Shown one piece after another: positions 1 to 64,000 of a stretch of 64,000 nucleotides of DNA. Within the stretch, counting starts at the first letter, position 1, and the number at the start of each line of letters is the position of its first letter. Origin of the DNA: a virus. The stretch is from IMG/VR virus record IMGVR_UViG_3300010885_017276, positions 60,056 through 124,055 of that record; one strand, given 5' to 3'. The translations under genes and the position numbers were made by a program. The notes beneath the pieces were generated by a model. The model saw only the letters and a program-made list of their open reading frames with translations, made no database searches and had not been told where the DNA came from.

Positions 1-172
1 TCTAGTAAAAATTGGTATGGAACCGGCCTTTGATATAGATCCGGAAATAAAAGAGAAGACTTTGTGGATGGAAGAGGAAGTTTACGCAAGTGCATTGACA
101 GATTTTTTTCACAAGAAGCCTATCGATTACTCGAAGAAAATGAAAGCATATAACGAAGAAGAATTATTTTAA
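1..172 (+). CDS. nrdB: Ribonucleotide reductase beta subunit, C-terminal fragment (partial)
   Basis: Frame 2 reads ...WMEEEVYASALTDFFHKKPIDYSKKMKAYNEEELF*, the typical class Ia R2 tail (DFF...Y...F). It ends 1 nt before nrdA. Confidence 0.85.
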   Translation, partial: LVKIGMEPAFDIDPEIKEKTLWMEEEVYASALTDFFHKKPIDYSKKMKAYNEEELF

Positions 173-173
173 T

Positions 174-1820
174 ATGAAGAATTATTATTGGTTAAACCAA
201 GACTCAAGAACTTTTTTGAGTAAAGATTATTTATTACCGGGAGTTACCCCCGAAGAAAGAATACGAGAAATCGCAGACACAGCCGAAGAAATCCTAGGCA
301 TTGATGGGTTTGCAAATAAGTTCGAGGACTATATGTCTAGAGGGTTCTATTCATTAGCCACTCCAGTTTGGATGAACTTTGGGTTAGACCGTGGGTTACC
401 TATCTCTTGCTATGGTATTGACATCCAAGATGATACTATGGACATCTTGAGGTCAGCTGCTGAGATCGGGGCTTTGACCAAGATGGGTGGAGGGACTGCA
501 GGATTCTTTGGTAAGCTAAGAGGTAGAGGTGCTAAGATTAAAAATAACGGAGTTTCAAATGGAGCAGTTAGTTTTATGTCTTTGTTCCAATCTACCACAA
601 ACATAATCACACAAGGCCAAGCAAGACGAGGTTACTTTGCTGCTTATCTACCGGTTGACCATCCGGATATCGAGGAGTTCTTACAATGCCGTGAAGAGGG
701 CAACGCAATCCAAGATATTGCTATTGGTGTTTGTATCTCAGATGAGTGGATGGAGGCAGTAGAAGCCGGAGACAGCGATAAAAGAAAGGTATTAGCTAAG
801 ATACACCAAAAGAGAGCAGAGACAGGTTTCCCTTATATCTTCTTTACCGGTAATGTTAACAAAAACAAACCGGAAGTCTATAAGAATAAACACATGGATA
901 TCAATCACTCTCAGATGTGTACTGAAATCTTAGAATACACAGATGACAAAAAGAGTTTTGTTTGTTGTTTGTCCTCTTTGAACTTGTTACATTGGGATGA
1001 GATAAAAGATACAGATGCTATCGAAACTTTGGCTTACTTCTTAGATGCAGTATACTCAGAGTTCATAAAGAAAGCAGACAATGTCCCCTTTATGGAAAAG
1101 GCCGTGCTTTTTGCAAAAGAACACAGAAGTATCGGTATTGGGGTTCTAGGTTGGCATAGCTTCTTACAATCTAAGATGATACCATTTGAGGGGCTAGAGT
1201 CTAAGATGCTGAACGCAGAGATATTTAGAACCATCAACGATAAGAGTTTGATTGCTAGTATGAGGTTGGCTACTATATATGGAGAGCCTAAGATGTTAGA
1301 AGGTTACGGTCAGAGGTTTACCACTAGACTAGCAATTGCCCCTACTACTAGTTCATCATTTATCCTAGGACAAGTTAGTCCAAGTATCGAGCCACTACAT
1401 TCAAACTACTTTATCAAAGATTTAGCTAAAGGTAAGTTTGTTTATATTAACCCTTACTTGAAACAGCTACTAGAAGATAAAGAACAAGACACTCCGGAAG
1501 TATGGAGAAACATTTTGTCTAAGGGAGGTTCAGTACAGCACTTGGATTTCTTGGATGAAAGAGAAAAAGGAGTATTCAAAACCTTTGGTGAGATTAGCCA
1601 ATTAGAAATTGTGCAACAAGCCGCACAAAGACAGAAGTTTATCGACCAAGGTCAATCATTAAACCTGATGATACACCCTGATACCACACTAAAAGATGTC
1701 AATGCTTTATTCTTTGAGGCTTGGAATCTAGGTATTAAGACATTGTATTACCAAAGAAGTGTTAATATGGCTCAACAAGTAAGTCGAGATCTTATGAATT
1801 GTAGCTCATGTGAGGCTTAG
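174..1820 (+). CDS. nrdA: Ribonucleotide reductase class Ia alpha subunit (short form, no ATP cone)
   Basis: PISC, GGGTAG, SQMCTEI radical Cys, CCLSSLNL, APTTSSS, QGQSLNL, IKTLYY and C-terminal CSSCEA. Confidence 0.97.
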   Translation: MKNYYWLNQDSRTFLSKDYLLPGVTPEERIREIADTAEEILGIDGFANKFEDYMSRGFYSLATPVWMNFGLDRGLPISCYGIDIQDDTMDILRSAAEIGALTKMGGGTAGFFGKLRGRGAKIKNNGVSNGAVSFMSLFQSTTNIITQGQARRGYFAAYLPVDHPDIEEFLQCREEGNAIQDIAIGVCISDEWMEAVEAGDSDKRKVLAKIHQKRAETGFPYIFFTGNVNKNKPEVYKNKHMDINHSQMCTEILEYTDDKKSFVCCLSSLNLLHWDEIKDTDAIETLAYFLDAVYSEFIKKADNVPFMEKAVLFAKEHRSIGIGVLGWHSFLQSKMIPFEGLESKMLNAEIFRTINDKSLIASMRLATIYGEPKMLEGYGQRFTTRLAIAPTTSSSFILGQVSPSIEPLHSNYFIKDLAKGKFVYINPYLKQLLEDKEQDTPEVWRNILSKGGSVQHLDFLDEREKGVFKTFGEISQLEIVQQAAQRQKFIDQGQSLNLMIHPDTTLKDVNALFFEAWNLGIKTLYYQRSVNMAQQVSRDLMNCSSCEA

Positions 1821-1843
1821 TTTTATATTTAATTTTTTGTTTG

Positions 1844-1870
1844 AACCCTCTAGAAATAGGGGGTTTTTTT
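1844..1870 (+). terminator. Intrinsic terminator
   Basis: aaccctcta-gaaa-tagggggtt hairpin followed by a T-tract, directly after nrdA. Confidence 0.85.
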
Positions 1871-1895
1871 ATGATAAAAAATATTTAACAAAAAG

Positions 1896-1927
1896 CTTGT
1901 GTATGTTAAAGAATATTTATATCTTTG
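1896..1927 (+). promoter_or_regulatory. Bacteroidota-type -33/-7 promoter
   Basis: cTTG-N20-TATCTTTG matches the TTTG / TAnnTTTG consensus. Confidence 0.8.
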
Positions 1928-1953
1928 CAGAGTAAAATTAAAACATTAGAATT

Positions 1954-2277
1954 ATGCACACAATAACAGTATGCCCAAGATGCGACAAGGACTTTATGTA
2001 TCACCAAACAGATGTGCATTTGCATAGAGCAGTTGCGTGGGATGCAGACACCAATGAGCCGTGTTCCTTTGAAACACTTTGCCAAGATTGTGACCTAGAA
2101 GAAAAGTGGGTCGGCAAAGAAGTTAAAGTCAAGGGGGATGGCTATGATACGCATTTGAATAAGTATAAGCTAGTTGTCACAGACATTGTTAGTGAAGAGT
2201 TCCCTATAACAGTTAAAATTGGGGATACTGATAGCTTTGAATGGTTTAACGAAAACGAATTAATTTTAGTTGAATAG
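1954..2277 (+). CDS. Hypothetical protein with Zn-ribbon (CxxC...CxxC)
   Basis: CPRC and CQDC motifs; lies directly after a promoter. Confidence 0.7.
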   Translation: MHTITVCPRCDKDFMYHQTDVHLHRAVAWDADTNEPCSFETLCQDCDLEEKWVGKEVKVKGDGYDTHLNKYKLVVTDIVSEEFPITVKIGDTDSFEWFNENELILVE

Positions 2278-2279
2278 AT

Positions 2280-2819
2280 ATGTACAGATTTAATCAAGAG
2301 AGATTAGCCTACGAAAAGGTTAATGTTTGGAAATACATCGGGATGATGGCATTTTCATTAATTATTGTGGTTACACTAAGCTCCTTTGTTTGGAAGGAAA
2401 TTGTAGTGGTTAGAGCTGAGAAAGAGATTGTCCTTAAGACAAACGAAGATTTCTCCAAAGACAAACTTATTGTAGAGATACAGAAGTATTCTTTTAAGTA
2501 CCCCGATATTATTATGGCTCAAGCTATCGTTGAGAGCAGCCATTTTAAATCTCCCGTCTTTGTACAAAACCACAATATGTTTGGTATGAGGCAAGCTATG
2601 ATTAGAATAAGCACAGCACAGGGCTCAAATCTAAATCATGCCTACTATGATAGCTGGAAGGATTGCGTGGCTGACAGAGCTTTATATGAAGCACAGTACC
2701 TATCTAAACTATCAAGAGACCAATACTTTGCTTACTTAGACCAAGTTTACGCTGAAGGCTCAGGATACAGCCAACTATTAAAAAATGTAATTAAAAAGAA
2801 TAACCTATGCCGGATATAA
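2280..2819 (+). CDS. Membrane-anchored glucosaminidase (GH73-like peptidoglycan hydrolase)
   Basis: N-terminal TM helix, AQAIVESSHF (catalytic Glu), NMFGM, Y-x-x-W and C-terminal YAE..Y motifs. Confidence 0.8.
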   Translation: MYRFNQERLAYEKVNVWKYIGMMAFSLIIVVTLSSFVWKEIVVVRAEKEIVLKTNEDFSKDKLIVEIQKYSFKYPDIIMAQAIVESSHFKSPVFVQNHNMFGMRQAMIRISTAQGSNLNHAYYDSWKDCVADRALYEAQYLSKLSRDQYFAYLDQVYAEGSGYSQLLKNVIKKNNLCRI

Positions 2820-2989
2820 GTATGTGCAGTGGAAGAGGCTGCGAACAAAAAGAAAGGTGTTACAGACACACTGCAAAACCAAATGAGTTTAGGCAGTCTT
2901 ACTTTACTAACCCCCCATTACAAAAAGACACACAAGAGTGTGACTACTTTTGGAACAACGAAGAACAATTAACAAAAAAAGAAGAATAG
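2807..2989 (+). CDS. Small Cys-rich phage hypothetical protein
   Basis: MPDISMC..C..C pattern with a further C-terminal Cys; tight gene packing. Confidence 0.7.
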   Translation: MPDISMCSGRGCEQKERCYRHTAKPNEFRQSYFTNPPLQKDTQECDYFWNNEEQLTKKEE

Positions 2990-2991
2990 AA

Positions 2992-3210
2992 ATGATTTAC
3001 TTATTAATTTTTATGCCCTATGTGTTAGGCTGCGTTTTAGCTTACTTAGCAAGTGATTTTGCTAATACTTTTAACTACTCTATCAAGAACATTCCTTGGT
3101 ATATGAGTTCATTGTCTTGGATTTGGCTATTTGTATGTTTGTACCATATCTTGATGCTTAGAAAAGCAGGCTTTAGAGGATACGAAACAACCAAAAAGTT
3201 TGACGAGTAA
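2992..3210 (+). CDS. Small membrane protein (likely start at MIYLL)
   Basis: Two hydrophobic segments; the ATG follows the upstream stop. Confidence 0.6.
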   Translation: MIYLLIFMPYVLGCVLAYLASDFANTFNYSIKNIPWYMSSLSWIWLFVCLYHILMLRKAGFRGYETTKKFDE

Positions 3211-3216
3211 AGTAAG

Positions 3217-3747
3217 ATGATACAACAAAAAAAGAAGGTTTGTAAAAACTGTCAGACAGAGCAGTTTATTTTTTCTAAGGGCCGATGTAGGCAGTGTACT
3301 ATAATTGAAAATGCAAAGGGTACAATGGCGGTAGTTAGAAAAGCTATAACTAAGCAGACTGACAAAAATAAGCTACACCGCAAATCGCAATCTGCGATAC
3401 GAAACAGCTATTTTGAGTTCCATATAGATCTTTGCAAAGTGTCAGAGGAAAGTGGTGTAAGTATCACAGCCCCAACTAGGGCTAATATTTGCCACTTGTT
3501 TGACAAGTCTAGGCATCCCAGCTTACAGGGATGTCTTGACAACTATGTTTATCTTACCTTAGATGAACATACTAGGTTTGATAAACTTTTGTATGACCAC
3601 GAGTTCAAGAAGTTAGAGGTTGAGTACCCAAACATTTGGCCGGAGGTCGTAAACAGAATGGAGAACCTATTGGAGCTTTGTGAAGAACACACAAAGTTTA
3701 AAATTAAATTTGAAGAATACCTTGCACAATTAAAAAACAAGTTGTAA
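3217..3747 (+). CDS. Zn-finger HNH/NinG-like endonuclease
   Basis: CKNC..CRQC, then NICHLF...N...H..FD, a pattern resembling the beta-beta-alpha-metal fold. Confidence 0.55.
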   Translation: MIQQKKKVCKNCQTEQFIFSKGRCRQCTIIENAKGTMAVVRKAITKQTDKNKLHRKSQSAIRNSYFEFHIDLCKVSEESGVSITAPTRANICHLFDKSRHPSLQGCLDNYVYLTLDEHTRFDKLLYDHEFKKLEVEYPNIWPEVVNRMENLLELCEEHTKFKIKFEEYLAQLKNKL

Positions 3748-3752
3748 CTTTG
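3721..3752 (+). promoter_or_regulatory. Bacteroidota-type promoter
   Basis: cTTG-N20-TAACTTTG. Confidence 0.75.
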
Positions 3753-3768
3753 CCAAAAATTATAAGAC

Positions 3769-4002
3769 ATGATATGCACACTTAAAAAGTTAGAAGACAG
3801 ATTCGTTGTAGTCTGTGCTAAACAAGGAGAGGACTGTGACTCGGTTATAGTAGAGCAGTTTGAATTACCTGAAGATTATCCTGATACAGATCTAGTAGAA
3901 GGCAAGAAGATAGATTTTGAACCTAACAATCTGTCTTATAGAGTAGTTAACCAACATATTTTACACGTTATTAAAAAATATAATAAAAATGATAAGCTTT
4001 AA
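3769..4002 (+). CDS. Hypothetical protein
   Basis: ORF directly after a promoter, overlapping the next gene. Confidence 0.6.
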   Translation: MICTLKKLEDRFVVVCAKQGEDCDSVIVEQFELPEDYPDTDLVEGKKIDFEPNNLSYRVVNQHILHVIKKYNKNDKL

Positions 4003-4531
4003 GTATTCCGTATTGTGGAGAAATTGCTCCTTGGTAAAAAGATTTTTTAAGAACTCTTGGAAGTTTAGAAAAGAGCTGTCTAACTTCTATGATTTTAACT
4101 ACGACCTAGGGTTGTTTAGAAAAACCATAGAGTTAAACAGAAACTACATCAGAGACTATGGTATTGAAGTAGACGAAAGCAGACTAAAAAAAGTAGCAAA
4201 GATGGACAGAGCTTTGTATATTCTAGACTATTTTATAAGTGATGACTTTTTAGAATTAGCTGAAAAAGAATTAGATAAAAAGTATATAATTTCTGAATTT
4301 TGGTTTGAGCCTTGTGGTGATGATTCGGGCAGTTCTTATTTAAGAGACAATCTTACAGAAGAAGAGTCAATACAAAACCGAGAAATCCGAGCTAAAGAAT
4401 CTGAGATAAAAGATAAAATGTGGAGAGAGTTATGGAAGATAATTCAAGGGCAAGACTACAAAAAGTTTAAACGAGACAAAGATTTCTATAAGCAGTTCAA
4501 TGGTTCGGGTATATTAACTTGGTGGGATTAG
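3989..4531 (+). CDS. Phage hypothetical protein ending in WWD
   Basis: 180-aa ORF; the C-terminal WWD is a pattern I recall from phage hypothetical proteins. Confidence 0.75.
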   Translation: MISFKYSVLWRNCSLVKRFFKNSWKFRKELSNFYDFNYDLGLFRKTIELNRNYIRDYGIEVDESRLKKVAKMDRALYILDYFISDDFLELAEKELDKKYIISEFWFEPCGDDSGSSYLRDNLTEEESIQNREIRAKESEIKDKMWRELWKIIQGQDYKKFKRDKDFYKQFNGSGILTWWD

Positions 4532-4740
4532 TTATGTGGCAGGTATATGTTTTAATGGGAATAGTAGTTATATTAGTTGCTTTCCTATGGGTACAAGGTA
4601 TTGATTACGTACACAGAAATCATCCTGACTATAAAGGAGGTAAACAAGATGGCTTTGATTTTGACCACGACTTAAAAGATTGGGATGTAACAATAGGAGA
4701 TGGGTTAGATAAGTTAGAGCAAAAAGAAAAAAAACTATGA
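4519..4740 (+). CDS. Small membrane protein
   Basis: N-terminal TM helix; ATGA coupling to the next gene. Confidence 0.65.
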   Translation: MVGLVMWQVYVLMGIVVILVAFLWVQGIDYVHRNHPDYKGGKQDGFDFDHDLKDWDVTIGDGLDKLEQKEKKL

Positions 4741-5006
4741 CACTAAAAGAAAAATTTCACCAATGGTTAAAAACAGATCCATTTGGCAGTAAAGATAGAG
4801 TGACACTTAGAGAAGCACAATGTGAAGTTATAGCAGAAGAATTTGCTATAGAATTTGCAGAGTGGTTAATAGATGGTCATGTTTCTAAATTAACATTAGA
4901 AGAATTTAAAAAGCAAAAAGAAAATAATATGTGTCAATACTGTGGTTTAGAAAATGATAATCACAAACTAAGTTGTCCAGTAATTAAAGTAACAATGATA
5001 ATATGA
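4737..5006 (+). CDS. Hypothetical protein with C-terminal CxxC...H..C
   Basis: ATGA-coupled on both sides. Confidence 0.6.
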   Translation: MTLKEKFHQWLKTDPFGSKDRVTLREAQCEVIAEEFAIEFAEWLIDGHVSKLTLEEFKKQKENNMCQYCGLENDNHKLSCPVIKVTMII

Positions 5007-5104
5007 TATACTTTTTTATAATATTAATGTATGAGTTCATAAGACCAAAACTAATTTGGCTATGGTATTATTTGATTAACTATAACGACAGAAAGAAAAA
5101 ATGA
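5003..5104 (+). CDS. 33-aa hydrophobic peptide (not in ORF track), paralog of 9702..9806
   Basis: MIYFFIILMYEFIRPKLIWLWYYLINYNDRKKK*; ATGA-coupled at both ends and has a paralog. Confidence 0.75.
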   Translation: MIYFFIILMYEFIRPKLIWLWYYLINYNDRKKK

Positions 5105-5334
5105 AACAAACAGCAGTAGAGTGGTATGAGAAAGAAATTAATTCTTTGATTGAGAAATATGAAGCAAAAGAAATTTCACAAAGAGATTTTATAACAATGA
5201 AACATAATCTTTTTTATGAAGCCAAAGAAATGGAAAAGCAGCAGATTATAGATGCTTATGATGATGGAAACTATGCCTATGGTATGGGTATAAAAGAACC
5301 TGAAGAATACTACAACGAAACATTTAAAGAATGA
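5101..5334 (+). CDS. MKQTAVEW-family small protein, copy 1
   Basis: MKQTAVEW...AKEMEKQQI...YYNETFK, shared with 5963..6175. Confidence 0.8.
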   Translation: MKQTAVEWYEKEINSLIEKYEAKEISQRDFITMKHNLFYEAKEMEKQQIIDAYDDGNYAYGMGIKEPEEYYNETFKE

Positions 5335-5861
5335 AACAACCGTGTAATGCTCATGCATACGAGCAAGAAAAAAAAGAACAGCAAAAGCAATTTTTAATTG
5401 ATATGATGGAAGAAGCTGAGAAGTTAGGATTGTATGATATCTTCAATGATGAAAAGAGACAAGGTGTAAAAGATTTGATTGATACACATAAACAAAGACT
5501 TGAAAAGTATTCTGAAAGATTTGACAATGATAAATCTGAAATAGGTAACTCAGATACTTGGGGTAAAAGAGCAGTTGAAGAACCTAAACAAACAGATGAA
5601 AATGGTAAACCTATTACCTATTGGGGTGGTTTAGCAGAACCTAAACAAGAAACACTTGAAGAGGCATCTTGGAAGTTTAACCCATTAAAAAAATTAGATG
5701 GAGAATTTTTAAGACACGCATTCAAAGAAGGTGCTAAATGGCAACAAGAAAGAATGTACAGTGATATGCAAGAGTATGCTACATTTTGTATTGAATGTGA
5801 TAGAAAAGAAATGTTTTTAATATTAGCTAAAGATTGGTTTGAAACATTTAAAAACAAATAA
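5331..5861 (+). CDS. Mosaic hypothetical protein (EPKQ repeats, ends ETFKNK)
   Basis: ATGA-coupled; ends in the shared junction repeat. Confidence 0.7.
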   Translation: MKQPCNAHAYEQEKKEQQKQFLIDMMEEAEKLGLYDIFNDEKRQGVKDLIDTHKQRLEKYSERFDNDKSEIGNSDTWGKRAVEEPKQTDENGKPITYWGGLAEPKQETLEEASWKFNPLKKLDGEFLRHAFKEGAKWQQERMYSDMQEYATFCIECDRKEMFLILAKDWFETFKNK

Positions 5862-5862
5862 G

Positions 5863-5961
5863 ATGATAGAAAAAATTGGGAATGGATTTGTATTAATACT
5901 TATTGGTCTGTTATTGGTTTGGGCAATAATAATGATTTTTGAACAATTTAAAAACAAATAA
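5863..5961 (+). CDS. 32-aa single-TM peptide (not in ORF track)
   Basis: MIEKIGNGFVLILIGLLLVWAIIMIFEQFKNK*; fills exactly the space between two junction repeats. Confidence 0.65.
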   Translation: MIEKIGNGFVLILIGLLLVWAIIMIFEQFKNK

Positions 5962-5962
5962 G

Positions 5963-6175
5963 ATGAAACAAACAGCAGTAGAATGGTTATTAAAGCAATT
6001 ACAAGAAAGTGGAATACCATTACTTAAAGATGAGCTTGAATTTATTGAACAAGCCAAAGAAATGGAGAAGCAACAGATTGAAGATACTTTTGAAATAGGT
6101 TATGTTAATGGAGCAGACCATAGTTGGTCAAATGATGGAGAAAAATACTACAACGAAACATTTAAAAACAAATAA
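5963..6175 (+). CDS. MKQTAVEW-family small protein, copy 2
   Basis: First 20 nt identical to 5101, so the true start is likely 5963 rather than 5939. Confidence 0.8.
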   Translation: MKQTAVEWLLKQLQESGIPLLKDELEFIEQAKEMEKQQIEDTFEIGYVNGADHSWSNDGEKYYNETFKNK

Positions 6176-6179
6176 GATT

Positions 6180-6311
6180 ATGGAAGAATACTTAAACATT
6201 GGCGCAGTAGTACTAATGACACTAGCTGCAGCTTTGGCAATTAGTGCGTTAGCATTAGTATACATAGTAATTAAAGACTATTTAAAAACAAATAGGGTAT
6301 GGAAAAATTAA
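6180..6311 (+). CDS. Small single-TM protein (likely start MEEYL)
   Basis: Hydrophobic stretch; ATG directly after a junction repeat. Confidence 0.6.
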   Translation: MEEYLNIGAVVLMTLAAALAISALALVYIVIKDYLKTNRVWKN

Positions 6312-6523
6312 AAATCACATTTGAGCAATGGGACTACACTTGTGGGGACGGCTGTTGTACAATGTGGGGGACTAAGATGTACCTTAATGGGGAAGAGTTA
6401 GAACATCCCGATTCGGAAATACTGGATAATAGTTATTTAGGAGAGGATACACAAACAGCAGTACATGCTGTGTTAAAAAAATTAGGTTACGAAGTTGAAT
6501 TTGAAAATAAATATGAGATTTAA
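6299..6523 (+). CDS. Hypothetical protein with CGDGCC motif
   Basis: YTCGDGCC motif in a 74-aa ORF. Confidence 0.7.
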   Translation: MEKLKITFEQWDYTCGDGCCTMWGTKMYLNGEELEHPDSEILDNSYLGEDTQTAVHAVLKKLGYEVEFENKYEI

Positions 6524-6555
6524 TTAGGTTAATTAAGAATTAATTCGTAAATTTG
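6524..6555 (+). promoter_or_regulatory. Bacteroidota-type promoter
   Basis: TAAATTTG -7 element with a weak -33 (ttag) at 20-nt spacing. Confidence 0.65.
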
Positions 6556-6559
6556 CAGC

Positions 6560-6661
6560 ATGAAAAAAAGAATAGCATTTTGGTTAACTGTCGTATGGTA
6601 CATATTAGTATTTATCTTAGAGATAGTAGCCTTAGTTTGGATTATAAATAAATTCTATTGA
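6560..6661 (+). CDS. 33-aa single-TM peptide (not in ORF track)
   Basis: MKKRIAFWLTVVWYILVFILEIVALVWIINKFY*; ends 1 nt before the next ATG. Confidence 0.6.
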   Translation: MKKRIAFWLTVVWYILVFILEIVALVWIINKFY

Positions 6662-6662
6662 T

Positions 6663-7250
6663 ATGTATGTAAATTTTGAATTGTTAAAAAGTAGAGGTTA
6701 CTCTCCGGTAGATGTGATATATCTACAACTTATTAATCAGAACAAGTCAGAGAGTCTGGGGGCTACAATTGGTGATGAGATACTACCTGAGATATTAGAG
6801 GAGTATATTGATAAAGAGTTAGTCACCTTTGTAGTCCCCAAAAATAAGTCTGATACGTTGGCTAATAGGGTTAGGCTGTCTTCTAAGGGACTCGATCTTC
6901 TAGAAGAGGTACAAGTACCATCGATAAACGAAGATGACTTGAAGCTTTGTACTTGGTTAGAGGGGGTCTACAAATCAGAAAACAAGGATATAGGAAACCG
7001 TAAAAAAACTCGGATGTACATTGCTTTTTTTAGAGCTAACTCTGGGATAGAACGTAATTGTTTGGCTTTCTTATGTAAAACTTTTATGAATGATGAGAGC
7101 CAATTTGAATGGTCAAAGGTGCTTGAGTATTTATTCTTTAAACCTAGCAGTGTTTACAATGTGAAATTTGATTTAGACCAATCTCAATTATACAAGTACT
7201 ACTTAAAAAGAAAACCTTTTTTTGATAACAAATTTAAAACATTAGAATAA
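6663..7250 (+). CDS. Hypothetical protein upstream of helicase (possible initiator/loader)
   Basis: TAATG-coupled to the helicase; function inferred from position only. Confidence 0.6.
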   Translation: MYVNFELLKSRGYSPVDVIYLQLINQNKSESLGATIGDEILPEILEEYIDKELVTFVVPKNKSDTLANRVRLSSKGLDLLEEVQVPSINEDDLKLCTWLEGVYKSENKDIGNRKKTRMYIAFFRANSGIERNCLAFLCKTFMNDESQFEWSKVLEYLFFKPSSVYNVKFDLDQSQLYKYYLKRKPFFDNKFKTLE

Positions 7251-8392
7251 TGCAAATACAAAAATTTAGAGACCTGACCGTTGATGCTTTCAAGGAAATC
7301 AAGAAGTATCAGATTGGCCAAAAGGGAATTATAAAAACGGGGTTGCCCTATTTTGACGATGTATTTCCGGTTGTTAATGGCTCTGTAATTGTATTTTCTG
7401 CTGGGTCAGGTATCGGTAAAAGTTATACCTTAGCAAGGATGATTGATAGTATCTTAGACAAAAATGTAAACCCAACTGCTGAAAACTTTGCTGTACTTAA
7501 TATCTCTTTAGAGATGAGAGTCCTAAGTTTAGTACTTCGTGGTATGGCCAAGAACATCAAGTCTAAGACCAAGAAAGAAATCTTATTACAAGAGTTTACA
7601 GAGGAAGAGAAGCTACAAGCTAAGTCTTACTTTGATTCTTTGCAAGATGACCGAGTTAGTATTTCCCAAGTTCCCACTACCCCCAATAAGTTTTTTGAAG
7701 GCTGCAAAGAGTTCTTAGAGCAAAACAGAGACAAGGATTCTGTGATTATAACCGTTGACCACTTAGCTTTGATTTCCGCTGATTCCGGAGAAGCTAGAAA
7801 CGCAATCATAGAGAAGTTCATAGAGAGGGTCAATGACTTAAAGATGGTGTATGAGAATGCTATCTTTATCTTACTGTCACAGACTAACTCAGAGATGATC
7901 AAGAGAGCCAAAGACAAGGACATTATGGCACAACCACAGCCATCAGATTTGTACTATAGTCAGTTTACCTTTCAAGTTGCTGATTTTGTAGCCGTAATGA
8001 CGAACCCCACCAAGTTGGGTATTAAAGAGTACACCAAGGTAGATCCGGAGAGATATCCAAATCTAAAAAAGTTCTTCTTAGAGGAAGATAATAAAGGTAG
8101 AGTTTCATTAGAACCCTTTGGTGTAAATTATGTTCATTTACTGAAGTGTAGAGAAGCCGATGGCTTGTATTTAGATATCTACGCTGAGGAGTTAAACATA
8201 CCTGATGTAGAAAACATAAGAAAAAACAGAAGACAAGATCTAGTTTCTACTAAGGTATCCTATGATATACCGATGTTCGACAAAAAACAAGTTGAAGTTA
8301 TGCCTCCACCGCCATTAGGTAAGTTAGAGGATGCCTTTGACAGCCCTGTTGTAACAAGCGAGCCTTCCTTTGATAGTAATGCTCCATTCTAA
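7250..8392 (+). CDS. dnaB: DnaB-like (SF4) replicative helicase
   Basis: Walker A AGSGIGKS, SLEM, VDHL, LSQ.N and K.R motifs. Confidence 0.9.
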   Translation: MQIQKFRDLTVDAFKEIKKYQIGQKGIIKTGLPYFDDVFPVVNGSVIVFSAGSGIGKSYTLARMIDSILDKNVNPTAENFAVLNISLEMRVLSLVLRGMAKNIKSKTKKEILLQEFTEEEKLQAKSYFDSLQDDRVSISQVPTTPNKFFEGCKEFLEQNRDKDSVIITVDHLALISADSGEARNAIIEKFIERVNDLKMVYENAIFILLSQTNSEMIKRAKDKDIMAQPQPSDLYYSQFTFQVADFVAVMTNPTKLGIKEYTKVDPERYPNLKKFFLEEDNKGRVSLEPFGVNYVHLLKCREADGLYLDIYAEELNIPDVENIRKNRRQDLVSTKVSYDIPMFDKKQVEVMPPPPLGKLEDAFDSPVVTSEPSFDSNAPF

Positions 8393-8396
8393 CCTT

Positions 8397-8426
8397 AACC
8401 CTCCAATAACATGGGGGGTTTTTTTA
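8397..8426 (+). terminator. Intrinsic terminator
   Basis: aaccctcca...tggggggtt hairpin plus T-tract. Confidence 0.8.
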
Positions 8427-8448
8427 TTTAAAAAAATTTTACTTTTTT

Positions 8449-8480
8449 CTTGCGAGATTCAAAAATGCTCCGTATCTTTG
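8449..8480 (+). promoter_or_regulatory. Bacteroidota-type promoter
   Basis: cTTG-N20-TATCTTTG. Confidence 0.8.
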
Positions 8481-8507
8481 CACAAGAAATCTAAAAACAA
8501 AAATATT

Positions 8508-8687
8508 ATGGAAGAAGAATTAAAAAGTGTATTCCACTACTTCAGAAAAGACTTTAGTGAATTATATCCTCCGGAAGGTGCAGACAAGAATCTGATAAGA
8601 CCTGTAGATGTGTACTCTAAAACAACTGTGGAGTTAAACAAGAGACTGGGTATTCACAAAATTAACAAACAAAACAAAAGAAGATGA
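8508..8687 (+). CDS. Hypothetical protein (start MEEEL)
   Basis: The 8370 start would cross a terminator and promoter; ATG at 8508 follows an A-rich leader. Confidence 0.6.
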   Translation: MEEELKSVFHYFRKDFSELYPPEGADKNLIRPVDVYSKTTVELNKRLGIHKINKQNKRR

Positions 8688-9337
8688 TTATTTCGTTATT
8701 AGGCAGAATGGGCAGCGGAAAGGACACTGTAGGTAAAATTATACAATACTTATTATGCCACAGCGTAGGCGATGTTACAGCAGTTGAAGCTGTTACAAAT
8801 CCTGAGCATGATTGGTGGTTAGAGGAGCAATCAGAATGGGAAATCAAAAAGTTTGCAGGTAAGTTAAAAACTATAGCTTCCATAATAGCCGGTGTTCCCG
8901 AAGAGCTGTTTGAGCACCAAGAGTTTAAACAAAAACAAATGCCTAAAGATTGGGGAATGACATACAGAGAGTTCCTTCAAAAGCTTGGAACAGAGGCAAT
9001 GCGTAACGGGTTGCATCCAAATGTATGGGTAAATGCTTTGTTTGCTGATTATATTCCCTATTCTGTAAGAGGCAGTAGCTACGAACAAATAGAGACTAAT
9101 TGGATTATCACAGATGTGAGGTTTCCTAATGAGGTAGAAGCTATTATAAATAGAAGGGGGATCACTATTAGAGTAGTTAAACCAGACATGTACTCCTTAC
9201 AATCTATGACCCCAGCTCACGTTAGTGAAACAGCTCTTGATGATATCATGGTACATTATGAAATAGTAAATGATGGAACCATAGAAGATCTTGTGGAGAG
9301 AGTAAAAGAAATATTAACCAAAGAAAAAATAATATAA
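8684..9337 (+). CDS. Deoxynucleoside monophosphate kinase (T4 gp1-like)
   Basis: GRMGSGKDT P-loop, FAGKLK, REFLQKLGTE, ITDVRFPNE, HVSE and NDGT motifs. Confidence 0.92.
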   Translation: MIISLLGRMGSGKDTVGKIIQYLLCHSVGDVTAVEAVTNPEHDWWLEEQSEWEIKKFAGKLKTIASIIAGVPEELFEHQEFKQKQMPKDWGMTYREFLQKLGTEAMRNGLHPNVWVNALFADYIPYSVRGSSYEQIETNWIITDVRFPNEVEAIINRRGITIRVVKPDMYSLQSMTPAHVSETALDDIMVHYEIVNDGTIEDLVERVKEILTKEKII

Positions 9338-9705
9338 TGGAATACCTAAACATTAACGAAGAGTACGAAAGGTGGAAAGAAACTCTACAAGAAAGTAAGT
9401 TTATGTCTGACTTAGGTGAAAGACAACGAGAACGAGATTTTCGTGAGGCATATATGAGAGGCTTTGAGATGGCTACAAAGGCAGCAGATAAAAAGACTAC
9501 CAAAATGTACCTTGATAGTATAGACCAAGACTTAATTCAAGAAATGGTAGCTTATGCTGATAAAAATAAACCGGAAGTAAAAAGGGTAGAGGTAATACAA
9601 CACTCCCCTCCATACAACGGAAGAGCTTATACGAACTATGCCGCCAAAGAGGTGGAAGTTCAGTATCAAGATAGGGGAAGAACACTAAAAGTATTTTGTA
9701 AATGA
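9337..9705 (+). CDS. Hypothetical protein
   Basis: Translationally coupled on both sides. Confidence 0.7.
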   Translation: MEYLNINEEYERWKETLQESKFMSDLGERQRERDFREAYMRGFEMATKAADKKTTKMYLDSIDQDLIQEMVAYADKNKPEVKRVEVIQHSPPYNGRAYTNYAAKEVEVQYQDRGRTLKVFCK

Positions 9706-9806
9706 TGAAGTATCTGTTTTTAATCCTGCTATACGAAGTAGCAAGACCTAAGATAATTTGGTTGTGGTATTATTTGATTAATTATAACGAAAGAAGAAAA
9801 AAATGA
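9702..9806 (+). CDS. 34-aa hydrophobic peptide (not in ORF track), paralog of 5003..5104
   Basis: MMKYLFLILLYEVARPKIIWLWYYLINYNERRKK*; ATGA-coupled at both ends. Confidence 0.75.
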   Translation: MMKYLFLILLYEVARPKIIWLWYYLINYNERRKK

Positions 9807-10483
9807 AAATTTGGCACATTAGCGACACGCATACCTACCATGACCTTTTGGTTGTACCCGAAGGAATAGATATGGTAATCCACTCAGGGGATTGTAGTAA
9901 CCCAAGAAACCCTTATAACAATGAACCTGAAGTTTGGAGGTTTTTAGATTGGTACAAAGACCTACCAATAAAGTATAAAATATTTGTAGCCGGTAACCAC
10001 GACTCTAGTGTTGAGAAGGGGTTAGTCACAAAGGATGATTTTAACGAACACGGGATAGTCTATCTAGAAAACGGTTATACTATTATAGAAGACTTAAAGA
10101 TATGGGGAAGCCCTGTTACACCACAGTTTGGTGATTGGTCTTTTATGAAAGCCCGGCATAAGTTAGATGAGCATTGGAAGAACAATATGCCGGATGATGC
10201 AGACATTATAATTGTGCATGGGCCTCCAAAGGGAATCCTAGACTTAAGTTATAATAGAGAAGGCAGATTAGAATTTTGTGGTTGTAAAGCTTTGAGAAAC
10301 CACATCTTAAAAAGAGTTAAACCAAAGCTTTGTCTGTTTGGGCATATCCACAACTATGAGGATATTGTAAATGCCGGCACTGTGAAACTGTCAATTAGTG
10401 ATACTATTTTTAGTAATGGTAGCGTTGTGACAGATAGAGAGTTCGGCAGACTAAGTAGTCAAGGTAACATATTAGAAATATAA
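9803..10483 (+). CDS. Calcineurin-like metallophosphoesterase (MPPED-like)
   Basis: SDTH, HSGD, GNHD, HGPP and GHIH motifs. Confidence 0.93.
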   Translation: MKIWHISDTHTYHDLLVVPEGIDMVIHSGDCSNPRNPYNNEPEVWRFLDWYKDLPIKYKIFVAGNHDSSVEKGLVTKDDFNEHGIVYLENGYTIIEDLKIWGSPVTPQFGDWSFMKARHKLDEHWKNNMPDDADIIIVHGPPKGILDLSYNREGRLEFCGCKALRNHILKRVKPKLCLFGHIHNYEDIVNAGTVKLSISDTIFSNGSVVTDREFGRLSSQGNILEI

Positions 10484-12426
10484 TGAATTTAGACAAGGTA
10501 TTTATAATCGATGCAGAGTCAGACGGACTTGTTCCACAGTCCACCAAGATTTGGTGTATGGGGATTAGTTGGGTGGATGACAAAGGTAAATGGCAAGTAA
10601 AATCCACTACGGACTACGAGAACATGAGAAAGGTTCTTGTTAATCCGGAGAACACATTAGTTTGCCACAACATAGTTAGATTTGATGTACCCTTGTATGA
10701 AAAAATACTAGGTATCAAAGTCAAAGCTAGTGTGGTGGATTCACTCGGCTTGTCTTGGTATCTTTACCCTGAGAGAGGACAGAGAGACCACGGTCTTGCA
10801 GCTTGGGGACAAGAGTTTGGAGTCCCTAAACCTAAGATTGATGATTGGGAGAATCTTAGTGTAGAAGAATATTGCCATCGTGTAGAGGAAGATGTTAAAA
10901 TCAATACTAACCTTTGGATTAAACAATACAACTACCTAAAGAAGATATACCCCGATCCTCAAGACATTGTTAGAATTGTAAAGTATTTGAACTTTAAACT
11001 AACTTGTCTAGGTATACAAGAAGAAGAAAAGATTTTGATTGATGTTGAGCAATGTAAAAAGAACCTAGAGTTTCTACAAGGCATAGAAAGCGAAAAGAAA
11101 GATTTGTTAGAGGCGGCTATGCCAAAGTTGCCAATCAAGAAGTCAGTATCTAAACCCAAGGTCTTGCACAAGAAGGATGGTAGTTTGAGTGTAGCCGGAG
11201 CTAGATGGTTTGAGATTTTAAGAGAGAACAATATACCGGAGGACTTCGAGGGTGAGCTAAATATGATTGCCGGTTATGATGAACCGAATGCAGGAAGCCC
11301 CATACAAGTTAAGGACTGGTTATTAGGACTTGGTTGGAAACCGTTGTTGTTCGAGGATGGTCGTAATGGTAAAGTTCCACAAGTTCGAGACAAAGAAAAG
11401 ATGCTATGTAAAAGTGTCTTAGCTCTCAAGGAAAAAGAGCCGGCTATCGAACACTTAGACGGTCTGTCTGTGGTTACTCACAGGGCTGGTTACCTGAAGG
11501 GGTTTTTGGAAAAGGTAGATGAGAATGGTTATGCTGTTGCTTTTGCCCACGGCTTCACAAAGACATTGCGATTAAAGCATGCTAAACCTTTTGTGAATCT
11601 GCCTAAACCAACTTCCCCCTATGGAGACCTAGTAAGAGGTGTTATGATAGCACCTGAAGGCAGCATATTGATTGGTTCGGATGTTAGCAGTCTTGAGGAC
11701 AAGATGAAACAGATTTCTATTTATCCGTATGACCCTGAGTATGTTAACGATATGAACAGACCCGGATGGGATGCTCACTTGGATATCGGGTTAAAGAGTG
11801 GTATGATTTCTCCTGAGGAGTCTGACTTTTTTAGATGGTACAAAACCAAAGATAAAAAGAAAGAAGACTTGCCTGAGATATTCAAAGTATACTCAGATGA
11901 AGAGTTGTCTGAGCAGTTTGACAAGGTATCTAAGAAACGTGCTATTGCAAAGACAGGTAACTATGCTTTGACCTACGGCTGTGGAGTTCCTAAATTAATG
12001 GAGTCCACATCACTAAAAAAGAAGGATGCTCAGACCTTATACAATGGGTATTGGGATCGTAATTGGGCGGTAAAGAAGTTCTCTGAGGATAGATCTGTTA
12101 AGATGGTAGATGGTAAGGCTTGGATTTGGAATCCTATTACTAATTTTTACTACTTCTTGGCTTCAGAAAAAGACCGCTTTTCTGCTTGTAACCAATCTGC
12201 CGGAGTTCGAGTATTTGATGGGTATGTATACGAGATGATTAGACGGGGTGTTAGACCTATTTTCCAGGCCCATGACGAGGTTTTAATCAGATGTAAGGTC
12301 GAAGACAAAGATAGGGTAATTTCTGCCTTAAAAACCTCTATAGATAACGTAAACCAACAATATAAGTTTCCCGTAGATATCGAGATTGATATACAGACCG
12401 GAATGAATTATTCAGCAGTGCACTAA
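10483..12426 (+). CDS. polA: Family A DNA polymerase with 3'-5' exonuclease (T7-like)
   Basis: Exo DAESD and HN..FD; motif A DVSSLE; motif B RAIAKTGNYALTYG; motif C HDE. Confidence 0.95.
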   Translation: MNLDKVFIIDAESDGLVPQSTKIWCMGISWVDDKGKWQVKSTTDYENMRKVLVNPENTLVCHNIVRFDVPLYEKILGIKVKASVVDSLGLSWYLYPERGQRDHGLAAWGQEFGVPKPKIDDWENLSVEEYCHRVEEDVKINTNLWIKQYNYLKKIYPDPQDIVRIVKYLNFKLTCLGIQEEEKILIDVEQCKKNLEFLQGIESEKKDLLEAAMPKLPIKKSVSKPKVLHKKDGSLSVAGARWFEILRENNIPEDFEGELNMIAGYDEPNAGSPIQVKDWLLGLGWKPLLFEDGRNGKVPQVRDKEKMLCKSVLALKEKEPAIEHLDGLSVVTHRAGYLKGFLEKVDENGYAVAFAHGFTKTLRLKHAKPFVNLPKPTSPYGDLVRGVMIAPEGSILIGSDVSSLEDKMKQISIYPYDPEYVNDMNRPGWDAHLDIGLKSGMISPEESDFFRWYKTKDKKKEDLPEIFKVYSDEELSEQFDKVSKKRAIAKTGNYALTYGCGVPKLMESTSLKKKDAQTLYNGYWDRNWAVKKFSEDRSVKMVDGKAWIWNPITNFYYFLASEKDRFSACNQSAGVRVFDGYVYEMIRRGVRPIFQAHDEVLIRCKVEDKDRVISALKTSIDNVNQQYKFPVDIEIDIQTGMNYSAVH

Positions 12427-12441
12427 AATTATTGGAAAAAG

Positions 12442-12473
12442 CTTGCAGGATTAAAATATAGTCTGTATCTTTG
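12442..12473 (+). promoter_or_regulatory. Bacteroidota-type promoter
   Basis: cTTG-N20-TATCTTTG. Confidence 0.8.
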
Positions 12474-12496
12474 CTCAGAATTTAAAACTAAATAAT

Positions 12497-12727
12497 ATGA
12501 TAGAATTAGAAATTGAGTATGCCGGTGTACCTATGATAATCACCGGTTATTACACATCAGCTGAAGATGGTGTTATGTACTATTCAGATATGTCAGGTAA
12601 CCCAGGAATGTCGTCACACTTTGATATCGCTAAAGTTTTAGTAGGCGGTATAGATATTTGGGAGCTTTTGTCTAGCCAACAATTAAATAGTCTAACTGAG
12701 ATGTGTGTTGAAAAAGTAGAAGAATAA
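12497..12727 (+). CDS. Hypothetical protein
   Basis: Follows a promoter; TAATG-coupled to the next gene. Confidence 0.7.
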   Translation: MIELEIEYAGVPMIITGYYTSAEDGVMYYSDMSGNPGMSSHFDIAKVLVGGIDIWELLSSQQLNSLTEMCVEKVEE

Positions 12728-13002
12728 TGACAAAAGAAAAAAAACTAATACTAGATATTTACAGAGCTTTATACAAAGCTAGCACACCAAGTGCGGATTT
12801 TGATGAGCTTATGGAAAATGCTAGTGCCGATGAAAACGGCAGAAAGCTCATACCTTATGATGACTACTACATATCTTTGGATACCTATGATGAGATAATT
12901 TCATCTATGTTGAAAGGCAAAAGATTAACTAAGCTAAAACAGCAGATGATTCGTAATACTATACACCTAGGTTGTAGCCCTAAAACAATTAAAAATTTAT
13001 AA
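12727..13002 (+). CDS. Hypothetical protein (ends LGCSP)
   Basis: Translationally coupled ORF. Confidence 0.7.
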   Translation: MTKEKKLILDIYRALYKASTPSADFDELMENASADENGRKLIPYDDYYISLDTYDEIISSMLKGKRLTKLKQQMIRNTIHLGCSPKTIKNL

Positions 13003-13006
13003 AAGC

Positions 13007-13456
13007 ATGGAAAAGTTATATAAAAAGGTTGGCTCTAGATACAAAGAAGTTAGCCAAAAGCTATCACTAAACCAAGAGTTAGTGCTTACAGCGGCATTCA
13101 GATATGCATTAGGAAGGTCAACCTATATCGTAGGTTCAATTTGTGAGGAGCTTGTAAGACTTGAACCAGTATTAGGAGAAGGTCAAAAGGTTAGGATATC
13201 TAGAGAAATACAAGAGTACCAAGATAAACACGGCAAGGCTGGGATGGACATGGACAACGACGAGTGGAACTACGTCAAGTGGCTGTTCGATCCTGAGAAA
13301 AGAGTTATCCTAGAGGCCAACTACTACAATACAGACAATTGGGTAGAGGCGGAAGCCGTCTGTGGAGGAGTAGGAGCAGATGGAAAAGAGGTCTACCTAA
13401 GTTTAAATGATAAAAATGCCACTTACCACACAGTAAGAAACGTAAGAAAAAAATAA
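13007..13456 (+). CDS. Phage hypothetical protein (AFRYALGRSTY motif)
   Basis: Motif I recall from phage hypothetical proteins; tight gene packing. Confidence 0.7.
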   Translation: MEKLYKKVGSRYKEVSQKLSLNQELVLTAAFRYALGRSTYIVGSICEELVRLEPVLGEGQKVRISREIQEYQDKHGKAGMDMDNDEWNYVKWLFDPEKRVILEANYYNTDNWVEAEAVCGGVGADGKEVYLSLNDKNATYHTVRNVRKK

Positions 13457-13458
13457 CA

Positions 13459-14355
13459 ATGGAAAACGTATCCTTCTTTTATTATCCCTCGGATGTTAGA
13501 ATACCTAAGCCACTAGGAGAGGTTACATTTAAGCAGTTCTTGAATGCTAACAAGAATCCAAAAAAGGAGATAGCTGGGATATTCAAAAGAATCGAGGAGG
13601 CTACCAAAGCCGGTAATGATGAGTTAAAGACTTATCTAAAATCACATTTGTATTACTTTACACCTTGTGTAAAAACAGACGGTAATGGCCGTTGCTATAC
13701 TAATGTACTTGGGTTTACCGGTTTAGCTGTTCTAGATTTTGATAAGTTGCCCGATGCTCCGGCCTTTAAGCAGTTCTTGTTTGACAACCTTAAGTGTGTC
13801 GTGGCAGCTTACCTGTCCCCCTCAAAAAAAGGATGTAAGTTTATTGTTAGAATACCAAAGTGTCAGACCATAGACCAATTCAAGAGTTACTTCTATGGTA
13901 TTGGTTACTATATGGAGAAGTACGAAGGGTTTGACCCATCTACCCAAAATTGTATCTTGCCTTTGTACTTATCCATTGACCCTGACCTACTATACCGGGA
14001 GGATGCTGAAGTTTGGGATATCAAAGGAGAGAAGCTAGATGAGTTCAAGGACTTTGAGGGCGAAGTCAAAGTATTAGAGAATGTAACAGAAAACGAAAGG
14101 GACAGAGTCTTTAGTATTTTGAATAGGTCTATGGCTAAGATTTTAGATTCTGGACATTACATAGTTAGGTCGACAGCTTTGAGTGCCGGTGGTTATATTG
14201 CTAGTGGTTACATCTCAAAAGAAGAAGCGGAAGACTTGCTGTTTAAGCTGATAGATGATAATGCCTACTTAAAGAAGAACACTAGAGGTTACAAACAAAC
14301 TACTAAAGAAATGATTGCTAGAGGAATGAAGAGCCCTTTGTATTTAAAAGATTAA
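13459..14355 (+). CDS. AEP-superfamily primase, BT4734/VirE-N-like
   Basis: YFTP, GLAVLDFD, YLSPSKKGCKFIV and FDPS motifs, plus a helical C-terminal domain. Confidence 0.8.
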   Translation: MENVSFFYYPSDVRIPKPLGEVTFKQFLNANKNPKKEIAGIFKRIEEATKAGNDELKTYLKSHLYYFTPCVKTDGNGRCYTNVLGFTGLAVLDFDKLPDAPAFKQFLFDNLKCVVAAYLSPSKKGCKFIVRIPKCQTIDQFKSYFYGIGYYMEKYEGFDPSTQNCILPLYLSIDPDLLYREDAEVWDIKGEKLDEFKDFEGEVKVLENVTENERDRVFSILNRSMAKILDSGHYIVRSTALSAGGYIASGYISKEEAEDLLFKLIDDNAYLKKNTRGYKQTTKEMIARGMKSPLYLKD

Positions 14356-14358
14356 AAT

Positions 14359-14472
14359 ATGACTAAAAAAGACTTTTATCGTAAAGATTATTTAACATTC
14401 AAGAAAAAGTACAAACTTTTAGATAAAAAGTATGTTGTAAAATTTAATCAAGTTGTAGAAGATAAAAAATAA
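14359..14472 (+). CDS. 37-aa basic peptide (not in ORF track)
   Basis: MTKKDFYRKDYLTFKKKYKLLDKKYVVKFNQVVEDKK*; fills the intergenic gap. Confidence 0.4.
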   Translation: MTKKDFYRKDYLTFKKKYKLLDKKYVVKFNQVVEDKK

Positions 14473-14483
14473 TTGTAAATTTG
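14452..14483 (+). promoter_or_regulatory. Bacteroidota-type promoter
   Basis: gTTG-N20-TAAATTTG. Confidence 0.65.
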
Positions 14484-14517
14484 TAGGATGTTAAAAAATA
14501 ACCATTAAAAAATAAAT

Positions 14518-15738
14518 ATGGAGTTAGACAAAAGAAGATTACAGGAGCTTTACGATCAAGAACAAAGCAAAACCTTGGCCGCAAAAGCTTACTGTGAGGA
14601 AAACAGAATTGAGTACTCGGAAACATTCCGTAAGAAAGTAAATTCTATGATTGTGAAGGCAGAAAGATCGGGAGATTTTGAAAACGTATCCTATACAGAT
14701 ACCGTACAATACTCTGAAGACATTGCCCCACTTTCAGCATTGAAACCAGACGGTAAAATTATGAGTATCCAAGAGTATTGTGACTTCTACAATATCCCGT
14801 TTGAGCAAGTACGAACATTTAAGTTGGTAACTCATACAGGTAAGGGTGCTTATTATAACATAGCGTCTAATGCTATGGAGGCAGACTCTCTAAAGGGCTT
14901 TCATTCTCAGATTCTACAGGACATCGAAAAGATATCAACTAGACCTGTAACAATCCCTAGACCTGTCTTAAACAAGGATGGACACCTATTGGTTGTAGAC
15001 CCAGCAGATGTACACATAGGTAAGCTAGCAGATAGCTTTGAAACAGGAGAGTCCTATGATAATCAGATAGCTGTAAAACGTGTCAGAGAGGGCGTAGACG
15101 GCATTTTAGAGAAGGCCAAAGGGTTTGATATCAATATGATACTTTTTGTGGCTGGTAACGACATATTGCACGTTGATACACCTAAAAGAACTACCACATC
15201 AGGTACTCCACAAGATACAGATGGAATGTGGTACTCAAACTTTTTGATTGCAAAAGATATCTACATTGAAGTTTTAACTAAACTAATGCAAGTTGCAGAT
15301 GTTCACTTTGTGTTTAACCCAAGTAACCACGATTATACTCACGGTTTCTTTTTGGCAGATGTTATCAAGACTTATTTCAAGGATTGTAAGAACATCACAT
15401 TTGACTGCTCATTGGCCCACAGAAAGTATTTTGTGTACGGAGATAATTTGATCGGTACTACACACGGAGATGGAGCTAAACCACAAGACTTACCATTACT
15501 TATGGCACATGAGAGTCCTGAATGGAGCAACTGTAAACATAAATACATCTACACTCACCATTTACACCATAAAGTAGCAAAGGATTACATGGGAGTTTGT
15601 GTGGAGGCTTTGAGAAGCCCCTCTGGTACAGACTCTTGGCATCATAGAAACGGGTACGAACATGCACCAAAAGCAGTAGAAGGGTTCTTACACCACCCTA
15701 AATTTGGACAAATCTGTAGATTTACCCACATTTTTTAG
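14518..15738 (+). CDS. Calcineurin-like phosphoesterase/nuclease with N-terminal extension
   Basis: DVHIG, GND..H, SNHD, HGD and HHLHH motifs. Confidence 0.88.
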   Translation: MELDKRRLQELYDQEQSKTLAAKAYCEENRIEYSETFRKKVNSMIVKAERSGDFENVSYTDTVQYSEDIAPLSALKPDGKIMSIQEYCDFYNIPFEQVRTFKLVTHTGKGAYYNIASNAMEADSLKGFHSQILQDIEKISTRPVTIPRPVLNKDGHLLVVDPADVHIGKLADSFETGESYDNQIAVKRVREGVDGILEKAKGFDINMILFVAGNDILHVDTPKRTTTSGTPQDTDGMWYSNFLIAKDIYIEVLTKLMQVADVHFVFNPSNHDYTHGFFLADVIKTYFKDCKNITFDCSLAHRKYFVYGDNLIGTTHGDGAKPQDLPLLMAHESPEWSNCKHKYIYTHHLHHKVAKDYMGVCVEALRSPSGTDSWHHRNGYEHAPKAVEGFLHHPKFGQICRFTHIF

Positions 15739-15823
15739 CCTTAATATCACACGTAAAGTCCTATCGCCTTTATACAGTTAAGGGTTCCGAGTTATTAGCG
15801 TTAGAGTATAGGTAATTAAGGTC

Positions 15824-15867
15824 AAAAAAAAATCCCCTCTTAGATTAATTTCTTTGAGGGGATTTTT
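15824..15867. terminator. Bidirectional terminator between the convergent arms
   Basis: A-tract, atcccctc...gaggggat stem, then T-tract. Confidence 0.88.
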
Positions 15868-15875
15868 ATTGCTAT

Positions 15876-18800
15876 CTATTCTTCTGAATTTTCGTCTTCT
15901 TCTAGAGACTCTTTGTTTATAAACATTGCTATTGGAACAAAGCTCTCTGAGTTGTTAAAGTGATTATAGGCATCTCTCTGAGACTTCAGGTTTTTGGCTG
16001 AATACAAGTCAAAGTATGATTTAGCTCCTACCAAGTTTTTAATAAGATACGCTTCCTGATTTGTCAATCCTGAATATCTTCCTCTGTCTACTAGACTTGT
16101 GTCAAATAAATTTTGAACACTGGCCAAATTTTCAATCTTAGATAAACCTACAATAGGCTCTTTACTTGATGAATAAAACTCACCTAATATACCAAACTGA
16201 GAAGATGAAGTTTCGTTAGCAGTTCTCTCAAACATATAAGCTGTTGCTTGTGCTAGCATACTGTCATCATCGTCATCTGCCCACCCTGATATTGATAGAG
16301 TAAGTAGGAATAAGGCTGTCATAAAGGATGACTCGATCAATACCCTTCTTATGTTCTCTCTTTCAGTCTCATCTGCATTTTTATACATATTCTTGAGCTC
16401 TGTCATTGCCCCCATAAAGCTTTTACTTGCAACACCTTTGTTAATAGTATTTGTAAATGTTCTCATCACAGATAAGTAGGAACCCTCTTCAAATTGCCCG
16501 GTTTGCATATTTAGATGCTTTCTCTTGAACCTGTTAGATGTACCAATAGATAACCAAGCTTTGTGGGTCATTGTAAATCCTCCAAGTACGTGTCTTTGAA
16601 GCTGAGTTCTTTCTTCGTTCTTGATCTGACCATCTATTCTCTCGATAAGCTTCTTAACCTTACTTACTACACCAAGCTCCATGTTTCTGAACTCTTTTTG
16701 GAACTCTTCTCCATTGGTCTTACCCATATCTTGGGCTAACTTGTCGTAGTTATAGGTAACGCTATTATCTTTGATATCTAAATAGCTGTAAAGGGTTTTA
16801 TCTTTTAGTTTCTCCCAGTTACTCTTGATGCTATCCATTGTGATATTTGGGTCTGACAGTTTTTGTAACTCCTCGAATTTTTTGAAGTCTACTAACTTAT
16901 CACCAAATACCCTATGGCCGTATAATTGAGAAAGCATAGCTTTAGACAACGGCACAAAGTTAGCTGCGGTGTGTAAGATGTACATGGATTTTGACAATGT
17001 TCTTACACCTTTGTTGTACATAGAGTTTTCAAATCTAGCATTTAGATCAAATGCCCCAAAGTACTCACCCATTACAGATAATTTAGCCTTAGAGTTTATG
17101 TCTAATCCCTCACTAATAGCCGGAGTAGATATCTTTAAGAACTCTCTGTTGGCCATAGCCATAGAACCTTTGTCTACGTACTGACCAATAAGTTTTTCTA
17201 AGAACAGAGTAGTCTCTGCTGTAATCCAAGAGGTAAGTGGTACTACCACGTTAAGAGCCAAAGAGTTATTCTTTACCCAGTTGTGCAACCAGTTTACAAT
17301 CTTAGTAAGGTCTACCTGTCCTAGGAACGGAAGGTTAACCCTCCACTGCTTTAACTCCTTTACTCCAAATAAGTTGTAGTCCATATAAGACTTAAACATC
17401 TTGTAAGTGTTGGTAGCTTCAGCAGCTTTACCATCAGGGTAAACACGGTTCATTACCTTATCATTCAATACAGCAAACTCTGAGAATCTTTCTTTTTTAG
17501 CTCGGTATAACTCTGCTTGTTGTGCAAACAAGGCTGATGTATTAAACAAATCCTCAGAAACGTCTGTACTAGCTTCTAGTTTTTTCAAGAAGTATTTAGG
17601 TATGATTCTAATGTTAGCCTTTTTGATCAAAGACTCACCTTGGAACTCAGCACCAAATGCTTGCTCATCCACTCTAAATCTAGTAGCATCCAACCACATA
17701 TCTTTCAAAGCCCCTTTTTTACCTTGGAGTAATCCTTGGATTTTTTGGAACTTAGTCTTGGATATTTGAGGTGCTAGATACAAGTTTTGTAAACCTAGTT
17801 CTCCATAAGATCGTAAACTTTCTTTTTGGAACTCCATGTACTCAGTGTACAAGTCGAACATCTTTTGGTTTCTGGTAGGTTGTATTTTACCGTCTTTTAA
17901 GATCGGGTTATTATTGCTATCCAATTTTGGCCCAAACATATCCACAAACTTAGGGTTCAAAAACTTAGACAATTTTGGTTGTCTAGACCCACCCTCAAAA
18001 TCTGATTTGTAGTTTTCGTTCTTGAACTTAATTTCCCCCATTTCATAGTAAGAGAAATTATTACTAATTTTTATATCAGCTCTTTCATTAAGTGTAGTAA
18101 CTAAATCTGTTACAGACTGATTTCCTGATTTTAAGCTTTTGTAAAAGTCAGATACTCCTATTGGAGAAAATGCTCTATAATAAGGAGCCAGTTTTGACTC
18201 AGCATACTTAAGTTTCAAACCGTCTATATCAGAAGGTAATATCTGAGATAGTTCATTGATCCCGGATATCTTTTTGATAAGCTCTTTTTGCTTGTCAGAT
18301 ACGTGTCTTCCTGAAGCAAAGTCATCTAATATATCAGAGAAATTTCTAACTTTTTTTCTGTTCTCCGGGGTCATATTTTTATAGTTGAAATCTAACTTTT
18401 CTTCAGTTGTATTTCTTCTATTATCTTGTAATGCCTCGTAGTAAGCTTGGTTAGGGGTTGACTCAGTTGTCGCTTCCTTTTCTTCACCTACCTGTGCAAC
18501 ATCCTTGAACAAAGTGTAGAGTAAATTATAACTTCTATCGATGTCTTCTGACAATCTCAAGATGTGCTCCTTTACCTCTGCAGGTATCTCTGATGCAAGT
18601 GTGTTTGTATAGTTTTTAGAATCCTGGTATCTTTTTAAGATAGCCTTTCTTTCCTCTAACTGTGATTTGTATTTTTCAATTTCATCTATCCAAGTCTGTT
18701 CTGCGTTAGGCCCCTGAGCATACGAATCGATATAGGTCATCATTGTCTCAGATGTGTCAAACCCATTCCAGAACTCAGAAGAAAAACCTAAGCTTGTATT

Positions 18801-21629
18801 AAGTAGGAAAAACTCTACTGCTGCTTCTCTACCCTCTTCCTTTTCGATCCTGTCTAACTCCTCTAAGAATTTAGGTGCAAGTTTCTCAACATCGATCTTA
18901 TCTCCACCAGACAAAGCTGCCTCGGCATTCTTCTTATCGATAAAGGTCTTGTCTATCTTGTTGATTTCAAAGGCTAATGTAGCTTCCTCTCTAGCATCAG
19001 GAGATAACCTAGTATCTAGTTTATAGAACTTACCTGAAGACTCGATAGTTACACCGTCCTCCGGCATACTAACTTCTATGATACCTTTCTTAAGACCCCC
19101 TAATTCATCGTGTAATGATTTAGCAGTTCTTCTTCTAAGGTTAATCCCATCTAGGTTATGCTGATCTTGGTACTTGTATCTAGGTAGACCTTTTTCTGTT
19201 TTTACCCTTGCCATCAATTGACCTAAGTCTGTAGACAAAAGCTTCAAGAAGGTTCTAGTATTTTTACTAATGCCTAGGTCATCATATTCCTTTTCACGGT
19301 TTTCGTAGTATTCGTCTGTAAAGGAACGCTCAATAAAGGTGTTGATTTCTTTTGTAACAGCATTCTTATATTCAAACTCAGCGTCCTTATCTGTGATAGG
19401 TGCTATAGTACCGTCCTCTATTTTCTTAGAGATTTGTTCTATTGACTCTTGGCTTCCAGAGTACTGTTTGTATAGAGTAGCTCTAGTTTTAAGAACTTCC
19501 TTTTCAAACTTTTCCCAATCGTACAAGCTAACCACGTAACCATTTCCTTCAGAAAATTTAGCTAAGTCCTTTTCAAGGAAGCCTAACTCTCTGATTTTTT
19601 GTTGCCATTTTTTTACCCTAGACATGTACTTGTGCTCTGCATCTAAATTCATATCCGAGATAACACTACCCAAAATGTTCAATAATGGATCGTGAGCATG
19701 GGTAATTTGACCAAACCAAGAGTACAACAACTGAGTGTCCTTAGTTGCGTTTTCTATACCTTTGATCAAGTCATCTCTGTATTTATCATCAATACTATGT
19801 CTGACCATCAAACGGTCAACAACTCTGTTTAAGATGTTATTTTCTGTATTAGCTACCTCCCCCTTTACATTTGAGATTTCATCTAGTACATTTTTGATAT
19901 CCTCTTCCAAAGAAGACAATTCCGGATCTTCTCTAACTAATACTTTTAGTCGCTCTAATACAGGAGCAATGTTTTCTTTTAGGTTGTATAATACAATACC
20001 TTCTTCGTTAGACAAGGTCTCGCCTCTTTTTTGAGCATCACGAATAGCACCGGATAAATACACAGCGTATCGTTTGGCTAATTTTATAAGTTCTAGTCCA
20101 GAGCTTTTTGTCAAGGCTTTGTCCAAAGCGTCATTTAACCTCTGTACCTCTGCTGTAGACCCCACACCTGCTCTTATCAAGGTTTTCTCTTGGTCTAGTA
20201 GTACTTGTACCAACAACTTAGCTACAGTGGCCTTAGAGTCCAACATGGAGTTACCACTAGACTGTCCTGTCTGATACATTCTAAACTTTTTAGTTTTAGT
20301 TTGTTCAAGGTTAAGGTATTTGTTTATGTCTTGGCTTAATATTAAGTCTTCAACCTTCAGGGTCAAGTTTTCTAGGTCTCTTTTGTAGTCATCGCTAATG
20401 TTCAAACTATTAAAGAATTTTACAAACATGTCGTATATCCTTTTCAGGATATTGGCTTGTAGTTCTGTTTTACCCTCTGTGCTGAATCTAGTTTTCAAAG
20501 ACTTAGCTAACTCTTTACCAAGTACCTCTCTTCTTACAAGGTTTTCAACTTCTTCAGCTGACATACCGGGGTTCTCCCTTGTGTATATCTCTCTGTAGTG
20601 TTGAGAATGCTCTTGGTAAGCCTCTGTCTTATTTATGTTTCTAAGTAGGTTTTCTATCTCTGCGTTATCCCAAGCTTCCACAATAAAGTGGCAAGTTTCC
20701 TCTGTCAGTAATTCTGGTGCAATAACACCGTCTTTGAATGCTACGACTTGGTTTGCAATATCTGCTAAAGCTTCGGCAGATGGCTCTACACCATTGCGGA
20801 TTTTGTAATTAGCAATGTAGTCTTGTATAGACATTACTTTTACCCCCATACCATTCAATAAATCTAAAAGCTTCAAGCTTAGATCTTTTTCTGATACAGT
20901 CGGTGGTTCTATTTTTGTACCTCCGGGCAAAGCTTCTTTTACTGCGTTGTTGATTGTCATCTGTAACGCAATGTCCTTCCCGAATCTTTTGGTCAATTCC
21001 TCTAAGGTGGAGCTTCTTATTTCTGAGATAGTTACAATTTCGCCATTAACCTCGATGCTGTTTACTGCATCTCTTAGTTCTATTCTGCCATCAGTGTGAA
21101 GGGTTATGTTTTTACTGTTTAGATTAGTTACTGCGGACTCTTTGATAAGTCTTTCATTAACCATCTGTAGTGCAGGGTCATTACCTTCTGCCTTATGGAA
21201 AGTCTTGCCGTCTTCTATTATCTTTTCATCAGACAATATGCCGTCTTTTATAAAGCTGTTGATAAACCCGTTGAAGGTGGACTCGTTAGTATTAGAAGAT
21301 ACAGACATAAAGTTTTGAAAACCCTTTCCTGTTTCTATACCAATTTCTATTAGCCCCCCTGTGGAGTTTGTCAATGCTTCTTTATAAGTCTGGAATACAC
21401 TTCCTGTATCAGATCTAAAGGTCAAGGTTGGCTCCTCTAATTCAGGTTGGGATATTTCTTTTTTTTGCATACTCTGAGAGTATACGTTTTTGAACACCTC
21501 TAGGGCCTCTTCTAAAGAAGATACGTGGGGTAATCTAGCTATTTGCTTAAACAGCCTACTTTCAACTCCTTTTGGAGTAAGAACTGTTTTTATACTACCC
21601 TCTTCGTTAAACTTTATTGTACAAGTCAT
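15876..21629 (-). CDS. Very large putative virion/ejected protein with degenerate zincin-like (EETCH) domain
   Basis: 1917 aa, mostly helical; LLTEETCHF...E motif; N-terminus similar to that of the 2571-aa protein; hydrophobic segment near the C-terminus. Confidence 0.7.
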   Translation of the reverse strand: MTCTIKFNEEGSIKTVLTPKGVESRLFKQIARLPHVSSLEEALEVFKNVYSQSMQKKEISQPELEEPTLTFRSDTGSVFQTYKEALTNSTGGLIEIGIETGKGFQNFMSVSSNTNESTFNGFINSFIKDGILSDEKIIEDGKTFHKAEGNDPALQMVNERLIKESAVTNLNSKNITLHTDGRIELRDAVNSIEVNGEIVTISEIRSSTLEELTKRFGKDIALQMTINNAVKEALPGGTKIEPPTVSEKDLSLKLLDLLNGMGVKVMSIQDYIANYKIRNGVEPSAEALADIANQVVAFKDGVIAPELLTEETCHFIVEAWDNAEIENLLRNINKTEAYQEHSQHYREIYTRENPGMSAEEVENLVRREVLGKELAKSLKTRFSTEGKTELQANILKRIYDMFVKFFNSLNISDDYKRDLENLTLKVEDLILSQDINKYLNLEQTKTKKFRMYQTGQSSGNSMLDSKATVAKLLVQVLLDQEKTLIRAGVGSTAEVQRLNDALDKALTKSSGLELIKLAKRYAVYLSGAIRDAQKRGETLSNEEGIVLYNLKENIAPVLERLKVLVREDPELSSLEEDIKNVLDEISNVKGEVANTENNILNRVVDRLMVRHSIDDKYRDDLIKGIENATKDTQLLYSWFGQITHAHDPLLNILGSVISDMNLDAEHKYMSRVKKWQQKIRELGFLEKDLAKFSEGNGYVVSLYDWEKFEKEVLKTRATLYKQYSGSQESIEQISKKIEDGTIAPITDKDAEFEYKNAVTKEINTFIERSFTDEYYENREKEYDDLGISKNTRTFLKLLSTDLGQLMARVKTEKGLPRYKYQDQHNLDGINLRRRTAKSLHDELGGLKKGIIEVSMPEDGVTIESSGKFYKLDTRLSPDAREEATLAFEINKIDKTFIDKKNAEAALSGGDKIDVEKLAPKFLEELDRIEKEEGREAAVEFFLLNTSLGFSSEFWNGFDTSETMMTYIDSYAQGPNAEQTWIDEIEKYKSQLEERKAILKRYQDSKNYTNTLASEIPAEVKEHILRLSEDIDRSYNLLYTLFKDVAQVGEEKEATTESTPNQAYYEALQDNRRNTTEEKLDFNYKNMTPENRKKVRNFSDILDDFASGRHVSDKQKELIKKISGINELSQILPSDIDGLKLKYAESKLAPYYRAFSPIGVSDFYKSLKSGNQSVTDLVTTLNERADIKISNNFSYYEMGEIKFKNENYKSDFEGGSRQPKLSKFLNPKFVDMFGPKLDSNNNPILKDGKIQPTRNQKMFDLYTEYMEFQKESLRSYGELGLQNLYLAPQISKTKFQKIQGLLQGKKGALKDMWLDATRFRVDEQAFGAEFQGESLIKKANIRIIPKYFLKKLEASTDVSEDLFNTSALFAQQAELYRAKKERFSEFAVLNDKVMNRVYPDGKAAEATNTYKMFKSYMDYNLFGVKELKQWRVNLPFLGQVDLTKIVNWLHNWVKNNSLALNVVVPLTSWITAETTLFLEKLIGQYVDKGSMAMANREFLKISTPAISEGLDINSKAKLSVMGEYFGAFDLNARFENSMYNKGVRTLSKSMYILHTAANFVPLSKAMLSQLYGHRVFGDKLVDFKKFEELQKLSDPNITMDSIKSNWEKLKDKTLYSYLDIKDNSVTYNYDKLAQDMGKTNGEEFQKEFRNMELGVVSKVKKLIERIDGQIKNEERTQLQRHVLGGFTMTHKAWLSIGTSNRFKRKHLNMQTGQFEEGSYLSVMRTFTNTINKGVASKSFMGAMTELKNMYKNADETERENIRRVLIESSFMTALFLLTLSISGWADDDDDSMLAQATAYMFERTANETSSSQFGILGEFYSSSKEPIVGLSKIENLASVQNLFDTSLVDRGRYSGLTNQEAYLIKNLVGAKSYFDLYSAKNLKSQRDAYNHFNNSESFVPIAMFINKESLEEDENSEE

Positions 21630-21645
21630 GTTATATTATTTTAGG

Positions 21646-21676
21646 CAAAATTACAATTTTTATTTGAGACTGCAAA
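21646..21676 (-). promoter_or_regulatory. Bacteroidota-type promoter
   Basis: Minus strand TTTG-N19-TAATTTTG. Confidence 0.75.
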
Positions 21677-21686
21677 ATAAATTAAA

Positions 21687-24600
21687 TTATTTACAGTTAA
21701 AATACTCATTATTAATTTGCTCAAGTTCTTTTTTAGTATAGTATTGTTTTGACTCTTTGAATATCTCCGGTGAGTTCTCTAGATGTTGGTATTGAGAGAA
21801 GTCGATGTCCGACAAAGGTTTTTCAATATCTGTCAATTTATAATCTGTGTCTACATCAGGTAACTTGTTATAAAACTTCACATTACCAAATTGGTAAATC
21901 ATCTCGAATACCCCCACAGGAGTTCTCACGAAGGTCTCAGTTTCATTTTTAGTAGCCATCACACCATCCTCTAAGTAAGTGTAATTACCCTTTAGTTTTT
22001 TGACACTTTCAGGATTGTTTACAACATCTTGTCTTTTCTCTTTTTGAGAATCTATGTACTCTCCGGCTTTTTCTTGAGACTCTAGACCTAATTTTAGAGT
22101 TCTTGATAATACATCGTATTGTGCCAATGATTCTTTGAACTCTTCGGGTAAACTCAAGATAGCTTCTGATTTGTTTATCTCGTCATTTGCTATTAACTCT
22201 ATACCTCTTTCAGTAACTGTGAAGTACTTGTTGTTTGTTTCTAGAATCCATTTGTTGAAGTCTTTTATAAAGTCATCTTTCAACATCTCCGGATCCATAG
22301 TCAAATCAGTCAAGCCTTGTGTGCTAACTTTTTTAGTATTAATTACTAAAGGAAAGCCAAAGTACATCTTGTACAACAACATCTTTTCTAGCAATTCTGA
22401 ATCTACTTGAAAATCAGGTATCTCTAGTTTAGAGATAGTCTTTGACACATAGTTTTTCAAGTCTTCCACAGAGGTTATATTTCCTGGCAGTAGGTCAACA
22501 TTTTCCATCATGCTGTCGTACATATCTTCTAAGGATTGCTCTGTAACTATTCTGTAAACACCGTCTTGTTTCTTAACTAGGCTGTGGTCTCTGAATAATT
22601 CATACTCTGTATTTTCTGCATCCAAGAACACATCCGACATGTTGTCTGTTATTATTAACTCCTTTGAAGGCTCAGTTATGTCAAACATTGCATTGTACAT
22701 GTCAGCAAAAGTAGACAAGGTTTGTTCTGAAGGTTCTACTAATACATCCTCCATAGCATTCAAAAAGTCAAGTACATCCTCTCTACTGTGAGTAATAGCT
22801 TTTGTTGCTAAGTCTCTCAGGTCAATGCCGTTTTTAGCAGCATCTTTCTTTATTTTATTCAAGATTTTGCCAATAGCATTTCTGCTCTCTTCCCAAGTCT
22901 CTTTTCTAATAGAGCTGTTAAGGAAATCAATATTTTCAGACATACTTCCATTGTAATCATCTGTGATAGTGTTTGCAATACTACCTATGGTGCTTGGTAA
23001 TTTATCAACAAGTTCCCCGTTTATTACAGTCTTTACTGGGACTGATTTTGTGGTTTTGTTTAAGTCGTCTACCAATGCTTTGAACTCTTTGTCTTGAGCA
23101 TATCTTTCAGCCAATACCCCATCTAAATTAGCAGGGATTTCTTCTGGTGCTACATCTGATACAGCATCTGCTATCTCTCGTTCTATCTCAAAAGGATTAG
23201 AGGATCTTTGTTTACCAAGTGAGGTTAATTCAGAAGACATAGGGATTACAAAAATAGGGTTATACTCTACAGAAAACTCTTCTGTGTTTCTAAGCTTTAA
23301 TAGAGTCTCTCTTATATTTCTTTGAATATCCGGAGAGTTCAATATCATATCTATCTCGTAATCATTATACATCTTACTTCTTTCTAGCTTCATTCTGCTG
23401 AATGTTACAACACCCTTTGTGCTTAAAGCCTTCATCAGACTTGTGTATAGATCCTTTGAATTAGTTAATCCAAACCCTAACATAGCGTTTTGTACATCCA
23501 TTACCTCTTCATTTTCAAGAGCTTCTGTTTTAGCAGAGTTAAACTGTAAAACTGTGCTTGCATCAGGTTCACCGTTTTTATCAAAACCTTTTGGTGAAAC
23601 AGGTCTAGCTTTTCTAATCATTTCAAACCCTGATGTATTTCGGAATCCTAGAGAGTTATAAAAGTCTCCTAGTTTATCTTCGTCTGTAATCCCACCATCT
23701 CTTGAACTTACTGCTAAGTATACATCTTTTCCAATTGAATCTGTATACTTCAAGAAAGCTTCTGCTGCTTTTCTAGCGTTTCCGTTTCCTTTATTATCAG
23801 ACTCTAGTAATTGAAGTTCTATCTGTCCTGTGTCTTCTCCGGTGATAGGGTTTATTCTATCAGCAGCAAACACCCTAGCACCATTCATATCTACGACTGG
23901 TTTTCTAACATTGCTACTACTAGTAGTAGTAGTTTGAACTTTCGGCTCTTCTACTCTATTATCTTCTACTGAGTTAGTTCCGTATTTTTCTTGAACTTCA
24001 GATAAAAGACCTGACCTTTGAGCTGATGTATAGTACCCTTTAACTATATCATTATTACTAGCTGTCACAATGTGGTCTAAAACTGTTATGCTGAACTTTT
24101 CTAATTTTCTAGAGATATCTTTTACCGAAGAAAAATTATCTTGATTACCGTAAAATATAACACTTTTAGCAATTCCAAACTCTCCTATAAAGCTAGTCAA
24201 TTCTTCGTACTCAATACCATCTTGAAAAACGTAGTTTCCAATAATTTTATTATTTTGGTCTAAAATAAGAGCTGCATTTTTAGGCATAGCTGAAAATCTA
24301 AACTGTTGTATGACATTAGCGGAATCTTCAGCTCCAGCCACTTTACCTAGAGGCTCTGATAAAATCTCTTGCTCATTAAGGGTATAAGTAGTTAAGTTTT
24401 CCTTTTTACCTTCTGTTTCAACTCTGGCTACACCTTTTGCTGATGTTAGTCCAAACTCATCTAATATAGTATATTGTTTACTATATGTATCCATTATAAC
24501 ATGCTCCAAAGAAATGTTTAATTCTTTTAGTCCAGAAGCCACTCTTGAAGTAATTTCTGAATCAGCCGCACTTGGGTTTAAGTTACCACTTGGGTGATTA

Positions 24601-27600
24601 TGTACAAGATACACTTTTTTAGATTTGAATTTATTAACCCCCGAAAGAACTAGTCCGGGATCAATAACTGTACCTGTAGATCCCCCAACACTTAAAAATT
24701 GGATATGTGATTTACCTTTAGCATCCGTATGAACTGCAAATGCATGCTCTACAGATTTGTTTTCTAGTAAGCTCATAATCTCAGCTACATCAGCAGCATT
24801 CTTTACTCTAGTTGTACCAGTAAATTGTAAATCTTTGGATTTATTCCAAATACCTTTTACTGAACGAAATACACCGTTGATTTTATCTCCCTCCCATTGT
24901 ATTCCATCTCTTGAGTCGTAATCCACATCTCCAGATTCTGATAGATAGGATACTCCACTTTCGGTTGTTGCTGTTGTTGATCTTCCTTCATATTCTTTTG
25001 CTCTTTTTGGTTTTGATAAAGCAGATTTTTTGTTTTTACTATCTAATAGCATTTTACTATAGATATCTTTTATTCCAGGGTTTAATTCGTTGATGTCTCC
25101 AAAATAAGCTATTGCATCTTTTATAACTTCAAAGAACCAATCTTTTAGTCTTTTGAATATACCGTCAATATCTCCATTTAAGTTGGCACCTTCATATATG
25201 TATCTTTCAGCACCTTTTGCAAAAGCTTCTCTAAATTGTTTTGTGCCTTTTTTATGTCCGCTCCAATCTTCTACAATTTTAACTTCTTGTGTTGTTAATA
25301 CATCTTCATATTTATGTGCTAACTCATGTACAGGAGTTGTTACATCTGCATTATTTTTATCTAATAATATTAATGTAGATTCCTCTGTTCTTACAATAGC
25401 CCCTCTTCTATCTTGTTTGTCTATAGATACATCAAATCTATCGCTAGATACATCAAACCTAGTTGATGAAAGAAGATTTGGTACCTTAACGGCACTATTA
25501 ACAATCCTTAATTTTTTATCTATTTTAGTAGTTGGAGGTAATAGTTCGTTTTCAGGAATCTCAATTGTACAGTTGTCAAATTGTAAATCATACAAAAAAG
25601 TTACATTTTTTCCTATGTTTAATACTCTATTATTTTTATTTATATCAGAGTCTTGTATTACTATATCAGCTTTTATAACGGAGTTATCTGGGATATCTAT
25701 CACTGCAATAGCTCTATCACTAGATATAAATCTAACAATAAAATCTGCATTTTCTGGTATAAAGTCTATATCTGTATTTTCAAAGTTGACAGTTCGGAGA
25801 AAATATGCATCTTTTATTTTTTCCATACCGCCACACTTTTCAAAAGTAGTAGTCGAGCCAAATAATGTACCTCTGCCAAAATTGCTATCTCCAAAATATA
25901 TACTTTGGAAGTCTACAGTATTGTAAAACACAACATTATTCCCAACATTAAATTCCTTTATTTTTTCAAAAATCGCAAAACCTTCTTTATCAGCACCTTC
26001 ACCAGGTAACATACCTATTTTAGCTTCCGATTCTATATCTAATTTAATAAGATTTTCTAAAGCAATCCTATTTATTTTTGCCCCTTTAGATATTCTTAAT
26101 GCAGTATTTGAATTACTCCAGAGTCCCGTACCCTTAAAACTAAGATCATCTATTTGTACATCAGGCTCTATAACAAGTAATCCTCTACCATTATGAGAAC
26201 TAAATTTTTTAAGTTTAGTTCCTTTTTCTATATTAAATTTTCCGTCAAAAGTTATATCATGTAGTATAACTTCTTCTAGACTAGAACTTTTACCTATAGT
26301 AAAATTTTCAATAATGGGAGCATTTGTTAAAATTAATCTTTTAATTTGAGCCCCATTAGTTATATTAAGATCATTTCTTAGATGCACTTGATTAAGAAAT
26401 AATTCTGATATCTTAGCTGTAGACGGGATACTAAAGCTTTTAGGTAACCCATCTAATCCTGGAAAATCAGCTATATTAAGAATTTTAAAATCTACATTAT
26501 CTGGTATAGTAAACCCCTCTTCAAAATCACAAAGGCTTAATTGTATAGTTGAACTATTTTTCATACCATTTGGAATTGCCCCTTTTGGTAAGTTTGACTC
26601 AGAAATTGTGATACCCATCCTAGAATTACTATCATTTGGCAATTGAAAACCCTTGTTGAGATAGCATTTGTTAATATATACTGATTCTAACATATTATTT
26701 TCCAACAAAGTAAAATCTTCAAAAGTGGTGTTAATTGCTGAAAAACCACAACCTGCATATTTAGGTATACTAAAACCTTTTTCTATTTTTGAACCTGCTA
26801 AAAATATCTCCCCTATGCTAGAGGGGATTACAAAATCTTTTGATATTTTAGAATCATCAATTCTTAGCGCACCATCTATTCTAGTACTTTTAGGTATTGT
26901 AGAATCTGTTATTGGGATTGTTGAAATGCTTAACCCTCTTTCAAAATGTAAATTTTCTAAGAATTTAACACCTTTCGCCTTAAAAGATCGATCATATTGG
27001 AAAACATCTTTAAAGACACATCCATTACCAATAACTAGATTTCCAGATATATTAGATCCATCAAGAGAGAAATCTGTTAGTACAGAGTTATCTTCTATAA
27101 TAAGATTCTTAAAATATGAATTTTCAATTTTAATAATCGCCTCACCTAATTTTGGTAATATAAAATCATCCTTGAATACAACATTTTCTAACCCAAAAAA
27201 CCCGTTTACTTTTCCAGAATTTCCAAGTTTTAGTTTTAAATCTTTTGAATTTTTTACTCTAAGTGCCTCAGTTTCATAATTGTCTCCTATTTCAAAAGAG
27301 GCCACATTTTTAATATTAATTGTTTTTTTGGAATAAAAGTTTTTTCCTATTTTTATAGATGACATAAGATTCTTAAATTTATCAGAAGTCTCAAACTCTA
27401 TATCTGTTGCACTTACATTATCACCAATAATAATTTCAGAAGCATTGTATATAGTTATATCACCTGTTACTTTTAAACCATTTGGTAAAGTAACTATATC
27501 TTTTTCATCCGAAGTATAGATAGTAAGATCACCAATTATAAGTTGATTTTCTTGTATGTCAAATCCAGTTATTGTATTTACACTAGTATACTCTCTGTTA

Positions 27601-29402
27601 CTGCTTATTTTGGAGTATATTTTGTATTTTTCGTTTACGTCTGGTAATTTATTTTTATCAAAGTCTGCTCTTAGGTCTCTATACTCTGATTGTTTTGCGG
27701 AATCATAAGTTTCTAATCTTAAACCCATAGTATCAATATAATCTTGTAGATCTTGTTTACTAAAATCTTCATTATTAACTAACTTATGGTATATTCTAGA
27801 TGTCTTTATATTATTCGCATACTTAAGACCGTTTTGTATTTTTGGCAGTTTTTTGTATGCCTCGTCTGCCTGCTCTTTGGATAAAGCCTGTCCTGCATCT
27901 GTGCCTTTTAGTTCGGATATATCGCTACCATCGTATCTAATAGTAATGGTAGGTTCTAATGTTTTGTCTAAGAATAGATAAAAATCTCCTTTTGGTAAAT
28001 AGCTAGAAGCCATACCCCCACCAGTACACCAAGGGTTTGAAGACATAACTTTAGCTACCTTTTTACTAACTAATGTTAAGGCTTTTATATCACCTTCTTC
28101 ACTAGATTTATTGAACTTTACCCAATAGCCATTCTCAGTCTCTTCTTCAATTCTGTCTTTGATTAAATCCCAAGTTTCTTCTCTTGTGATAAAAGCTTTA
28201 TCTGTGTGTTTGTCAATAAGTTTTATTGGATGTGTATCACTTCCGTTTTTTAAGTCCTGGTATACATTTGGCAATACCATAGAAGATAGTTCTTGGTGAT
28301 TACCCACAGTCATTGAATTTCTTTTTGCTTTCTCTCCGGGAATTGTTCTTGTTACATTACCGTTGTCATCTAAAACCTCTATGTCTTTAGCTACGTTACC
28401 CTTCAAGGTAAGAGCAACCATCATATATTTAAACTCTGCTGAATAATCAGAAGATGGTATTATATACTCCAAAGAAGAGACTAAATTAGCTCTTTGTATA
28501 CCCTGTAAGTTTTTTATATTTTCAGATATAGCATAGCTGTTACCATCTATAAGAGCTTGTATGGACTCTTTTTCTGCTTCTGTTACAGCTCTTTTTAAAG
28601 AGGACTGCAAGAAACTAGGAGATAGTTCTTGTATGTAAAAGTCATTTGTGTTTGCAGCTCTATCTTTAATCTCTAGAAGTCTTCTATTAATTTCAGCTGT
28701 TATTTTTTCTTGGTTACCTAAAGAAGATAATTTTGTAGTATAGCCTAAGAATCCAAAAGTTTCTTCTAAGTCTAATAAAGAGGACATGATGTAATTATCT
28801 TTAGCTATACCTAAGTTTTTGATATATTTAGGCTGTACTGTTTGGTAATCTACTGTGGTGCCTTCTTCTGTTACCCCGGAAAAGTCTTTGATTAATTGAT
28901 CAGATAAACCAGATAGTTCTGAAATAGAGTTTGGCACATCTTTCAAGAACTCTTGCACATTGCTTACAGTTCTTATAGCCATACTTCTCTTTAACTGCTC
29001 TACAGTTTTTCCTAGTCTCTTTGCAATATTAGTATAGATTATATTTGCAACTTTTTCTAGTGTATCTGCTTGGTCATCAGAGATTTTCTCTACTTTTTTA
29101 AGTTCGTTAGCTATAGATGTATCCCAGTTACCTTTGTCTTCTAAAACTTCCTCCTGCACAGGAGTTAGTGCAGATGGTTCTACTGAAGATACGATACCTT
29201 GATTAAAAGAGTTTATTTTGTCTTGTGATATAGACTTAAAATCCTCCAGTTCAGTCAAGGCATAAAGATTTAAGGCGGCATTTTTATTACCGCCTGTCAT
29301 CTCTGCTAATGTATCAAATAATTTACTTCTGTTTCCGTCTGGTGTTTGTACAAAGTCAATTTCACCTTTTTCATCTCTGAAAATTCTACAGTTTAATGCC
29401 AT
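21687..29402 (-). CDS. Polyvalent protein: WCT domain, beta-solenoid, HExxH metallopeptidase-like, RadC/JAB, degenerate JAB, GNAT
   Basis: PWCTGG..GDFY; about 700 aa of solenoid repeats; VHELAH; HNHPSGNLNPSAAD; LDHIV; KGNGNA...FYNSLGF. Confidence 0.8.
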   Translation of the reverse strand: MALNCRIFRDEKGEIDFVQTPDGNRSKLFDTLAEMTGGNKNAALNLYALTELEDFKSISQDKINSFNQGIVSSVEPSALTPVQEEVLEDKGNWDTSIANELKKVEKISDDQADTLEKVANIIYTNIAKRLGKTVEQLKRSMAIRTVSNVQEFLKDVPNSISELSGLSDQLIKDFSGVTEEGTTVDYQTVQPKYIKNLGIAKDNYIMSSLLDLEETFGFLGYTTKLSSLGNQEKITAEINRRLLEIKDRAANTNDFYIQELSPSFLQSSLKRAVTEAEKESIQALIDGNSYAISENIKNLQGIQRANLVSSLEYIIPSSDYSAEFKYMMVALTLKGNVAKDIEVLDDNGNVTRTIPGEKAKRNSMTVGNHQELSSMVLPNVYQDLKNGSDTHPIKLIDKHTDKAFITREETWDLIKDRIEEETENGYWVKFNKSSEEGDIKALTLVSKKVAKVMSSNPWCTGGGMASSYLPKGDFYLFLDKTLEPTITIRYDGSDISELKGTDAGQALSKEQADEAYKKLPKIQNGLKYANNIKTSRIYHKLVNNEDFSKQDLQDYIDTMGLRLETYDSAKQSEYRDLRADFDKNKLPDVNEKYKIYSKISSNREYTSVNTITGFDIQENQLIIGDLTIYTSDEKDIVTLPNGLKVTGDITIYNASEIIIGDNVSATDIEFETSDKFKNLMSSIKIGKNFYSKKTINIKNVASFEIGDNYETEALRVKNSKDLKLKLGNSGKVNGFFGLENVVFKDDFILPKLGEAIIKIENSYFKNLIIEDNSVLTDFSLDGSNISGNLVIGNGCVFKDVFQYDRSFKAKGVKFLENLHFERGLSISTIPITDSTIPKSTRIDGALRIDDSKISKDFVIPSSIGEIFLAGSKIEKGFSIPKYAGCGFSAINTTFEDFTLLENNMLESVYINKCYLNKGFQLPNDSNSRMGITISESNLPKGAIPNGMKNSSTIQLSLCDFEEGFTIPDNVDFKILNIADFPGLDGLPKSFSIPSTAKISELFLNQVHLRNDLNITNGAQIKRLILTNAPIIENFTIGKSSSLEEVILHDITFDGKFNIEKGTKLKKFSSHNGRGLLVIEPDVQIDDLSFKGTGLWSNSNTALRISKGAKINRIALENLIKLDIESEAKIGMLPGEGADKEGFAIFEKIKEFNVGNNVVFYNTVDFQSIYFGDSNFGRGTLFGSTTTFEKCGGMEKIKDAYFLRTVNFENTDIDFIPENADFIVRFISSDRAIAVIDIPDNSVIKADIVIQDSDINKNNRVLNIGKNVTFLYDLQFDNCTIEIPENELLPPTTKIDKKLRIVNSAVKVPNLLSSTRFDVSSDRFDVSIDKQDRRGAIVRTEESTLILLDKNNADVTTPVHELAHKYEDVLTTQEVKIVEDWSGHKKGTKQFREAFAKGAERYIYEGANLNGDIDGIFKRLKDWFFEVIKDAIAYFGDINELNPGIKDIYSKMLLDSKNKKSALSKPKRAKEYEGRSTTATTESGVSYLSESGDVDYDSRDGIQWEGDKINGVFRSVKGIWNKSKDLQFTGTTRVKNAADVAEIMSLLENKSVEHAFAVHTDAKGKSHIQFLSVGGSTGTVIDPGLVLSGVNKFKSKKVYLVHNHPSGNLNPSAADSEITSRVASGLKELNISLEHVIMDTYSKQYTILDEFGLTSAKGVARVETEGKKENLTTYTLNEQEILSEPLGKVAGAEDSANVIQQFRFSAMPKNAALILDQNNKIIGNYVFQDGIEYEELTSFIGEFGIAKSVIFYGNQDNFSSVKDISRKLEKFSITVLDHIVTASNNDIVKGYYTSAQRSGLLSEVQEKYGTNSVEDNRVEEPKVQTTTTSSSNVRKPVVDMNGARVFAADRINPITGEDTGQIELQLLESDNKGNGNARKAAEAFLKYTDSIGKDVYLAVSSRDGGITDEDKLGDFYNSLGFRNTSGFEMIRKARPVSPKGFDKNGEPDASTVLQFNSAKTEALENEEVMDVQNAMLGFGLTNSKDLYTSLMKALSTKGVVTFSRMKLERSKMYNDYEIDMILNSPDIQRNIRETLLKLRNTEEFSVEYNPIFVIPMSSELTSLGKQRSSNPFEIEREIADAVSDVAPEEIPANLDGVLAERYAQDKEFKALVDDLNKTTKSVPVKTVINGELVDKLPSTIGSIANTITDDYNGSMSENIDFLNSSIRKETWEESRNAIGKILNKIKKDAAKNGIDLRDLATKAITHSREDVLDFLNAMEDVLVEPSEQTLSTFADMYNAMFDITEPSKELIITDNMSDVFLDAENTEYELFRDHSLVKKQDGVYRIVTEQSLEDMYDSMMENVDLLPGNITSVEDLKNYVSKTISKLEIPDFQVDSELLEKMLLYKMYFGFPLVINTKKVSTQGLTDLTMDPEMLKDDFIKDFNKWILETNNKYFTVTERGIELIANDEINKSEAILSLPEEFKESLAQYDVLSRTLKLGLESQEKAGEYIDSQKEKRQDVVNNPESVKKLKGNYTYLEDGVMATKNETETFVRTPVGVFEMIYQFGNVKFYNKLPDVDTDYKLTDIEKPLSDIDFSQYQHLENSPEIFKESKQYYTKKELEQINNEYFNCK

Positions 29403-29422
29403 TATTATGTTTTATTTTTATG

Positions 29423-29454
29423 CAAAATTACGAAATTACTTTTATATATCCAAA
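29423..29454 (-). promoter_or_regulatory. Bacteroidota-type promoter
   Basis: Minus strand TTTG-N20-TAATTTTG. Confidence 0.75.
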
Positions 29455-29474
29455 TTTGTTAACTTTTTTATTCA

Positions 29475-32400
29475 TTAACAATCCTCTAGATCATCTATAA
29501 TAGTTTCAACTTTAGCTCTGTATTCTGGACTTACTTTTACTAACTCTCTTAGCAAGGCTACAACCTTTGGATGATCCAAGAAGTCGTACTCTTTTGCTGT
29601 CAAAGTATTATTTATAAACTTATCTAGTATCTCCGAAGCTTTTTCATCTGTAAAGTTTATTCTCCAGTCTTTTACTGAACTAGTAAGTCCGTTTGGGCTC
29701 AAATCAATAATAGGTTTAGGTGAAGACAAAGGATTGTCTGTCATGTCTACAGCTATAGAAGCATCGTTTACTAGGTCCTCTGCTGAATAGGCTTGACTCA
29801 TCCATTCCTTTACATCTGCTGTTTGTTCTACCTTATTTAGGTCAGCTATAGCTTGTTGTAAGTTTCTAGTTATGTTTCCTTCTTGGTCAAACAGTGTTTG
29901 ATTCTCCATATCTAAGAAATGTAAATCATACTTTGTTGTAGAAAGTCCGTTGTCAACTAGCATTTGGTTTAGCTCTAAAGACAAGGATGCTAAGTTTTTA
30001 CCATCTCCTTTTTGGAACTCATCAACCATACTATTCAAGAACGCATCTCCTATGTTATTATTTGTCTTTTTAAGATTCAAGGGGAAAGCAAACAAATACT
30101 GTCCTTGTCTCATTACAACTACAGGAGTTCCGTTCTTATTCAAGAATTTACTAACGTAGTCCTTTCTAACTTTTGTAGTCTTACCGTCCTTAAGCACAAG
30201 CTTTCCGTTTTGTATGTAACCATAGGTTACTACTTTTTTAGGCTCTATCTCAAAGTATTTTATTTTACCATCTTCATACACAAAGTTTGGTGTTCCTAGA
30301 AGTAGGTGTTTAACTTTTGTTTGTATCGGTAACTCTAAATTAGTACCACTTACAGCTACCCCTCCTTCAAGAGCCAATTTTACTGCGTTTAATGCAGCCA
30401 GTCTAACTCTCAAAAATCCAGGACTGTCTGAAATGTCATAGTTAGCCTTCAGATCGCTTAATTTATTTCCTCGGTAGTCTGTGGCATTTATCTTGATATT
30501 GTCCATTAGATCTTTACCTAGCTCTTCCTCAGTCTTTGCATTAGGTACACCGTCTTCAATATCTTGTAATCCTTGTTGGTAACCTTCGATTAATATCTGG
30601 TTGTACTCATTCTCAAGGTCTACTGAAAATAACACAGGTTCTCCCGGTAGCATTTCGTATAGTTGGCTTGGTGTATAGGTATTAGAGTCCTTGAAGTCTG
30701 TACTAAGATTCTTGTTAGTTTTTAGATCATACACAACCCCATATCCGCCATTGTTATATAGCTTTATGTTGTTGGTCTGTAGACTAGCTTGGTTAAATAT
30801 GTTTTGGTATTCTGCCTTACTTTTGAAAAGTAGTCTACCACCTTTGTCTATTCTAATTACTGCTGAACTACCATCTTCTAATACCACTGTGAACTTAGCA
30901 CCAACCTTGGCAAGAGTCTCTAGGTCTGTCAAAGACAAGTTATCCTTAGAGCTTTTTACAATCTCCTTGTTGCCTTTGGTTTCTACTTGTTCGTATCTTA
31001 TAGTATCTAAGGCTAGTCTTTTTAATAACCCGGCCAAAGTCAAGTGTGATACAGAGGTTCCATTTTTGGTTTGAGATACAAACACATTTTCGTAAGTCTG
31101 AAGAATCTCTCCATTTCTTATAGGTTCCCCTTCATCTGTTATTGAAGGATTTGGGTCTACCGCTGTTTGTAGTTCTACGTCTGTAAGTTCAACATCTGGT
31201 ATTACTGGAACGGTCTGTGACCTTGCAATATCTTGCATTATCATTTCTGCTATGGATACTCCATCCTTACTTCCGTAAGCTTCTAGTAATCTCCAATTTG
31301 CAAATTTCTCGTTAAGTTCTTGCAGTCTTAATACCTCTTCTTTTGACAAAGATACCAAGTTTTTTCCTAACTGTGGTAAGGTACTATTTCCATAAGGACT
31401 CTTAAATGAGATAGTTTTGTTGTTTATTTTTGGATCATTTATAGCTCTCTCGGCCAAAGCTTGAAACTCTAACATCTCAGCTTCAGACGGCATTTTAGGA
31501 GTGGTTTCTGTACCGTAGTACTCCATTAAATAGGGGCTATTCTTGATAAGGTTGGCAATAAAATCTTTTATAGAAGTTTTTACCTCTGCTACATTAGTAG
31601 ACTCTAGTTGATATCTTTTATTAATCTCATCTATCTTAGCTTGCTTTTCCTTTTCTAGCTTTTCTATTTCTTTTGCATTGCCTTCTGCTTCACTTTGTGC
31701 ATTAGTAGCAGCAGTTGCTGCAGCCGCATTAGCTTGTTTTAAGCTATCTAATAAAGGAGTGATTAATTTATCATACCTGTCATATATTTCATTATACTGG
31801 TCTAGGACAGCAGTAGTCATCATGGTCTTATCTACCTTACCATTAATAACTTTATAGTCTTCTATATTAGGTATTTTAGAAAGCATTTCGTTTTGCTCCT
31901 GCTCTCTTAAATCTGCTATTTGCTGTTGTATATTTTGAGGAGTGGCTGCTATATTAGACAATTCGCTACTTAATAAAGCTAAGGTACTATTAACGTGATC
32001 ATAGAACTCATTGGAGTCAGTATTTTTACCAGCCGGTTTTGTAGGTAAGTTCATAGTATCGTTAAAAGCTTCTAAATCTGCTTTACCATCACTTAAAAAT
32101 CCTATTCCGTCCTTTAATCTACCGTTACCGTTATTCTCTCTGCTTTCAATAGTCCCTATTCCCTCATTAAGTATCTTAGAAAGCTTCTCAAATAATTGGA
32201 ATCCGTAACTATTATTTATTTGTTCTTCTGAACCTTTGTTTATCCACCCTTTCTCTACTCCAATCCCAAATACTGCATACCAATTGCCGGCTTTTACATT
32301 TTTCTTACCTGCTTGTCCAGTACTGATATAAAAAGGTATGTTGTATTTACCTATTTTCATCATTACCATTACTCTATCAGAGTAATCGACTACGTTGTAT

Positions 32401-35400
32401 TCTTGACCATTAATATTAATTGGAGATAGTAAATTATTACTTCTTAACCAATCTAGTTTTTCATTTAGGGTAGTTAGTTTATTTAACTCTGCTACTATAG
32501 TGGCTACTGGTGTAGATACCAAACTAATATTAGACTCTGATTGTTGAACAGGAGCTTGTTGTTTTTTTAACTCTGCTATCTTGTCATCGTACTCTTGTGT
32601 TACTTTGGCAATAGCTTCGTCTCTCTTGGCTTGTTTTTCTTCTCTTGTGGGTTTTTTAATAGAGTCCCCGACTTGTGCTGTTTCGGTTTCCTCTTCGTCT
32701 TGCCCGGCCTTTTCTATTACTTCTTTTACAGGTTCAGCAGTTTCTATCTTATTGATAAACTCCTCTACCCCTCTCTCTTGCATACTATCTAGCACACCTT
32801 GTAAAAACTCAGCTGTCATCAAGTTAGGTGACTTGTCTGAGTATATTTCTGAGATGATGTTTCTCTTGCCTCTTAACCCAAGTTTTGGATCAGATAGTTG
32901 TCTAGCTAAATCAGCATATCTTTTGAATGCATAGATAGACTTACCATACTCGCTTACTAACTTTTGTAGTTTTAGTGCTTGTTGTGGGTCTATCTTTTTA
33001 TGCTCTTGAATTAACTCCTTTATTCTTTGTATGTTGTTCTCTCTGTTTTGTAGGGTAGTAGATGTTATTATTAACTCGTCTACATCTTTACCGAAAGGGT
33101 TTGTTAGATTAGCTGTTTTTATCAACAGTCTGTACTCAGTGGTTAGTTGCTCTTTTTCAGTTTCTAACTGAGCCATTCTAGTTCTAACACCATCAATCTT
33201 GTTTAGTGCATTTCTTCTACTTTCAGGGTCAGAAATAGTACTAATAGTATTTTCTAACTGCTTGTACTCTTGCTCTAAGCTAACTCTTTCTTTTTCAAGT
33301 TTTACAATTTGCTTTTCTGTATTCTTAGCTTTAGTTTGAGTTTCTTTACCGGCTTTTAACAAGGTATCCTCAATAGATAAAGCTGTTGAGATTTCTTCTC
33401 CCAAAGTTTTACCAACTTCATTTTTTATAGATGTCAGCAAGTCTTGAGAGAACCCATGAACTTTTTCTCCAAGAGTCAATTCGTAAGCAACAGCATCCTT
33501 AATGGCTGACATACTTACTTTGTCAAGTTTTGCTTTTTCTTCTTTTGTTAGATTGTCATTCAAGTAGTACTCAGCAAACTCTCTATTTTTGGTGTAAGTT
33601 TTTGTAGTATCCTTGTACTCATCAATCATCTTTTGCTTCAAATCTTCAGCACCTTGTTCATCTACTTTGTACTCTTTCATTATAGACTCATTGTCTATAT
33701 TCTTGATAGCTGCCTCTGTTTGTTTTACAGTTTCATCTGTGTACTCTAAGTTATGTGCATGTGAAATTTGAGCTATTATCGAAGATTGTCTTGATAACTC
33801 TCCCCCGGTAACATCTCCTGTTTTTCTTGCGTTATCTATTCCCTCTCCGGCTGCTTGTGATCTACCTGCGTATGCAATAGTCTGAGCCATTTTGTTTGGG
33901 GAGTAGTTGCTATCGTAGAAAGCCTCTAAATTTTTTACTTTTTGCTCTTCTTGAACAAACTCGCCTCTAAGGCTTTTATTTTTATAGGCACTAATACCTG
34001 TACCAGTCAATAGACCGATAAGCATACCAATACCTACCTCTTTCATTCCTTCTTTTGTGCCATAGGTATCCGACAAACCTTGTGTAAAGGCATCACCTAT
34101 TTGCATTGTATTGTGTAAGTACTTGGGGTCGTATGTAGATTTGATCCAGTTTTTAGCTGTATTTTGACCAACAGACTGCATACCCTCTTCCCATAGACCT
34201 TCTATTAAGGCACTCTCTCCAAGGTTCCAGCCGTATTGAGCTGCTTTTTGGAATTTAGTAGCTGTTTTGGCTACTATTTTGCCTTCAACACTCTCTAGAC
34301 CAATCCCAAATATTTTAGAATTTGCCCATTTTGAAGAGGCCGAAAGTGGACTACTCATATCAAATATTCTACCGATAGTCATCAAGTTAGATGAACCAAC
34401 AATAGCCATATTGTAACCGTACAAAGCATTAGCTGAATTTGTCAAGTCTTTGTCAAACTCATCTAACTCTTTTTGTGTGGGTTTTCTGTTATTCTTAGAT
34501 TCAAAATCCTCTAAGAAATTATCTTTGCTTTCTCGTATATAAGTACGAGCCTCCATACCAGATTCAAATCCTGCTGAAGTGTATGTAAATCTTGCTACGT
34601 TGGCTAGTTTTCCTGCTTTACCAAATGCCGTTGCCATACCTACAGGTAGTTTGGCATTTGCATAGGTTTGTAATATTGGTTTAGAAGCTATACTTCTAGC
34701 CTCTGCCATAGCTGTCATCTTACTAAGACCTCTTTCTAATCTAGACCCCGATGCGGCAAATCTTTCAAGTTTAGCACCTAATCTAGCTGCACTAGTAGCC
34801 ACTGCTGCTCCTCCTGTTGCATAGTCCCAGATAACTTCAGAGCCAATGGCAGAAACTGTAAATGCCGCACCACCTAGTACGTCCTTAGCCCAAAAATTAG
34901 CTGTACCCATAGACTCAAAAAAGCCCATGTCCTTTTCCTCTTTGGTATAATAGTTAGGCAGCTTGTAATCCATTTTCTCATTAAGGTCATCAATATAGTT
35001 ATTGAACTGGTTATCGTAAGTGGCTCTAAAGCTTCCTTGTTTTACCCCCTCATAGATACCATTTACTGTGCCAACCGTGCCTCCAATTATACCTGTACCA
35101 ACCTGCCCTGCAAATTTAGTTAAACCATTTATCCACTTATCTGCTGTACTTTGTGTTTGGCCTGCGTACTCTGCATTATCTACACCTACCTTATAATCAT
35201 CATATTTTTTTATAACAGAGCCATCACGCATGGTTGCATAAGCATCCTGTACGTTGTAGTTTTTTTCATAAAAAGATAATTTTTCAGGTCCTCCTATCTC
35301 AGTGCCAAAAGCCAAACCATTATCCGGGTTAAAATCTTCCGGTTGGTCTGGCAATTTTTGTCTTTTTGGATCTGTGTAACTACTTCTTATATCCCCAATA

Positions 35401-35480
35401 ATACTCTCTAGTCCTGTAGCTGGAGCAGCAGAAAATCCTTGTGCTTCAACTCTTCCTAATTCTTTGTAGTAATCTTCCAT
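29475..35480 (-). CDS. Very large putative ejection protein (Gly/Ala-rich membrane-like N-terminal helices, coiled coils)
   Basis: GTGIIGGTVG and GIGMLIGLLTG helices; EGLWEEGMQ motif; located among crAss-like cargo genes. Confidence 0.7.
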   Translation of the reverse strand: MEDYYKELGRVEAQGFSAAPATGLESIIGDIRSSYTDPKRQKLPDQPEDFNPDNGLAFGTEIGGPEKLSFYEKNYNVQDAYATMRDGSVIKKYDDYKVGVDNAEYAGQTQSTADKWINGLTKFAGQVGTGIIGGTVGTVNGIYEGVKQGSFRATYDNQFNNYIDDLNEKMDYKLPNYYTKEEKDMGFFESMGTANFWAKDVLGGAAFTVSAIGSEVIWDYATGGAAVATSAARLGAKLERFAASGSRLERGLSKMTAMAEARSIASKPILQTYANAKLPVGMATAFGKAGKLANVARFTYTSAGFESGMEARTYIRESKDNFLEDFESKNNRKPTQKELDEFDKDLTNSANALYGYNMAIVGSSNLMTIGRIFDMSSPLSASSKWANSKIFGIGLESVEGKIVAKTATKFQKAAQYGWNLGESALIEGLWEEGMQSVGQNTAKNWIKSTYDPKYLHNTMQIGDAFTQGLSDTYGTKEGMKEVGIGMLIGLLTGTGISAYKNKSLRGEFVQEEQKVKNLEAFYDSNYSPNKMAQTIAYAGRSQAAGEGIDNARKTGDVTGGELSRQSSIIAQISHAHNLEYTDETVKQTEAAIKNIDNESIMKEYKVDEQGAEDLKQKMIDEYKDTTKTYTKNREFAEYYLNDNLTKEEKAKLDKVSMSAIKDAVAYELTLGEKVHGFSQDLLTSIKNEVGKTLGEEISTALSIEDTLLKAGKETQTKAKNTEKQIVKLEKERVSLEQEYKQLENTISTISDPESRRNALNKIDGVRTRMAQLETEKEQLTTEYRLLIKTANLTNPFGKDVDELIITSTTLQNRENNIQRIKELIQEHKKIDPQQALKLQKLVSEYGKSIYAFKRYADLARQLSDPKLGLRGKRNIISEIYSDKSPNLMTAEFLQGVLDSMQERGVEEFINKIETAEPVKEVIEKAGQDEEETETAQVGDSIKKPTREEKQAKRDEAIAKVTQEYDDKIAELKKQQAPVQQSESNISLVSTPVATIVAELNKLTTLNEKLDWLRSNNLLSPININGQEYNVVDYSDRVMVMMKIGKYNIPFYISTGQAGKKNVKAGNWYAVFGIGVEKGWINKGSEEQINNSYGFQLFEKLSKILNEGIGTIESRENNGNGRLKDGIGFLSDGKADLEAFNDTMNLPTKPAGKNTDSNEFYDHVNSTLALLSSELSNIAATPQNIQQQIADLREQEQNEMLSKIPNIEDYKVINGKVDKTMMTTAVLDQYNEIYDRYDKLITPLLDSLKQANAAAATAATNAQSEAEGNAKEIEKLEKEKQAKIDEINKRYQLESTNVAEVKTSIKDFIANLIKNSPYLMEYYGTETTPKMPSEAEMLEFQALAERAINDPKINNKTISFKSPYGNSTLPQLGKNLVSLSKEEVLRLQELNEKFANWRLLEAYGSKDGVSIAEMIMQDIARSQTVPVIPDVELTDVELQTAVDPNPSITDEGEPIRNGEILQTYENVFVSQTKNGTSVSHLTLAGLLKRLALDTIRYEQVETKGNKEIVKSSKDNLSLTDLETLAKVGAKFTVVLEDGSSAVIRIDKGGRLLFKSKAEYQNIFNQASLQTNNIKLYNNGGYGVVYDLKTNKNLSTDFKDSNTYTPSQLYEMLPGEPVLFSVDLENEYNQILIEGYQQGLQDIEDGVPNAKTEEELGKDLMDNIKINATDYRGNKLSDLKANYDISDSPGFLRVRLAALNAVKLALEGGVAVSGTNLELPIQTKVKHLLLGTPNFVYEDGKIKYFEIEPKKVVTYGYIQNGKLVLKDGKTTKVRKDYVSKFLNKNGTPVVVMRQGQYLFAFPLNLKKTNNNIGDAFLNSMVDEFQKGDGKNLASLSLELNQMLVDNGLSTTKYDLHFLDMENQTLFDQEGNITRNLQQAIADLNKVEQTADVKEWMSQAYSAEDLVNDASIAVDMTDNPLSSPKPIIDLSPNGLTSSVKDWRINFTDEKASEILDKFINNTLTAKEYDFLDHPKVVALLRELVKVSPEYRAKVETIIDDLEDC

Positions 35481-35482
35481 TC

Positions 35483-38335
35483 TTATTTGAATATGGTTTC
35501 TGCTTCGTCTGGGTTCTTCATTATATATTTTAATATTGCATCGAGTATTAAAACTTGAGGGTAATTTTTAGTTAAGTTCAAGATGTCATCATTTAGTATA
35601 GGGCTAACATCAGAAAACTTACCTTGCAATATTAATTTGTTTGTGTTTTTATTTTTGATCAATTCCCCCCAACTACCGTCCATTGGTTTTACTGTTAGGT
35701 CAAAATTGTCTAGTTCAGTATCTATATTATTTACAACTTTTTGTATTTGATCTGGTGTTAGTATGCCATTAAGTCTGTTTTCAAACAAGCTTTTTGTTCT
35801 AGCTTTTGTTAGGTAGTATGCTGGTGAAGCTGCCATACTGCTAGTTATAGATCTATCTATAGTTAACATATTAGCATCTGCTTTACTTAACAAGTACTCA
35901 TTTGAAGAATCTACAAAACTTGGTTGTACATAAGGTTTGATCTGCATTTTTGTAGCTACTCTAGCGTTTACTCCTTCGTTTCCTTGAGTTACGTCTATGT
36001 TTCTAGCTATTCTTTCATATCCTGCATCTCCCTTTTCAAATGTAACTGAAGCTGCACCTTTTCTGACTTCTTCTCCTTTTACTGTTCGGACCCCTTGTCC
36101 TTGTACGACAGTGATATTGCCATCTACATCTACCGAAGCGGTAAATGGTGCACCTTTTGGGTCAAATTCCGGGCCGCCATCTTTTTGGCTTATTAAGTTA
36201 GCAATAGCTGTTTTTTCTGCTTCGGATGTTATATTAAAATTCTTTGTGGTGGTAAAATAAGCACCGCCTCCATTTTCATTTTTACCTATTAGAACTTGCC
36301 CAGCTGCCTCCTTGGCTTTTGTGCCATAAAATTTATCACCCCAATCTATGAAACCTCCTTCAAAAACTCCTGCACTAGTATCTCTAACTTTATCCATAAG
36401 AGTTGCAAACTGTTTAAGTTTTCCAACATCCCCTTTTATATTCTTCTTCAAGTTATTCCATCCGCCATTTGCATTAACAAATTTGGCCATTTCACCACCT
36501 AAAGCTTTTAATTCTTTGATGTGTATATCGTTATTTTCTACACCTGCTTCAAGCGCACCTACAATACCTCCGATAATCGCTCCTCCTGTAGCTGTAAATG
36601 GTGAAAGGGGTGCTCCTAATCCTGTAGCTATTGTTGCTGCTCCTGCTATAGTTGCTCCTTGTGCTCCTCTGATTGCAGCTTGTTTAAGTATGTTCATAGG
36701 ATTACTAAATTGACCATAGCTAGCGTCTGCAAAACCTCCGCCATCTTTTATGTGGTCATAGCCCATCTTGAAGTCTGCTATGTACTTGTCAGCGTCTTTA
36801 TCAAACTCGTCTATGTAACCTTTTTTATCGGCTTCTAACAAGTCATTCATCAAACTCATACGTTTTGCGTCTGCTTTAGTTACTACTTTGGCCTCATTTC
36901 CATATACAATATTCATCTTAGAAGCATTAAAGGCTTCTACGACAGCTGTTGCACTTGAATATTGCTTGGCTATGTTTTCTTTACCTTTTATAGCTCTAAC
37001 TCTTCCATTTACAAACTCGTAGCCCTTTTTAGCTAGTAGGGCATTGAACTCATCTTTTTGATGTTTCTCAGTAAAGTCCCCATTATACGCAGTTGATACT
37101 GCATTCATAATTTTATTATATTCTGTATTGTGGTCTTTGTGTACCGCATCTACTAAAGCTGGTGCTTCAGGAAGCTGTGTTCTATCCTTAGAGATTTCTA
37201 CGTATCCAGCTGCATTTCCAACTGCAGGGTTACCATTTGCATCTAATCCTAATTTTGCATTAGATTCTGCTTGTTTTCTTATCTCTTCTTGCTGTTTTAG
37301 TTCTAGCTCTTTTTGTGCAAAGTAGTAATCATCCTTTTTATACTCCTCGCTTACTCTACCACTAGCAATACTAGCAATGCTGTGTTGGTATCCTAATTTC
37401 TCTAAGTAGTATCCTAATTGTTCTGGGTTATCTACATCTATATTTTTAAAGTTGTCTTCAGATTCTACTCTTTCTTTTTTGATATAGTCTAAGCCTCTTT
37501 TAGCATCTTCAATTTCTTTTTTGCTTTTAAGGGTGTTATTTATTACTGCTTCATATTCTTTTATACCTGCATCGTAAGTGTCTAATTTAGATTTTTTCAA
37601 GGTTTCAAAGTTAGATTTGGCTTCCCCCATATTATCCTTAACTCTAGCCCAACCATCTATCTTGATTTGATTAAGTACGTCTGAAGACAAGAGTTGAGGC
37701 ATGTATTGGTATATCTCTTGGGATGTAAGACCATTTAAAGTAGTTTTTCTTACTTGTCCCTCTCCATTAGGTATCTCTATTACTTGGTCCCCCTTCAAAT
37801 CTTTTATTTTTTTGAGTTCATCAAGTACTTTATTTTTGTCTACAAAGGGGCTATATGATAGATTACCTAAGTCATCTGATTCTCCTGATGCATACTCTTG
37901 TAGGCCTGCTTTGTAAACCGCGTACGCATGATTAGCCTCATTGTAACCACCATCCTTTTTACCTTTTAGGTCGGCTAGTTGCTGGTTAAATGAATTTATT
38001 CTTTGGGAGTTACTTACTTGTTTCTTTACGTTATCATCTACTGCTGAAGAGATATAACTAGATAGTTGTCTAGCAACTGTGTTATCTGTTAAATCTAACT
38101 TTGCACTAGCATCTACGTTAGTCAACAGCTTTTGTAATCTGTCACCTAAATACTGTTTATCCTTATCTCTATACAAAGGTATTGCAGACACTTTACCAAT
38201 AAGGTCTTCAACTTTAGCTAAGTTTATATCAAACTTCTGTTGCATAGCATGCTGGATTGCTCCGGTATACTGTGCAACATCTGTTGTTTGTAGTGTGTCG
38301 CTATAATTTAATGGTTGCGAATATGCTGATGCCAT
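35483..38335 (-). CDS. Putative internal virion/ejection protein with Gly-zipper hairpin
   Basis: GAQGATIAGAATIATGLGAP...GGAIIGGIVGAL segment; 950 aa. Confidence 0.65.
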   Translation of the reverse strand: MASAYSQPLNYSDTLQTTDVAQYTGAIQHAMQQKFDINLAKVEDLIGKVSAIPLYRDKDKQYLGDRLQKLLTNVDASAKLDLTDNTVARQLSSYISSAVDDNVKKQVSNSQRINSFNQQLADLKGKKDGGYNEANHAYAVYKAGLQEYASGESDDLGNLSYSPFVDKNKVLDELKKIKDLKGDQVIEIPNGEGQVRKTTLNGLTSQEIYQYMPQLLSSDVLNQIKIDGWARVKDNMGEAKSNFETLKKSKLDTYDAGIKEYEAVINNTLKSKKEIEDAKRGLDYIKKERVESEDNFKNIDVDNPEQLGYYLEKLGYQHSIASIASGRVSEEYKKDDYYFAQKELELKQQEEIRKQAESNAKLGLDANGNPAVGNAAGYVEISKDRTQLPEAPALVDAVHKDHNTEYNKIMNAVSTAYNGDFTEKHQKDEFNALLAKKGYEFVNGRVRAIKGKENIAKQYSSATAVVEAFNASKMNIVYGNEAKVVTKADAKRMSLMNDLLEADKKGYIDEFDKDADKYIADFKMGYDHIKDGGGFADASYGQFSNPMNILKQAAIRGAQGATIAGAATIATGLGAPLSPFTATGGAIIGGIVGALEAGVENNDIHIKELKALGGEMAKFVNANGGWNNLKKNIKGDVGKLKQFATLMDKVRDTSAGVFEGGFIDWGDKFYGTKAKEAAGQVLIGKNENGGGAYFTTTKNFNITSEAEKTAIANLISQKDGGPEFDPKGAPFTASVDVDGNITVVQGQGVRTVKGEEVRKGAASVTFEKGDAGYERIARNIDVTQGNEGVNARVATKMQIKPYVQPSFVDSSNEYLLSKADANMLTIDRSITSSMAASPAYYLTKARTKSLFENRLNGILTPDQIQKVVNNIDTELDNFDLTVKPMDGSWGELIKNKNTNKLILQGKFSDVSPILNDDILNLTKNYPQVLILDAILKYIMKNPDEAETIFK

Positions 38336-38356
38336 ATCTTATGTGTGAATTTATTG

Positions 38357-38388
38357 CAAAAGTACAACTTTTATTTGTATCCTACAAA
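38357..38388 (-). promoter_or_regulatory. Bacteroidota-type promoter
   Basis: Minus strand TTTG-N20-TACTTTTG. Confidence 0.75.
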
Positions 38389-38397
38389 TTAATTAAA

Positions 38398-40335
38398 TTA
38401 TTTCTTTTTAAATCTGCCTCCAAATTTAATTGCTGGATTTTTTGCTTTTGCCTTAGATTTTTTAGTAGTATCAGGTTCGTACTGGCTTTGAACATATCTT
38501 GTATTATCTTGTCCTGAAAGTATACTAGGATCATACTCAGTTGCATACCCATTTCCAGTAAATTGTACATTTGGATTATATGCGTTTTGAGCATTCATCA
38601 TATTTACATATTTCCAATTGTTTGTTTGATCTCTAAATCGTTGATTTATCATATTTTGATAATCATTCTCCCAATTACCTAATCCTGTAAGAGTTCTCTG
38701 TTCGTAACTTAATGCGTTTTGGCCTCTATACAAATCTTGAGTGTCTGCAGCTTTTGTATTATATATATCTGCTGCATTTTGTGCTTGTGCATTATATCTG
38801 TTAGTATCTGAGATTTGCTTGTTTGTTCCAGTTATCTGATTTGCAATCAAACCTATACTAGATGCGGCTTTTTGTTCTGGTGACAATCCACTAAAGTCTA
38901 CAGCTTGTACAGCTCTATCTATCTCTGATATACCCTGTGTTGCAGAAATTTTAGCAGGATCTATTTGTCCTATTTTAGTATCTATTTTTGTAGATGGGTG
39001 CCATTGAGGCATGCTTATAGGTCTTATTGGTACACCTAAAACTCCCATAACTTTCTGCGTTTTACCTGCTGTAAAAGGTGCTACGTCCGCTGCTGCTTCT
39101 TCTTCTTCCGGTGTTGCCGCTGGCTCCTCTTGCTGTTTAACAGCTGTCATAGCTTGTAGTACTGCATCGTGGAATGGTCCTGGTTCAGAGTCTGTAGCAA
39201 GCTTTTTAATTTCATTATATCTAGCTTCTCCTGTTAATCCCTTCAGCTGCTCTTGAATATTTGGAGCAAACTTACCTTTATTTTCAGTTAACCACTGGTC
39301 TATCTTTTTAACTCTTTCTTGGTCTTTCCAAGTAGCATCTACTAATGGTAACCATGCTCTTTTATAATTAGTGCCTTGCCATATAGGATTCTTATTTATC
39401 TCTACAGGGGTGTAAGGTAAGGTTTTGACTGTTCTAGGATTATTAGTAAAGTCAGTTCTGTTTGTTGAGTTTAAAATTATATCTTTATTTGCATCCCATA
39501 GTTGGCTATAGTCCATTCCTAATGGAGATGAGCTCAAAGGGTTTCCAAATCTATCCACTGTATCTTTAGCGTCTACTACTCCATCCATATTCATATCTCC
39601 TCTGAGATATGTGCCTGCGGCTTGATACATTGGTAAACCAGCTAACTCAGCAGCTCTTTGTGGAGATATGCCATGTTTAGCCGCTAAAGAGCCTATGTAG
39701 CCACCGTTTGCTTTTTCATACTCTTCTCCCTCTTCTTGCTTTTTAGACATCTCTTGAATTTGAAAAACTACATTAAATAGTTGTTCTCTTTCTTTTTCAA
39801 TCGGTTTCTTTTTTTCAGCTAGCTCGTACAACTTCTTGTTTATGAAGTCAAGATTCAAGTTAGATGTATTTTTGTCTTTTACATCTTCTTTTTGCTTTTT
39901 CATAATCTCCATAAACTCTTCTAACTTATCGTTAATTTCGTCTAGGCCTGATTTTTTGTTGTATTTGTCTATAACTGTTGCGTAGGTATCATTTGGTCTT
40001 ACTGGAAGCCCAATGATCTTTTCCATTCTTTTGGCGGCATCTGCTCCAACTTTTAAGTGGTCACTAATTATCTTAGTCCCCTCCTCTAGCTTAACTGGCA
40101 TACCTCCCTTTTCGTGAGTTTTACCTTCTGCTTTTCTTACACCTCTAGAATCAAATATGTATTCCCCACCCTCAATTTCAGCATTAGGTTCTACTTCAGA
40201 CTCCTCTTCGTTTAAGGGGAATTGGTATTCCCCGGTCAACTCTTTGAACATTTGGTCTTTAGTACCACCGTCTTTGAAAAATAGGTTTTCAAATATTTTT
40301 TTTGGTATAGATATCTTATTTGTACTGGATGTCAT
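38398..40335 (-). CDS. Putative cargo protein with AEIEGGE...HEKGG domain and xxGG motifs
   Basis: NAEIEGGEY, GKTHEKGG, FKDGG, KANGG, MYQAAG and terminal KFGG. Confidence 0.7.
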   Translation of the reverse strand: MTSSTNKISIPKKIFENLFFKDGGTKDQMFKELTGEYQFPLNEEESEVEPNAEIEGGEYIFDSRGVRKAEGKTHEKGGMPVKLEEGTKIISDHLKVGADAAKRMEKIIGLPVRPNDTYATVIDKYNKKSGLDEINDKLEEFMEIMKKQKEDVKDKNTSNLNLDFINKKLYELAEKKKPIEKEREQLFNVVFQIQEMSKKQEEGEEYEKANGGYIGSLAAKHGISPQRAAELAGLPMYQAAGTYLRGDMNMDGVVDAKDTVDRFGNPLSSSPLGMDYSQLWDANKDIILNSTNRTDFTNNPRTVKTLPYTPVEINKNPIWQGTNYKRAWLPLVDATWKDQERVKKIDQWLTENKGKFAPNIQEQLKGLTGEARYNEIKKLATDSEPGPFHDAVLQAMTAVKQQEEPAATPEEEEAAADVAPFTAGKTQKVMGVLGVPIRPISMPQWHPSTKIDTKIGQIDPAKISATQGISEIDRAVQAVDFSGLSPEQKAASSIGLIANQITGTNKQISDTNRYNAQAQNAADIYNTKAADTQDLYRGQNALSYEQRTLTGLGNWENDYQNMINQRFRDQTNNWKYVNMMNAQNAYNPNVQFTGNGYATEYDPSILSGQDNTRYVQSQYEPDTTKKSKAKAKNPAIKFGGRFKKK

Positions 40336-42946
40336 AACTATCTGTTTTAGGATTGTATGTGTAGCTTTTTATTGTTTTACCCCTCAACATATTTAAGTAC
40401 TTGCCCCCCATTTTCATGGTCTGTTGTTGCATCTCTTGTTCTTGTTGAGGTGGGGCTTGTTGAGCTCCTTGAGATTGTTGCATTTGCTGCATAACCATTT
40501 GGATCATTTGAGAAGCCTCTTGTTCAGGAACTCCCATTTGTATAAGCTGTTGTAGTATCTCTTCTGGGTTAGCCCCTTGTTGTAAAGCTTCGGCTATTTG
40601 AGCTACAACTTGTCCCATTTGATTCCCTTGGTCTTGAGGTTGTTGAGCAGGCATTTCTTGTCCTCCCTCTTGGTAGTATCCCCCATATCCTAATTGTGGA
40701 GTTGCTTGTTGACCACCTTGAGCTTGTTGCATTGCAGCTTGAATTATTTGAACAGCTTGCTCTTGTGGTATACCGGCTTGAACTAACTGTTGCAAAACTT
40801 CTTGAGGTGATGCACCTTGTTGTAACATTGAAGCCACTTGAGCCATTATTTGTTGCATTTGGTCTCCACCACCTTGTTGTGGCATTCCTTGTTCTGGCAT
40901 ACCCTCTTGCGGAGCTTCCATTTCAGGTTGCATACCTCCTTCTTGGTAGTATCCAGATAATTGACGATATTGGTTTAAATTTTTATATTCATTTTCTCTT
41001 TCATTATACATATTATTGTATGAATTGCTAAGATCGTTTTCATAGTTTGCTAATTGCATATTAGTTCTATTCTCATAATTAGCAGCATCACTATCTTCTA
41101 CACCATTTACTCCCCCACCTTGATACGCTTGTCTAAACATAGGAGTCTGTTTTCCAGGATTAAAATCCATAGGACTACTTGTTATTAACAAATTTGGGTT
41201 TGGAGGTGTGTTTGGCACTCTCATTCTATTTGATTTAACATAGTCTTGGTAAGCCTTGTCGCTTGTAAGCATGAATCTACCCGGAGCTACTTTCTTTTTA
41301 GGTGCCATGACTACGACCTCTTTTAGTTGGCCGCCATAATATGTTCTATTATCTTCCATTTGTTTTTTAACGGGTGCTTGTACCTTTTTAACAGGTCCTA
41401 ATTTTTCACCTTTTAAAAGTTTATCAGCTAATGCCATATTAGCTTTTGCAGAACCATCTGTAAAGCCTTCTTTTTTAGCTGCACTCCAAGGTTTGCCTGT
41501 AACTTCTTGCCAAATTTGCCAAACTTCTTTTGGCTTTTGTTGAGCAGGTTGTGGTGTTTGCTGTGGTAACTGTGGTGCACTCGTTGTTGTAGGGATACCA
41601 AAACCATTCATTGTAGGTTCTGGTTGTGGGTAGATTGCAGGTTGTGGTACAAATCTTTGTTGTACTTCTTGTCTTTGTCTTACTTGATTTGGGTATTTGT
41701 TTACTAGGTCAGATTCCTCTTCTCCGTATAAATCCCCTTCTTGATACATTGGGTAGGATTTTCCCCCAAACTTGTAATAGCCTCCTTTTCTCATTTCTTC
41801 TTGTTGTTGTTGTGTTTCGTATTGTGGTAAATCTAGTTCTGGCATTTGGTATGATTGTGCTAGCATAGCGATTCTTTGCTTCATTGGCAAATCATCCATG
41901 TCATCCATATCTTCCATTTCTGTGTCATCTTCTATCTCTCCCCCTTCTTCTGCATATTGTGGTCTTCCGGCCATGTAGTCTCTTTGATTCTCATACATTG
42001 ATCTGGTTAAGCTTGCATTTCTTTTACCTGCCCCCATACCACTCAAGAAAGATTTAGTTCCTTGTAGTAGAGCGTTAGCTCCGAATAATGCAGCTTCCCC
42101 CGTTCTTCCTTGCCCTGCTGCTAATCCTGCACCAGTCAAGCTTTCACCTATACCATATCCTTCGTAAGGATTAGCAAATTGATATGATTTTTTACCACTT
42201 TCAAAGTCTTCTCTTGCATCTCTTTCATTCTGCTGGTTTTCTTGTTCTTGCCCTTTTTTAACATCTTCAACAACACTAGGCCCAGGGTTTTGGGAAAGTT
42301 GCTGTGCTGGTGTGCCATAAGTTAGGCCTGTAGGTTTATTTTTAATGTCAAGTGGTTCAACTTTTGGATTACCTAAATTACCAGTTGGTGACCAATTTGC
42401 AGGTAAATTCTGCGAAGCTTGATTTATGCTATATTGTGAATTACTCGTAATACTTGACGGTAAAGCTCCAATAGCTGTTTGTCCAAACGGGTTAGGTCCC
42501 AAATCTGGCATAGATGGATCTTTAAATCCACCCATATCTGCAGGGCCATTTTGAAACATAGGTAATTGTCTACCACCAAGCTCGTGCTTTTGCTCATACA
42601 TAGAGTAGGCAATTGCAATAGCTTGCTTTTGAGGACGGCCTTCTCTTATTAACTGTCCAATTTTATTACTTATCCAATCTTGTTTCCCACCTTTTTTAAA
42701 CATACGAGTTTCTGCTACATACGAAGCCCCACCAAATTTGTAATCTTGGCCCGGTTGCATAATAGTAGTGCCACCTATAGGATTCCCGTTTTGATCCAAT
42801 GGTGTCCCATACAATGGATAAGGAGTGTTTCTCATAGTTATATCCTCACTAGGTATATAGTTAATGAAGTTTTTTTCTGTATCATACCCCGGTGTAAACC
42901 CTGTTTTGTTTATGAGGCTAGATTTTCTTTTGGATTTTCTTTTCAT
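40316..42946 (-). CDS. Q/G-rich modular putative cargo protein with repeated xxGG motifs (likely start MKRKSK)
   Basis: About 13 xxGG-type motifs and a duplicated QQGA.P.E.LQQL module. The 43027 start would overlap the opposite-strand gene and its promoter. Confidence 0.75.
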   Translation of the reverse strand: MKRKSKRKSSLINKTGFTPGYDTEKNFINYIPSEDITMRNTPYPLYGTPLDQNGNPIGGTTIMQPGQDYKFGGASYVAETRMFKKGGKQDWISNKIGQLIREGRPQKQAIAIAYSMYEQKHELGGRQLPMFQNGPADMGGFKDPSMPDLGPNPFGQTAIGALPSSITSNSQYSINQASQNLPANWSPTGNLGNPKVEPLDIKNKPTGLTYGTPAQQLSQNPGPSVVEDVKKGQEQENQQNERDAREDFESGKKSYQFANPYEGYGIGESLTGAGLAAGQGRTGEAALFGANALLQGTKSFLSGMGAGKRNASLTRSMYENQRDYMAGRPQYAEEGGEIEDDTEMEDMDDMDDLPMKQRIAMLAQSYQMPELDLPQYETQQQQEEMRKGGYYKFGGKSYPMYQEGDLYGEEESDLVNKYPNQVRQRQEVQQRFVPQPAIYPQPEPTMNGFGIPTTTSAPQLPQQTPQPAQQKPKEVWQIWQEVTGKPWSAAKKEGFTDGSAKANMALADKLLKGEKLGPVKKVQAPVKKQMEDNRTYYGGQLKEVVVMAPKKKVAPGRFMLTSDKAYQDYVKSNRMRVPNTPPNPNLLITSSPMDFNPGKQTPMFRQAYQGGGVNGVEDSDAANYENRTNMQLANYENDLSNSYNNMYNERENEYKNLNQYRQLSGYYQEGGMQPEMEAPQEGMPEQGMPQQGGGDQMQQIMAQVASMLQQGASPQEVLQQLVQAGIPQEQAVQIIQAAMQQAQGGQQATPQLGYGGYYQEGGQEMPAQQPQDQGNQMGQVVAQIAEALQQGANPEEILQQLIQMGVPEQEASQMIQMVMQQMQQSQGAQQAPPQQEQEMQQQTMKMGGKYLNMLRGKTIKSYTYNPKTDSYDIQYK

Positions 42947-42952
42947 TTTTAT

Positions 42953-42982
42953 TTTGTATTTATAATATTCTTTGTATCTTTG
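42953..42982 (+). promoter_or_regulatory. Bacteroidota-type promoter for the antisense membrane gene
   Basis: TTTG-N18-TATCTTTG, 15 nt before ATG 42998. Confidence 0.7.
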
Positions 42983-42997
42983 TAAAAAATTTAAACT

Positions 42998-43498
42998 ATG
43001 GAAAATATTAATTATTGGGTTGAACACTCAAATCTTTTTTTTCATCAGATCTTTATGATTGTGATGGGTGCTCTTTATGCTATGTCTTTTGTTTTAGGTG
43101 TGTCTTATAAAGCAGTTAATATATATTGCTACTTTGTTTTTTACCCTGCTTCATTCTCTATGTTTTTGAAAAGTAAGGTTAAATACCTAATTCTGTCTTC
43201 TACTTTACTGTTCTTTTTTATTCCGGGGTTTGAATCACTATCCTCTAAATTTTTTGATGATTGTGTTATATTTTTAAACCACTCTGCTAAAGTTACACAT
43301 TCAAATTACATTAACATGTCTGTTTATCTTTGTGTTGTTTTACCCCTGCTTTTATATGTGCCATTTTTGTTATGGAGGTTTGGTAAAAAAATGTTCTTAA
43401 AAATTTTAATAACTTTTACATTAATTTGTTTTTGCTATTTACTATTTATTTATCCATTTTTTAAGCCTCTACTTGTAACGCTGCTTGATTTGCTCTAG
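42998..43498 (+). CDS. Polytopic membrane protein inserted antisense in the virion gene block
   Basis: Four to five hydrophobic segments, its own promoter, very T-rich DNA. Confidence 0.75.
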   Translation: MENINYWVEHSNLFFHQIFMIVMGALYAMSFVLGVSYKAVNIYCYFVFYPASFSMFLKSKVKYLILSSTLLFFFIPGFESLSSKFFDDCVIFLNHSAKVTHSNYINMSVYLCVVLPLLLYVPFLLWRFGKKMFLKILITFTLICFCYLLFIYPFFKPLLVTLLDLL

Positions 43499-46400
43499 TA
43501 TTTTTGCATACTCTTTTTGCATATCTGGTGATTCTGCGATCTGTCTAGTTAGCTTCTCTAAAGATTTATCATCTGTAGGGACTACATCAGAAGCTCCAGA
43601 ATCATCAGCTTTGTATTTTAAATTAGCCATTTGTTTTATAAGACCTGGTGTTAACGGTATTCTATCGTATATTTCAATTGGTGAACCAAAGGCAGATTCA
43701 GCAACTGCTAAATCATCTTTCCCTTTTAAATCCCAATTATCATAAAAACTTAGATACGGATTACCCTTTTTGTCAAAGTCTATTCCAAATGTAGCATTCC
43801 ACATTACATTTTTAGGATCTCTAAACCCTGCTTTATTTATTTTTTCACCGCCTTTTTTTCCACTTGTTTTATCTTTTGCAATAGTTTCTGGAGTTATCTC
43901 CCCGTTAGCCAATCGTTTAAATAAGTTTGTGTGTGTAGCAGCTATTTTTATATAATCTGCAACATCTTCTGGATTCTTAAATGTAACATTGGTGTCTGAG
44001 TTATTACCTGCTTTAAATGATGATGCTGTAAAAGTATCATATTTTTGAGGTAATCCAGAGTACATTCTGTAGATGTCTTCTCTCCTATTACCTTTAACTC
44101 CAGGAAGTCTTTTTACTTGTTTGTTTTTACTTTTTTCAGAAGCTAACCTATCAAAAAATGTAAATTGGGTTTTCCCCTCTTCATCTACAGTCGTGTCTGG
44201 TGCGTATCCTTGTGGATTAGTTGAGTTTACTATTCTATCTTTAAGCTGTAATGGTAATACTTTATTCCATTCACCTTTATTTTGTGTTATTTGTAAGAAG
44301 CTGATATTCTTTTCTTTTCTAATATCAGATAAAGATTTATTATCTAATAGGTATTTGTATGACCCCTCTGTCTCATTGCTTGGTCCTACAGTATCTAATT
44401 TTGGATTGTACTGTAAGTTATAAGGTAAATATTCGGAAGCAGTCCCCTTTGCTGAGTTAATAAGTTGTTGCTGTTTATCATCAAGGTATTCAGTGGTTCT
44501 TGTTAAAAAGCCTTTTTGTTCAGGTTTACGTAGTCTAGCAATTCTTTCCTCTTGCTCTAATGATAAGTTGCTTTTTGGTGAACTCCCCGTTATTTCAAAC
44601 TCCTCTAGGGCTTTCTTTGTCATTTTACCGAACTTGCCGTCTATCCCGTCTTTATTTTTACCATAGTCCCCTAAATCATATCCTAAATCATATAATTTTT
44701 TTTGTAAAGTCATTACTTCACTCATTTTAACAGCTTTATGTATGTCTGGGTCTATCTCTTTTAACTCTTTCATTTTTTGGTTGACTTGAGAGTTAATACT
44801 AGCCATAGTCTTTTTATCTCTAAGTTGCTTTTCTATCTTTGGCTCAAATTTTGAAATTGCATCTCTTACTACTACATACTCTTCTTTTTTCTCTTTGTAT
44901 GGAACCTTTATTATCTTTTCTTCAGAAGATGGTGTAACTTTATCTTGTATAAATGTAGGTATAGTACTTTTTTCTACTAGCCTGTCATTTGCTTCGTCTT
45001 TAAGTTTTAGCTGCATGCTTGAAATATTATCTCTTGTAACTATGTTATTACGTAAAGAGATAGGATTTCCTATACTAGTTACTACTCCAGCAGGTGTTAG
45101 TACTGTTTTCTTTTTACCTACTACGTTAACTTGATCTAGCTCCCCACCAAACCAAGTTTCTCTATCAGCATTTTCTGATATATCCCCTGATTGTAAGTTT
45201 CCACTTTTGTATAAGTCTGCATACTCTTGAGAATCAGTTCTTACCTTTCTCATAGTTCCGTCTGCATCTTGTAGGGTAACTATTTTTACTGGGTTTGCTT
45301 CTTTAGCCCCCCCTTCTTGATACATAGGTAATCCATAAGAACCTCCATTTGACATGTGTGTAAGCATGTCTATTAGTTCATTATTAGAGTATATCCTTTT
45401 TAGTTCGGAAAGAGGTATTTGTTCATTTTGTGTAAGGTAACCTCCGTTTTCGTATTTGGCTTTTATTTTTCTTTCTTGCTCCAACATTTGTTTAGTTGGC
45501 TTTTTGCCAGAGCCTTTATTAGCTCTAATGTTGTCCCACAATCCACGTCTAGAATATGAACCATCAGCACGTTTAATTAGCTCACCGCCATTTTTAAATT
45601 TTCTATTTACATCTTTTAAATATATCCTATCATATATTTCAAAAGGTTTTGTTAGACCTAGTGCTTCTCCTGGATTCATACCTGATCCAGTGCCTTGATC
45701 AAATTTATCATAGTATGAAATATATTCTCCTTTTTCATCTTCTCCTTTTCCTAATATATATCTACCTATTGCATTTGAATGGTGTTCTGATCCTTGCTTA
45801 ATAGTTTTATGTGCGTCTTTTCCTGCACTACTATATCCATTAACTTGCCAACTATCATTCCCTAGTTTACTTTCCCCTTTATCTAATTTTCCAGAAAGCA
45901 CTCTTTCATAATTATCTAAAACTTCATTTACAAATTCTCGATCATGATTTAAAGATATATATTTTGCATTTTTATCTTTAGATGTTGATGGTTTATTTTG
46001 ACTTTCGACTAATACACCATGTTCTAATGGCTGTCCTCCATAGTATCTATACAGATCTCCTAATGGTCCATACTGTTCATATCTATTATACCCCGGTTGA
46101 TTACCTGATGCAAAACTTGTTAGCCCAGGTATATTGCTTAAAATGCCCGGATCAAAATCTTCCCTAGTAGTTATAGGGTTTTGTTTACCACCTTTTTGGT
46201 AGTATCCCCCCATTTCTTTTTTAGTGAACTTTGGGTTATTTGGATTAAATGGTTTATAGTCATTAGTATTATGGATACGTCCATACCATGTACTACTATA
46301 ATTAGGATGAGGCCCTTGTGTTTTTAGATCCCAAGTTGAACCTTTTGGTGCAGTATTTTGATAGTACCAATCCCTTCCTCTATTCATCAAAATTCTTCTT

Positions 46401-49400
46401 TGATTTTCTGGGAGCTTTCCTATTGTATTATTGTATTCTTGATCAAATGAATATGGTGCGTTTTTTCTACCCCCCCAAGTACCATCCTTATCTAATTTAG
46501 ATGGATCATACTGTTTATAGTATTCTTGTAATGCAAACGCCCTAGGGTCTTTTGTTATCTTATTATTATCTTTATCCCAGCCAGCATTGAAAACAAAGTC
46601 CATTGCTTCGCCTATCTCCATTGCACTTGCTTTAGGCATTATTTTTTGTACCTGTGGATATATGCTATTCATTAATACCTTTCTGTATACAGGGTCGCTA
46701 TAATCAGGATTGCCATTAGTGCCGTCTAAAGGTGCACCACCTGGACCACCTCTTAACTGTTCGTATTCTAATATTTTATCAGCTTGATGTGCAACGCTGT
46801 CTCTTTTTGTGGTGTAAGTACTCGGTTTATTATTGTAAACAATCGGTGCTGTAAAAGGTTTTTTTGATTCCGCTGAAAACCCTGCATTTTGGTATTCGGG
46901 TAAATCTACTTCACCACCTTCTGCCCAAGTACCAAATCTTTTATGCCAGTATAGTGGGCTAAAGGGATCATTAGCTTTAGCTGAATCTCTACCTCCCATT
47001 CTATCCCAGAATCTTTCTTTTCTGTCTTTTGAACCGTGTTGAGAAAAGTCTTTCATACCATCATATCCTCCATGGACTATCTTGTATTGGTCTCCTTTTC
47101 TAGCAAGTACCATCCATTTTTTACCTGGTCGTGTTGATTGCTTTTTTGCTCCAACTTTAGTAAACCCTGCATTTTTGTATCTGTCTGGTATTCCCCCCTC
47201 TTTGTATTGTGGGGTAATTGTTACATTGTCTCTTAGTGTGTTTACCCTTTCGATTGCTTTAGGGTTTGTAGAATTACCATACTTATTTTGCCAATATGCA
47301 TTTTGTGCATCTGCTTGTTGCATTGCTCTTAACGCTGTTTGTTCATCAGCATTTTGTAGATTATTAGCATAATATGGTTGAGATCCATCCATTCTCATAC
47401 CTGAATAATTTACATTATATGAATTAGGACTTACTGCTTCAGGTCTTATAGTTGATATTGGGGTTTCTATGTTTAAATTTACTAGACCTTGAGGTTTTAG
47501 ATTGGTTTGTATTGATTGTAATTTAGGTCTTTGAACTATTACTTGTCGTTCTGGTTTTTTCCAAACAGGAAATTGATTACCATTATTTTCTCCTACAATA
47601 CTAAGTGCAGCATAAGGTAAAACTTTAGATGTTTTAACATTTTCATTAACTGCATCAAATCCAGCTTGTAATGGTTTCCAATACTCATCACGAGTACCAT
47701 CTGGGTTTACAGCTTTTTTAAAATACTCAAGATTTTTATAATTATTTTTATTATATAATTTCTTCTTCTCTTTTTCTGTATATGTATTATCTAGAAATTC
47801 TTTACTAACTTCTACATCATAACTATCTAAATTTTTTTTTCCCACTGTGGTTTTTTTCAATAAATCGAAAGCTTTTCTTCCTCTTTTATATGAAGACAAA
47901 CTATCCTGATAAGCTACATATCCAGGATCTTTTTCTGATTCTACATATACTATACCTGCTTTTTGGTATTGATTAAGTGCTCCCCCTTCTTTGTATTCTT
48001 GGAGTCCTTGGTATGTATTAGTCATAGGAGCTACTTGCTTGTAGTTCCTTGCAAAGTAATCTGCTTCTTCTGGAGAACTAAATACTATATCCTCCGAAGA
48101 TGCTCCGGGGTTTTCAAAGTATTGTAGTTGTTCTTCCCCTGTGTCTTGTAATAAAGGTCTAGCATAGTTACCCGTAGAAGACATATAATGTGTCCCCATT
48201 CCTTCAGGTGTCATACCTGTTTTAGGCATAGCTTGTGACATTCTTACAACAGATGGGTTTTGGAAAGCGTTGCCCATACCTATCTTAGATTTCATCATAC
48301 CGGTCATGGCTGTGTTATAATCATCGTAGGTTTCTTCCATCATTCCGGGCTCTCTTTCTCTTACGGTTTCATTAAACCACTCTCCCCCGTCTTGGTATAT
48401 TGCCTTAGAATAATCCTTTAGATTATACTTTTTATTTATGTAGTTCATCAATACAGGATCTGATCTTAATACCTTGTAATCTTCCATTACCATTCTTTGG
48501 TAATTTGGATCGTTTGGGTTATAGTTTTTTAATCCTTTTTCTTTTATAAAATCAACAGCCATATCAAATGAATCTGCCCCCTTTATATTTTTTGTATCTT
48601 TTAGTTTATTGTCGTATTGCTCTAACAGTCTTGGGTGTTCCGCCAAGTGTTTTTTCATTGCGGCTTCGTCCTTTATACTAAAATACCAGCCTTGATTATT
48701 TGAAAAAGATTTTACCCCCGGTACATCTTTGTCTGCTAGGAATTTTAGTGGGCTTTCTGGTCTGTAGTCTTCGCTTGTATTCCATGCGGAAGCCATTGCT
48801 TTCTTGCTAGTCTCTACAAACTTACCTACTTGTTTACCCTCTCTAGAGGAATAACCTTTTCCAAATACAGACTCTCTACCTATTATTGCTAATAGTTCAA
48901 ATGGATCTATATTCTTTTCTTTAGCAGTCTTGAAAGCTTCATCTACTATATTAGGGTTTATACTTGCGTTTCTGTATCTACCTTTAGTTAGTAATAATCT
49001 TTGTGAATTATTTTTTATGTAGTCGTTTTGGTTAAGAGTGTCTGACTTCTTTTTATTAATATAGTCATACTTTTTCTCCATGCTGGCAAAATCAGTAGGC
49101 TTTGTATCTAGAATTTTTTTATTCTTTGCTATCTTTTCCTCTTCATCATCTTCCCCCGTAAAAAACTCTGTAACAGTTGATATCACAGGATCTACATAAG
49201 TATTCCAGAATCCACCCCCAGTTTGATACTCTGGCATTTGTGGTGCTTGGTATTGGGGTAGTTCTATCTGTGGCATGCTGTATACTGAATTGTCTACAGG
49301 TGCTTGTTGTTGTGGTGCTTGTTCTTGTTGCTGTGCTTCTTGGTATTGGCTGTTTAGCTCATCTAAGAAGTTCTTTTCGTTTTCTTTTTGTGCTAGTTCG

Positions 49401-50014
49401 TTTTTTGCTTGTACAGCTTCTGCATCATCCGGTGATTCTGTGTCTTCTGATGAACTACGTGTGTTCATAAAAGCATCAAACTCGGCTCTTTGTTGAGGGC
49501 TTAATGCATCGTAGTTTTGTGTTAGATAAGATATATCTAAGGTAGGTGCTTGTTCTGATATGTAGTCTACATTTTCATAAGGCGTACCTGATAAAATGGA
49601 ATTAGCAACTCCTACCCTTTGTCCAACTGATTGTTTTTTAGCCCACTCTGCTGGTTTTTCGTAGTGATTCATAAAAGCTATAGCAGCCTCTTGTGGATTT
49701 TTAGCACTATTTAACCCCTGCATAGCCTTAGCATATGCCGGACTATTAAGTTCTTCTACTACGTAATCTAATTGAGTTGTAAGGTTATCGTACCTTTCCC
49801 CTCTTTTTTTAGCAAAGTCTAATAGTCCTTGCTTTCTTTCACTGTGCCATTGGGCTATTCCGATAGATCCCATATTATCAGCCTTACCCACTACTGTGGT
49901 ATCAAAATTTGATTCAGCTTGTAAGTTCCCCACTATACCTGCAGCTTGCACAGGAGTTAATCCTCTACTAATTAAGTGGTTATAAGCAAATCTACTTTTA
50001 TCGTTTATTGGCAT
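43469..50014 (-). CDS. Modular virion protein: N-terminal phage-tail lysozyme, SLT-like, PG-binding and other modules separated by xxGG motifs
   Basis: AAGIVGNLQAES...GIAQW; DPFELLAIIGRES; LQKKL...GY...DGKFG..T..AL; 13 xxGG/xxAG motifs. Confidence 0.85.
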   Translation of the reverse strand: MPINDKSRFAYNHLISRGLTPVQAAGIVGNLQAESNFDTTVVGKADNMGSIGIAQWHSERKQGLLDFAKKRGERYDNLTTQLDYVVEELNSPAYAKAMQGLNSAKNPQEAAIAFMNHYEKPAEWAKKQSVGQRVGVANSILSGTPYENVDYISEQAPTLDISYLTQNYDALSPQQRAEFDAFMNTRSSSEDTESPDDAEAVQAKNELAQKENEKNFLDELNSQYQEAQQQEQAPQQQAPVDNSVYSMPQIELPQYQAPQMPEYQTGGGFWNTYVDPVISTVTEFFTGEDDEEEKIAKNKKILDTKPTDFASMEKKYDYINKKKSDTLNQNDYIKNNSQRLLLTKGRYRNASINPNIVDEAFKTAKEKNIDPFELLAIIGRESVFGKGYSSREGKQVGKFVETSKKAMASAWNTSEDYRPESPLKFLADKDVPGVKSFSNNQGWYFSIKDEAAMKKHLAEHPRLLEQYDNKLKDTKNIKGADSFDMAVDFIKEKGLKNYNPNDPNYQRMVMEDYKVLRSDPVLMNYINKKYNLKDYSKAIYQDGGEWFNETVREREPGMMEETYDDYNTAMTGMMKSKIGMGNAFQNPSVVRMSQAMPKTGMTPEGMGTHYMSSTGNYARPLLQDTGEEQLQYFENPGASSEDIVFSSPEEADYFARNYKQVAPMTNTYQGLQEYKEGGALNQYQKAGIVYVESEKDPGYVAYQDSLSSYKRGRKAFDLLKKTTVGKKNLDSYDVEVSKEFLDNTYTEKEKKKLYNKNNYKNLEYFKKAVNPDGTRDEYWKPLQAGFDAVNENVKTSKVLPYAALSIVGENNGNQFPVWKKPERQVIVQRPKLQSIQTNLKPQGLVNLNIETPISTIRPEAVSPNSYNVNYSGMRMDGSQPYYANNLQNADEQTALRAMQQADAQNAYWQNKYGNSTNPKAIERVNTLRDNVTITPQYKEGGIPDRYKNAGFTKVGAKKQSTRPGKKWMVLARKGDQYKIVHGGYDGMKDFSQHGSKDRKERFWDRMGGRDSAKANDPFSPLYWHKRFGTWAEGGEVDLPEYQNAGFSAESKKPFTAPIVYNNKPSTYTTKRDSVAHQADKILEYEQLRGGPGGAPLDGTNGNPDYSDPVYRKVLMNSIYPQVQKIMPKASAMEIGEAMDFVFNAGWDKDNNKITKDPRAFALQEYYKQYDPSKLDKDGTWGGRKNAPYSFDQEYNNTIGKLPENQRRILMNRGRDWYYQNTAPKGSTWDLKTQGPHPNYSSTWYGRIHNTNDYKPFNPNNPKFTKKEMGGYYQKGGKQNPITTREDFDPGILSNIPGLTSFASGNQPGYNRYEQYGPLGDLYRYYGGQPLEHGVLVESQNKPSTSKDKNAKYISLNHDREFVNEVLDNYERVLSGKLDKGESKLGNDSWQVNGYSSAGKDAHKTIKQGSEHHSNAIGRYILGKGEDEKGEYISYYDKFDQGTGSGMNPGEALGLTKPFEIYDRIYLKDVNRKFKNGGELIKRADGSYSRRGLWDNIRANKGSGKKPTKQMLEQERKIKAKYENGGYLTQNEQIPLSELKRIYSNNELIDMLTHMSNGGSYGLPMYQEGGAKEANPVKIVTLQDADGTMRKVRTDSQEYADLYKSGNLQSGDISENADRETWFGGELDQVNVVGKKKTVLTPAGVVTSIGNPISLRNNIVTRDNISSMQLKLKDEANDRLVEKSTIPTFIQDKVTPSSEEKIIKVPYKEKKEEYVVVRDAISKFEPKIEKQLRDKKTMASINSQVNQKMKELKEIDPDIHKAVKMSEVMTLQKKLYDLGYDLGDYGKNKDGIDGKFGKMTKKALEEFEITGSSPKSNLSLEQEERIARLRKPEQKGFLTRTTEYLDDKQQQLINSAKGTASEYLPYNLQYNPKLDTVGPSNETEGSYKYLLDNKSLSDIRKEKNISFLQITQNKGEWNKVLPLQLKDRIVNSTNPQGYAPDTTVDEEGKTQFTFFDRLASEKSKNKQVKRLPGVKGNRREDIYRMYSGLPQKYDTFTASSFKAGNNSDTNVTFKNPEDVADYIKIAATHTNLFKRLANGEITPETIAKDKTSGKKGGEKINKAGFRDPKNVMWNATFGIDFDKKGNPYLSFYDNWDLKGKDDLAVAESAFGSPIEIYDRIPLTPGLIKQMANLKYKADDSGASDVVPTDDKSLEKLTRQIAESPDMQKEYAKILEQIKQRYK

Positions 50015-50025
50015 TTTATAGTTAT

Positions 50026-50058
50026 AAAAAAGTTAAGCCCCTAGTTGTATTAAGGGGC
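50026..50058 (-). terminator. Intrinsic terminator overlapping the downstream promoter
   Basis: Minus strand gcccct...aggggc followed by ttaactttttt. Confidence 0.65.
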
Positions 50059-50088
50059 AAAATTAAGAAAATAAATTCAAATTACAAA
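50058..50088 (-). promoter_or_regulatory. Bacteroidota-type promoter
   Basis: Minus strand TTTG-N19-TAATTTTG. Confidence 0.75.
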
Positions 50089-50093
50089 ATTAG

Positions 50094-51155
50094 TTAAATT
50101 TTTGATTGGCTAGTTGTAAACTTGAATACCAAACTATATCTACTGTCTTTATCGTAGGTAAGTCTATTTAAAAACCAATTACCTGTAAGTCTTTCTAACA
50201 ATGGTCTGCCCTTAAAGCTTACTATGCTAGGATTAGTAAATATCTCTATTTGATTGTCATCTCTTAGTATAAATGGTATATTACTAACATTGTTTTTTAC
50301 TCTATTATAGAAGTAATTGTAGCTCCATTCAAAACTATCAGAATTTGTAATCATAATATCCTGAGTGTTATTAGCATTAGTCTTAGGGTATTTGTTAGAG
50401 TTTGTTATTCTGTTTGCCTCTGGTATAAGATTTAAATACCCCGATGTTCCAATATTATTGTAGATTATAGACTTATTAAAGGTTATAGCGATATCTGAAG
50501 CATAATCGTAGTCGTTGTGGTATCTTCTAGTCTCTGTCCACAAATGTACGTTATTTAGAGTCTTAGTCAAGAACTCATCTTTAATACCATACTCTAAAGT
50601 AAACGGATATTTTTGTCCGTAGAATACTTGGTAAGATTTATTTGTAAGTAAGTGTGACCAAAGCCCTGTTCCAAAATCTGCTGGAGGTGTTGGACTAGCA
50701 CAATCTAATTGCCCCTTAATTTCTGCATTTGTGTATACTAAACTTCCTGTTAACATACATGGTAAAGTAGCTGTAGCTCCTCCAGTAATTGTTCCAGAAA
50801 TAGGTGTGTTATCTCCATCACAAGCTGTACCTGACCAATTTGTTGTGCCTGAAGTATTAGTCAAATAATAAGTTGTGCAATACAATGTAGCAGGTATATA
50901 GCAGCTATTTACTCCTGTTTGGAAATAGCTGTTGTGACTTATATAAAAGTTTGGTTTAAAGCTGTAGAAACTTAACCAAGATCCTAGTATTGGAGAATAA
51001 GCTGCTGTCCAAGATACGTCCTTGAAATAATCTGTATCTTCTAAACAAACTGGTATTATGTTATCATAGGTTGGAGCCACGCTGTCTGGTGTTTGACAGT
51101 AGGGTATTCCATCTATTAATACTAGTGTTTCTCCGGTGTTACAAGTACATGGCAT
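50094..51155 (-). CDS. C-terminal portion of tail stabilisation (muzzle, P22 gp10-like) protein as a separate gene
   Basis: SWTAAYS...WLSFYSFKP...LWSH...FYG...RLTGNW matches my recollection of the crAss-like Tstab C-terminus. Confidence 0.65.
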   Translation of the reverse strand: MPCTCNTGETLVLIDGIPYCQTPDSVAPTYDNIIPVCLEDTDYFKDVSWTAAYSPILGSWLSFYSFKPNFYISHNSYFQTGVNSCYIPATLYCTTYYLTNTSGTTNWSGTACDGDNTPISGTITGGATATLPCMLTGSLVYTNAEIKGQLDCASPTPPADFGTGLWSHLLTNKSYQVFYGQKYPFTLEYGIKDEFLTKTLNNVHLWTETRRYHNDYDYASDIAITFNKSIIYNNIGTSGYLNLIPEANRITNSNKYPKTNANNTQDIMITNSDSFEWSYNYFYNRVKNNVSNIPFILRDDNQIEIFTNPSIVSFKGRPLLERLTGNWFLNRLTYDKDSRYSLVFKFTTSQSKI

Positions 51156-51177
51156 ATTTTATAATTTTTTATTGTTA

Positions 51178-54100
51178 TTAGACTCCAATTCCATCTACTA
51201 TATTCCAGGAATATGTCCCAACAAGTATTGCTCTACCAGCAGCTCCTGGGATTGTGTCATAATTAATATTGCTAAAATCTATATTTATAGGAGTTTGAAC
51301 TGATGGTAATGAACTCCAACCATCGTAGATTGCGGCAAGATTTGCTGATGAGAAGTTTGTATTACTTTTACCCCACATAAATCCTTCAGATGCAGCTGGG
51401 TTATCAAATAATGTGACAGATGAAATATTCCAACTTCCTATATTTTGGTCAAATGCGTATGCACTATTAAACATAGCTGCCATATTGGTTACATTGCCTA
51501 CATCCCAATTACCGATTGGTTGATTAAATAAAACTGCACCAGCGAACATAAGGTTCATAGTTATAACTGAAGAGGTATCCCAATTACCAATTGGTTGGTT
51601 AAATGAACCTGCACTTAAAAATACAGAAGTCATATTTTCAACTGAAGTTGTGACCCAATTATTAATATCAGGGCTTCCTCCATTATTAAATGCTGGATTA
51701 TTTCTAAACATGCCTTGAATAGTTTTAACATTAGACGTATTCCAACTTCCTATATTTTGGTTAAAGACCACTGTTGGTCCACCACCACCTCTATCAAACA
51801 TACCAGATAAATCTTCAGCATTAGAAATATCCCAAGTTCCAATTGGTTGATTAAATGCAGAAGCCTCTGAAAACATAGCGTTCATAGTTATAACTGAAGA
51901 GGTATCCCAATTTGTAATATTTTGATTGAACATAAGAGCTAATCGGAACATAGTACTCATATCCGTAACATTACCTAATGTTGAAGTATTTCCAACTGTA
52001 GTTCTTTCCCAGTTAGCCAGAGGTTGATTAAACACCAAACATCTATAAAACATCCCAGACATATTTGTAACAGTGCTAACTTTCCAAGCTGCCAAGTTTT
52101 GATTAAATACAAGACAGTTTGCAAACATTGCTGAAGTCGTAATAGCTGAAGACATATCCCAATTATTTAACCCAAATCCTACTGCTCCTACTGGCATACC
52201 ATTGTTAAACTTATCACAACCATTAAACATGTTTAAAAAGACTTTACAATTTGAAACATCCCAATTAGATACTGCACTATTAAAATTAGAGCAATTATTA
52301 AACATTCTATTAAAACCTGCTGTGACAGGAGAGGGGTCAACATAAACTTGTGAAACATCCCAAGAATTTAAGTTATTGATAGTTGTAATAGATGAACATC
52401 CAGTAAACATGTAATCAAATCTCTGATTTGTATAGGCTAAAGGTGTATCTACGACAGTTGATAATGTAAGATTAGTACATCCCCAGAAAGCCCCTTCAAT
52501 TTTAGATTTCCAAGGACCCCATCTTAAAATACTTCTAATTTTTGATATAGATACAGCATTAGGGTTAGCCATAAAGCTGGGGTTATAATTATAAAATGCC
52601 CATCCTTCAAGCCTTCCGTAGACTCTAACCTCGTGGTCTCCAATATTTGGATATGTATGAGTTATATTTGCAAGTTGATTATTTGAAGTTATAGTTGGAT
52701 CAACTTGATAATCCCAGTGGATAGTTCCAGAGTATGTACCACCTACATTTAAGTATGGTAGTGTTATACTTTCATTTGGTGTAGTTGTTCTGAAAACTGC
52801 TATAAATGGTATAAGGCTTACTTCATCACTAGCTACATTGTCTACTCCACTTATATCTGGATTACTTGATGTTACACTAGCTATGTTTAAGAAATCTCCT
52901 GTTGCATTCATAGTTACAGTGAGTGTAAGTGTTGCACTAGCTTGTGGTGCTAGAGTACCTATTGTCCAAGTTGGAGCAACCCATGTACCTGTTGAAGGTG
53001 TGGCACTTACAAGAGTATAACCTGAAGGTAGTTCATCGTTTACTACTACATCATTAGCTTGGAAACCACCAACTAAAGGTTCATTATTTGTAACTGTTAC
53101 TGTAAATACTACAGTACCTCCTACAAATTGTTCAAAGACATTAGCTGTTTTAGTTATTGTTAGGTTGTCAAAACAGTCTGCTGGTCTTTGTATAACACCC
53201 TCACATAGTTCTGTCAAAGGATTATAAGAATAACCATCTGGACAGCTTGGGTCATTTTCACATAGACTCACATTGTAGAAGTATCCTTGGCCTTCTATAA
53301 ACTCTATACAGTCCTTTACAGGGACGTAGTCTTTTTTGGTAATGAATACCCTTCTATGTCTACTGTCCCATCCCATTGATATACCTACTCCATTGTAAGG
53401 ATTATCTATGTCTGCATTTTTTATAGTGCGGAGAATTTTAAATGGTAGATGCTCTTTGAACCAGTTTCTCATTCCACTTGGTTTATCTCCTGCAACAGAA
53501 GATATTTCTGTCATACCTTCTCCTCCAGATGGAACTTGGATTACTTGTCCTCTTTTTGCATCTACATAGAAATGTCCGTATTCATTAGATGAATAAGCAA
53601 AATTTTGAGTGCCTCCAAATCCTAGTTTAGTGTTATGGAAAGATGTGCTTCGTCTTTGGAAGAAAGAATTTCCGCCTAAGAACTTAGCTGTAACTTGTCC
53701 ACCGTCATCTACTTTGCTGTCTACTTTATTATATAGTACAGATGTATTTTCAAATCTAACTAATATAGCTTGGCTTTCTGCATCTACTATATCTTTTAGT
53801 TTACCGTAGTTAGACGGAAAATCAAAGCTGTCTAATGGTCTGTATATTAACCAAGGATCATATAATGAATTTTCTGAACTATCCGGCAAACTGGCAATAA
53901 TACCATTTGGCATATCTTGTATACAGTCGTAGAAAGATTTGTTGTAATCATTTGCTAGAGTTCTACTTCTTATTAAAGAGCCTCCAACAGAATATGAGCT
54001 GTTGTATTTGAATACGTTTCTGTCTCGAATTGATACTGTCTCTTCTTGAGTCCATTCTCCTAAATCTCCTACCAATGGGTAGAAACTATCTTTTGGATCT

Positions 54101-57100
54101 CTACCTGCGTATCTGTAGTTTGTGTTTATTCTTGTCTCTGTCAAGAAGCTAGGTACTCCGTAGTAGTACAGATAGAATTTGCTAGGCGGTTCATAGTAGT
54201 TACCTCCATGGGTTGTGCCTCCGTCAAATGCTAAACCGTAGTCAATATCTGGAAATAAAACACTTCCAGAAGCAAAGTTAGGATTTATCTCATAACTTAC
54301 ATAGAACTTAGGGTTTCTACCTATATTGCTATAAAAGTAGTAGTTATAAGGCATCAAGTCTGCCTGTTTCATAGCCGTAACTAAGAACATTGGCATCTTT
54401 CTCTTTAGTGTATGTCTTGATATAAATGTATCTCCTCCAAATATAGATAAGCAACTTTGTAGAGGATTTAATAAATCTCCTACATGAGATGTGGTTTTCC
54501 ACTTAATAGAATTAAGCGTACCATATTGTGAAGGCAGGTAATTTTTGATAGCTACATACGGAGAAGCGATGTTTTTTAATACTTCAGAACTTCTTCCTGA
54601 TTGATCTCCAACTCCTGCAAGTGTCGCCCAAGTTAAGCTGCTGTCTCCACTAGATTGGTCGTAGTTTCTGTATGTAGGTGGGTAAGACATGATATGACTG
54701 CCAAATGATAAAAATACTGACTCTTCTCTATCTAGATTATTTACAGTTATTTTTTCTGCTGTAACCTGATTTGTAAGTATGTATCTTCCATCTTTTAGGT
54801 ACTTAATTATATTAGTCCCTCTAAGAAGATTACCTTCCGTTTGGGAAGCTTCTAGGTAGTTGTAATTACCTTCACTAAAGTAGTAATAAGCAAAGTTGTG
54901 AGCAGCTCCTAAATCTCTGAATATTTTTAACCACTCATATCTTTTTTGACCGTATCTAAATACTATTCCTTCTATTGTCATAAGTGTTCCGACAAGTACA
55001 GTTGCTGCTATAGATGTTGCGGAACCTGTAAAGTTTTGGTCAACCCCCCATGTCCATCCTCCCCAGTATCCTGTGCGGAAGTTTTTACTACTTTCTATTA
55101 ATAGTTCAGATGTTTTTAGTACTACTTCTAATGCCACTTCTAATGCTGCAAGAGTTCCGGCTAAGTCTTTAGCTTTTGCAGATAAAATAGTCCATTTTGG
55201 ATGTCCTTTTACTTCATCAAAGTGTCCTCTTGACATACCAAAAACATATCCTTGTACAGACATTTCTGAAGGTAACGTAGGTCTTTCGTAATCTGTCTCC
55301 GGAGAATGGAAAGTGTAGTTTCTATTTGTTTGGCCCCACACTACACCAAGTGCATCTGTTGATGTATCCGAATCTAAGTTTAAGCCATCTTCTGCATAGG
55401 TATTGTAAGGGTAATTTGAGTAGTGTATAGTTTTACTTTTTTCTGTATACTTTCTCATATCATACAATAACCCGGAGGCCACTATACTTCTATTTAGTTC
55501 TATATCACCTCGGAATATTTCGTACTTAGTTATTTTGTTTCTGTCTTCTTTTGTTATAAGACCATTTGATACAGCTATGTCTAAGAATGAGTTTATAACT
55601 GTCTCATCTATAGTTACACCTAATGGAAATACAGTACTTTCTCCAAATGGGGATATTTGAGTATCCGTCATAAATGGAGCTACTTTGTTATCTGGGAATC
55701 TAAAGTGTCGTATATTTCTACAAGTAAAATCTACTACTTTTTTTGAAACTGCCCCAAAAGATTCAGTTTTAAATTTGTAGTACCCGTCAAGTTCTCCATC
55801 AGTAAATGCGTCTTCAAATTTTGATTGTATTGATAATGGTATTTGAGAAGAGGCTATATTTAGAGTGGAAGAATTAAATAACTCATCGTTGTCTGCGTAT
55901 GTTTGCTCACTTTCCCAAAATGCAAAGTCCCCTCTTTTAAATGGTATTGCCTTACAGGCTTGAACTATAGGTTGTTGAAATGTACACTCTGCTGTATATA
56001 TAAACTTCTTAGCAAGAACAATGCTATCCCAAGTAATATCTATTCTTGAATATTGTATATCTCTTTTAGTTATTGTATAACAACCCTTTGTTGGTTTTAC
56101 TATAAACCTATTTTCAAAAGCTATGTTATAATAAGTGGTAGAAGGGCCCATAACTGGAGCCTCAATATAATTTTTATCTGAGTTAGTATCTATAAGATCT
56201 GACTCTATAAGGGTATCTATTACTACATAGTACTTTTTAGAAAAAGAGTTTGCAATATATGTAGGAGATGGTGAAGGTAGTATTGTTACTGTCGAACAAC
56301 TTACATTTGTAGGGTCTGATAAAGTTACATTTAAGTCGTAGTTATAAACCCCTGGAGAAATCTCCACTCTCTCCATTAATATCATTATTCCATTATCTAC
56401 ATTATTTACGATAAATGATAAGTAGGGTGTTGAGTCAGAGCAACTTTTAAATAAGGATACTCGGTAATTGTTATTTGGATTAACGACAGCAGTATCATTT
56501 GTTATTAAAGATTCTAATTTTTGTTTACTTAGGTCTACTATCCATTTTTTTCTATCTTCTACTTCTCCTTTGAACCATAGAGCATTCTTATGCATATACT
56601 TAGTATATCCAGATGCAGACAAGGACATTGTAAATCCTGAGCCTACACCAGGAACCGCTTTTTCTATATACGCTACTGAAGATGCATTATTTGTTATAGT
56701 TATGGTTGCTCCAGATCTAGTTACATTACAACCTATGTTAGCTGCTTCTATCGCAGCTTCATGTAATGTCATAAAGTTTATTGCGGTCTGGGTATAGGAT
56801 GTAGCATAAGTGGCAGTATAAAATGCTCCATCTATGTATATATCAAGTGTATCACCTGCTGTAGGTGCAGTAGCTAAATCCTTATTTACGAAAGTAAATG
56901 ACTGTGTATAATTTGCTGTTGATCCTGTAGTATAAGCTAAATTTGATTTTGAAGTATCTATAACTTCTGTTAAATCATCGCTTATTTTATAGTTGTTAAA
57001 ATAGCCTTGAGCATTATTTGTGGTTGTATCATTTTTAAGAATTATATCTAATGCATCAATACAATTTTCATTTGCAAAACTTGAATTTCTTACTAATACT

Positions 57101-59292
57101 TTTATTGGGTCATCTGTTCCAAATGTGCTTGGTGCGCCAGTTCCAGTATCAAATTGTGAGTAATCGTAACCTAGTGGATTAGTGATGTCATACTCAGCTT
57201 CTGTTACTGCAACAGTACCTGATCCTGTTACAATAGTATTATGCATCAAGCAATTAGTAACTGCTGGCATATTAGAATATTGAGTAGGAAATACTTTTTC
57301 TACATAGTTTTCCACTAATCCATTAACATTGTCTACTACTATCTCTTCTACTGGATCTCCTAATACTACACAGTCCATTCCTGAAAATGGGTCTGAATCA
57401 CAAATTACTCCAGAATATAAATCTGGGTCTAAGTAATCACACAAGCTTTCGTATGGCCCTACAGGGTCATCTGCTGGATCTGGTATAGATGATGTAGGAA
57501 ATGAATCTAAAAATACGCAATCGGGTGCGTATAGTGCAAGGTACTCTTCAAAGCTAGTATACTCAGCATCGTCTGTTTCTACTACCAATATACCTGCTGG
57601 TACTGTAGCTATATCTTCTGCTGTACAAGTTTTAGTAATTACATCTGTTACATCTACGTAATCAATTTCTTGTGTAGCTGGGCATAGTGCTTCTTCATCT
57701 TCTTTTCCAGTGTTGTAGTACTGCCATCTGTATAACCTGTTTGTTGTATTACAGTCTAGTAAGTTTTCTAGTATAGAGTTTACGTCTGCTTCTGTAGGCC
57801 CTTCAATAGCTACCGGAGTTGGTCCAGTTGTATCTACTAATTCCTCCATGTCATAAGGATCTCCAAAAGGTACATCATCAAAATTTGTAGGCATTCTTGC
57901 TATAAGTGGAAATATCGAAGTTTCGTATCCCCCATCTAGTAAAAATCGAATACCAAATGGTACTACCTCATCTCGGTTATACCCTAGGTACTTAGAAGAT
58001 AATGCACCGTCTTCGTATAAGTTTTCAGGTGCTATGTGTGTTTGCCATTGTAGGAATTGACCCATAAGGTTTACCACTGGCTGTAAATTGATTTCTTTCT
58101 TCTTTGTTATTCCATATTGAAACAGTATACTATTGGAAGCTCTGAGTCCCTCTGCTTGTTCAACATGTATTTTATCTATAAGTAATGCATCTATGGAAGT
58201 AGTGACCTTATCTTGCTCTGTTCCATATATTACTGTGTTGTCATTTATTGTGTGCACTCCTTCTATAAAATATCTAACAGCACCTTCTATGTCAGCTGTC
58301 TGAATTACTGCAACTTTATAGTGTGAGTATTTTTTATCTAGGCCGCTAACTTCTAGCTTAATAGATAAGTTAGTTCTATTAGCTAAGTCCGGTTGTGTTA
58401 ATACTCGATTGTTTTTATCGAATATAGATACAGGATTTGTAATAGAATAATAAGGTGATATCTCATTACCCATTGGATCACAATAAGCCAATAAGAATTG
58501 GTATACTCCCATTTTTAGTCTACCACCAAGCTGTATTGATACAGGTTCTATCTGTGGTATATTAAAAAGCTTGAATATTCTAAGCTCGTCAAAGTCCATA
58601 CAATCAGGTGTCTGTAAGTCTACATCACAAGGTACGTTTTGTACAAAGTATCCTTCTAGATCAGTCAAATTAATATGTCTAGGTGGATTGTAATTATCCG
58701 AAAAATAAAGCATTTTACCGCACTTTTCGTTTTTGATAACTATGTTTTTTATAGGGTAGTTTATGTTAAAATTAAATCCTAGTTTGTTTTCTGCATACTC
58801 TGGATCTAATCCTTTATCATAACAAGTATATGAGCCTGTAGTTTTATCTAGGTATAATGCTGAAGTGTCTGATATTAATGTTGTGTAAGTCTGTAATGGA
58901 GTCTGTATTTGATTTTCTAATGGCTCTGATAGTTTTAATATAGTATCACAATCAGTACAGTTTACCAAAGTATCAGGTAGATCATTTGTGTCTTGATTGT
59001 TTTCTATAACGCCAAATTCTCCTACCCCAGTTGTTGTATTAACTAGGAAGAAGTAAGTTGAGTTTGTGTTTATATCATTTTCAAAACCTAATACTCGGAA
59101 CCCATCTTTAAAGTTAGATGCCAAGATATTTGATTTTTCGTTTGTTAAATTTAAACTATTACCGGACTCGTTTTCGGTATTTGCATTAAGAGCATGTGTG
59201 TATTGTGTCTCCTTTAATTGAGATGGATGACTGTCTTTGTCCATCCCCATTTTAACAAATCCTTGATCGGTTTTTATATCCTGTTGTGCCAT
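51178..59292 (-). CDS. Tail stabilisation (muzzle) protein N-part fused to DUF11 and DUF285/BspA-like repeats
   Basis: GMDKD..PSQ...[43 protein letters not shown] and GGDTFI motifs; then DUF11 ([20 protein letters not shown]) and W(D/N)TSSV..M..MF..FNQ repeats. Confidence 0.85.
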
Positions 59293-59304
59293 TATAAGTT
59301 TTTA

Positions 59305-60171
59305 TTATAAGTTTGGAAACATTCGTTCAAATCTGTTGGTCTCGTGAATGATCTTCCTTTTAATATTATTGCTCCAGTTTCTGCCTAAAGATTCAAATTT
59401 TACTTGCGTCATTGCAAGCCCAAAGTATTCTCTTTCTTGTTGTTTGATGTACTGTAGTTTATTAACCAAGTTTACATCATCATCATTTACCCAAAGGTTC
59501 TCTAAGATTTTTCTCTTGACATAATACATCAAGTACTCTTGTAATTGTGTAAAGTCCGGGATATAGATATCTCCACTGTCATCTGTAGGTAATGCATTAT
59601 ACTGCATATAGATAGAGCCCTCTTTGAAATTAGCTTGTATCTTGTTACCAAGTATATTGATTTCGTATGGAGAAGAGGCTGTGAGTTGCTTTTGTAAGTT
59701 TTGACAACCTTGACTACAGTATTCTTTTTTAATACCTTTTGTTAGTCTTAGTAATACCGGATTTTTATATCGGATATTAATGGTTGTATCTGTGTTGTAG
59801 TATACTTTTTCTAGTATCTCTTTGTAGTCTGTTTGTTTATGAGAGTTAGACAAGTTGTCCCAAACATAAGTGTTTTCTATTCTTTGTGTCCAGTATTGAG
59901 AGTCTTGTACATTAGCTTTAGTACCAGCTTCAAACTCATGGCTATCTGCTGTACATTTTACTGCAAACTTCAAACTCCAAAAGTCTTCCGGTAGTTCTGC
60001 TTCTCCGTTTGTAACTTCCACTACTTTTTCTGCAAGCACTGTTATGTTTGATCCAAATCTTTTTAGCTCTGTTTTTATCCAAAGGTTCAAAGACCTGTAA
60101 TCAATTAGTCCACTTTCTTCGTACTGTCTAAAATCTGATAAGATCTCAGCAATCATTTGCTTTCTAGTCAT
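59305..60171 (-). CDS. Tail tubular / ring protein (P22 gp4-like)
   Basis: AELPEDF, Y.I..N.I..NF..G.I...Y...P.D..G...IPD motifs; lies immediately upstream of Tstab as in crAss-like phages. Confidence 0.75.
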   Translation of the reverse strand: MTRKQMIAEILSDFRQYEESGLIDYRSLNLWIKTELKRFGSNITVLAEKVVEVTNGEAELPEDFWSLKFAVKCTADSHEFEAGTKANVQDSQYWTQRIENTYVWDNLSNSHKQTDYKEILEKVYYNTDTTINIRYKNPVLLRLTKGIKKEYCSQGCQNLQKQLTASSPYEINILGNKIQANFKEGSIYMQYNALPTDDSGDIYIPDFTQLQEYLMYYVKRKILENLWVNDDDVNLVNKLQYIKQQEREYFGLAMTQVKFESLGRNWSNNIKRKIIHETNRFERMFPNL

Positions 60172-60176
60172 GTCTT

Positions 60177-60716
60177 TTATATATTATTTCCTGCTTTTTT
60201 TAATCTGTGAAAAAACAAGGAAGCATTAAAGCTATATTTTTTTCCTGATTTCAGACTCTTAGATAAAGCTTTTTTTACGCTTGTACAAAAACTATAATCT
60301 AAAACCCAAGGCTTCAGTATATTAGTTTTATCTATCGGGACGTAAGCTAAGTTATATATCTTATTATCAGTCTTTGGGTTCAACAGTATTGAACCGTCTG
60401 CTTTATTGTGTGAGGGCCTATTTGACATCTCTTGTATTATTCCAAAGTATCCTAGTCCTTCTAAGAATAGTCCTCCTCTTGCCTCTATTAGTTTTTCAGC
60501 GGCTATTTTATAGAACATTGAAATTAACTTGCCGTGTTCTACGTAGTTTGCTACATCCTTTCTATTTGCTAATTTAGAGTTGTTGTTATAGTATTGGTAG
60601 GCTTTGTGATTGATTATAGAAAAACTGTTTTCTAATACTCCTACCGAATGTGCTCTACCTCTAATTCTAAAATGATAAGCAAATGCTGCTTTTGAAAATG
60701 GTTTTTTTGGTGTCAA
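60177..60716 (-). CDS. IHF/HU-like basic protein
   Basis: KIAAEKLIEARGGLFLEGLGYFGI resembles the HU/IHF signature; crAss-like synteny upstream of the tail tubular gene. Confidence 0.6.
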   Translation of the reverse strand: MTPKKPFSKAAFAYHFRIRGRAHSVGVLENSFSIINHKAYQYYNNNSKLANRKDVANYVEHGKLISMFYKIAAEKLIEARGGLFLEGLGYFGIIQEMSNRPSHNKADGSILLNPKTDNKIYNLAYVPIDKTNILKPWVLDYSFCTSVKKALSKSLKSGKKYSFNASLFFHRLKKAGNNI

Positions 60717-60718
60717 AT

Positions 60719-60928
60719 CTAAATGGTGCTAATTTCCTCTGGTTCTGGTAATGAGGGGCCTGTTGAGGGTTCCTGATATTCTGTACCTAATATAGCTAGG
60801 CGGTCTTTTAATTCATCTAGCGTATTAAAATATTCTAGGAAAGGTTGTCCAGTCTCTATTACTTGTCCTTCTAATAGTTCTCCATAATGGAAAACATCTA
60901 TCTCGTTATGTGCTAAAAAATATGTCAT
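60719..60928 (-). CDS. Small acidic protein coupled to the adhesin gene
   Basis: TAATG-coupled to the DUF285 gene. Confidence 0.6.
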   Translation of the reverse strand: MTYFLAHNEIDVFHYGELLEGQVIETGQPFLEYFNTLDELKDRLAILGTEYQEPSTGPSLPEPEEISTI

Positions 60929-62523
60929 TATACTAATCCTCCGTCAATTATAGTCCAGTTATTTGGAGCTGAAGTTAATACTAATTTTGCAGCGTTGGAT
61001 GCTGATGTACGCTTAATTGTATTGAAATTAATTGCTTTATTGGCTAAAACTGGTCTTGATGCCCAACCTATTAATAAAGCATCATAGTTTGCGCTTGAAT
61101 AGTCATTAAATGTTTTACCAGCCATGAAACCAAAGTCATCTATAAAAGTAGTAACTAAATTAACTTTCCAATCACTTATGCTTTGGTTAAACGCAGTCGT
61201 ATTTGTAAATACATCCCCCATATTGGTAACTTTGACAGTATTCCATAAGTTTAATGGTTGATTAAATGATGTTTGAGCAGTAAACATGCTAACTATACTG
61301 GTAACATTAGATACATTCCATAAGTTTAATGGTTGATTAAATGTTCCTGCAAGTTTTAGTGGGTTTGATACTAAATAAGAATAAAACATATAATCCATTC
61401 TTGTTACTAATGCAGTATTCCAAATTCCAATTGGCTGATTAAATAATGGTTGCCCAGTAAACATTTGTAACATTGTTGTTACTTTAGCAGTATTCCAATT
61501 CTTAATAGAGTCACTACCTCCATTGTTAAATTCACCATCAACATTTGTATTTGTGCAATTAAATAAATACGACATATTAGTTACATTAGCAGTATTCCAC
61601 GCACCTATATTCTGGTTAAACTTTATTTGATTACTAAATACTTGTTGCATATTGGTAACTAAACCAGTATTCCAACCACCTATTGATGAAGTTCCTGCAT
61701 TATTAAAAACACCACTTCTTGTTAAACTACATGATAATAGGCCATTCATGGCAGTTACTTTACTTACATCCCATAATCCAATTTCTTGGTTAAACTTAGT
61801 TTGATTTTGGAAAGTTGTAGTTAATAATGTGTTATTTGAAGTATTCCAATTTTTAATTGTGTCTGAACCTCCATTATTAAAACAACCGCTAATTGATGCA
61901 CTAGGAACAGTAACATTAAACATACTACTCATATTAGTAACATTGGACATATTCCATGCTCCAATGTTATCGTCAAAATTATATGCATTTTGAAAAGCAG
62001 AAATAGTATTTACTATATTAGTTGTATTCCATTCGTTTATTCTTCCAACTTTTGTTAATCTATTGCAGGAATTAAACATATTTGCAAATGTTGTAGTTCC
62101 AGTTAAATCCAAAACATCCTCAACTTGTTGTAATTCTAAATTTAGACAACCATAAAAATATGCAGAGCCATTTCCAAGTCTAAAAGCATTTCCCCACTTT
62201 TCAACAGATAGTATTTTTAGTTTATCTCCTGCAAGATTAAACTGCCACCCATAACAAGTACCTGTAATTTTAATCTGGTAGGTTCCTGCTACAGAATAGG
62301 TGTGTGTTGTTTGTGCTTGGTTCCAAATAGTAATTGTATCTGATGTACCATCTCCCCAACTAACCACAAAATTGTATGTACCTGTTGAAACCAAAGGTAA
62401 TTTCACTTGTGTAGCTGTGGAACTTCCAGTACCAATATTAGAAGTGTTCCATGTTGAAACAAACTGATTTGCCCCAAATGGATTGACTACATTGTTTTGA
62501 CCTATACTGGCTAATGTAAGCAT
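60928..62523 (-). CDS. PKD-like plus DUF285/BspA-like repeat protein (candidate fibre/adhesin)
   Basis: VSWGDG..THTY..AGTY, then about 9 WNT..VT.M..MF..FNQ repeats. Confidence 0.85.
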   Translation of the reverse strand: MLTLASIGQNNVVNPFGANQFVSTWNTSNIGTGSSTATQVKLPLVSTGTYNFVVSWGDGTSDTITIWNQAQTTHTYSVAGTYQIKITGTCYGWQFNLAGDKLKILSVEKWGNAFRLGNGSAYFYGCLNLELQQVEDVLDLTGTTTFANMFNSCNRLTKVGRINEWNTTNIVNTISAFQNAYNFDDNIGAWNMSNVTNMSSMFNVTVPSASISGCFNNGGSDTIKNWNTSNNTLLTTTFQNQTKFNQEIGLWDVSKVTAMNGLLSCSLTRSGVFNNAGTSSIGGWNTGLVTNMQQVFSNQIKFNQNIGAWNTANVTNMSYLFNCTNTNVDGEFNNGGSDSIKNWNTAKVTTMLQMFTGQPLFNQPIGIWNTALVTRMDYMFYSYLVSNPLKLAGTFNQPLNLWNVSNVTSIVSMFTAQTSFNQPLNLWNTVKVTNMGDVFTNTTAFNQSISDWKVNLVTTFIDDFGFMAGKTFNDYSSANYDALLIGWASRPVLANKAINFNTIKRTSASNAAKLVLTSAPNNWTIIDGGLV

Positions 62524-62524
62524 A

Positions 62525-63133
62525 TTATGCGTATACTAAGTTTACTACTACATCTCCTGCAACTACTACCCCAGTGTCATTGTCTGCACTACCTGATGTG
62601 ATTGCTAAAGAGATTCCGTTTGAAAAGGCAATTCCTACTGATACTGGTATTACTACACCGGCTGCTTGTACGTTAGCAGGTACTGGTATTGTCATAACTG
62701 GTACGTCAGTTCCTACTGTAGGAGTTGTTGCTTTATCGTAAAGTTTCAGATATCGTACTGTTGATGTAAATCCTATTGCTATGATTGTATATAAGTTTCC
62801 AGCAGAAGCTTTCACTACAGCTGCGTTTGTTGAGGCTGTTGCTATTCTTTTGAATGTTTTTCCCCCGGTAGCTCCGTCTGAAGCTAGGCTAGAAGACATG
62901 AATGTCTCTAAGGAAGCAAGAGTGAAGCTTGCTAATGCAGAGTCTACTAGTGCGTCTACTGAGTACTTCCAAGTTTTTTCTGAATTGTTCTTGTCCCAAG
63001 TTAATACTAATACTGTATTATTATCTTCAAAAGAATAATAAGTATCTTTCAATAGAAGTCTAGTTACAGTGCCTGTATTTAGATCTGTTATGAATAAAAA
63101 GTTGCCTTTCTTTTCTAATTTAATTTTTTTCAT
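62525..63133 (-). CDS. Putative virion structural protein (beta-rich C-terminal domain)
   Basis: VKASAGNLY...YLKLYDKA..P..GT...GI.F..GI pattern; located in the tail gene block. Confidence 0.6.
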   Translation of the reverse strand: MKKIKLEKKGNFLFITDLNTGTVTRLLLKDTYYSFEDNNTVLVLTWDKNNSEKTWKYSVDALVDSALASFTLASLETFMSSSLASDGATGGKTFKRIATASTNAAVVKASAGNLYTIIAIGFTSTVRYLKLYDKATTPTVGTDVPVMTIPVPANVQAAGVVIPVSVGIAFSNGISLAITSGSADNDTGVVVAGDVVVNLVYA

Positions 63134-63141
63134 TTTTTATA

Positions 63142-63810
63142 TTATTTTTCGTTACTGTTTGTATTTGGATTCTCGTCTATAGGTAATTGCTTTTTCATAG
63201 ATACTTCTTTTATTGTTTCCCCGATTACAACTTCTTCTAGTTTATCCGGCACAATAAATTCGTAATCCCAAAGACTTTGACATGTATTATCACTACAAGA
63301 TGAAGCCTCAGATGAACATTCGGTATCTGTTGTTATCAAATATAGATTAACTACTTCTATCTCGGTATCTAATAAGTATAAATATCCGTCCTTTATGTAA
63401 TAGTTAATATAATCTGATGATTCTATCCTTGCTTGATCTCTTCTGTATTGTGATGGAGTTGTAGTTTTAAATTCTTTTTCTCCGTCAACTGTTGTAACTT
63501 CTTTTAAAGTGCTTCCGTATCTACTGTAGATAAGTTTTGGAAGTTTGTTTTTTGATTTCATTATAGACTTACATCTTCTAAATTCTATAATATCACATTT
63601 TGTAACGTCTATGCTATGAAGTTCAAAACAGTCTATTGTTTTATATAGGTTGTCCTCTCGGTACAAGCTTCTATCATTTAACTTTTGAGATATATAGAAT
63701 ATTGCTTTTTGTCTGCCCACATGAAGAATATATCGCTTTGGGATACGGTCATCCTTACTGATTGAGTTCAGTCCATTGGCCACTCTCGATACAAATTCAG
63801 CGTTAGTCAT
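63142..63810 (-). CDS. crAss-like ring/adaptor tail protein
   Basis: CFEL..ID...C...C...KS..KLP, YYIKDGYLY and C...D.EF..P motifs; position in the tail gene block. Confidence 0.65.
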   Translation of the reverse strand: MTNAEFVSRVANGLNSISKDDRIPKRYILHVGRQKAIFYISQKLNDRSLYREDNLYKTIDCFELHSIDVTKCDIIEFRRCKSIMKSKNKLPKLIYSRYGSTLKEVTTVDGEKEFKTTTPSQYRRDQARIESSDYINYYIKDGYLYLLDTEIEVVNLYLITTDTECSSEASSCSDNTCQSLWDYEFIVPDKLEEVVIGETIKEVSMKKQLPIDENPNTNSNEK

Positions 63811-63829
63811 ATTCTTATTTTTTAAGTTG

Positions 63830-63861
63830 CAAATTTATGAATTTTTTTAATGGTTTCCAAA
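63830..63861 (-). promoter_or_regulatory. Bacteroidota-type promoter
   Basis: Minus strand TTTG-N20-TAAATTTG. Confidence 0.75.
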
Positions 63862-63880
63862 TTAGTTAAAAATTTTAAAT

Positions 63881-63908
63881 AAAAAAAGAAGAGGAGCCGA
63901 AGCCCCTC
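63881..63908 (-). terminator. Intrinsic terminator with cUUCGg tetraloop
   Basis: Minus strand gaggggc-ttcg-gctcctc followed by ttcttttttt. Confidence 0.85.
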
Positions 63909-64000
63909 CTCACCCAACAGAAAAAGAGGAAAACCAAAAACCTCTAATCTTTATATTTTAACATTCAGTAGGCGTTATAGCTAGACTTATATAAGGAGAT

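Follow-up and report, generated by a model that had tools for sequence, protein, structure and literature searches.

Conserved leader and C-terminal scaffold domains flank exchangeable cargo in a giant polyvalent-type phage protein

The 64,000-nt stretch of marine phage DNA analysed here (the window) carries a reading frame for a protein of 2571 residues (P0001), which raises the question of how such a chain is put together and what it could do in infection. The initial annotation had read it as a polyvalent protein with about 1850 residues of cargo inserted into its N-terminal domain, and a script confirmed the placement of the reading frame and of every motif listed for it (Table 1). The genome is a complete phage record of 124 kb and is kin to the Cellulophaga phages phi17:2 and phi4:1, both of which were reportedly described in a 2013 PNAS paper on Cellulophaga phages. 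A megablast search with the P0001 region against 50,697 phage records returned no match. At the level of gene order, the locus is syntenic with a block of structural genes in phi17:2, where gp038 is the counterpart of P0001. The neighbouring genes are covered by PHROG families labelled 'virion structural protein', the phi17:2 record labels the products gp036, gp038 and gp040-043 as virion, structural or tail proteins, and one of the giant neighbours has an N-terminal tail lysozyme according to Pfam. A metagenome scan for loci resembling that of P0001 yielded only three, and a related-locus search with either the P0001 C-terminal domain (C-domain) alone or the minimal relative P0059 as query found nothing.

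Table 1. Features of P0001 and of its giant neighbours, in coordinates of the window.
Feature	Residues	Position	Strand	Basis or remark
Whole ORF, P0001	2571 aa	21687..29402	minus	ATG start; polyvalent virion-type protein
Leader domain	1-60	29223..29402	minus	Conserved in relatives; Cys5 at 29388-29390
Leader motif C...TPDG..S.LF	5-29	29316-29390	minus	Script location
Domain X	~100-600	27603..29105	minus	Shared block
NPWCTGGG in domain X	456-463	28014-28037	minus	Script location
AT-rich repeat/solenoid-like spacer	~611-1325	25428..27572	minus	GC, weak repeat signals
HExxH zincin-like module	~1328-1454	25041..25421	minus	phrog_9880 match, hhalign
HELAH	1359-1363	25314-25328	minus	Script location
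RadC-like JAB	1534-1639	24486..24803	minus	Pfam PF04002
HNHPSGNLNPSAAD metal motif, intact HNHPSG..PS.AD	1601-1614	24561-24602	minus	Script location
Second RadC/JAB-like fold	1699-1784	24051..24308	minus	AF2 model
Mini-GNAT, first part of conserved C-terminal module	1833-1931	23610..23906	minus	AF2 model and VIA-align
GNAT motif A NKGNGNA	1870-1876	within 23754-23795	minus	Script location
C-terminal scaffold, DKNGEP start, ..YFNCK end	1940-2571	21690..23585	minus	phi17:2 gp038 homolog
DKNGEP	1941-1946	23565-23582	minus	Script location
Upstream giant neighbour	2001 aa	29475..35480	minus	gp039 homolog
Downstream giant neighbour	1917 aa	15876..21629	minus	gp036 homolog; PHROG 'virion structural protein'
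Leader of 1917-aa neighbour	1-57	21459-21629	minus	hhalign to P0001 leader

Alignment with 45 relatives bore out the expectation of conserved ends and a variable middle: residues 18-60 aligned in 40 of the 45 (residues 1-60 in 38-40) and residues 1941-2570 in all of them (1836-2571 in 44-45), against a single relative for residues 110-1747. P0001 and its relatives, 46 proteins altogether, display 25 cargo architectures, and some family members have no cargo at all. In P0063 (695 aa) the leader is followed at once by an RGEPS motif, and the C-domain of P0059 (683 aa) begins at residue 55. The start of the C-domain, taken over 168 full-length members, falls at or before residue 80 in 37, between residues 81 and 360 in 52 and beyond residue 360 in 79. 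Forms of 822-830 aa have a GNAT domain as their sole addition. Gene order is the same as at the P0001 locus for an 825-aa form (locus L012) and for the 517-aa gp038 of phi17:2. Since the ends are conserved, the middle is variable and nothing separates leader and GEP motif in cargo-less members, the insertion reading holds. As to the site, it lies after a self-contained leader of about 57 residues and not inside a domain.

Cargo is also exchanged between close relatives. P0002 matches P0001 at 92% identity over the C-module and at 77% over the leader, and their cargo is unrelated; P0002 and P0003 are identical over their first 79 residues and carry different cargo. Conversely, P0003 and P0001 have cargo that is 71-98% identical and C-domains that are only 61-89% identical. 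The best explanation for these patterns is that the junction between leader and C-domain is a recombinational hot spot that takes up cassettes of enzyme domains, within a scaffold not described before. In P0001 the cassettes follow one another as domain X, the repeat spacer, the HExxH module, RadC/JAB and a second RadC-like fold, after which the mini-GNAT adjoins the C-domain. Pfam families found in orthologs at this locus include ART-PolyVal (76 bits), LPD23, RadC and PolyA_pol with HD, and P0203, one of two further proteins that have domain X and the HExxH module in common with P0001, bears Kinase-PolyVal (90.8 bits). Whole-protein and segment Pfam scans of P0001 itself detected no curated PolyVal or LPD family, and among 22 representative relatives, 13 lack a Pfam family of any kind. 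Flavobacteria-type marine phages appear to carry exchangeable enzyme cassettes on a carrier made of leader and C-domain, and the carrier family would amount to a catalogue of candidate counter-defence domains, mostly of unknown family.

The leader, as modelled in a cargo-less relative, consists of two short strands and three helices, and residues 11-60 of P0059 were modelled by AF2 at pLDDT 86-89. An HMM of the leader, searched across the genome, matched P0001 and the 1917-aa neighbour only, and hhalign aligned the two leaders with 97.1% probability over 54 columns, the alignment ending at about residue 57. The neighbour had been called a paralog, a description that suits its leader and does not extend past that residue. 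Because the leader alignment ends there, the neighbour's 'EEP', proposed as the counterpart of the NGEP motif, is not aligned to it by hhalign.

At the other end, the last ~520 residues of P0001 are the syntenic counterpart of gp038, a homolog without cargo at 25% identity from which the label 'virion structural protein' derives. The C-domain matched gp038 by BLASTP at E = 2.5e-25 and a phi17:2 structural protein in BFVD at E = 5e-28. Its family is large and previously unannotated, with 345 representative proteins or clusters at E ≤ 1e-3, and no Pfam model covers it. Foldseek found nothing in the PDB at E ≤ 1e-3, the best entry being the phi14:2 vRNAP 6vr4 (E = 0.013, TM 0.19; by VIA, 6vr4_B gave Z 6.2 with an rmsd of 9.4), and giant proteins from crAss-like phages matched only weakly, at E of ~5e-4 with a TM of about 0.2. 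A wide VIA fold search gave a generic helical bundle as best hit (Z 7.9), and the C-domain profile found nothing among PDB sequences. As the domain has no solved relative, we infer its role in packaging from gene context.

In our judgement, P0001 is probably a phage polyvalent protein in which a scaffold of leader and C-domain holds swappable cassettes, and which is packaged in the virion and delivered with the DNA, its cargo acting early. The scaffold would bring P0001 and both giant neighbours into the virion, the protein would then enter the host along with the DNA, and the cargo could act soon afterwards. One possible action is the acetylation or cleavage of targets that are nucleic acids or belong to host defence, and the chain might be cut into its working parts by the HExxH module. 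Because the insertion site has been mapped and cargo-less, one-domain and multi-domain forms exist, delivery can be tested in cultured Cellulophaga phages.

The distribution of cysteines offers a clue to how the giants might be arranged. Exactly two cysteines, one per terminus, are found in 160 of 166 family members, and in 166 of 194 the two ends are conserved together, cysteines included. P0001 has nine, among them Cys5 and Cys2570 (21693-21695). The sole cysteine of the 2001-aa giant is its last residue (29478-29480), the 1917-aa giant starts with M-x-C (Cys3 at 21621-21623), and the internal-looking giants have 0-2 cysteines, compared with 37 in an adhesin-like neighbour of 2704 aa. The N-terminal M-x-x-x-C of P0001 was considered as a lipobox and discarded, no signal peptide preceding it. 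Since cysteines are terminal in the family, at the end of the upstream giant and at the start of the downstream one, these sequences suggest that the giants are tethered head to tail through thiols. More tentatively, the proteins of 2001, 2571 and 1917 aa might be joined via their terminal cysteines into a train of ~6,500 residues that is ejected in gene order. The links would be disulfides in the oxidised virion or a single metal site shared by four thiols, and each later protein would use its ~57-aa leader to recognise the C-terminal tail of its predecessor. At ejection, such a train would pass through the tail in the order of its genes and come apart once in the reducing cytoplasm, thereby releasing the cargo, and the remaining cysteines would have been selected against, which would prevent wrong links. 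A search of the literature for ejection or internal virion proteins with terminal cysteines or disulfides turned up nothing relevant among titles and abstracts. The strictly terminal cysteines provide a falsifiable clue to the organisation of giant proteins for ejection.

The HExxH module had been presented as an MPTase. Iyer et al. (PMC5512222) describe polyvalent MPTases by three hallmarks: a helix that carries HExxH, a Glu ligand on the conserved helix that comes next and, preceding both, a sheet of three strands. HELAH does lie on a modelled helix (helices at pLDDT 76-92), and Glu1392, on the second helix after it, is a candidate third ligand (model 69-85); the stretch before HELAH, where the sheet would lie, was modelled at pLDDT below 50 only. 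A phrog_9880 match covers residues 1328-1452, hhalign aligned the module with the HEFGH module of 43 relatives at 87% probability (E = 3.9e-6, 27 columns), and a related HExxH module occurs in 46 gathered relatives. Pfam MPTase-PolyVal (PF18818) matched nothing at E ≤ 10 across the genome, nor in segment scans, so we file the module as HExxH zincin-like only; of the earlier assignment, HELAH and the Glu-bearing helix downstream remain.

This module, shared by P0001 and those gathered relatives, could mean that the chain undergoes processing in the course of packaging or ahead of it, in the manner of phage P1 DdrB. The HExxH module would then be a processing peptidase and not an effector, and only part of the chain, either the scaffold or individual cargo domains, would reach the virion. 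Autoprocessing by such modules was proposed by Iyer et al., who cite P1 DdrB (PMC5512222). According to the same source, however, the N4 vRNAP bears such a module and is packaged unprocessed, and the joint conservation of both termini with their cysteines speaks for a role of the intact chain at some stage. We regard processing as unlikely.

RadC is the sole cargo domain of P0001 above a curated Pfam threshold. The RadC/JAB assignment was upheld by a PF04002 match (E = 1.4e-18, 67.4 bits against a gathering cut-off of 22.1) and by an intact H-x-H-P-x-G ... S-x-x-D motif, and the domain also matched the PDB RadC structure 2qlc at E = 2e-9. The second JAB-like copy fared less evenly. Its AF2 model, of moderate confidence (pLDDT 56-71), superposes on RadC 2qlc_A by VIA-align with Z 8.8 and an rmsd of 2.2 over 85 aligned residues, and the HxHPxG..S..D motif is absent as had been claimed, FYGNQDN standing in its place. 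Sequence similarity to the first copy is not significant (BLAST E = 0.93), and the Pfam RadC model matched it weakly (E = 0.018 over 26 residues). Because the metal motif is absent, the modelled domain would be an inactive copy at most.

The mini-GNAT had been counted as part of the variable payload, a placement contradicted by its near-constancy, as it aligned in 44 of the 45 near relatives. Acetyl-CoA motif A of GNAT proteins has the form [Q/R]-x-x-G-x-[G/A]; P0001 has K1871-G-N-G1874-N-A1876 and its orthologs have R. The domain was modelled at pLDDT 70-89, and VIA-align matched it to AcrVA5 (6iuf_B) with Z 12.8 and an rmsd of 2.2 Å over 90 of 95 residues, and to 40 further GNAT entries with Z 8.6-9.9. 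Pfam GNAT models gave no match to this type of domain in segment scans of P0001 or in P0051, and the GNAT profile found nothing below E = 0.029 among PDB sequences. Acetyltransf_1 matched an alternative GNAT type in P0048 and P0055 (26.5 and 26.0 bits, against 20.7), and hhalign related the two types at 60% probability (E = 8.7e-5) after removal of the shared NGEP motif.

AcrVA5 is described for PDB entry 6iuf as an anti-CRISPR acetyltransferase. Like it, the P0001 domain is a minimal GNAT of ~95 residues, and it keeps [K/R]-x-x-G-x-A; in contrast, the two are only 16% identical, with a sequence-profile match at E = 0.095, and AcrVA5 is free-standing whereas the mini-GNAT is fused within a 2571-aa protein. 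An AcrVA5-like mini-acetyltransferase fixed beside the scaffold suggests that phages of this group routinely begin infection by acetylating a host target. Alternatively, the mini-GNAT might serve in assembly, by analogy with the T7 IVP-A family, whose members resemble acetyltransferases and do not stay in the virion. Extended to the whole chain, this analogy would make P0001 a late cytoplasmic multi-enzyme or assembly factor that is encoded among structural genes and never packaged, as Hardies et al. describe acetyltransferase-family proteins of the T7 IVP-A type in such modules that are not retained in virions (PMC4819975). We find this improbable: the phi17:2 record gives its scaffold homolog as a virion structural protein, the leader is common to a neighbour in a PHROG 'virion structural protein' family, and ART-PolyVal and LPD23 cargo are types described for delivered polyvalent proteins.

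Domain X corresponds to the 'WCT domain' recognised earlier, which proved to be a genuine conserved block: two further proteins of polyvalent type share it at 45-55% identity. Besides P0001 it was found only in P0003 (79-92% identity), P0203 (55%) and P0204 (45%), and segment scans matched it to no Pfam family. An Atlas lead (score 0.89) pointed to a cluster of which 32% of the members carry PcfJ, whose Cys motif we take to be similar to that of domain X; the PcfJ-like model (PF14284) had no match at E ≤ 10, and PcfJ is kept as a lead only.

The stretch that follows is AT-rich, as noted before: GC content is 0.29 in 26001-28000 and 0.33-0.40 in most other 2-kb bins, the other low values being 0.305 (4001-6000), 0.321 (24001-26000) and 0.322 (60001-62000). 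Repeat signals are faint. LbH_EIF2B of Pfam matched weakly (E = 8.6e-4, 19.7 bits against a cut-off of 54), autocorrelation was weak at lags 6, 11 and 22, Atlas leads of 0.78-0.82 pointed to pentapeptide, beta-helix and LRR clusters, and an HMM built from the 23-aa repeats of P0204 did not match the P0001 spacer. The stretch contains six of the nine cysteines of P0001, and it is 27-50% identical between P0001 and P0003, compared with 71-98% for the flanking domains. Judged by this divergence, the solenoid-like stretch appears to evolve like a spacer, in contrast with the 'effector payload' as which it had been labelled. That P0001 is an external tail fibre or adhesin, with its ~700-aa solenoid-like repeat region as a receptor-binding or depolymerase-type beta-helix and its variable middle switching host range, would suit its place in a tail and structural gene block, yet it is very improbable given that the middles of relatives hold intracellular-type enzymes (ADP-ribosyltransferase, CCA-adding enzyme with HD, RadC), that most relatives have no solenoid (one of 45 aligning at 110-1747) and that the family is nearly cysteine-free, unlike the adhesin-like neighbour.

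The delivered polyvalent protein that we favour has its closest parallel in the proteins described by Iyer, Burroughs, Anand, de Souza and Aravind (2017, PMC5512222), who place phage polyvalent proteins among late or virion genes. Such proteins combine 2-15 unrelated effector-type domains, and P0001 has RadC, a second RadC-like fold, a GNAT fold, an HExxH module and domain X. It resembles them in joining disparate enzymatic domains in one chain, in lying among late or virion genes and in its presumed delivery. It differs in its carrier, a leader with a ~630-aa C-domain as opposed to MuF, portal or N4-type carriers, and in its cargo, which is inserted between two conserved ends and not appended. 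Furthermore, the relevant part of that article places RadC only in the polyvalent proteins of conjugative elements and not in those of phages, whereas P0001 is a phage protein with RadC; the words 'Cellulophaga', 'solenoid', 'WCT' and 'cysteine' are absent from its text.

MuF polymorphic toxins (Jamet et al. 2017, PMC5576092) likewise couple a conserved virion-associated carrier to swapped variable effectors. As outlined there, they have an N-terminal MuF and a C-terminal toxin, usually a single domain with an immunity gene. In P0001, in contrast, both ends are conserved and multi-domain cargo of up to ~1750 aa occupies the middle, and no MuF-type Pfam match was found in P0001 or in 22 relatives. 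Podovirus internal virion proteins, according to Hardies et al. (2016, PMC4819975), host lysozyme and cytoplasm-destined domains, examples being the N4 gp50 vRNAP within an IVP-D homolog and the T7 gp16 lysozyme. The locus studied here is like them in its block of very large virion genes, its N-terminal lysozyme, its cytoplasm-acting domains and its acetyltransferase-family element; for homology with the T7, N4 and P22 ejection proteins, there was no PDB sequence match or clear fold match to the C-domain.

P0001, the 2571-aa protein under study, and its relatives are built on a scaffold of two conserved parts that frame a defined insertion site. A search with its last 632 residues gathered 45 other proteins of 1522-2807 aa, whose alignment coverage along P0001 was sharply bimodal (see table). 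The initial annotation had read P0001 as a polyvalent protein into which an effector payload is inserted, expecting orthologs with conserved ends and a variable middle, and this is what the alignment returned. Its ORF and every one of its motifs were found in place when located on P0001 by script, and its interpretation stands in its core, with details corrected below. The 46 proteins display 25 middle architectures; ART-PolyVal, LPD23, RadC and PolyA_pol+HD were the Pfam families detected in the middles of 22 representatives, 13 of which had none at all. Among shorter proteins, some (683 and 695 aa) pass directly from the leader (the N-terminal domain of ~57 aa) to a GEP-type motif and the C-domain (P0001 residues 1940-2571); in others (822-830 aa), a GNAT is all that separates the two. 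An exhaustive profile-free search returned 345 representative clusters at E<=1e-3. Across 168 full-length members from the 202 sequences gathered, a sample biased toward close relatives, the C-domain begins no later than residue 80 in 37, between residues 81 and 360 in 52 and further on in 79. Insertions of 106-1240 aa also occur within the C-domain of 22 members (e.g. P0085, P0086, P0089, P0100 and P0115), clustering near P0001 positions ~2040-2180 and ~2300-2390, and these two clusters are further cargo sites. Only one member carries a C-terminal extension exceeding 30 aa.

The cargo site lies after the leader domain and not, as had been proposed, within it. For the minimal member P0059, AlphaFold2 (AF2) predicts a leader made of two short strands plus three helices, all lying between residues 7 and 57 (model pLDDT 87.4, pTM 0.78). 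Of the 891 six-frame ORFs in the genome, a leader HMM matched only P0001 and its downstream giant neighbour w1917 (E 4.4e-4). The profile-profile match between these two (97.1% probability, E 5.2e-11, 54 columns) stops at the leader end, and thus w1917 is a paralog of P0001 in the leader only. P0012, P0020 and one downstream neighbour in the related locus L012 have, in place of the common leader, an alternative N-terminus (MACKY.., MCKYTIK..) that keeps a cysteine at residue 2-3.

Cassettes have been exchanged recently between relatives. P0002 shares 92% identity with P0001 over the C-module (mini-GNAT plus C-domain) and 77% over the leader, and its cargo is unrelated; its first 79 residues are identical to those of P0003, which carries a different cargo. 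P0003 is 71-98% identical to P0001 over the cargo (27-50% in the spacer) and less similar, 61-89%, over the C-domain, and has an additional 192-aa insert directly before the GNAT. In L012, which encodes an 825-aa member in the same gene order, the upstream giant carries modules that in other phages belong to the cargo of the polyvalent protein (39% identity with residues 1119-1288 of P0027, E 4e-29), and therefore cargo also moves between neighbouring giants.

The RadC/JAB domain is solid (Pfam E 1.4e-18; PDB RadC E 2e-9), and was the only match at Pfam threshold when nine segments of P0001 were scanned at E<=10. The AF2 model of residues 1320-1960 is poor as a whole (mean pLDDT 55.7) with usable parts. 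One of them (pLDDT 70-89) agrees with the proposed GNAT, its predicted fold being closest to the anti-CRISPR acetyltransferase AcrVA5 (6iuf_B; Z 12.8, rmsd 2.2, 90/95 residues), ahead of ordinary GNATs (Z 9-10). The putative second JAB-like copy resembles RadC as a modelled fold (pLDDT 56-71; 2qlc_A, Z 8.8); it lacks the metal motif, and its sequence similarity to the first copy is not significant. The proposed metallopeptidase retains its HELAH motif but does not match Pfam MPTase-PolyVal; the HELAH helix and the next, Glu-bearing helix are modelled confidently and the preceding sheet is not. By hhalign, this module matches the HEFGH module of 46 gathered relatives (43 distinct sequences) with 87% probability (E 3.9e-6; reversed control, 0.5%). 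The AT-rich repeat region is a genuine compositional feature (GC 0.29), with only weak leads to the suggested solenoid. The conserved 'WCT' block proved to be a piece of a larger domain of ~500 aa, domain X, which belongs to no family and was otherwise detected only in P0003, P0203 and P0204. PcfJ emerged as a lead for domain X and failed an HMM test.

Coordinates, counterparts and cysteines of P0001, its neighbours and related features (window nucleotides unless indicated)
Feature	Position	Strand	phi17:2 counterpart	Cysteines	Remarks
w1917	15876-21629	-	gp036	Cys3, Cys313	
P0001 (2571 aa)	21687-29402	-	gp038 (517 aa, 'virion structural protein'); residues 2055-2566 = gp038 17-513	Cys5, Cys2570, seven in cargo	
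w2001	29475-35480	-	gp039	one, final residue	
w950			gp040	none	
w645	38398-40335	-	gp041 (with w903)	none	
w903	40316-43027	-	gp041 (with w645)	none	
w2181	43469-50014	-	gp042	none	N-terminal tail lysozyme, peptidoglycan-binding domain; DUF5754 slightly under Pfam cut-off
353-aa ORF	50094-51155	-			
w2704	51178-59292	-	gp043	37	DUF285 and DUF11 repeats
531-aa ORF	60928-62523	-			same DUF285-type PHROG families as w2704
P0001 segment	residues 18-60				40/45 relatives aligned
P0001 segment	residues 110-1747				1/45 aligned (P0003)
P0001 segment	residues 1836-1940				44/45 aligned
P0001 segment	residues 1941-2570				45/45 aligned
L012 upstream protein	L012:3-3242	+			w2001-type
L012 downstream neighbour	L012:6730-8667	+			alternative N-terminus

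The P0001 gene sits in a virion-gene context. The phage record, whose final 64 kb make up the window, is complete (124,055 bp, direct terminal repeats), and the gene belongs to a run of minus-strand late genes with other giants of 1917, 2001, 2181 and 2704 aa. No DNA-level match was found among phage records; by protein, the closest isolates belong to the genus Lightbulbvirus, namely Cellulophaga phages phi17:2 and phi4:1, with 25% identity over residues 1972-2570. Given the shared gene order and the match to gp038, P0001 corresponds to a gp038-type protein with ~2000 extra residues. w2181 likewise appears enlarged, by ~1400 aa without assigned family, as only its first ~140 residues match gp042 (739 aa). 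In phi17:2, gp041 is one protein of 895 aa; w903 matches its N-terminal part and w645, which overlaps w903 by 20 bases, its C-terminal part, so this gene is split or expanded here; a gp043-type gene is apparently split as well, since the 353-aa ORF following w2704 matches the C-terminal end of gp043.

Cysteines mark the termini of the family. Among the 194 members starting with M, 192 have a cysteine in the last 1-4 residues (0.6% expected by chance for the last four) and 168 within the first 3-6, the 26 apparent exceptions being miscalled starts or fragments; 160 of the 166 with both contain exactly two cysteines over lengths of 600-2600 residues. In each of the 12 related loci that extend to its end, which give 9 distinct sequences, the upstream protein terminates in a cysteine, its sole one in 11, and the downstream protein begins with M-x-C (M-C in L012) in 15/15 loci, with no other cysteine in 14. 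In the window and loci L001-L014, the internal-looking giants are nearly cysteine-free except at complementary termini, a sequence pattern suggesting that the three consecutive proteins may be tethered through four thiols. P0203 (1296 aa, 7.3-kb contig) starts like a leader (MSNKC), ends in ..DLNC and shares domain X and the HExxH module with P0001; it also contains Kinase-PolyVal and a helical spacer. It lacks the C-terminal scaffold domain, and therefore the terminal-cysteine 'handles' can occur in its absence.

Structure searches with the P0059 model (m0c6dce018365), like a profile search of PDB sequences, found no clear solved relative of the scaffold. It matched the phi17:2 structural protein in BFVD (E 5e-28) and, weakly, giant proteins of crAss-like phages and a phi14:2 structural protein (E 5e-4 to 2e-3, TM ~0.2), as well as the virion RNA polymerase of phi14:2 (6vr4; Foldseek E 0.013, VIA Z 6.2). 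From these weak, repeated matches, the carrier domains of different Bacteroidota phages are possibly distantly linked.

We propose that P0001 would be packaged together with its giant neighbours and ejected with the DNA, its cargo acting early, and that the HExxH module possibly self-cleaves the protein. The mini-GNAT, fixed beside the scaffold, may modify a host protein in an AcrVA5-like manner; alternatively, by analogy with the acetyltransferase-family IVP-A of T7, it may be an assembly element. Packaging, ejection, early action and possible self-cleavage, as proposed for P0001, would follow the polyvalent-protein model of Iyer et al. In the account on which we draw, internal virion proteins of podoviruses host domains destined for the cytoplasm, a precedent for such a reading. 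The P0001 type is a carrier variant new to the known polyvalent-protein theme.

Follow-up and report, generated by a model that had tools for sequence, protein, structure and literature searches.

A recurrent Gly-Gly peptide at the module junctions of three putative cargo proteins of a crAss-like phage

In African swine fever virus pp220 and pp62 are cut by pS273R, and adenovirus precursors are cut by adenain, in both cases at Gly-Gly-X and by cysteine proteases of clan CE. The internal proteins of T4 and the inner-body proteins of phiKZ are packaged via cleavable motifs with a final Glu, which are substrates of a prohead protease encoded in the head module. Polyubiquitin is a head-to-tail fusion of units that each terminate with Gly-Gly, and the last of them is followed by a short extra tail.

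The cargo proteins C1 (gp45) and C2 (gp46) of crAss001 are carried in the virion and are thought to be ejected partly unfolded, according to the available part of the structure paper (Bayfield et al., 2023; PMC10172136). Polyvalent proteins, as presented in the available part of Iyer et al. (2017; PMC5512222), resemble the proteins described here in that many unrelated domains are joined in one virion-delivered polypeptide and rapidly shuffled, and autoproteolytic release of domains from the injected proteins by zincin-like peptidases was predicted. That part of the text describes domain architectures and no junction peptide ('glycine' and 'linker' occur 0 times in it). Our literature search found no published description of the peptide reported below.

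Cargo genes and their genomic setting

The window is the whole stretch of DNA analysed, 64,000 nt long (positions 60,056-124,055 of IMGVR_UViG_3300010885_017276, a genome of 124,055 bp), and all coordinates refer to it. The phage is crAss-like and related to Cellulophaga phage phi4:1. The genes that matter here are:

21687..29402, minus strand: polyvalent virion-type protein, 2571 aa, with RadC-like JAB domain and HELAH
38398..40335, minus strand: putative cargo protein 3, 645 aa
40316..42946, minus strand: putative cargo polyprotein 2, 876 aa (start codon ATG, 42946)
43469..50014, minus strand: putative cargo polyprotein 1, 2181 aa
50094-51155: 353-aa ORF matching the C-terminal end of PHROG 37948
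51178..59292, minus strand: virion protein, 2704 aa, PHROG 37948, the same family as phi4:1 gp042
59305..60171, minus strand: crAss-type tail ring protein 1 (Pfam CrAss_Ring_1, E 1.3e-15)

The three adjacent ORFs of 2181, 903 and 645 aa that the earlier note had described are present, all on the minus strand. The second spans 40316-43027 (903 aa) if GTG at 43027 is taken as the start; in the database gene call and in all homologs translation begins at the ATG at 42946, and the product has 876 aa.

The order of ring genes, the 2704-aa gene and the three ORFs is the same in four relatives and in crAss001, where a ring protein, a muzzle-type giant gene, the cargo genes and very large virion proteins follow one another; the 2704-aa gene occupies the position of the crAss001 muzzle gene. 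A CrAss_Ring_2 match was found among the ORFs of the second half of the genome. On the evidence of this gene order and of the ring-protein families, the three genes occupy the place of the cargo (ejection) protein genes of crAss001, and their products are probably carried in the particle and injected. No significant sequence or profile similarity links the crAss001 cargo proteins to these three. Specifically, crAss_CARG1 (PF25725) did not match the 645-aa protein, the 876-aa protein or phi4:1 gp040 at E<=5 and gave nothing at E<=10 in a six-frame search of the genome, and crAss_CARGO2 (PF25712) matched none of the three proteins and nothing in the genome at E<=10.

Four regions of the 2181-aa protein are referred to below:

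Residues 10-138: N-terminal phi29-gp13-like tail lysozyme (Phage_lysozyme2)
Residues about 942-1034: DUF5754 module
Residues 1478-1525: module of roughly 48 aa
Residues 1765-1806: PG_binding_1 domain

With Phage_lysozyme2, DUF5754 and PG_binding_1 this protein falls within the two to fifteen domains by which polyvalent proteins are defined. Its further modules are common piecemeal to 227 large proteins, and its relatives carry precomputed Pfam labels for ART-PolyVal (three relatives), YkuD, amidase, SLT, CHAP and SET. The signature polyvalent domains (MPTase, RadC, ART and others) were found in none of the three ORFs, MPTase being absent from all three proteins; the RadC domain typical of polyvalent proteins lies here in the neighbouring 2571-aa ORF. 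The 876-aa protein has two UBA-like three-helix modules and a helical module of roughly 35 aa, which is a stand-alone ORF in other phages. The 645-aa protein is a homolog of the phi4:1 virion structural protein gp040 (PHROG 36695) and is predicted to be well folded (mean pLDDT 80).

The seam peptide and module borders

The three proteins are end-to-end fusions of small modules, several of which are found elsewhere as complete, stand-alone phage proteins. Almost every junction bears one short linear peptide, here called a seam, which moves with the modules as they are gained, lost or exchanged from one cargo gene to another. The copies are:

2181-aa protein, minus strand, seams 1-5: 49214-49228, 48383-48397, 47981-47995, 47954-47968, 47192-47206
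2181-aa protein, minus strand, seams 6-10: 47165-47179, 46913-46927, 46880-46894, 46187-46201, 45821-45835
2181-aa protein, minus strand, seams 11-14: 45584-45598, 45440-45454, 45341-45355, 45308-45322
2181-aa protein, minus strand, whole seam array: 45308..49228
876-aa protein, minus strand, seams 1-4: 42728-42742, 42686-42700, 41780-41794, 41762-41776
876-aa protein, minus strand, seams 5-8: 41111-41125, 40934-40948, 40661-40675, 40403-40417
876-aa protein, minus strand, whole seam array: 40403..42742
645-aa protein, minus strand, seams by the loose pattern: 40264-40278, 39613-39627 (span 39613..40278)
645-aa protein, non-canonical copy, family-invariant Gly-Gly at residues 211-212: about 39700-39705
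645-aa protein, non-canonical copy, C-terminal KFGG: GG codons about 38416-38421

The loose pattern [YFMW]xx[GA]G has 14, 8 and 2 copies in the 2181-, 876- and 645-aa proteins, 24 together. Other xxGG copies (KEMGG, HELGG, AEEGG, KANGG, KFGG and so on), defined as those without an aromatic residue or Met five residues ahead of the last Gly, bring the total to about 30, which is the number given in the earlier note, and every copy listed there was found at its approximate position. Its remark that many copies follow LP[M/E] was overstated, as about five do. All 14 seams of the 2181-aa protein fall within residues 263-1569, and its last 612 residues have none.

The enrichment is confined to these genes. 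In the whole genome the pattern [YF][QKE]x[GA]G occurs 19 times (11 + 6 + 2), only in the three adjacent ORFs, where shuffles predict about 0.7, and none of the 264 remaining ORFs of 60 aa or more contains it. When each protein was shuffled 300 times as a control, the observed number of Y[QKE]x[GA]G copies was 10 in the 2181-aa protein (expected 0.3±0.5), five in the 903-aa ORF (0.2±0.5) and one in the 645-aa protein (0.1). The claim that no comparable run exists elsewhere in the window also held: all 23 further ORFs that reach 150 aa have 0 copies. The seams of the 645-aa protein, which had been included in the same series, are only weakly enriched when this protein is taken alone, and become convincing in the family alignment, where they are conserved at residues 20-24, 208-212 and 237-241.

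The motif is found throughout the family, with 567 copies in 104 proteins against 34 expected, and 306 copies in 114 large relatives of the first protein against 38 expected; 100 homologs of the second protein conserve it. Across 85 sequences with a mean column identity of only 23%, the Gly-Gly pairs G86-G87, G124-G125 and G670-G671 never vary, and in the family of the third protein G211 is invariant (80/80) and G212 nearly so (79/80). The consensus can be written (G/L)(P/G)(Y/M)-[YFMW]-[QKE]-x-[GA]-G. Conservation ends abruptly after the second Gly, and Ala-Gly is tolerated. According to the family logo, 30% of copies have Pro two positions ahead of the aromatic, and G or P is found two to three residues upstream in about 30% of seams, so that flexible residues lie on either side of the aromatic-Gln core, as expected for a displayed handle. 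Some seams stand in tandem with no module in between. The Gly codons at the seams are mixed (GGT/GGG/GGA/GGC), which argues for selection on the peptide and not for a DNA signal.

Seams also occur at the ends of proteins. Among the 55 members of the third-protein family that have the seam in question, 28 carry it 19-31 aa from the start. The 645-aa protein ends in a conserved KFGG followed by a short basic tail, an arrangement kept in 4/4 close relatives, and further seams followed by short tails are found at C-termini. Such short seam-ended leaders and seam-plus-tail C-termini resemble removable pro-pieces.

The earlier note had proposed that gain and loss of modules between homologs would have breakpoints at the motif, and this is what we observe. 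A seam lies at a junction in 249 of 700 large indels among homologs (null 70±8) and at both junctions in 48 (null 2.5), decoy motifs were not positive in the same test, and BLAST alignment ends pile up at seams. The families of the first and second genes also have modules in common. Cassette swapping, one part of the earlier interpretation, is therefore supported. The two mechanisms offered there, cleavage and a capsid-packaging tag, are candidates only; against cleavage stand an empty peptidase search and the evidence from crAss001 discussed below.

Two of the modules, DUF5754 and the helical module of roughly 35 aa, also exist elsewhere as stand-alone small proteins and show where the borders lie. 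The ends of DUF5754 in the fusion coincide with those of natural stand-alone proteins of 90-98 aa: of 111 short homologs, 26 begin no more than 5 aa from IPxRYK, and in 89 the terminal Trp is the last residue. Directly behind the seam the sequence continues with the residue that is the N-terminus of stand-alone DUF5754; for the 48-aa module the corresponding position is within 2 aa of its natural N-terminus. The seam of the helical module corresponds to residues 1-6 of its stand-alone form, and at least one seam takes its aromatic residue from a module itself, namely the terminal Trp with which DUF5754 naturally ends. The likeness to polyubiquitin lies in complete small proteins fused head to tail, Gly-Gly ends and a short final tail. 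However, the modules here are mutually unrelated, without a shown beta-grasp fold, and the stand-alone DUF5754 forms end without Gly-Gly in 89/111.

In an AF2 model of the 876-aa protein, 559 of 876 residues have pLDDT<50, i.e., about 64% are predicted to be disordered, and five of the eight seams lie in linkers with pLDDT<50. Seams thus appear to lie mostly in disordered linkers, as far as the one protein modelled (876 aa) indicates.

Intact junction or processing site

Peptidases that would fit Gly-Gly seams were looked for in the whole genome. A six-frame search with Peptidase_C48 and Peptidase_C5 brought up nothing at E<=10, and a profile search found no Peptidase_C39; a divergent enzyme of clan CE type is possible despite the empty C48/C5 search. 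Processing of the double-glycine leader type by C39 finds no support, both for this reason and because seam position -4 is Gln or Lys, whereas a C39 leader needs hydrophobic residues at -4, -7 and -12. No peptidase family was found by Pfam in the head-module ORFs, nor among the Pfam matches listed for 129 further ORFs (25 of the 31 families in one half), and no prohead protease was found in the head module. The sole gene between those for the portal and the capsid protein encodes an acidic 370-aa protein with no Pfam match, for which named look-alikes are weak (a scaffolding protein at 0.85, a lead only).

Near the cargo genes, signatures of a peptidase were found in the 2571-aa protein alone. 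Its RadC-like JAB domain (residues 1534-1639, E 1.4e-18) has the JAMM active-site motif HxHx7Sx2D intact at 1601, as do JAB/MPN+ isopeptidases that act on Gly-Gly tails, and the HELAH at 1359 is the only HExxH among the large virion proteins. None of the Pfam peptidase models, MPTase-PolyVal included, matches the region around HELAH, and RadC domains probably lack a groove for the Gly-Gly tail of ubiquitin and are probably nucleic-acid enzymes, as argued in the available part of Iyer et al. (2017; PMC5512222).

In crAss001, the one relative with experimental data, gp45 likewise has aromatic-x-x-GG peptides beside its two structured segments. One of them, AFGG at 425-428, falls within residues 425-552, which in the available part of the structure paper form one portal-bound domain (range as given in its text; PMC10172136), and Pfam crAss_CARG1 covers residues 424-555 of gp45 (E 2.3e-66). 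A joint inside a segment modelled as continuous favours the uncut reading, and in that part of the text neither seams nor cutting appear ('cleav', 'proteoly' and 'protease' occur 0 times). The virion gel of crAss001, in the available part of its description, has bands up to 270 and >300 kDa, given as sizes without protein assignment (PMC6235969). The motif enrichment in gp45 is weak (6 copies against 2.6 expected, a number reached by 18 of 500 shuffles), and crAss001 is a distant phage, which limits its weight as evidence for uncut seams.

Our preferred reading, to which we give slightly less than an even chance, is that the seam is a recognised junction peptide that is uncut in the virion. 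It is taken as a recognised element and not a passive linker because Gly-Gly is invariant while the surrounding linker sequence varies, and the failure to find Gly-Gly-specific peptidase families in the genome is counted in its favour. The seam would then stay whole as a flexible hinge with an aromatic/Gln handle, the hinge would let each module fold or unfold alone during storage and threading through portal and tail, and every cassette would present the same handle to a putative common partner in packaging or ordered extrusion; a role as a capsid-packaging tag is possible. A passive linker or recombination scar, or an exchange hotspot at the DNA level, with no partner at the protein level, would account for seams exactly at fusion points and for the aromatic residue that is merely the last residue of DUF5754. 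We consider this improbable, since the mixed Gly codons leave no DNA motif, the Gly-Gly pairs stay constant where the linkers around them vary freely, tandem seams have no module in between, and a defined consensus covers the positions ahead of the glycines.

Upstream-only conservation, tolerance of Ala-Gly and tandem copies are typical of protease sites that are read on the non-prime side. This cleavage-site shape speaks for the main rival to the uncut reading, a rival which we regard as unlikely but not negligible: the chains would be packaged whole, and in the host a phage enzyme injected with them or a protease of the host would cut behind Gly-Gly and release peptidoglycan hydrolases and small effectors that then act on their own. 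Cutting after injection fits full-length proteins in virions, the seams in predicted disordered and accessible linkers, and the natural N-termini of DUF5754 and (within 2 aa) the 48-aa module directly after a seam. The candidate enzyme would be the adjacent 2571-aa protein with its HELAH and intact JAMM motif, in line with the zincin-mediated domain release predicted for polyvalent proteins, but its HELAH region has no Pfam peptidase match, RadC domains are argued to lack the ubiquitin-tail groove (PMC5512222), and cutting would strip part of the native helical protein of roughly 35 aa, of which the seam forms the first six residues. Maturation in the head, in which a prohead protease would cut the seams inside the capsid and leaders and seams would double as targeting signals, is much less probable still. 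T4 and phiKZ do package injected proteins in the head through a short recurring, cleavable motif with short N-terminal leaders, and the seam-ended leaders and conserved C-terminal seam-plus-tail of the third-protein family would fit such a scheme. However, the T4 and phiKZ motifs end in Glu, the prohead protease gene was not found here, with only the 370-aa product lacking a Pfam match between portal and capsid genes and no peptidase family among the matches listed for the 129 further ORFs, and crAss001 virions have the large bands and one uncut joint, as far as the available parts of those papers go. That the seams are true cleavage sites, at which an unrecognised phage or host protease would yield a dozen or more effectors and wall-degrading enzymes, seems doubtful to us.

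Meaning for crAss-like phages

The resemblance to the African swine fever virus and adenovirus sites consists of a short Gly-Gly (or Ala-Gly/Gly-x) site that is preceded, a few positions away, by a hydrophobic residue and that separates structural modules; the differences are a bacterial host, a tailed phage, no detected C48, C5 or C39 enzyme, and sites that are candidates only. If cleavage were true, the seams would be a phage counterpart of this Gly-Gly-X processing in the large crAss-like and phi4:1-like group, and the seam would double as a universal adaptor for plugging any small gene into the cargo. It would be a new phage polyprotein system and would point to a novel protease. If the seams are uncut, they are a handle by which the partner in packaging or extrusion should be traceable. 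Since cultured Cellulophaga phages have the seam in a known virion protein, the question of cutting is directly testable.

Few viruses of the gut and the sea are as abundant as the Crassvirus-type phages. One junction peptide on every cassette would be a rule for assembling and exchanging the functions that these phages inject, and either way the seam is a simple signature for cargo genes and module borders in the genomes of uncultured phages.

A conserved junction peptide in modular cargo proteins

The three cargo proteins are encoded as follows:

43469-50014, minus strand: first cargo protein, 2181 aa
40316-42946, minus strand: second (middle) cargo protein, 876 aa, or 903 aa if read from a GTG at 43027
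38398-40335, minus strand: third cargo protein, 645 aa

Between their modules lies a short junction peptide of the loose form [YFMW]xx[GA]G, here called the seam. An earlier note had proposed this Gly-Gly motif as a cleavage site or capsid-packaging tag, and all the copies it listed are present in the three ORFs. There are 10, 5 and 1 copies of the form Y[QKE]x[GA]G in the first, second and third protein, compared with 0.3, 0.2 and 0.1 expected from shuffles, and none in the other 23 window ORFs of at least 150 aa. For the wider form [YF][QKE]x[GA]G the whole genome gives 11, 6 and 2 copies in the three cargo ORFs and none in the remaining 264 ORFs of at least 60 aa. Within the motif, glycine is encoded by a mixture of codons (14 GGT, 13 GGG, 12 GGA, 4 GGC), and because all four are used we reject a DNA-level origin such as a recombination signal or a ribosome-binding-like GGAGG.

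The motif is equally abundant in relatives: 567 copies against 34 expected in 104 proteins of the second-protein family (100 database homologs plus four entries from the window itself), and 306 against 38 in 114 large relatives that have pieces of the 2181-aa protein, nine of which carry no copy. The logo of 750 distinct copies, in which the search pattern itself dictated the aromatic and glycine positions, reads (G/L)(P/G)(Y/M)-[Y 54%, M 27%, F 16%]-[Q 49%, K 19%]-[E 26%, D 22%]-[G 86%, A 14%]-G, with little conservation downstream. Across 85 aligned homologs, with a mean column identity of 23%, several of the seam Gly-Gly pairs do not vary. The family of the third protein comprises 598 relatives at E ≤ 0.001 (50%-identity representatives); among 80 members G211 is found in all and G212 in 79, with F, M or Y at the position five residues before in 68. 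The second seam of this family (residues 237-241) is likewise conserved, and the seam at 20-24 is present in 54-55 of the 55 sequences with residues at that column. Judged from these alignments, the motif is evidently under selection at the protein level. Five large relatives (P0205, P0210, P0211, P0212 and P0217) also have in common a C-terminal element of about 25 residues with two Gly-Gly pairs and an acidic end, which may be a shared terminal tag.

The motif coincides with the borders at which modules are gained and lost among homologs, as the earlier note had anticipated. All pairs of the 100 second-protein homologs were aligned, and internal indels were collected if they spanned 25 aa or more and their flanks aligned well: 2592 events, of which 961 were distinct in position and 700 remained after segments with the same ends were dropped. 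In 249 of the 700 a motif ends no more than 2 aa from a junction, against 70±8 (maximum 95) in 500 trials of random placement, an excess that gap placement may inflate since conserved motifs anchor alignments. The caveat is limited to single junctions, because the excess at both junctions (48 of 700 against 2.5±1.6, maximum 9) is independent of this bias. Decoy patterns behave as expected of controls (Q/E-rich, 114 against 105; P-x-x-acid-acid, 1 against 9). An excess is also seen for Gly-Gly lacking the aromatic residue (157 against 67) and for the reversed motif (110 against 26); the latter we attribute to tandem seams.

When the first protein is compared by BLAST with the 114 large relatives, alignment ends cluster at residues 1035-1045, 1270 and 1520-1525 and starts at 936-940 and 1472-1477, all at seam-type GG sites (for 1270, the non-canonical KEMGG); starts also cluster at 1069-1072, some 25 aa past a seam. 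Its DUF5754 module is found in 27 members of the second-protein family and its 48-aa module in 54, so modules move between cargo genes. Lenient Pfam scans of seven segments of this protein added only DUF5754 and PG_binding_1. By eye, the regions at about 1277-1477 and 2060-2140 have a common repeat ending in a similar E-I-Y-D-R-I element, which suggests an internal domain duplication, and those at about 330-540 and 1046-1270 look like muramidase or transglycosylase modules, neither of which Pfam calls.

Some modules also exist as separate proteins. The second seam of the middle protein is followed by a helical module of about 35 aa (PHROG 2423), and 75 further viral contigs (L013-L087) match over that stretch only; in 74 of them the frame with the module is a stand-alone ORF of 43-166 aa. 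In alignments the seam corresponds to the six N-terminal residues of these stand-alone proteins. The stand-alone ORF family, of 43-85 aa, has a basic N-terminus that is conserved. Among 111 short homologs of DUF5754 (63-191 aa), 26 start within 5 aa of IPxRYK, the sequence that follows the seam in the fusion, and 89 end at the Trp that corresponds to the aromatic residue of the next seam. Seventeen longer homologs have Gly-Gly within 2 aa before IPxRYK, six have W-x-x-GG plus a short tail, and some proteins of 135-190 aa are mini-chains of two or three such modules with the same seams between them. Seam positions thus appear, by alignment, to agree with the natural termini of the stand-alone DUF5754 proteins. 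The existence of whole stand-alone equivalents implies that the fusions are end-to-end gene joins, with about four residues ending in Gly-Gly added per join.

Genome setting and relatives

The 64-kb window is the final part of a complete viral record of 124,055 bp with direct terminal repeats. Virion genes occupy a minus-strand block from about 63.8 kb down to 15.9 kb of the window. Upstream, and transcribed in the same direction, are the genes for the terminase, the portal, an acidic protein of 370 aa and a virion structural protein of 564 aa that we take for the capsid protein. A CrAss_Ring_2 match is also found in the genome, and the tail module contains:

59305-60171, minus strand: crAss-type tail ring protein 1 (Pfam CrAss_Ring_1, E 1.3e-15)

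Next comes a 2704-aa protein of the phi4:1 gp042 family with a 353-aa piece of the same family, then the three cargo ORFs, and then proteins of 950, 2001, 2571 and 1917 aa. This order is kept in four uncultured relatives and matches that of crAss001, described in PMC10172136 as ring protein gp43, muzzle gp44, cargo gp45 and gp46, and giant RNA-polymerase-related proteins. Megablast of the locus against a phage collection gave no match. The closest cultured relatives are the Cellulophaga phages phi4:1 and phi17:2. Across 55% of its length the 645-aa protein has 35% identity to phi4:1 gp040, and gp040, annotated as a virion protein from MS/MS, has four motif copies compared with 0 or 1 in its neighbours. 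Many homologs bear the precomputed label PF26555.

An epsilon-crAss phage protein with an N-terminal part in common has 4 loose copies against 1.2 expected. In crAss001, whose proteins have no detectable homology to the three cargo proteins here, the RNA-polymerase-related gp47 (2341 aa, locus L007) has 7 aromatic-x(1-2)-GG sites against 2.0 expected, a number reached in none of 500 shuffles; its cargo protein gp45 has fewer, 6 against 2.6 expected.

The spacing of the first two cargo genes is only about 10 nt in four relatives, whereas here a gap of 441 nt is filled by an opposite-strand ORF:

42998-43498, plus strand: very hydrophobic ORF of 166 aa

It may be an inserted membrane-protein gene or may be spurious; a search of 42800-43600 turned up neither a promoter-like nor a terminator-like site. 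For the middle cargo ORF the most likely start is the ATG at 42946, 27 codons past the GTG, a choice we prefer because the database gene call and all homologs start there.

Seams in predicted structures

The AlphaFold2 model of the 876-aa protein (85 sequences) has a mean pLDDT of 53.7, with 559 residues below 50. The regions predicted with confidence comprise a beta-plus-helix unit at 31-122, a helical unit at 471-520, a pair of UBA-like three-helix bundles and a hairpin at the C-terminus. Five of its eight seams fall in stretches with pLDDT below 50, two in loops of the confident N-terminal unit and the last in a weakly predicted helix. The idea that seams act as stickers, being the only aromatics of a low-complexity region, is not supported for this protein: only 8 of the 49 aromatics in its disordered part are in seams.

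The 645-aa protein is predicted to be well folded (mean pLDDT 80). Its seams at 20-24 and 208-212 are modelled as short loops between helices, that at 237-241 stands at the head of a disordered stretch, and the KFGG at the C-terminus belongs to a disordered tail. The Gly pairs 56-57 and 77-78 fall within a confident small beta unit (residues 49-95), beside E55, E58 and H74, which together with G78 are invariant in 80 diverse members. In the model these four residues could make up a metal or catalytic site; fold searches gave no match for the unit. Foldseek against the PDB found nothing at E ≤ 0.001 for either model, a wide VIA-align search with the 645-aa model returned only generic helical matches (Z ≤ 7.1), and ESM Atlas gave no usable match for the 876-aa protein. 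By eye, and as a lead only, the conserved N-terminal region of the 645-aa protein may be similar to the portal-bound domain of crAss001 gp45; hhalign yielded a single weak match to gp45 (E 0.0087, probability 4.6%), which falls in the C-terminal part, and none to gp46.

Cut and uncut seams

A conserved junction peptide in these modular cargo proteins is established, and we infer that it is a recognised element. The reading we tentatively rank highest is that the seam stays uncut and would act as a hinge and as a handle for some partner. That it is a passive linker or a scar of gene joining seems improbable. Cutting could take place after injection, a reading that ranks second and that we consider doubtful, or during head maturation, which we think quite unlikely. 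Several features would suit cutting at either time: the site is conserved on its upstream side only and ends in GG or AG, seams are often doubled, most seams of the second protein are predicted to lie in accessible linkers, and cleavage would leave at least one module with its native N-terminus. In the third family one seam has a leader alternating with an extension, and pro-piece-like leaders of 19-31 aa occur in 28 of the 55 members having that seam; short tails past a terminal seam resemble pro-pieces as well.

Against cutting, a six-frame genome search gave no candidate for Peptidase_C48, C5, C39 or MPTase-PolyVal, the head-module ORFs contain no peptidase by Pfam and PHROGs, and 129 further ORFs (66 and 63) contain none by Pfam among the families listed (25 of 31 and 16 of 16, respectively). 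The 370-aa head-module protein has only weak named look-alikes in ESM Atlas (0.84-0.85), which are leads only: a scaffolding protein, Prp protease and a T7 capsid assembly protein. The only peptidase-like signatures near the cargo genes are in one neighbouring protein:

21687-29402, minus strand: 2571-aa virion-type, polyvalent-type protein with a RadC-like JAB domain at residues 1534-1639

Its JAB domain has an intact HxHx7Sx2D (JAMM) motif, and a lone HELAH stands at residue 1359, where no Pfam peptidase model matches. RadC was the sole match when four neighbouring giant proteins were searched with phmmer against PDB sequences; Iyer et al. (PMC5512222) hold that RadC probably acts on nucleic acids and has no groove to take a Gly-Gly tail. 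A complex prediction of the JAB region with zinc and a seam-bearing stretch of 61 residues scored 0.00 in a run without controls, a value that speaks neither for binding nor against it.

The only relative with both structure and gel data, crAss001, also speaks against cutting. Its gp45 has AFGG at 425-428, inside a Pfam domain (424-555) and inside the segment 425-552 that PMC10172136 models as one portal-bound domain. Virion gel bands at 150, 270 and >300 kDa, as given in the methods of PMC6235969, are consistent with uncut giants including gp47. These points are indirect, since the phage is distant, its proteins show no detectable homology to the three here and the joint is part of a fold.

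Crassvirus cargo proteins and polyvalent proteins are known kinds. We found no description of the seams in the literature searched on Gly-Gly cleavage in phage virions or on Cellulophaga phage proteomics, nor in PMC5512222 and PMC10172136, and the seam peptide as a general junction code was not found described in the literature searched. Outside the window the genome (loci L003-L006) encodes a Cpn60-type chaperonin, RecA, PhoH, thioredoxin, ribonucleotide reductase and a family A DNA polymerase, and the phage chaperonin could bear on the refolding of injected cargo.
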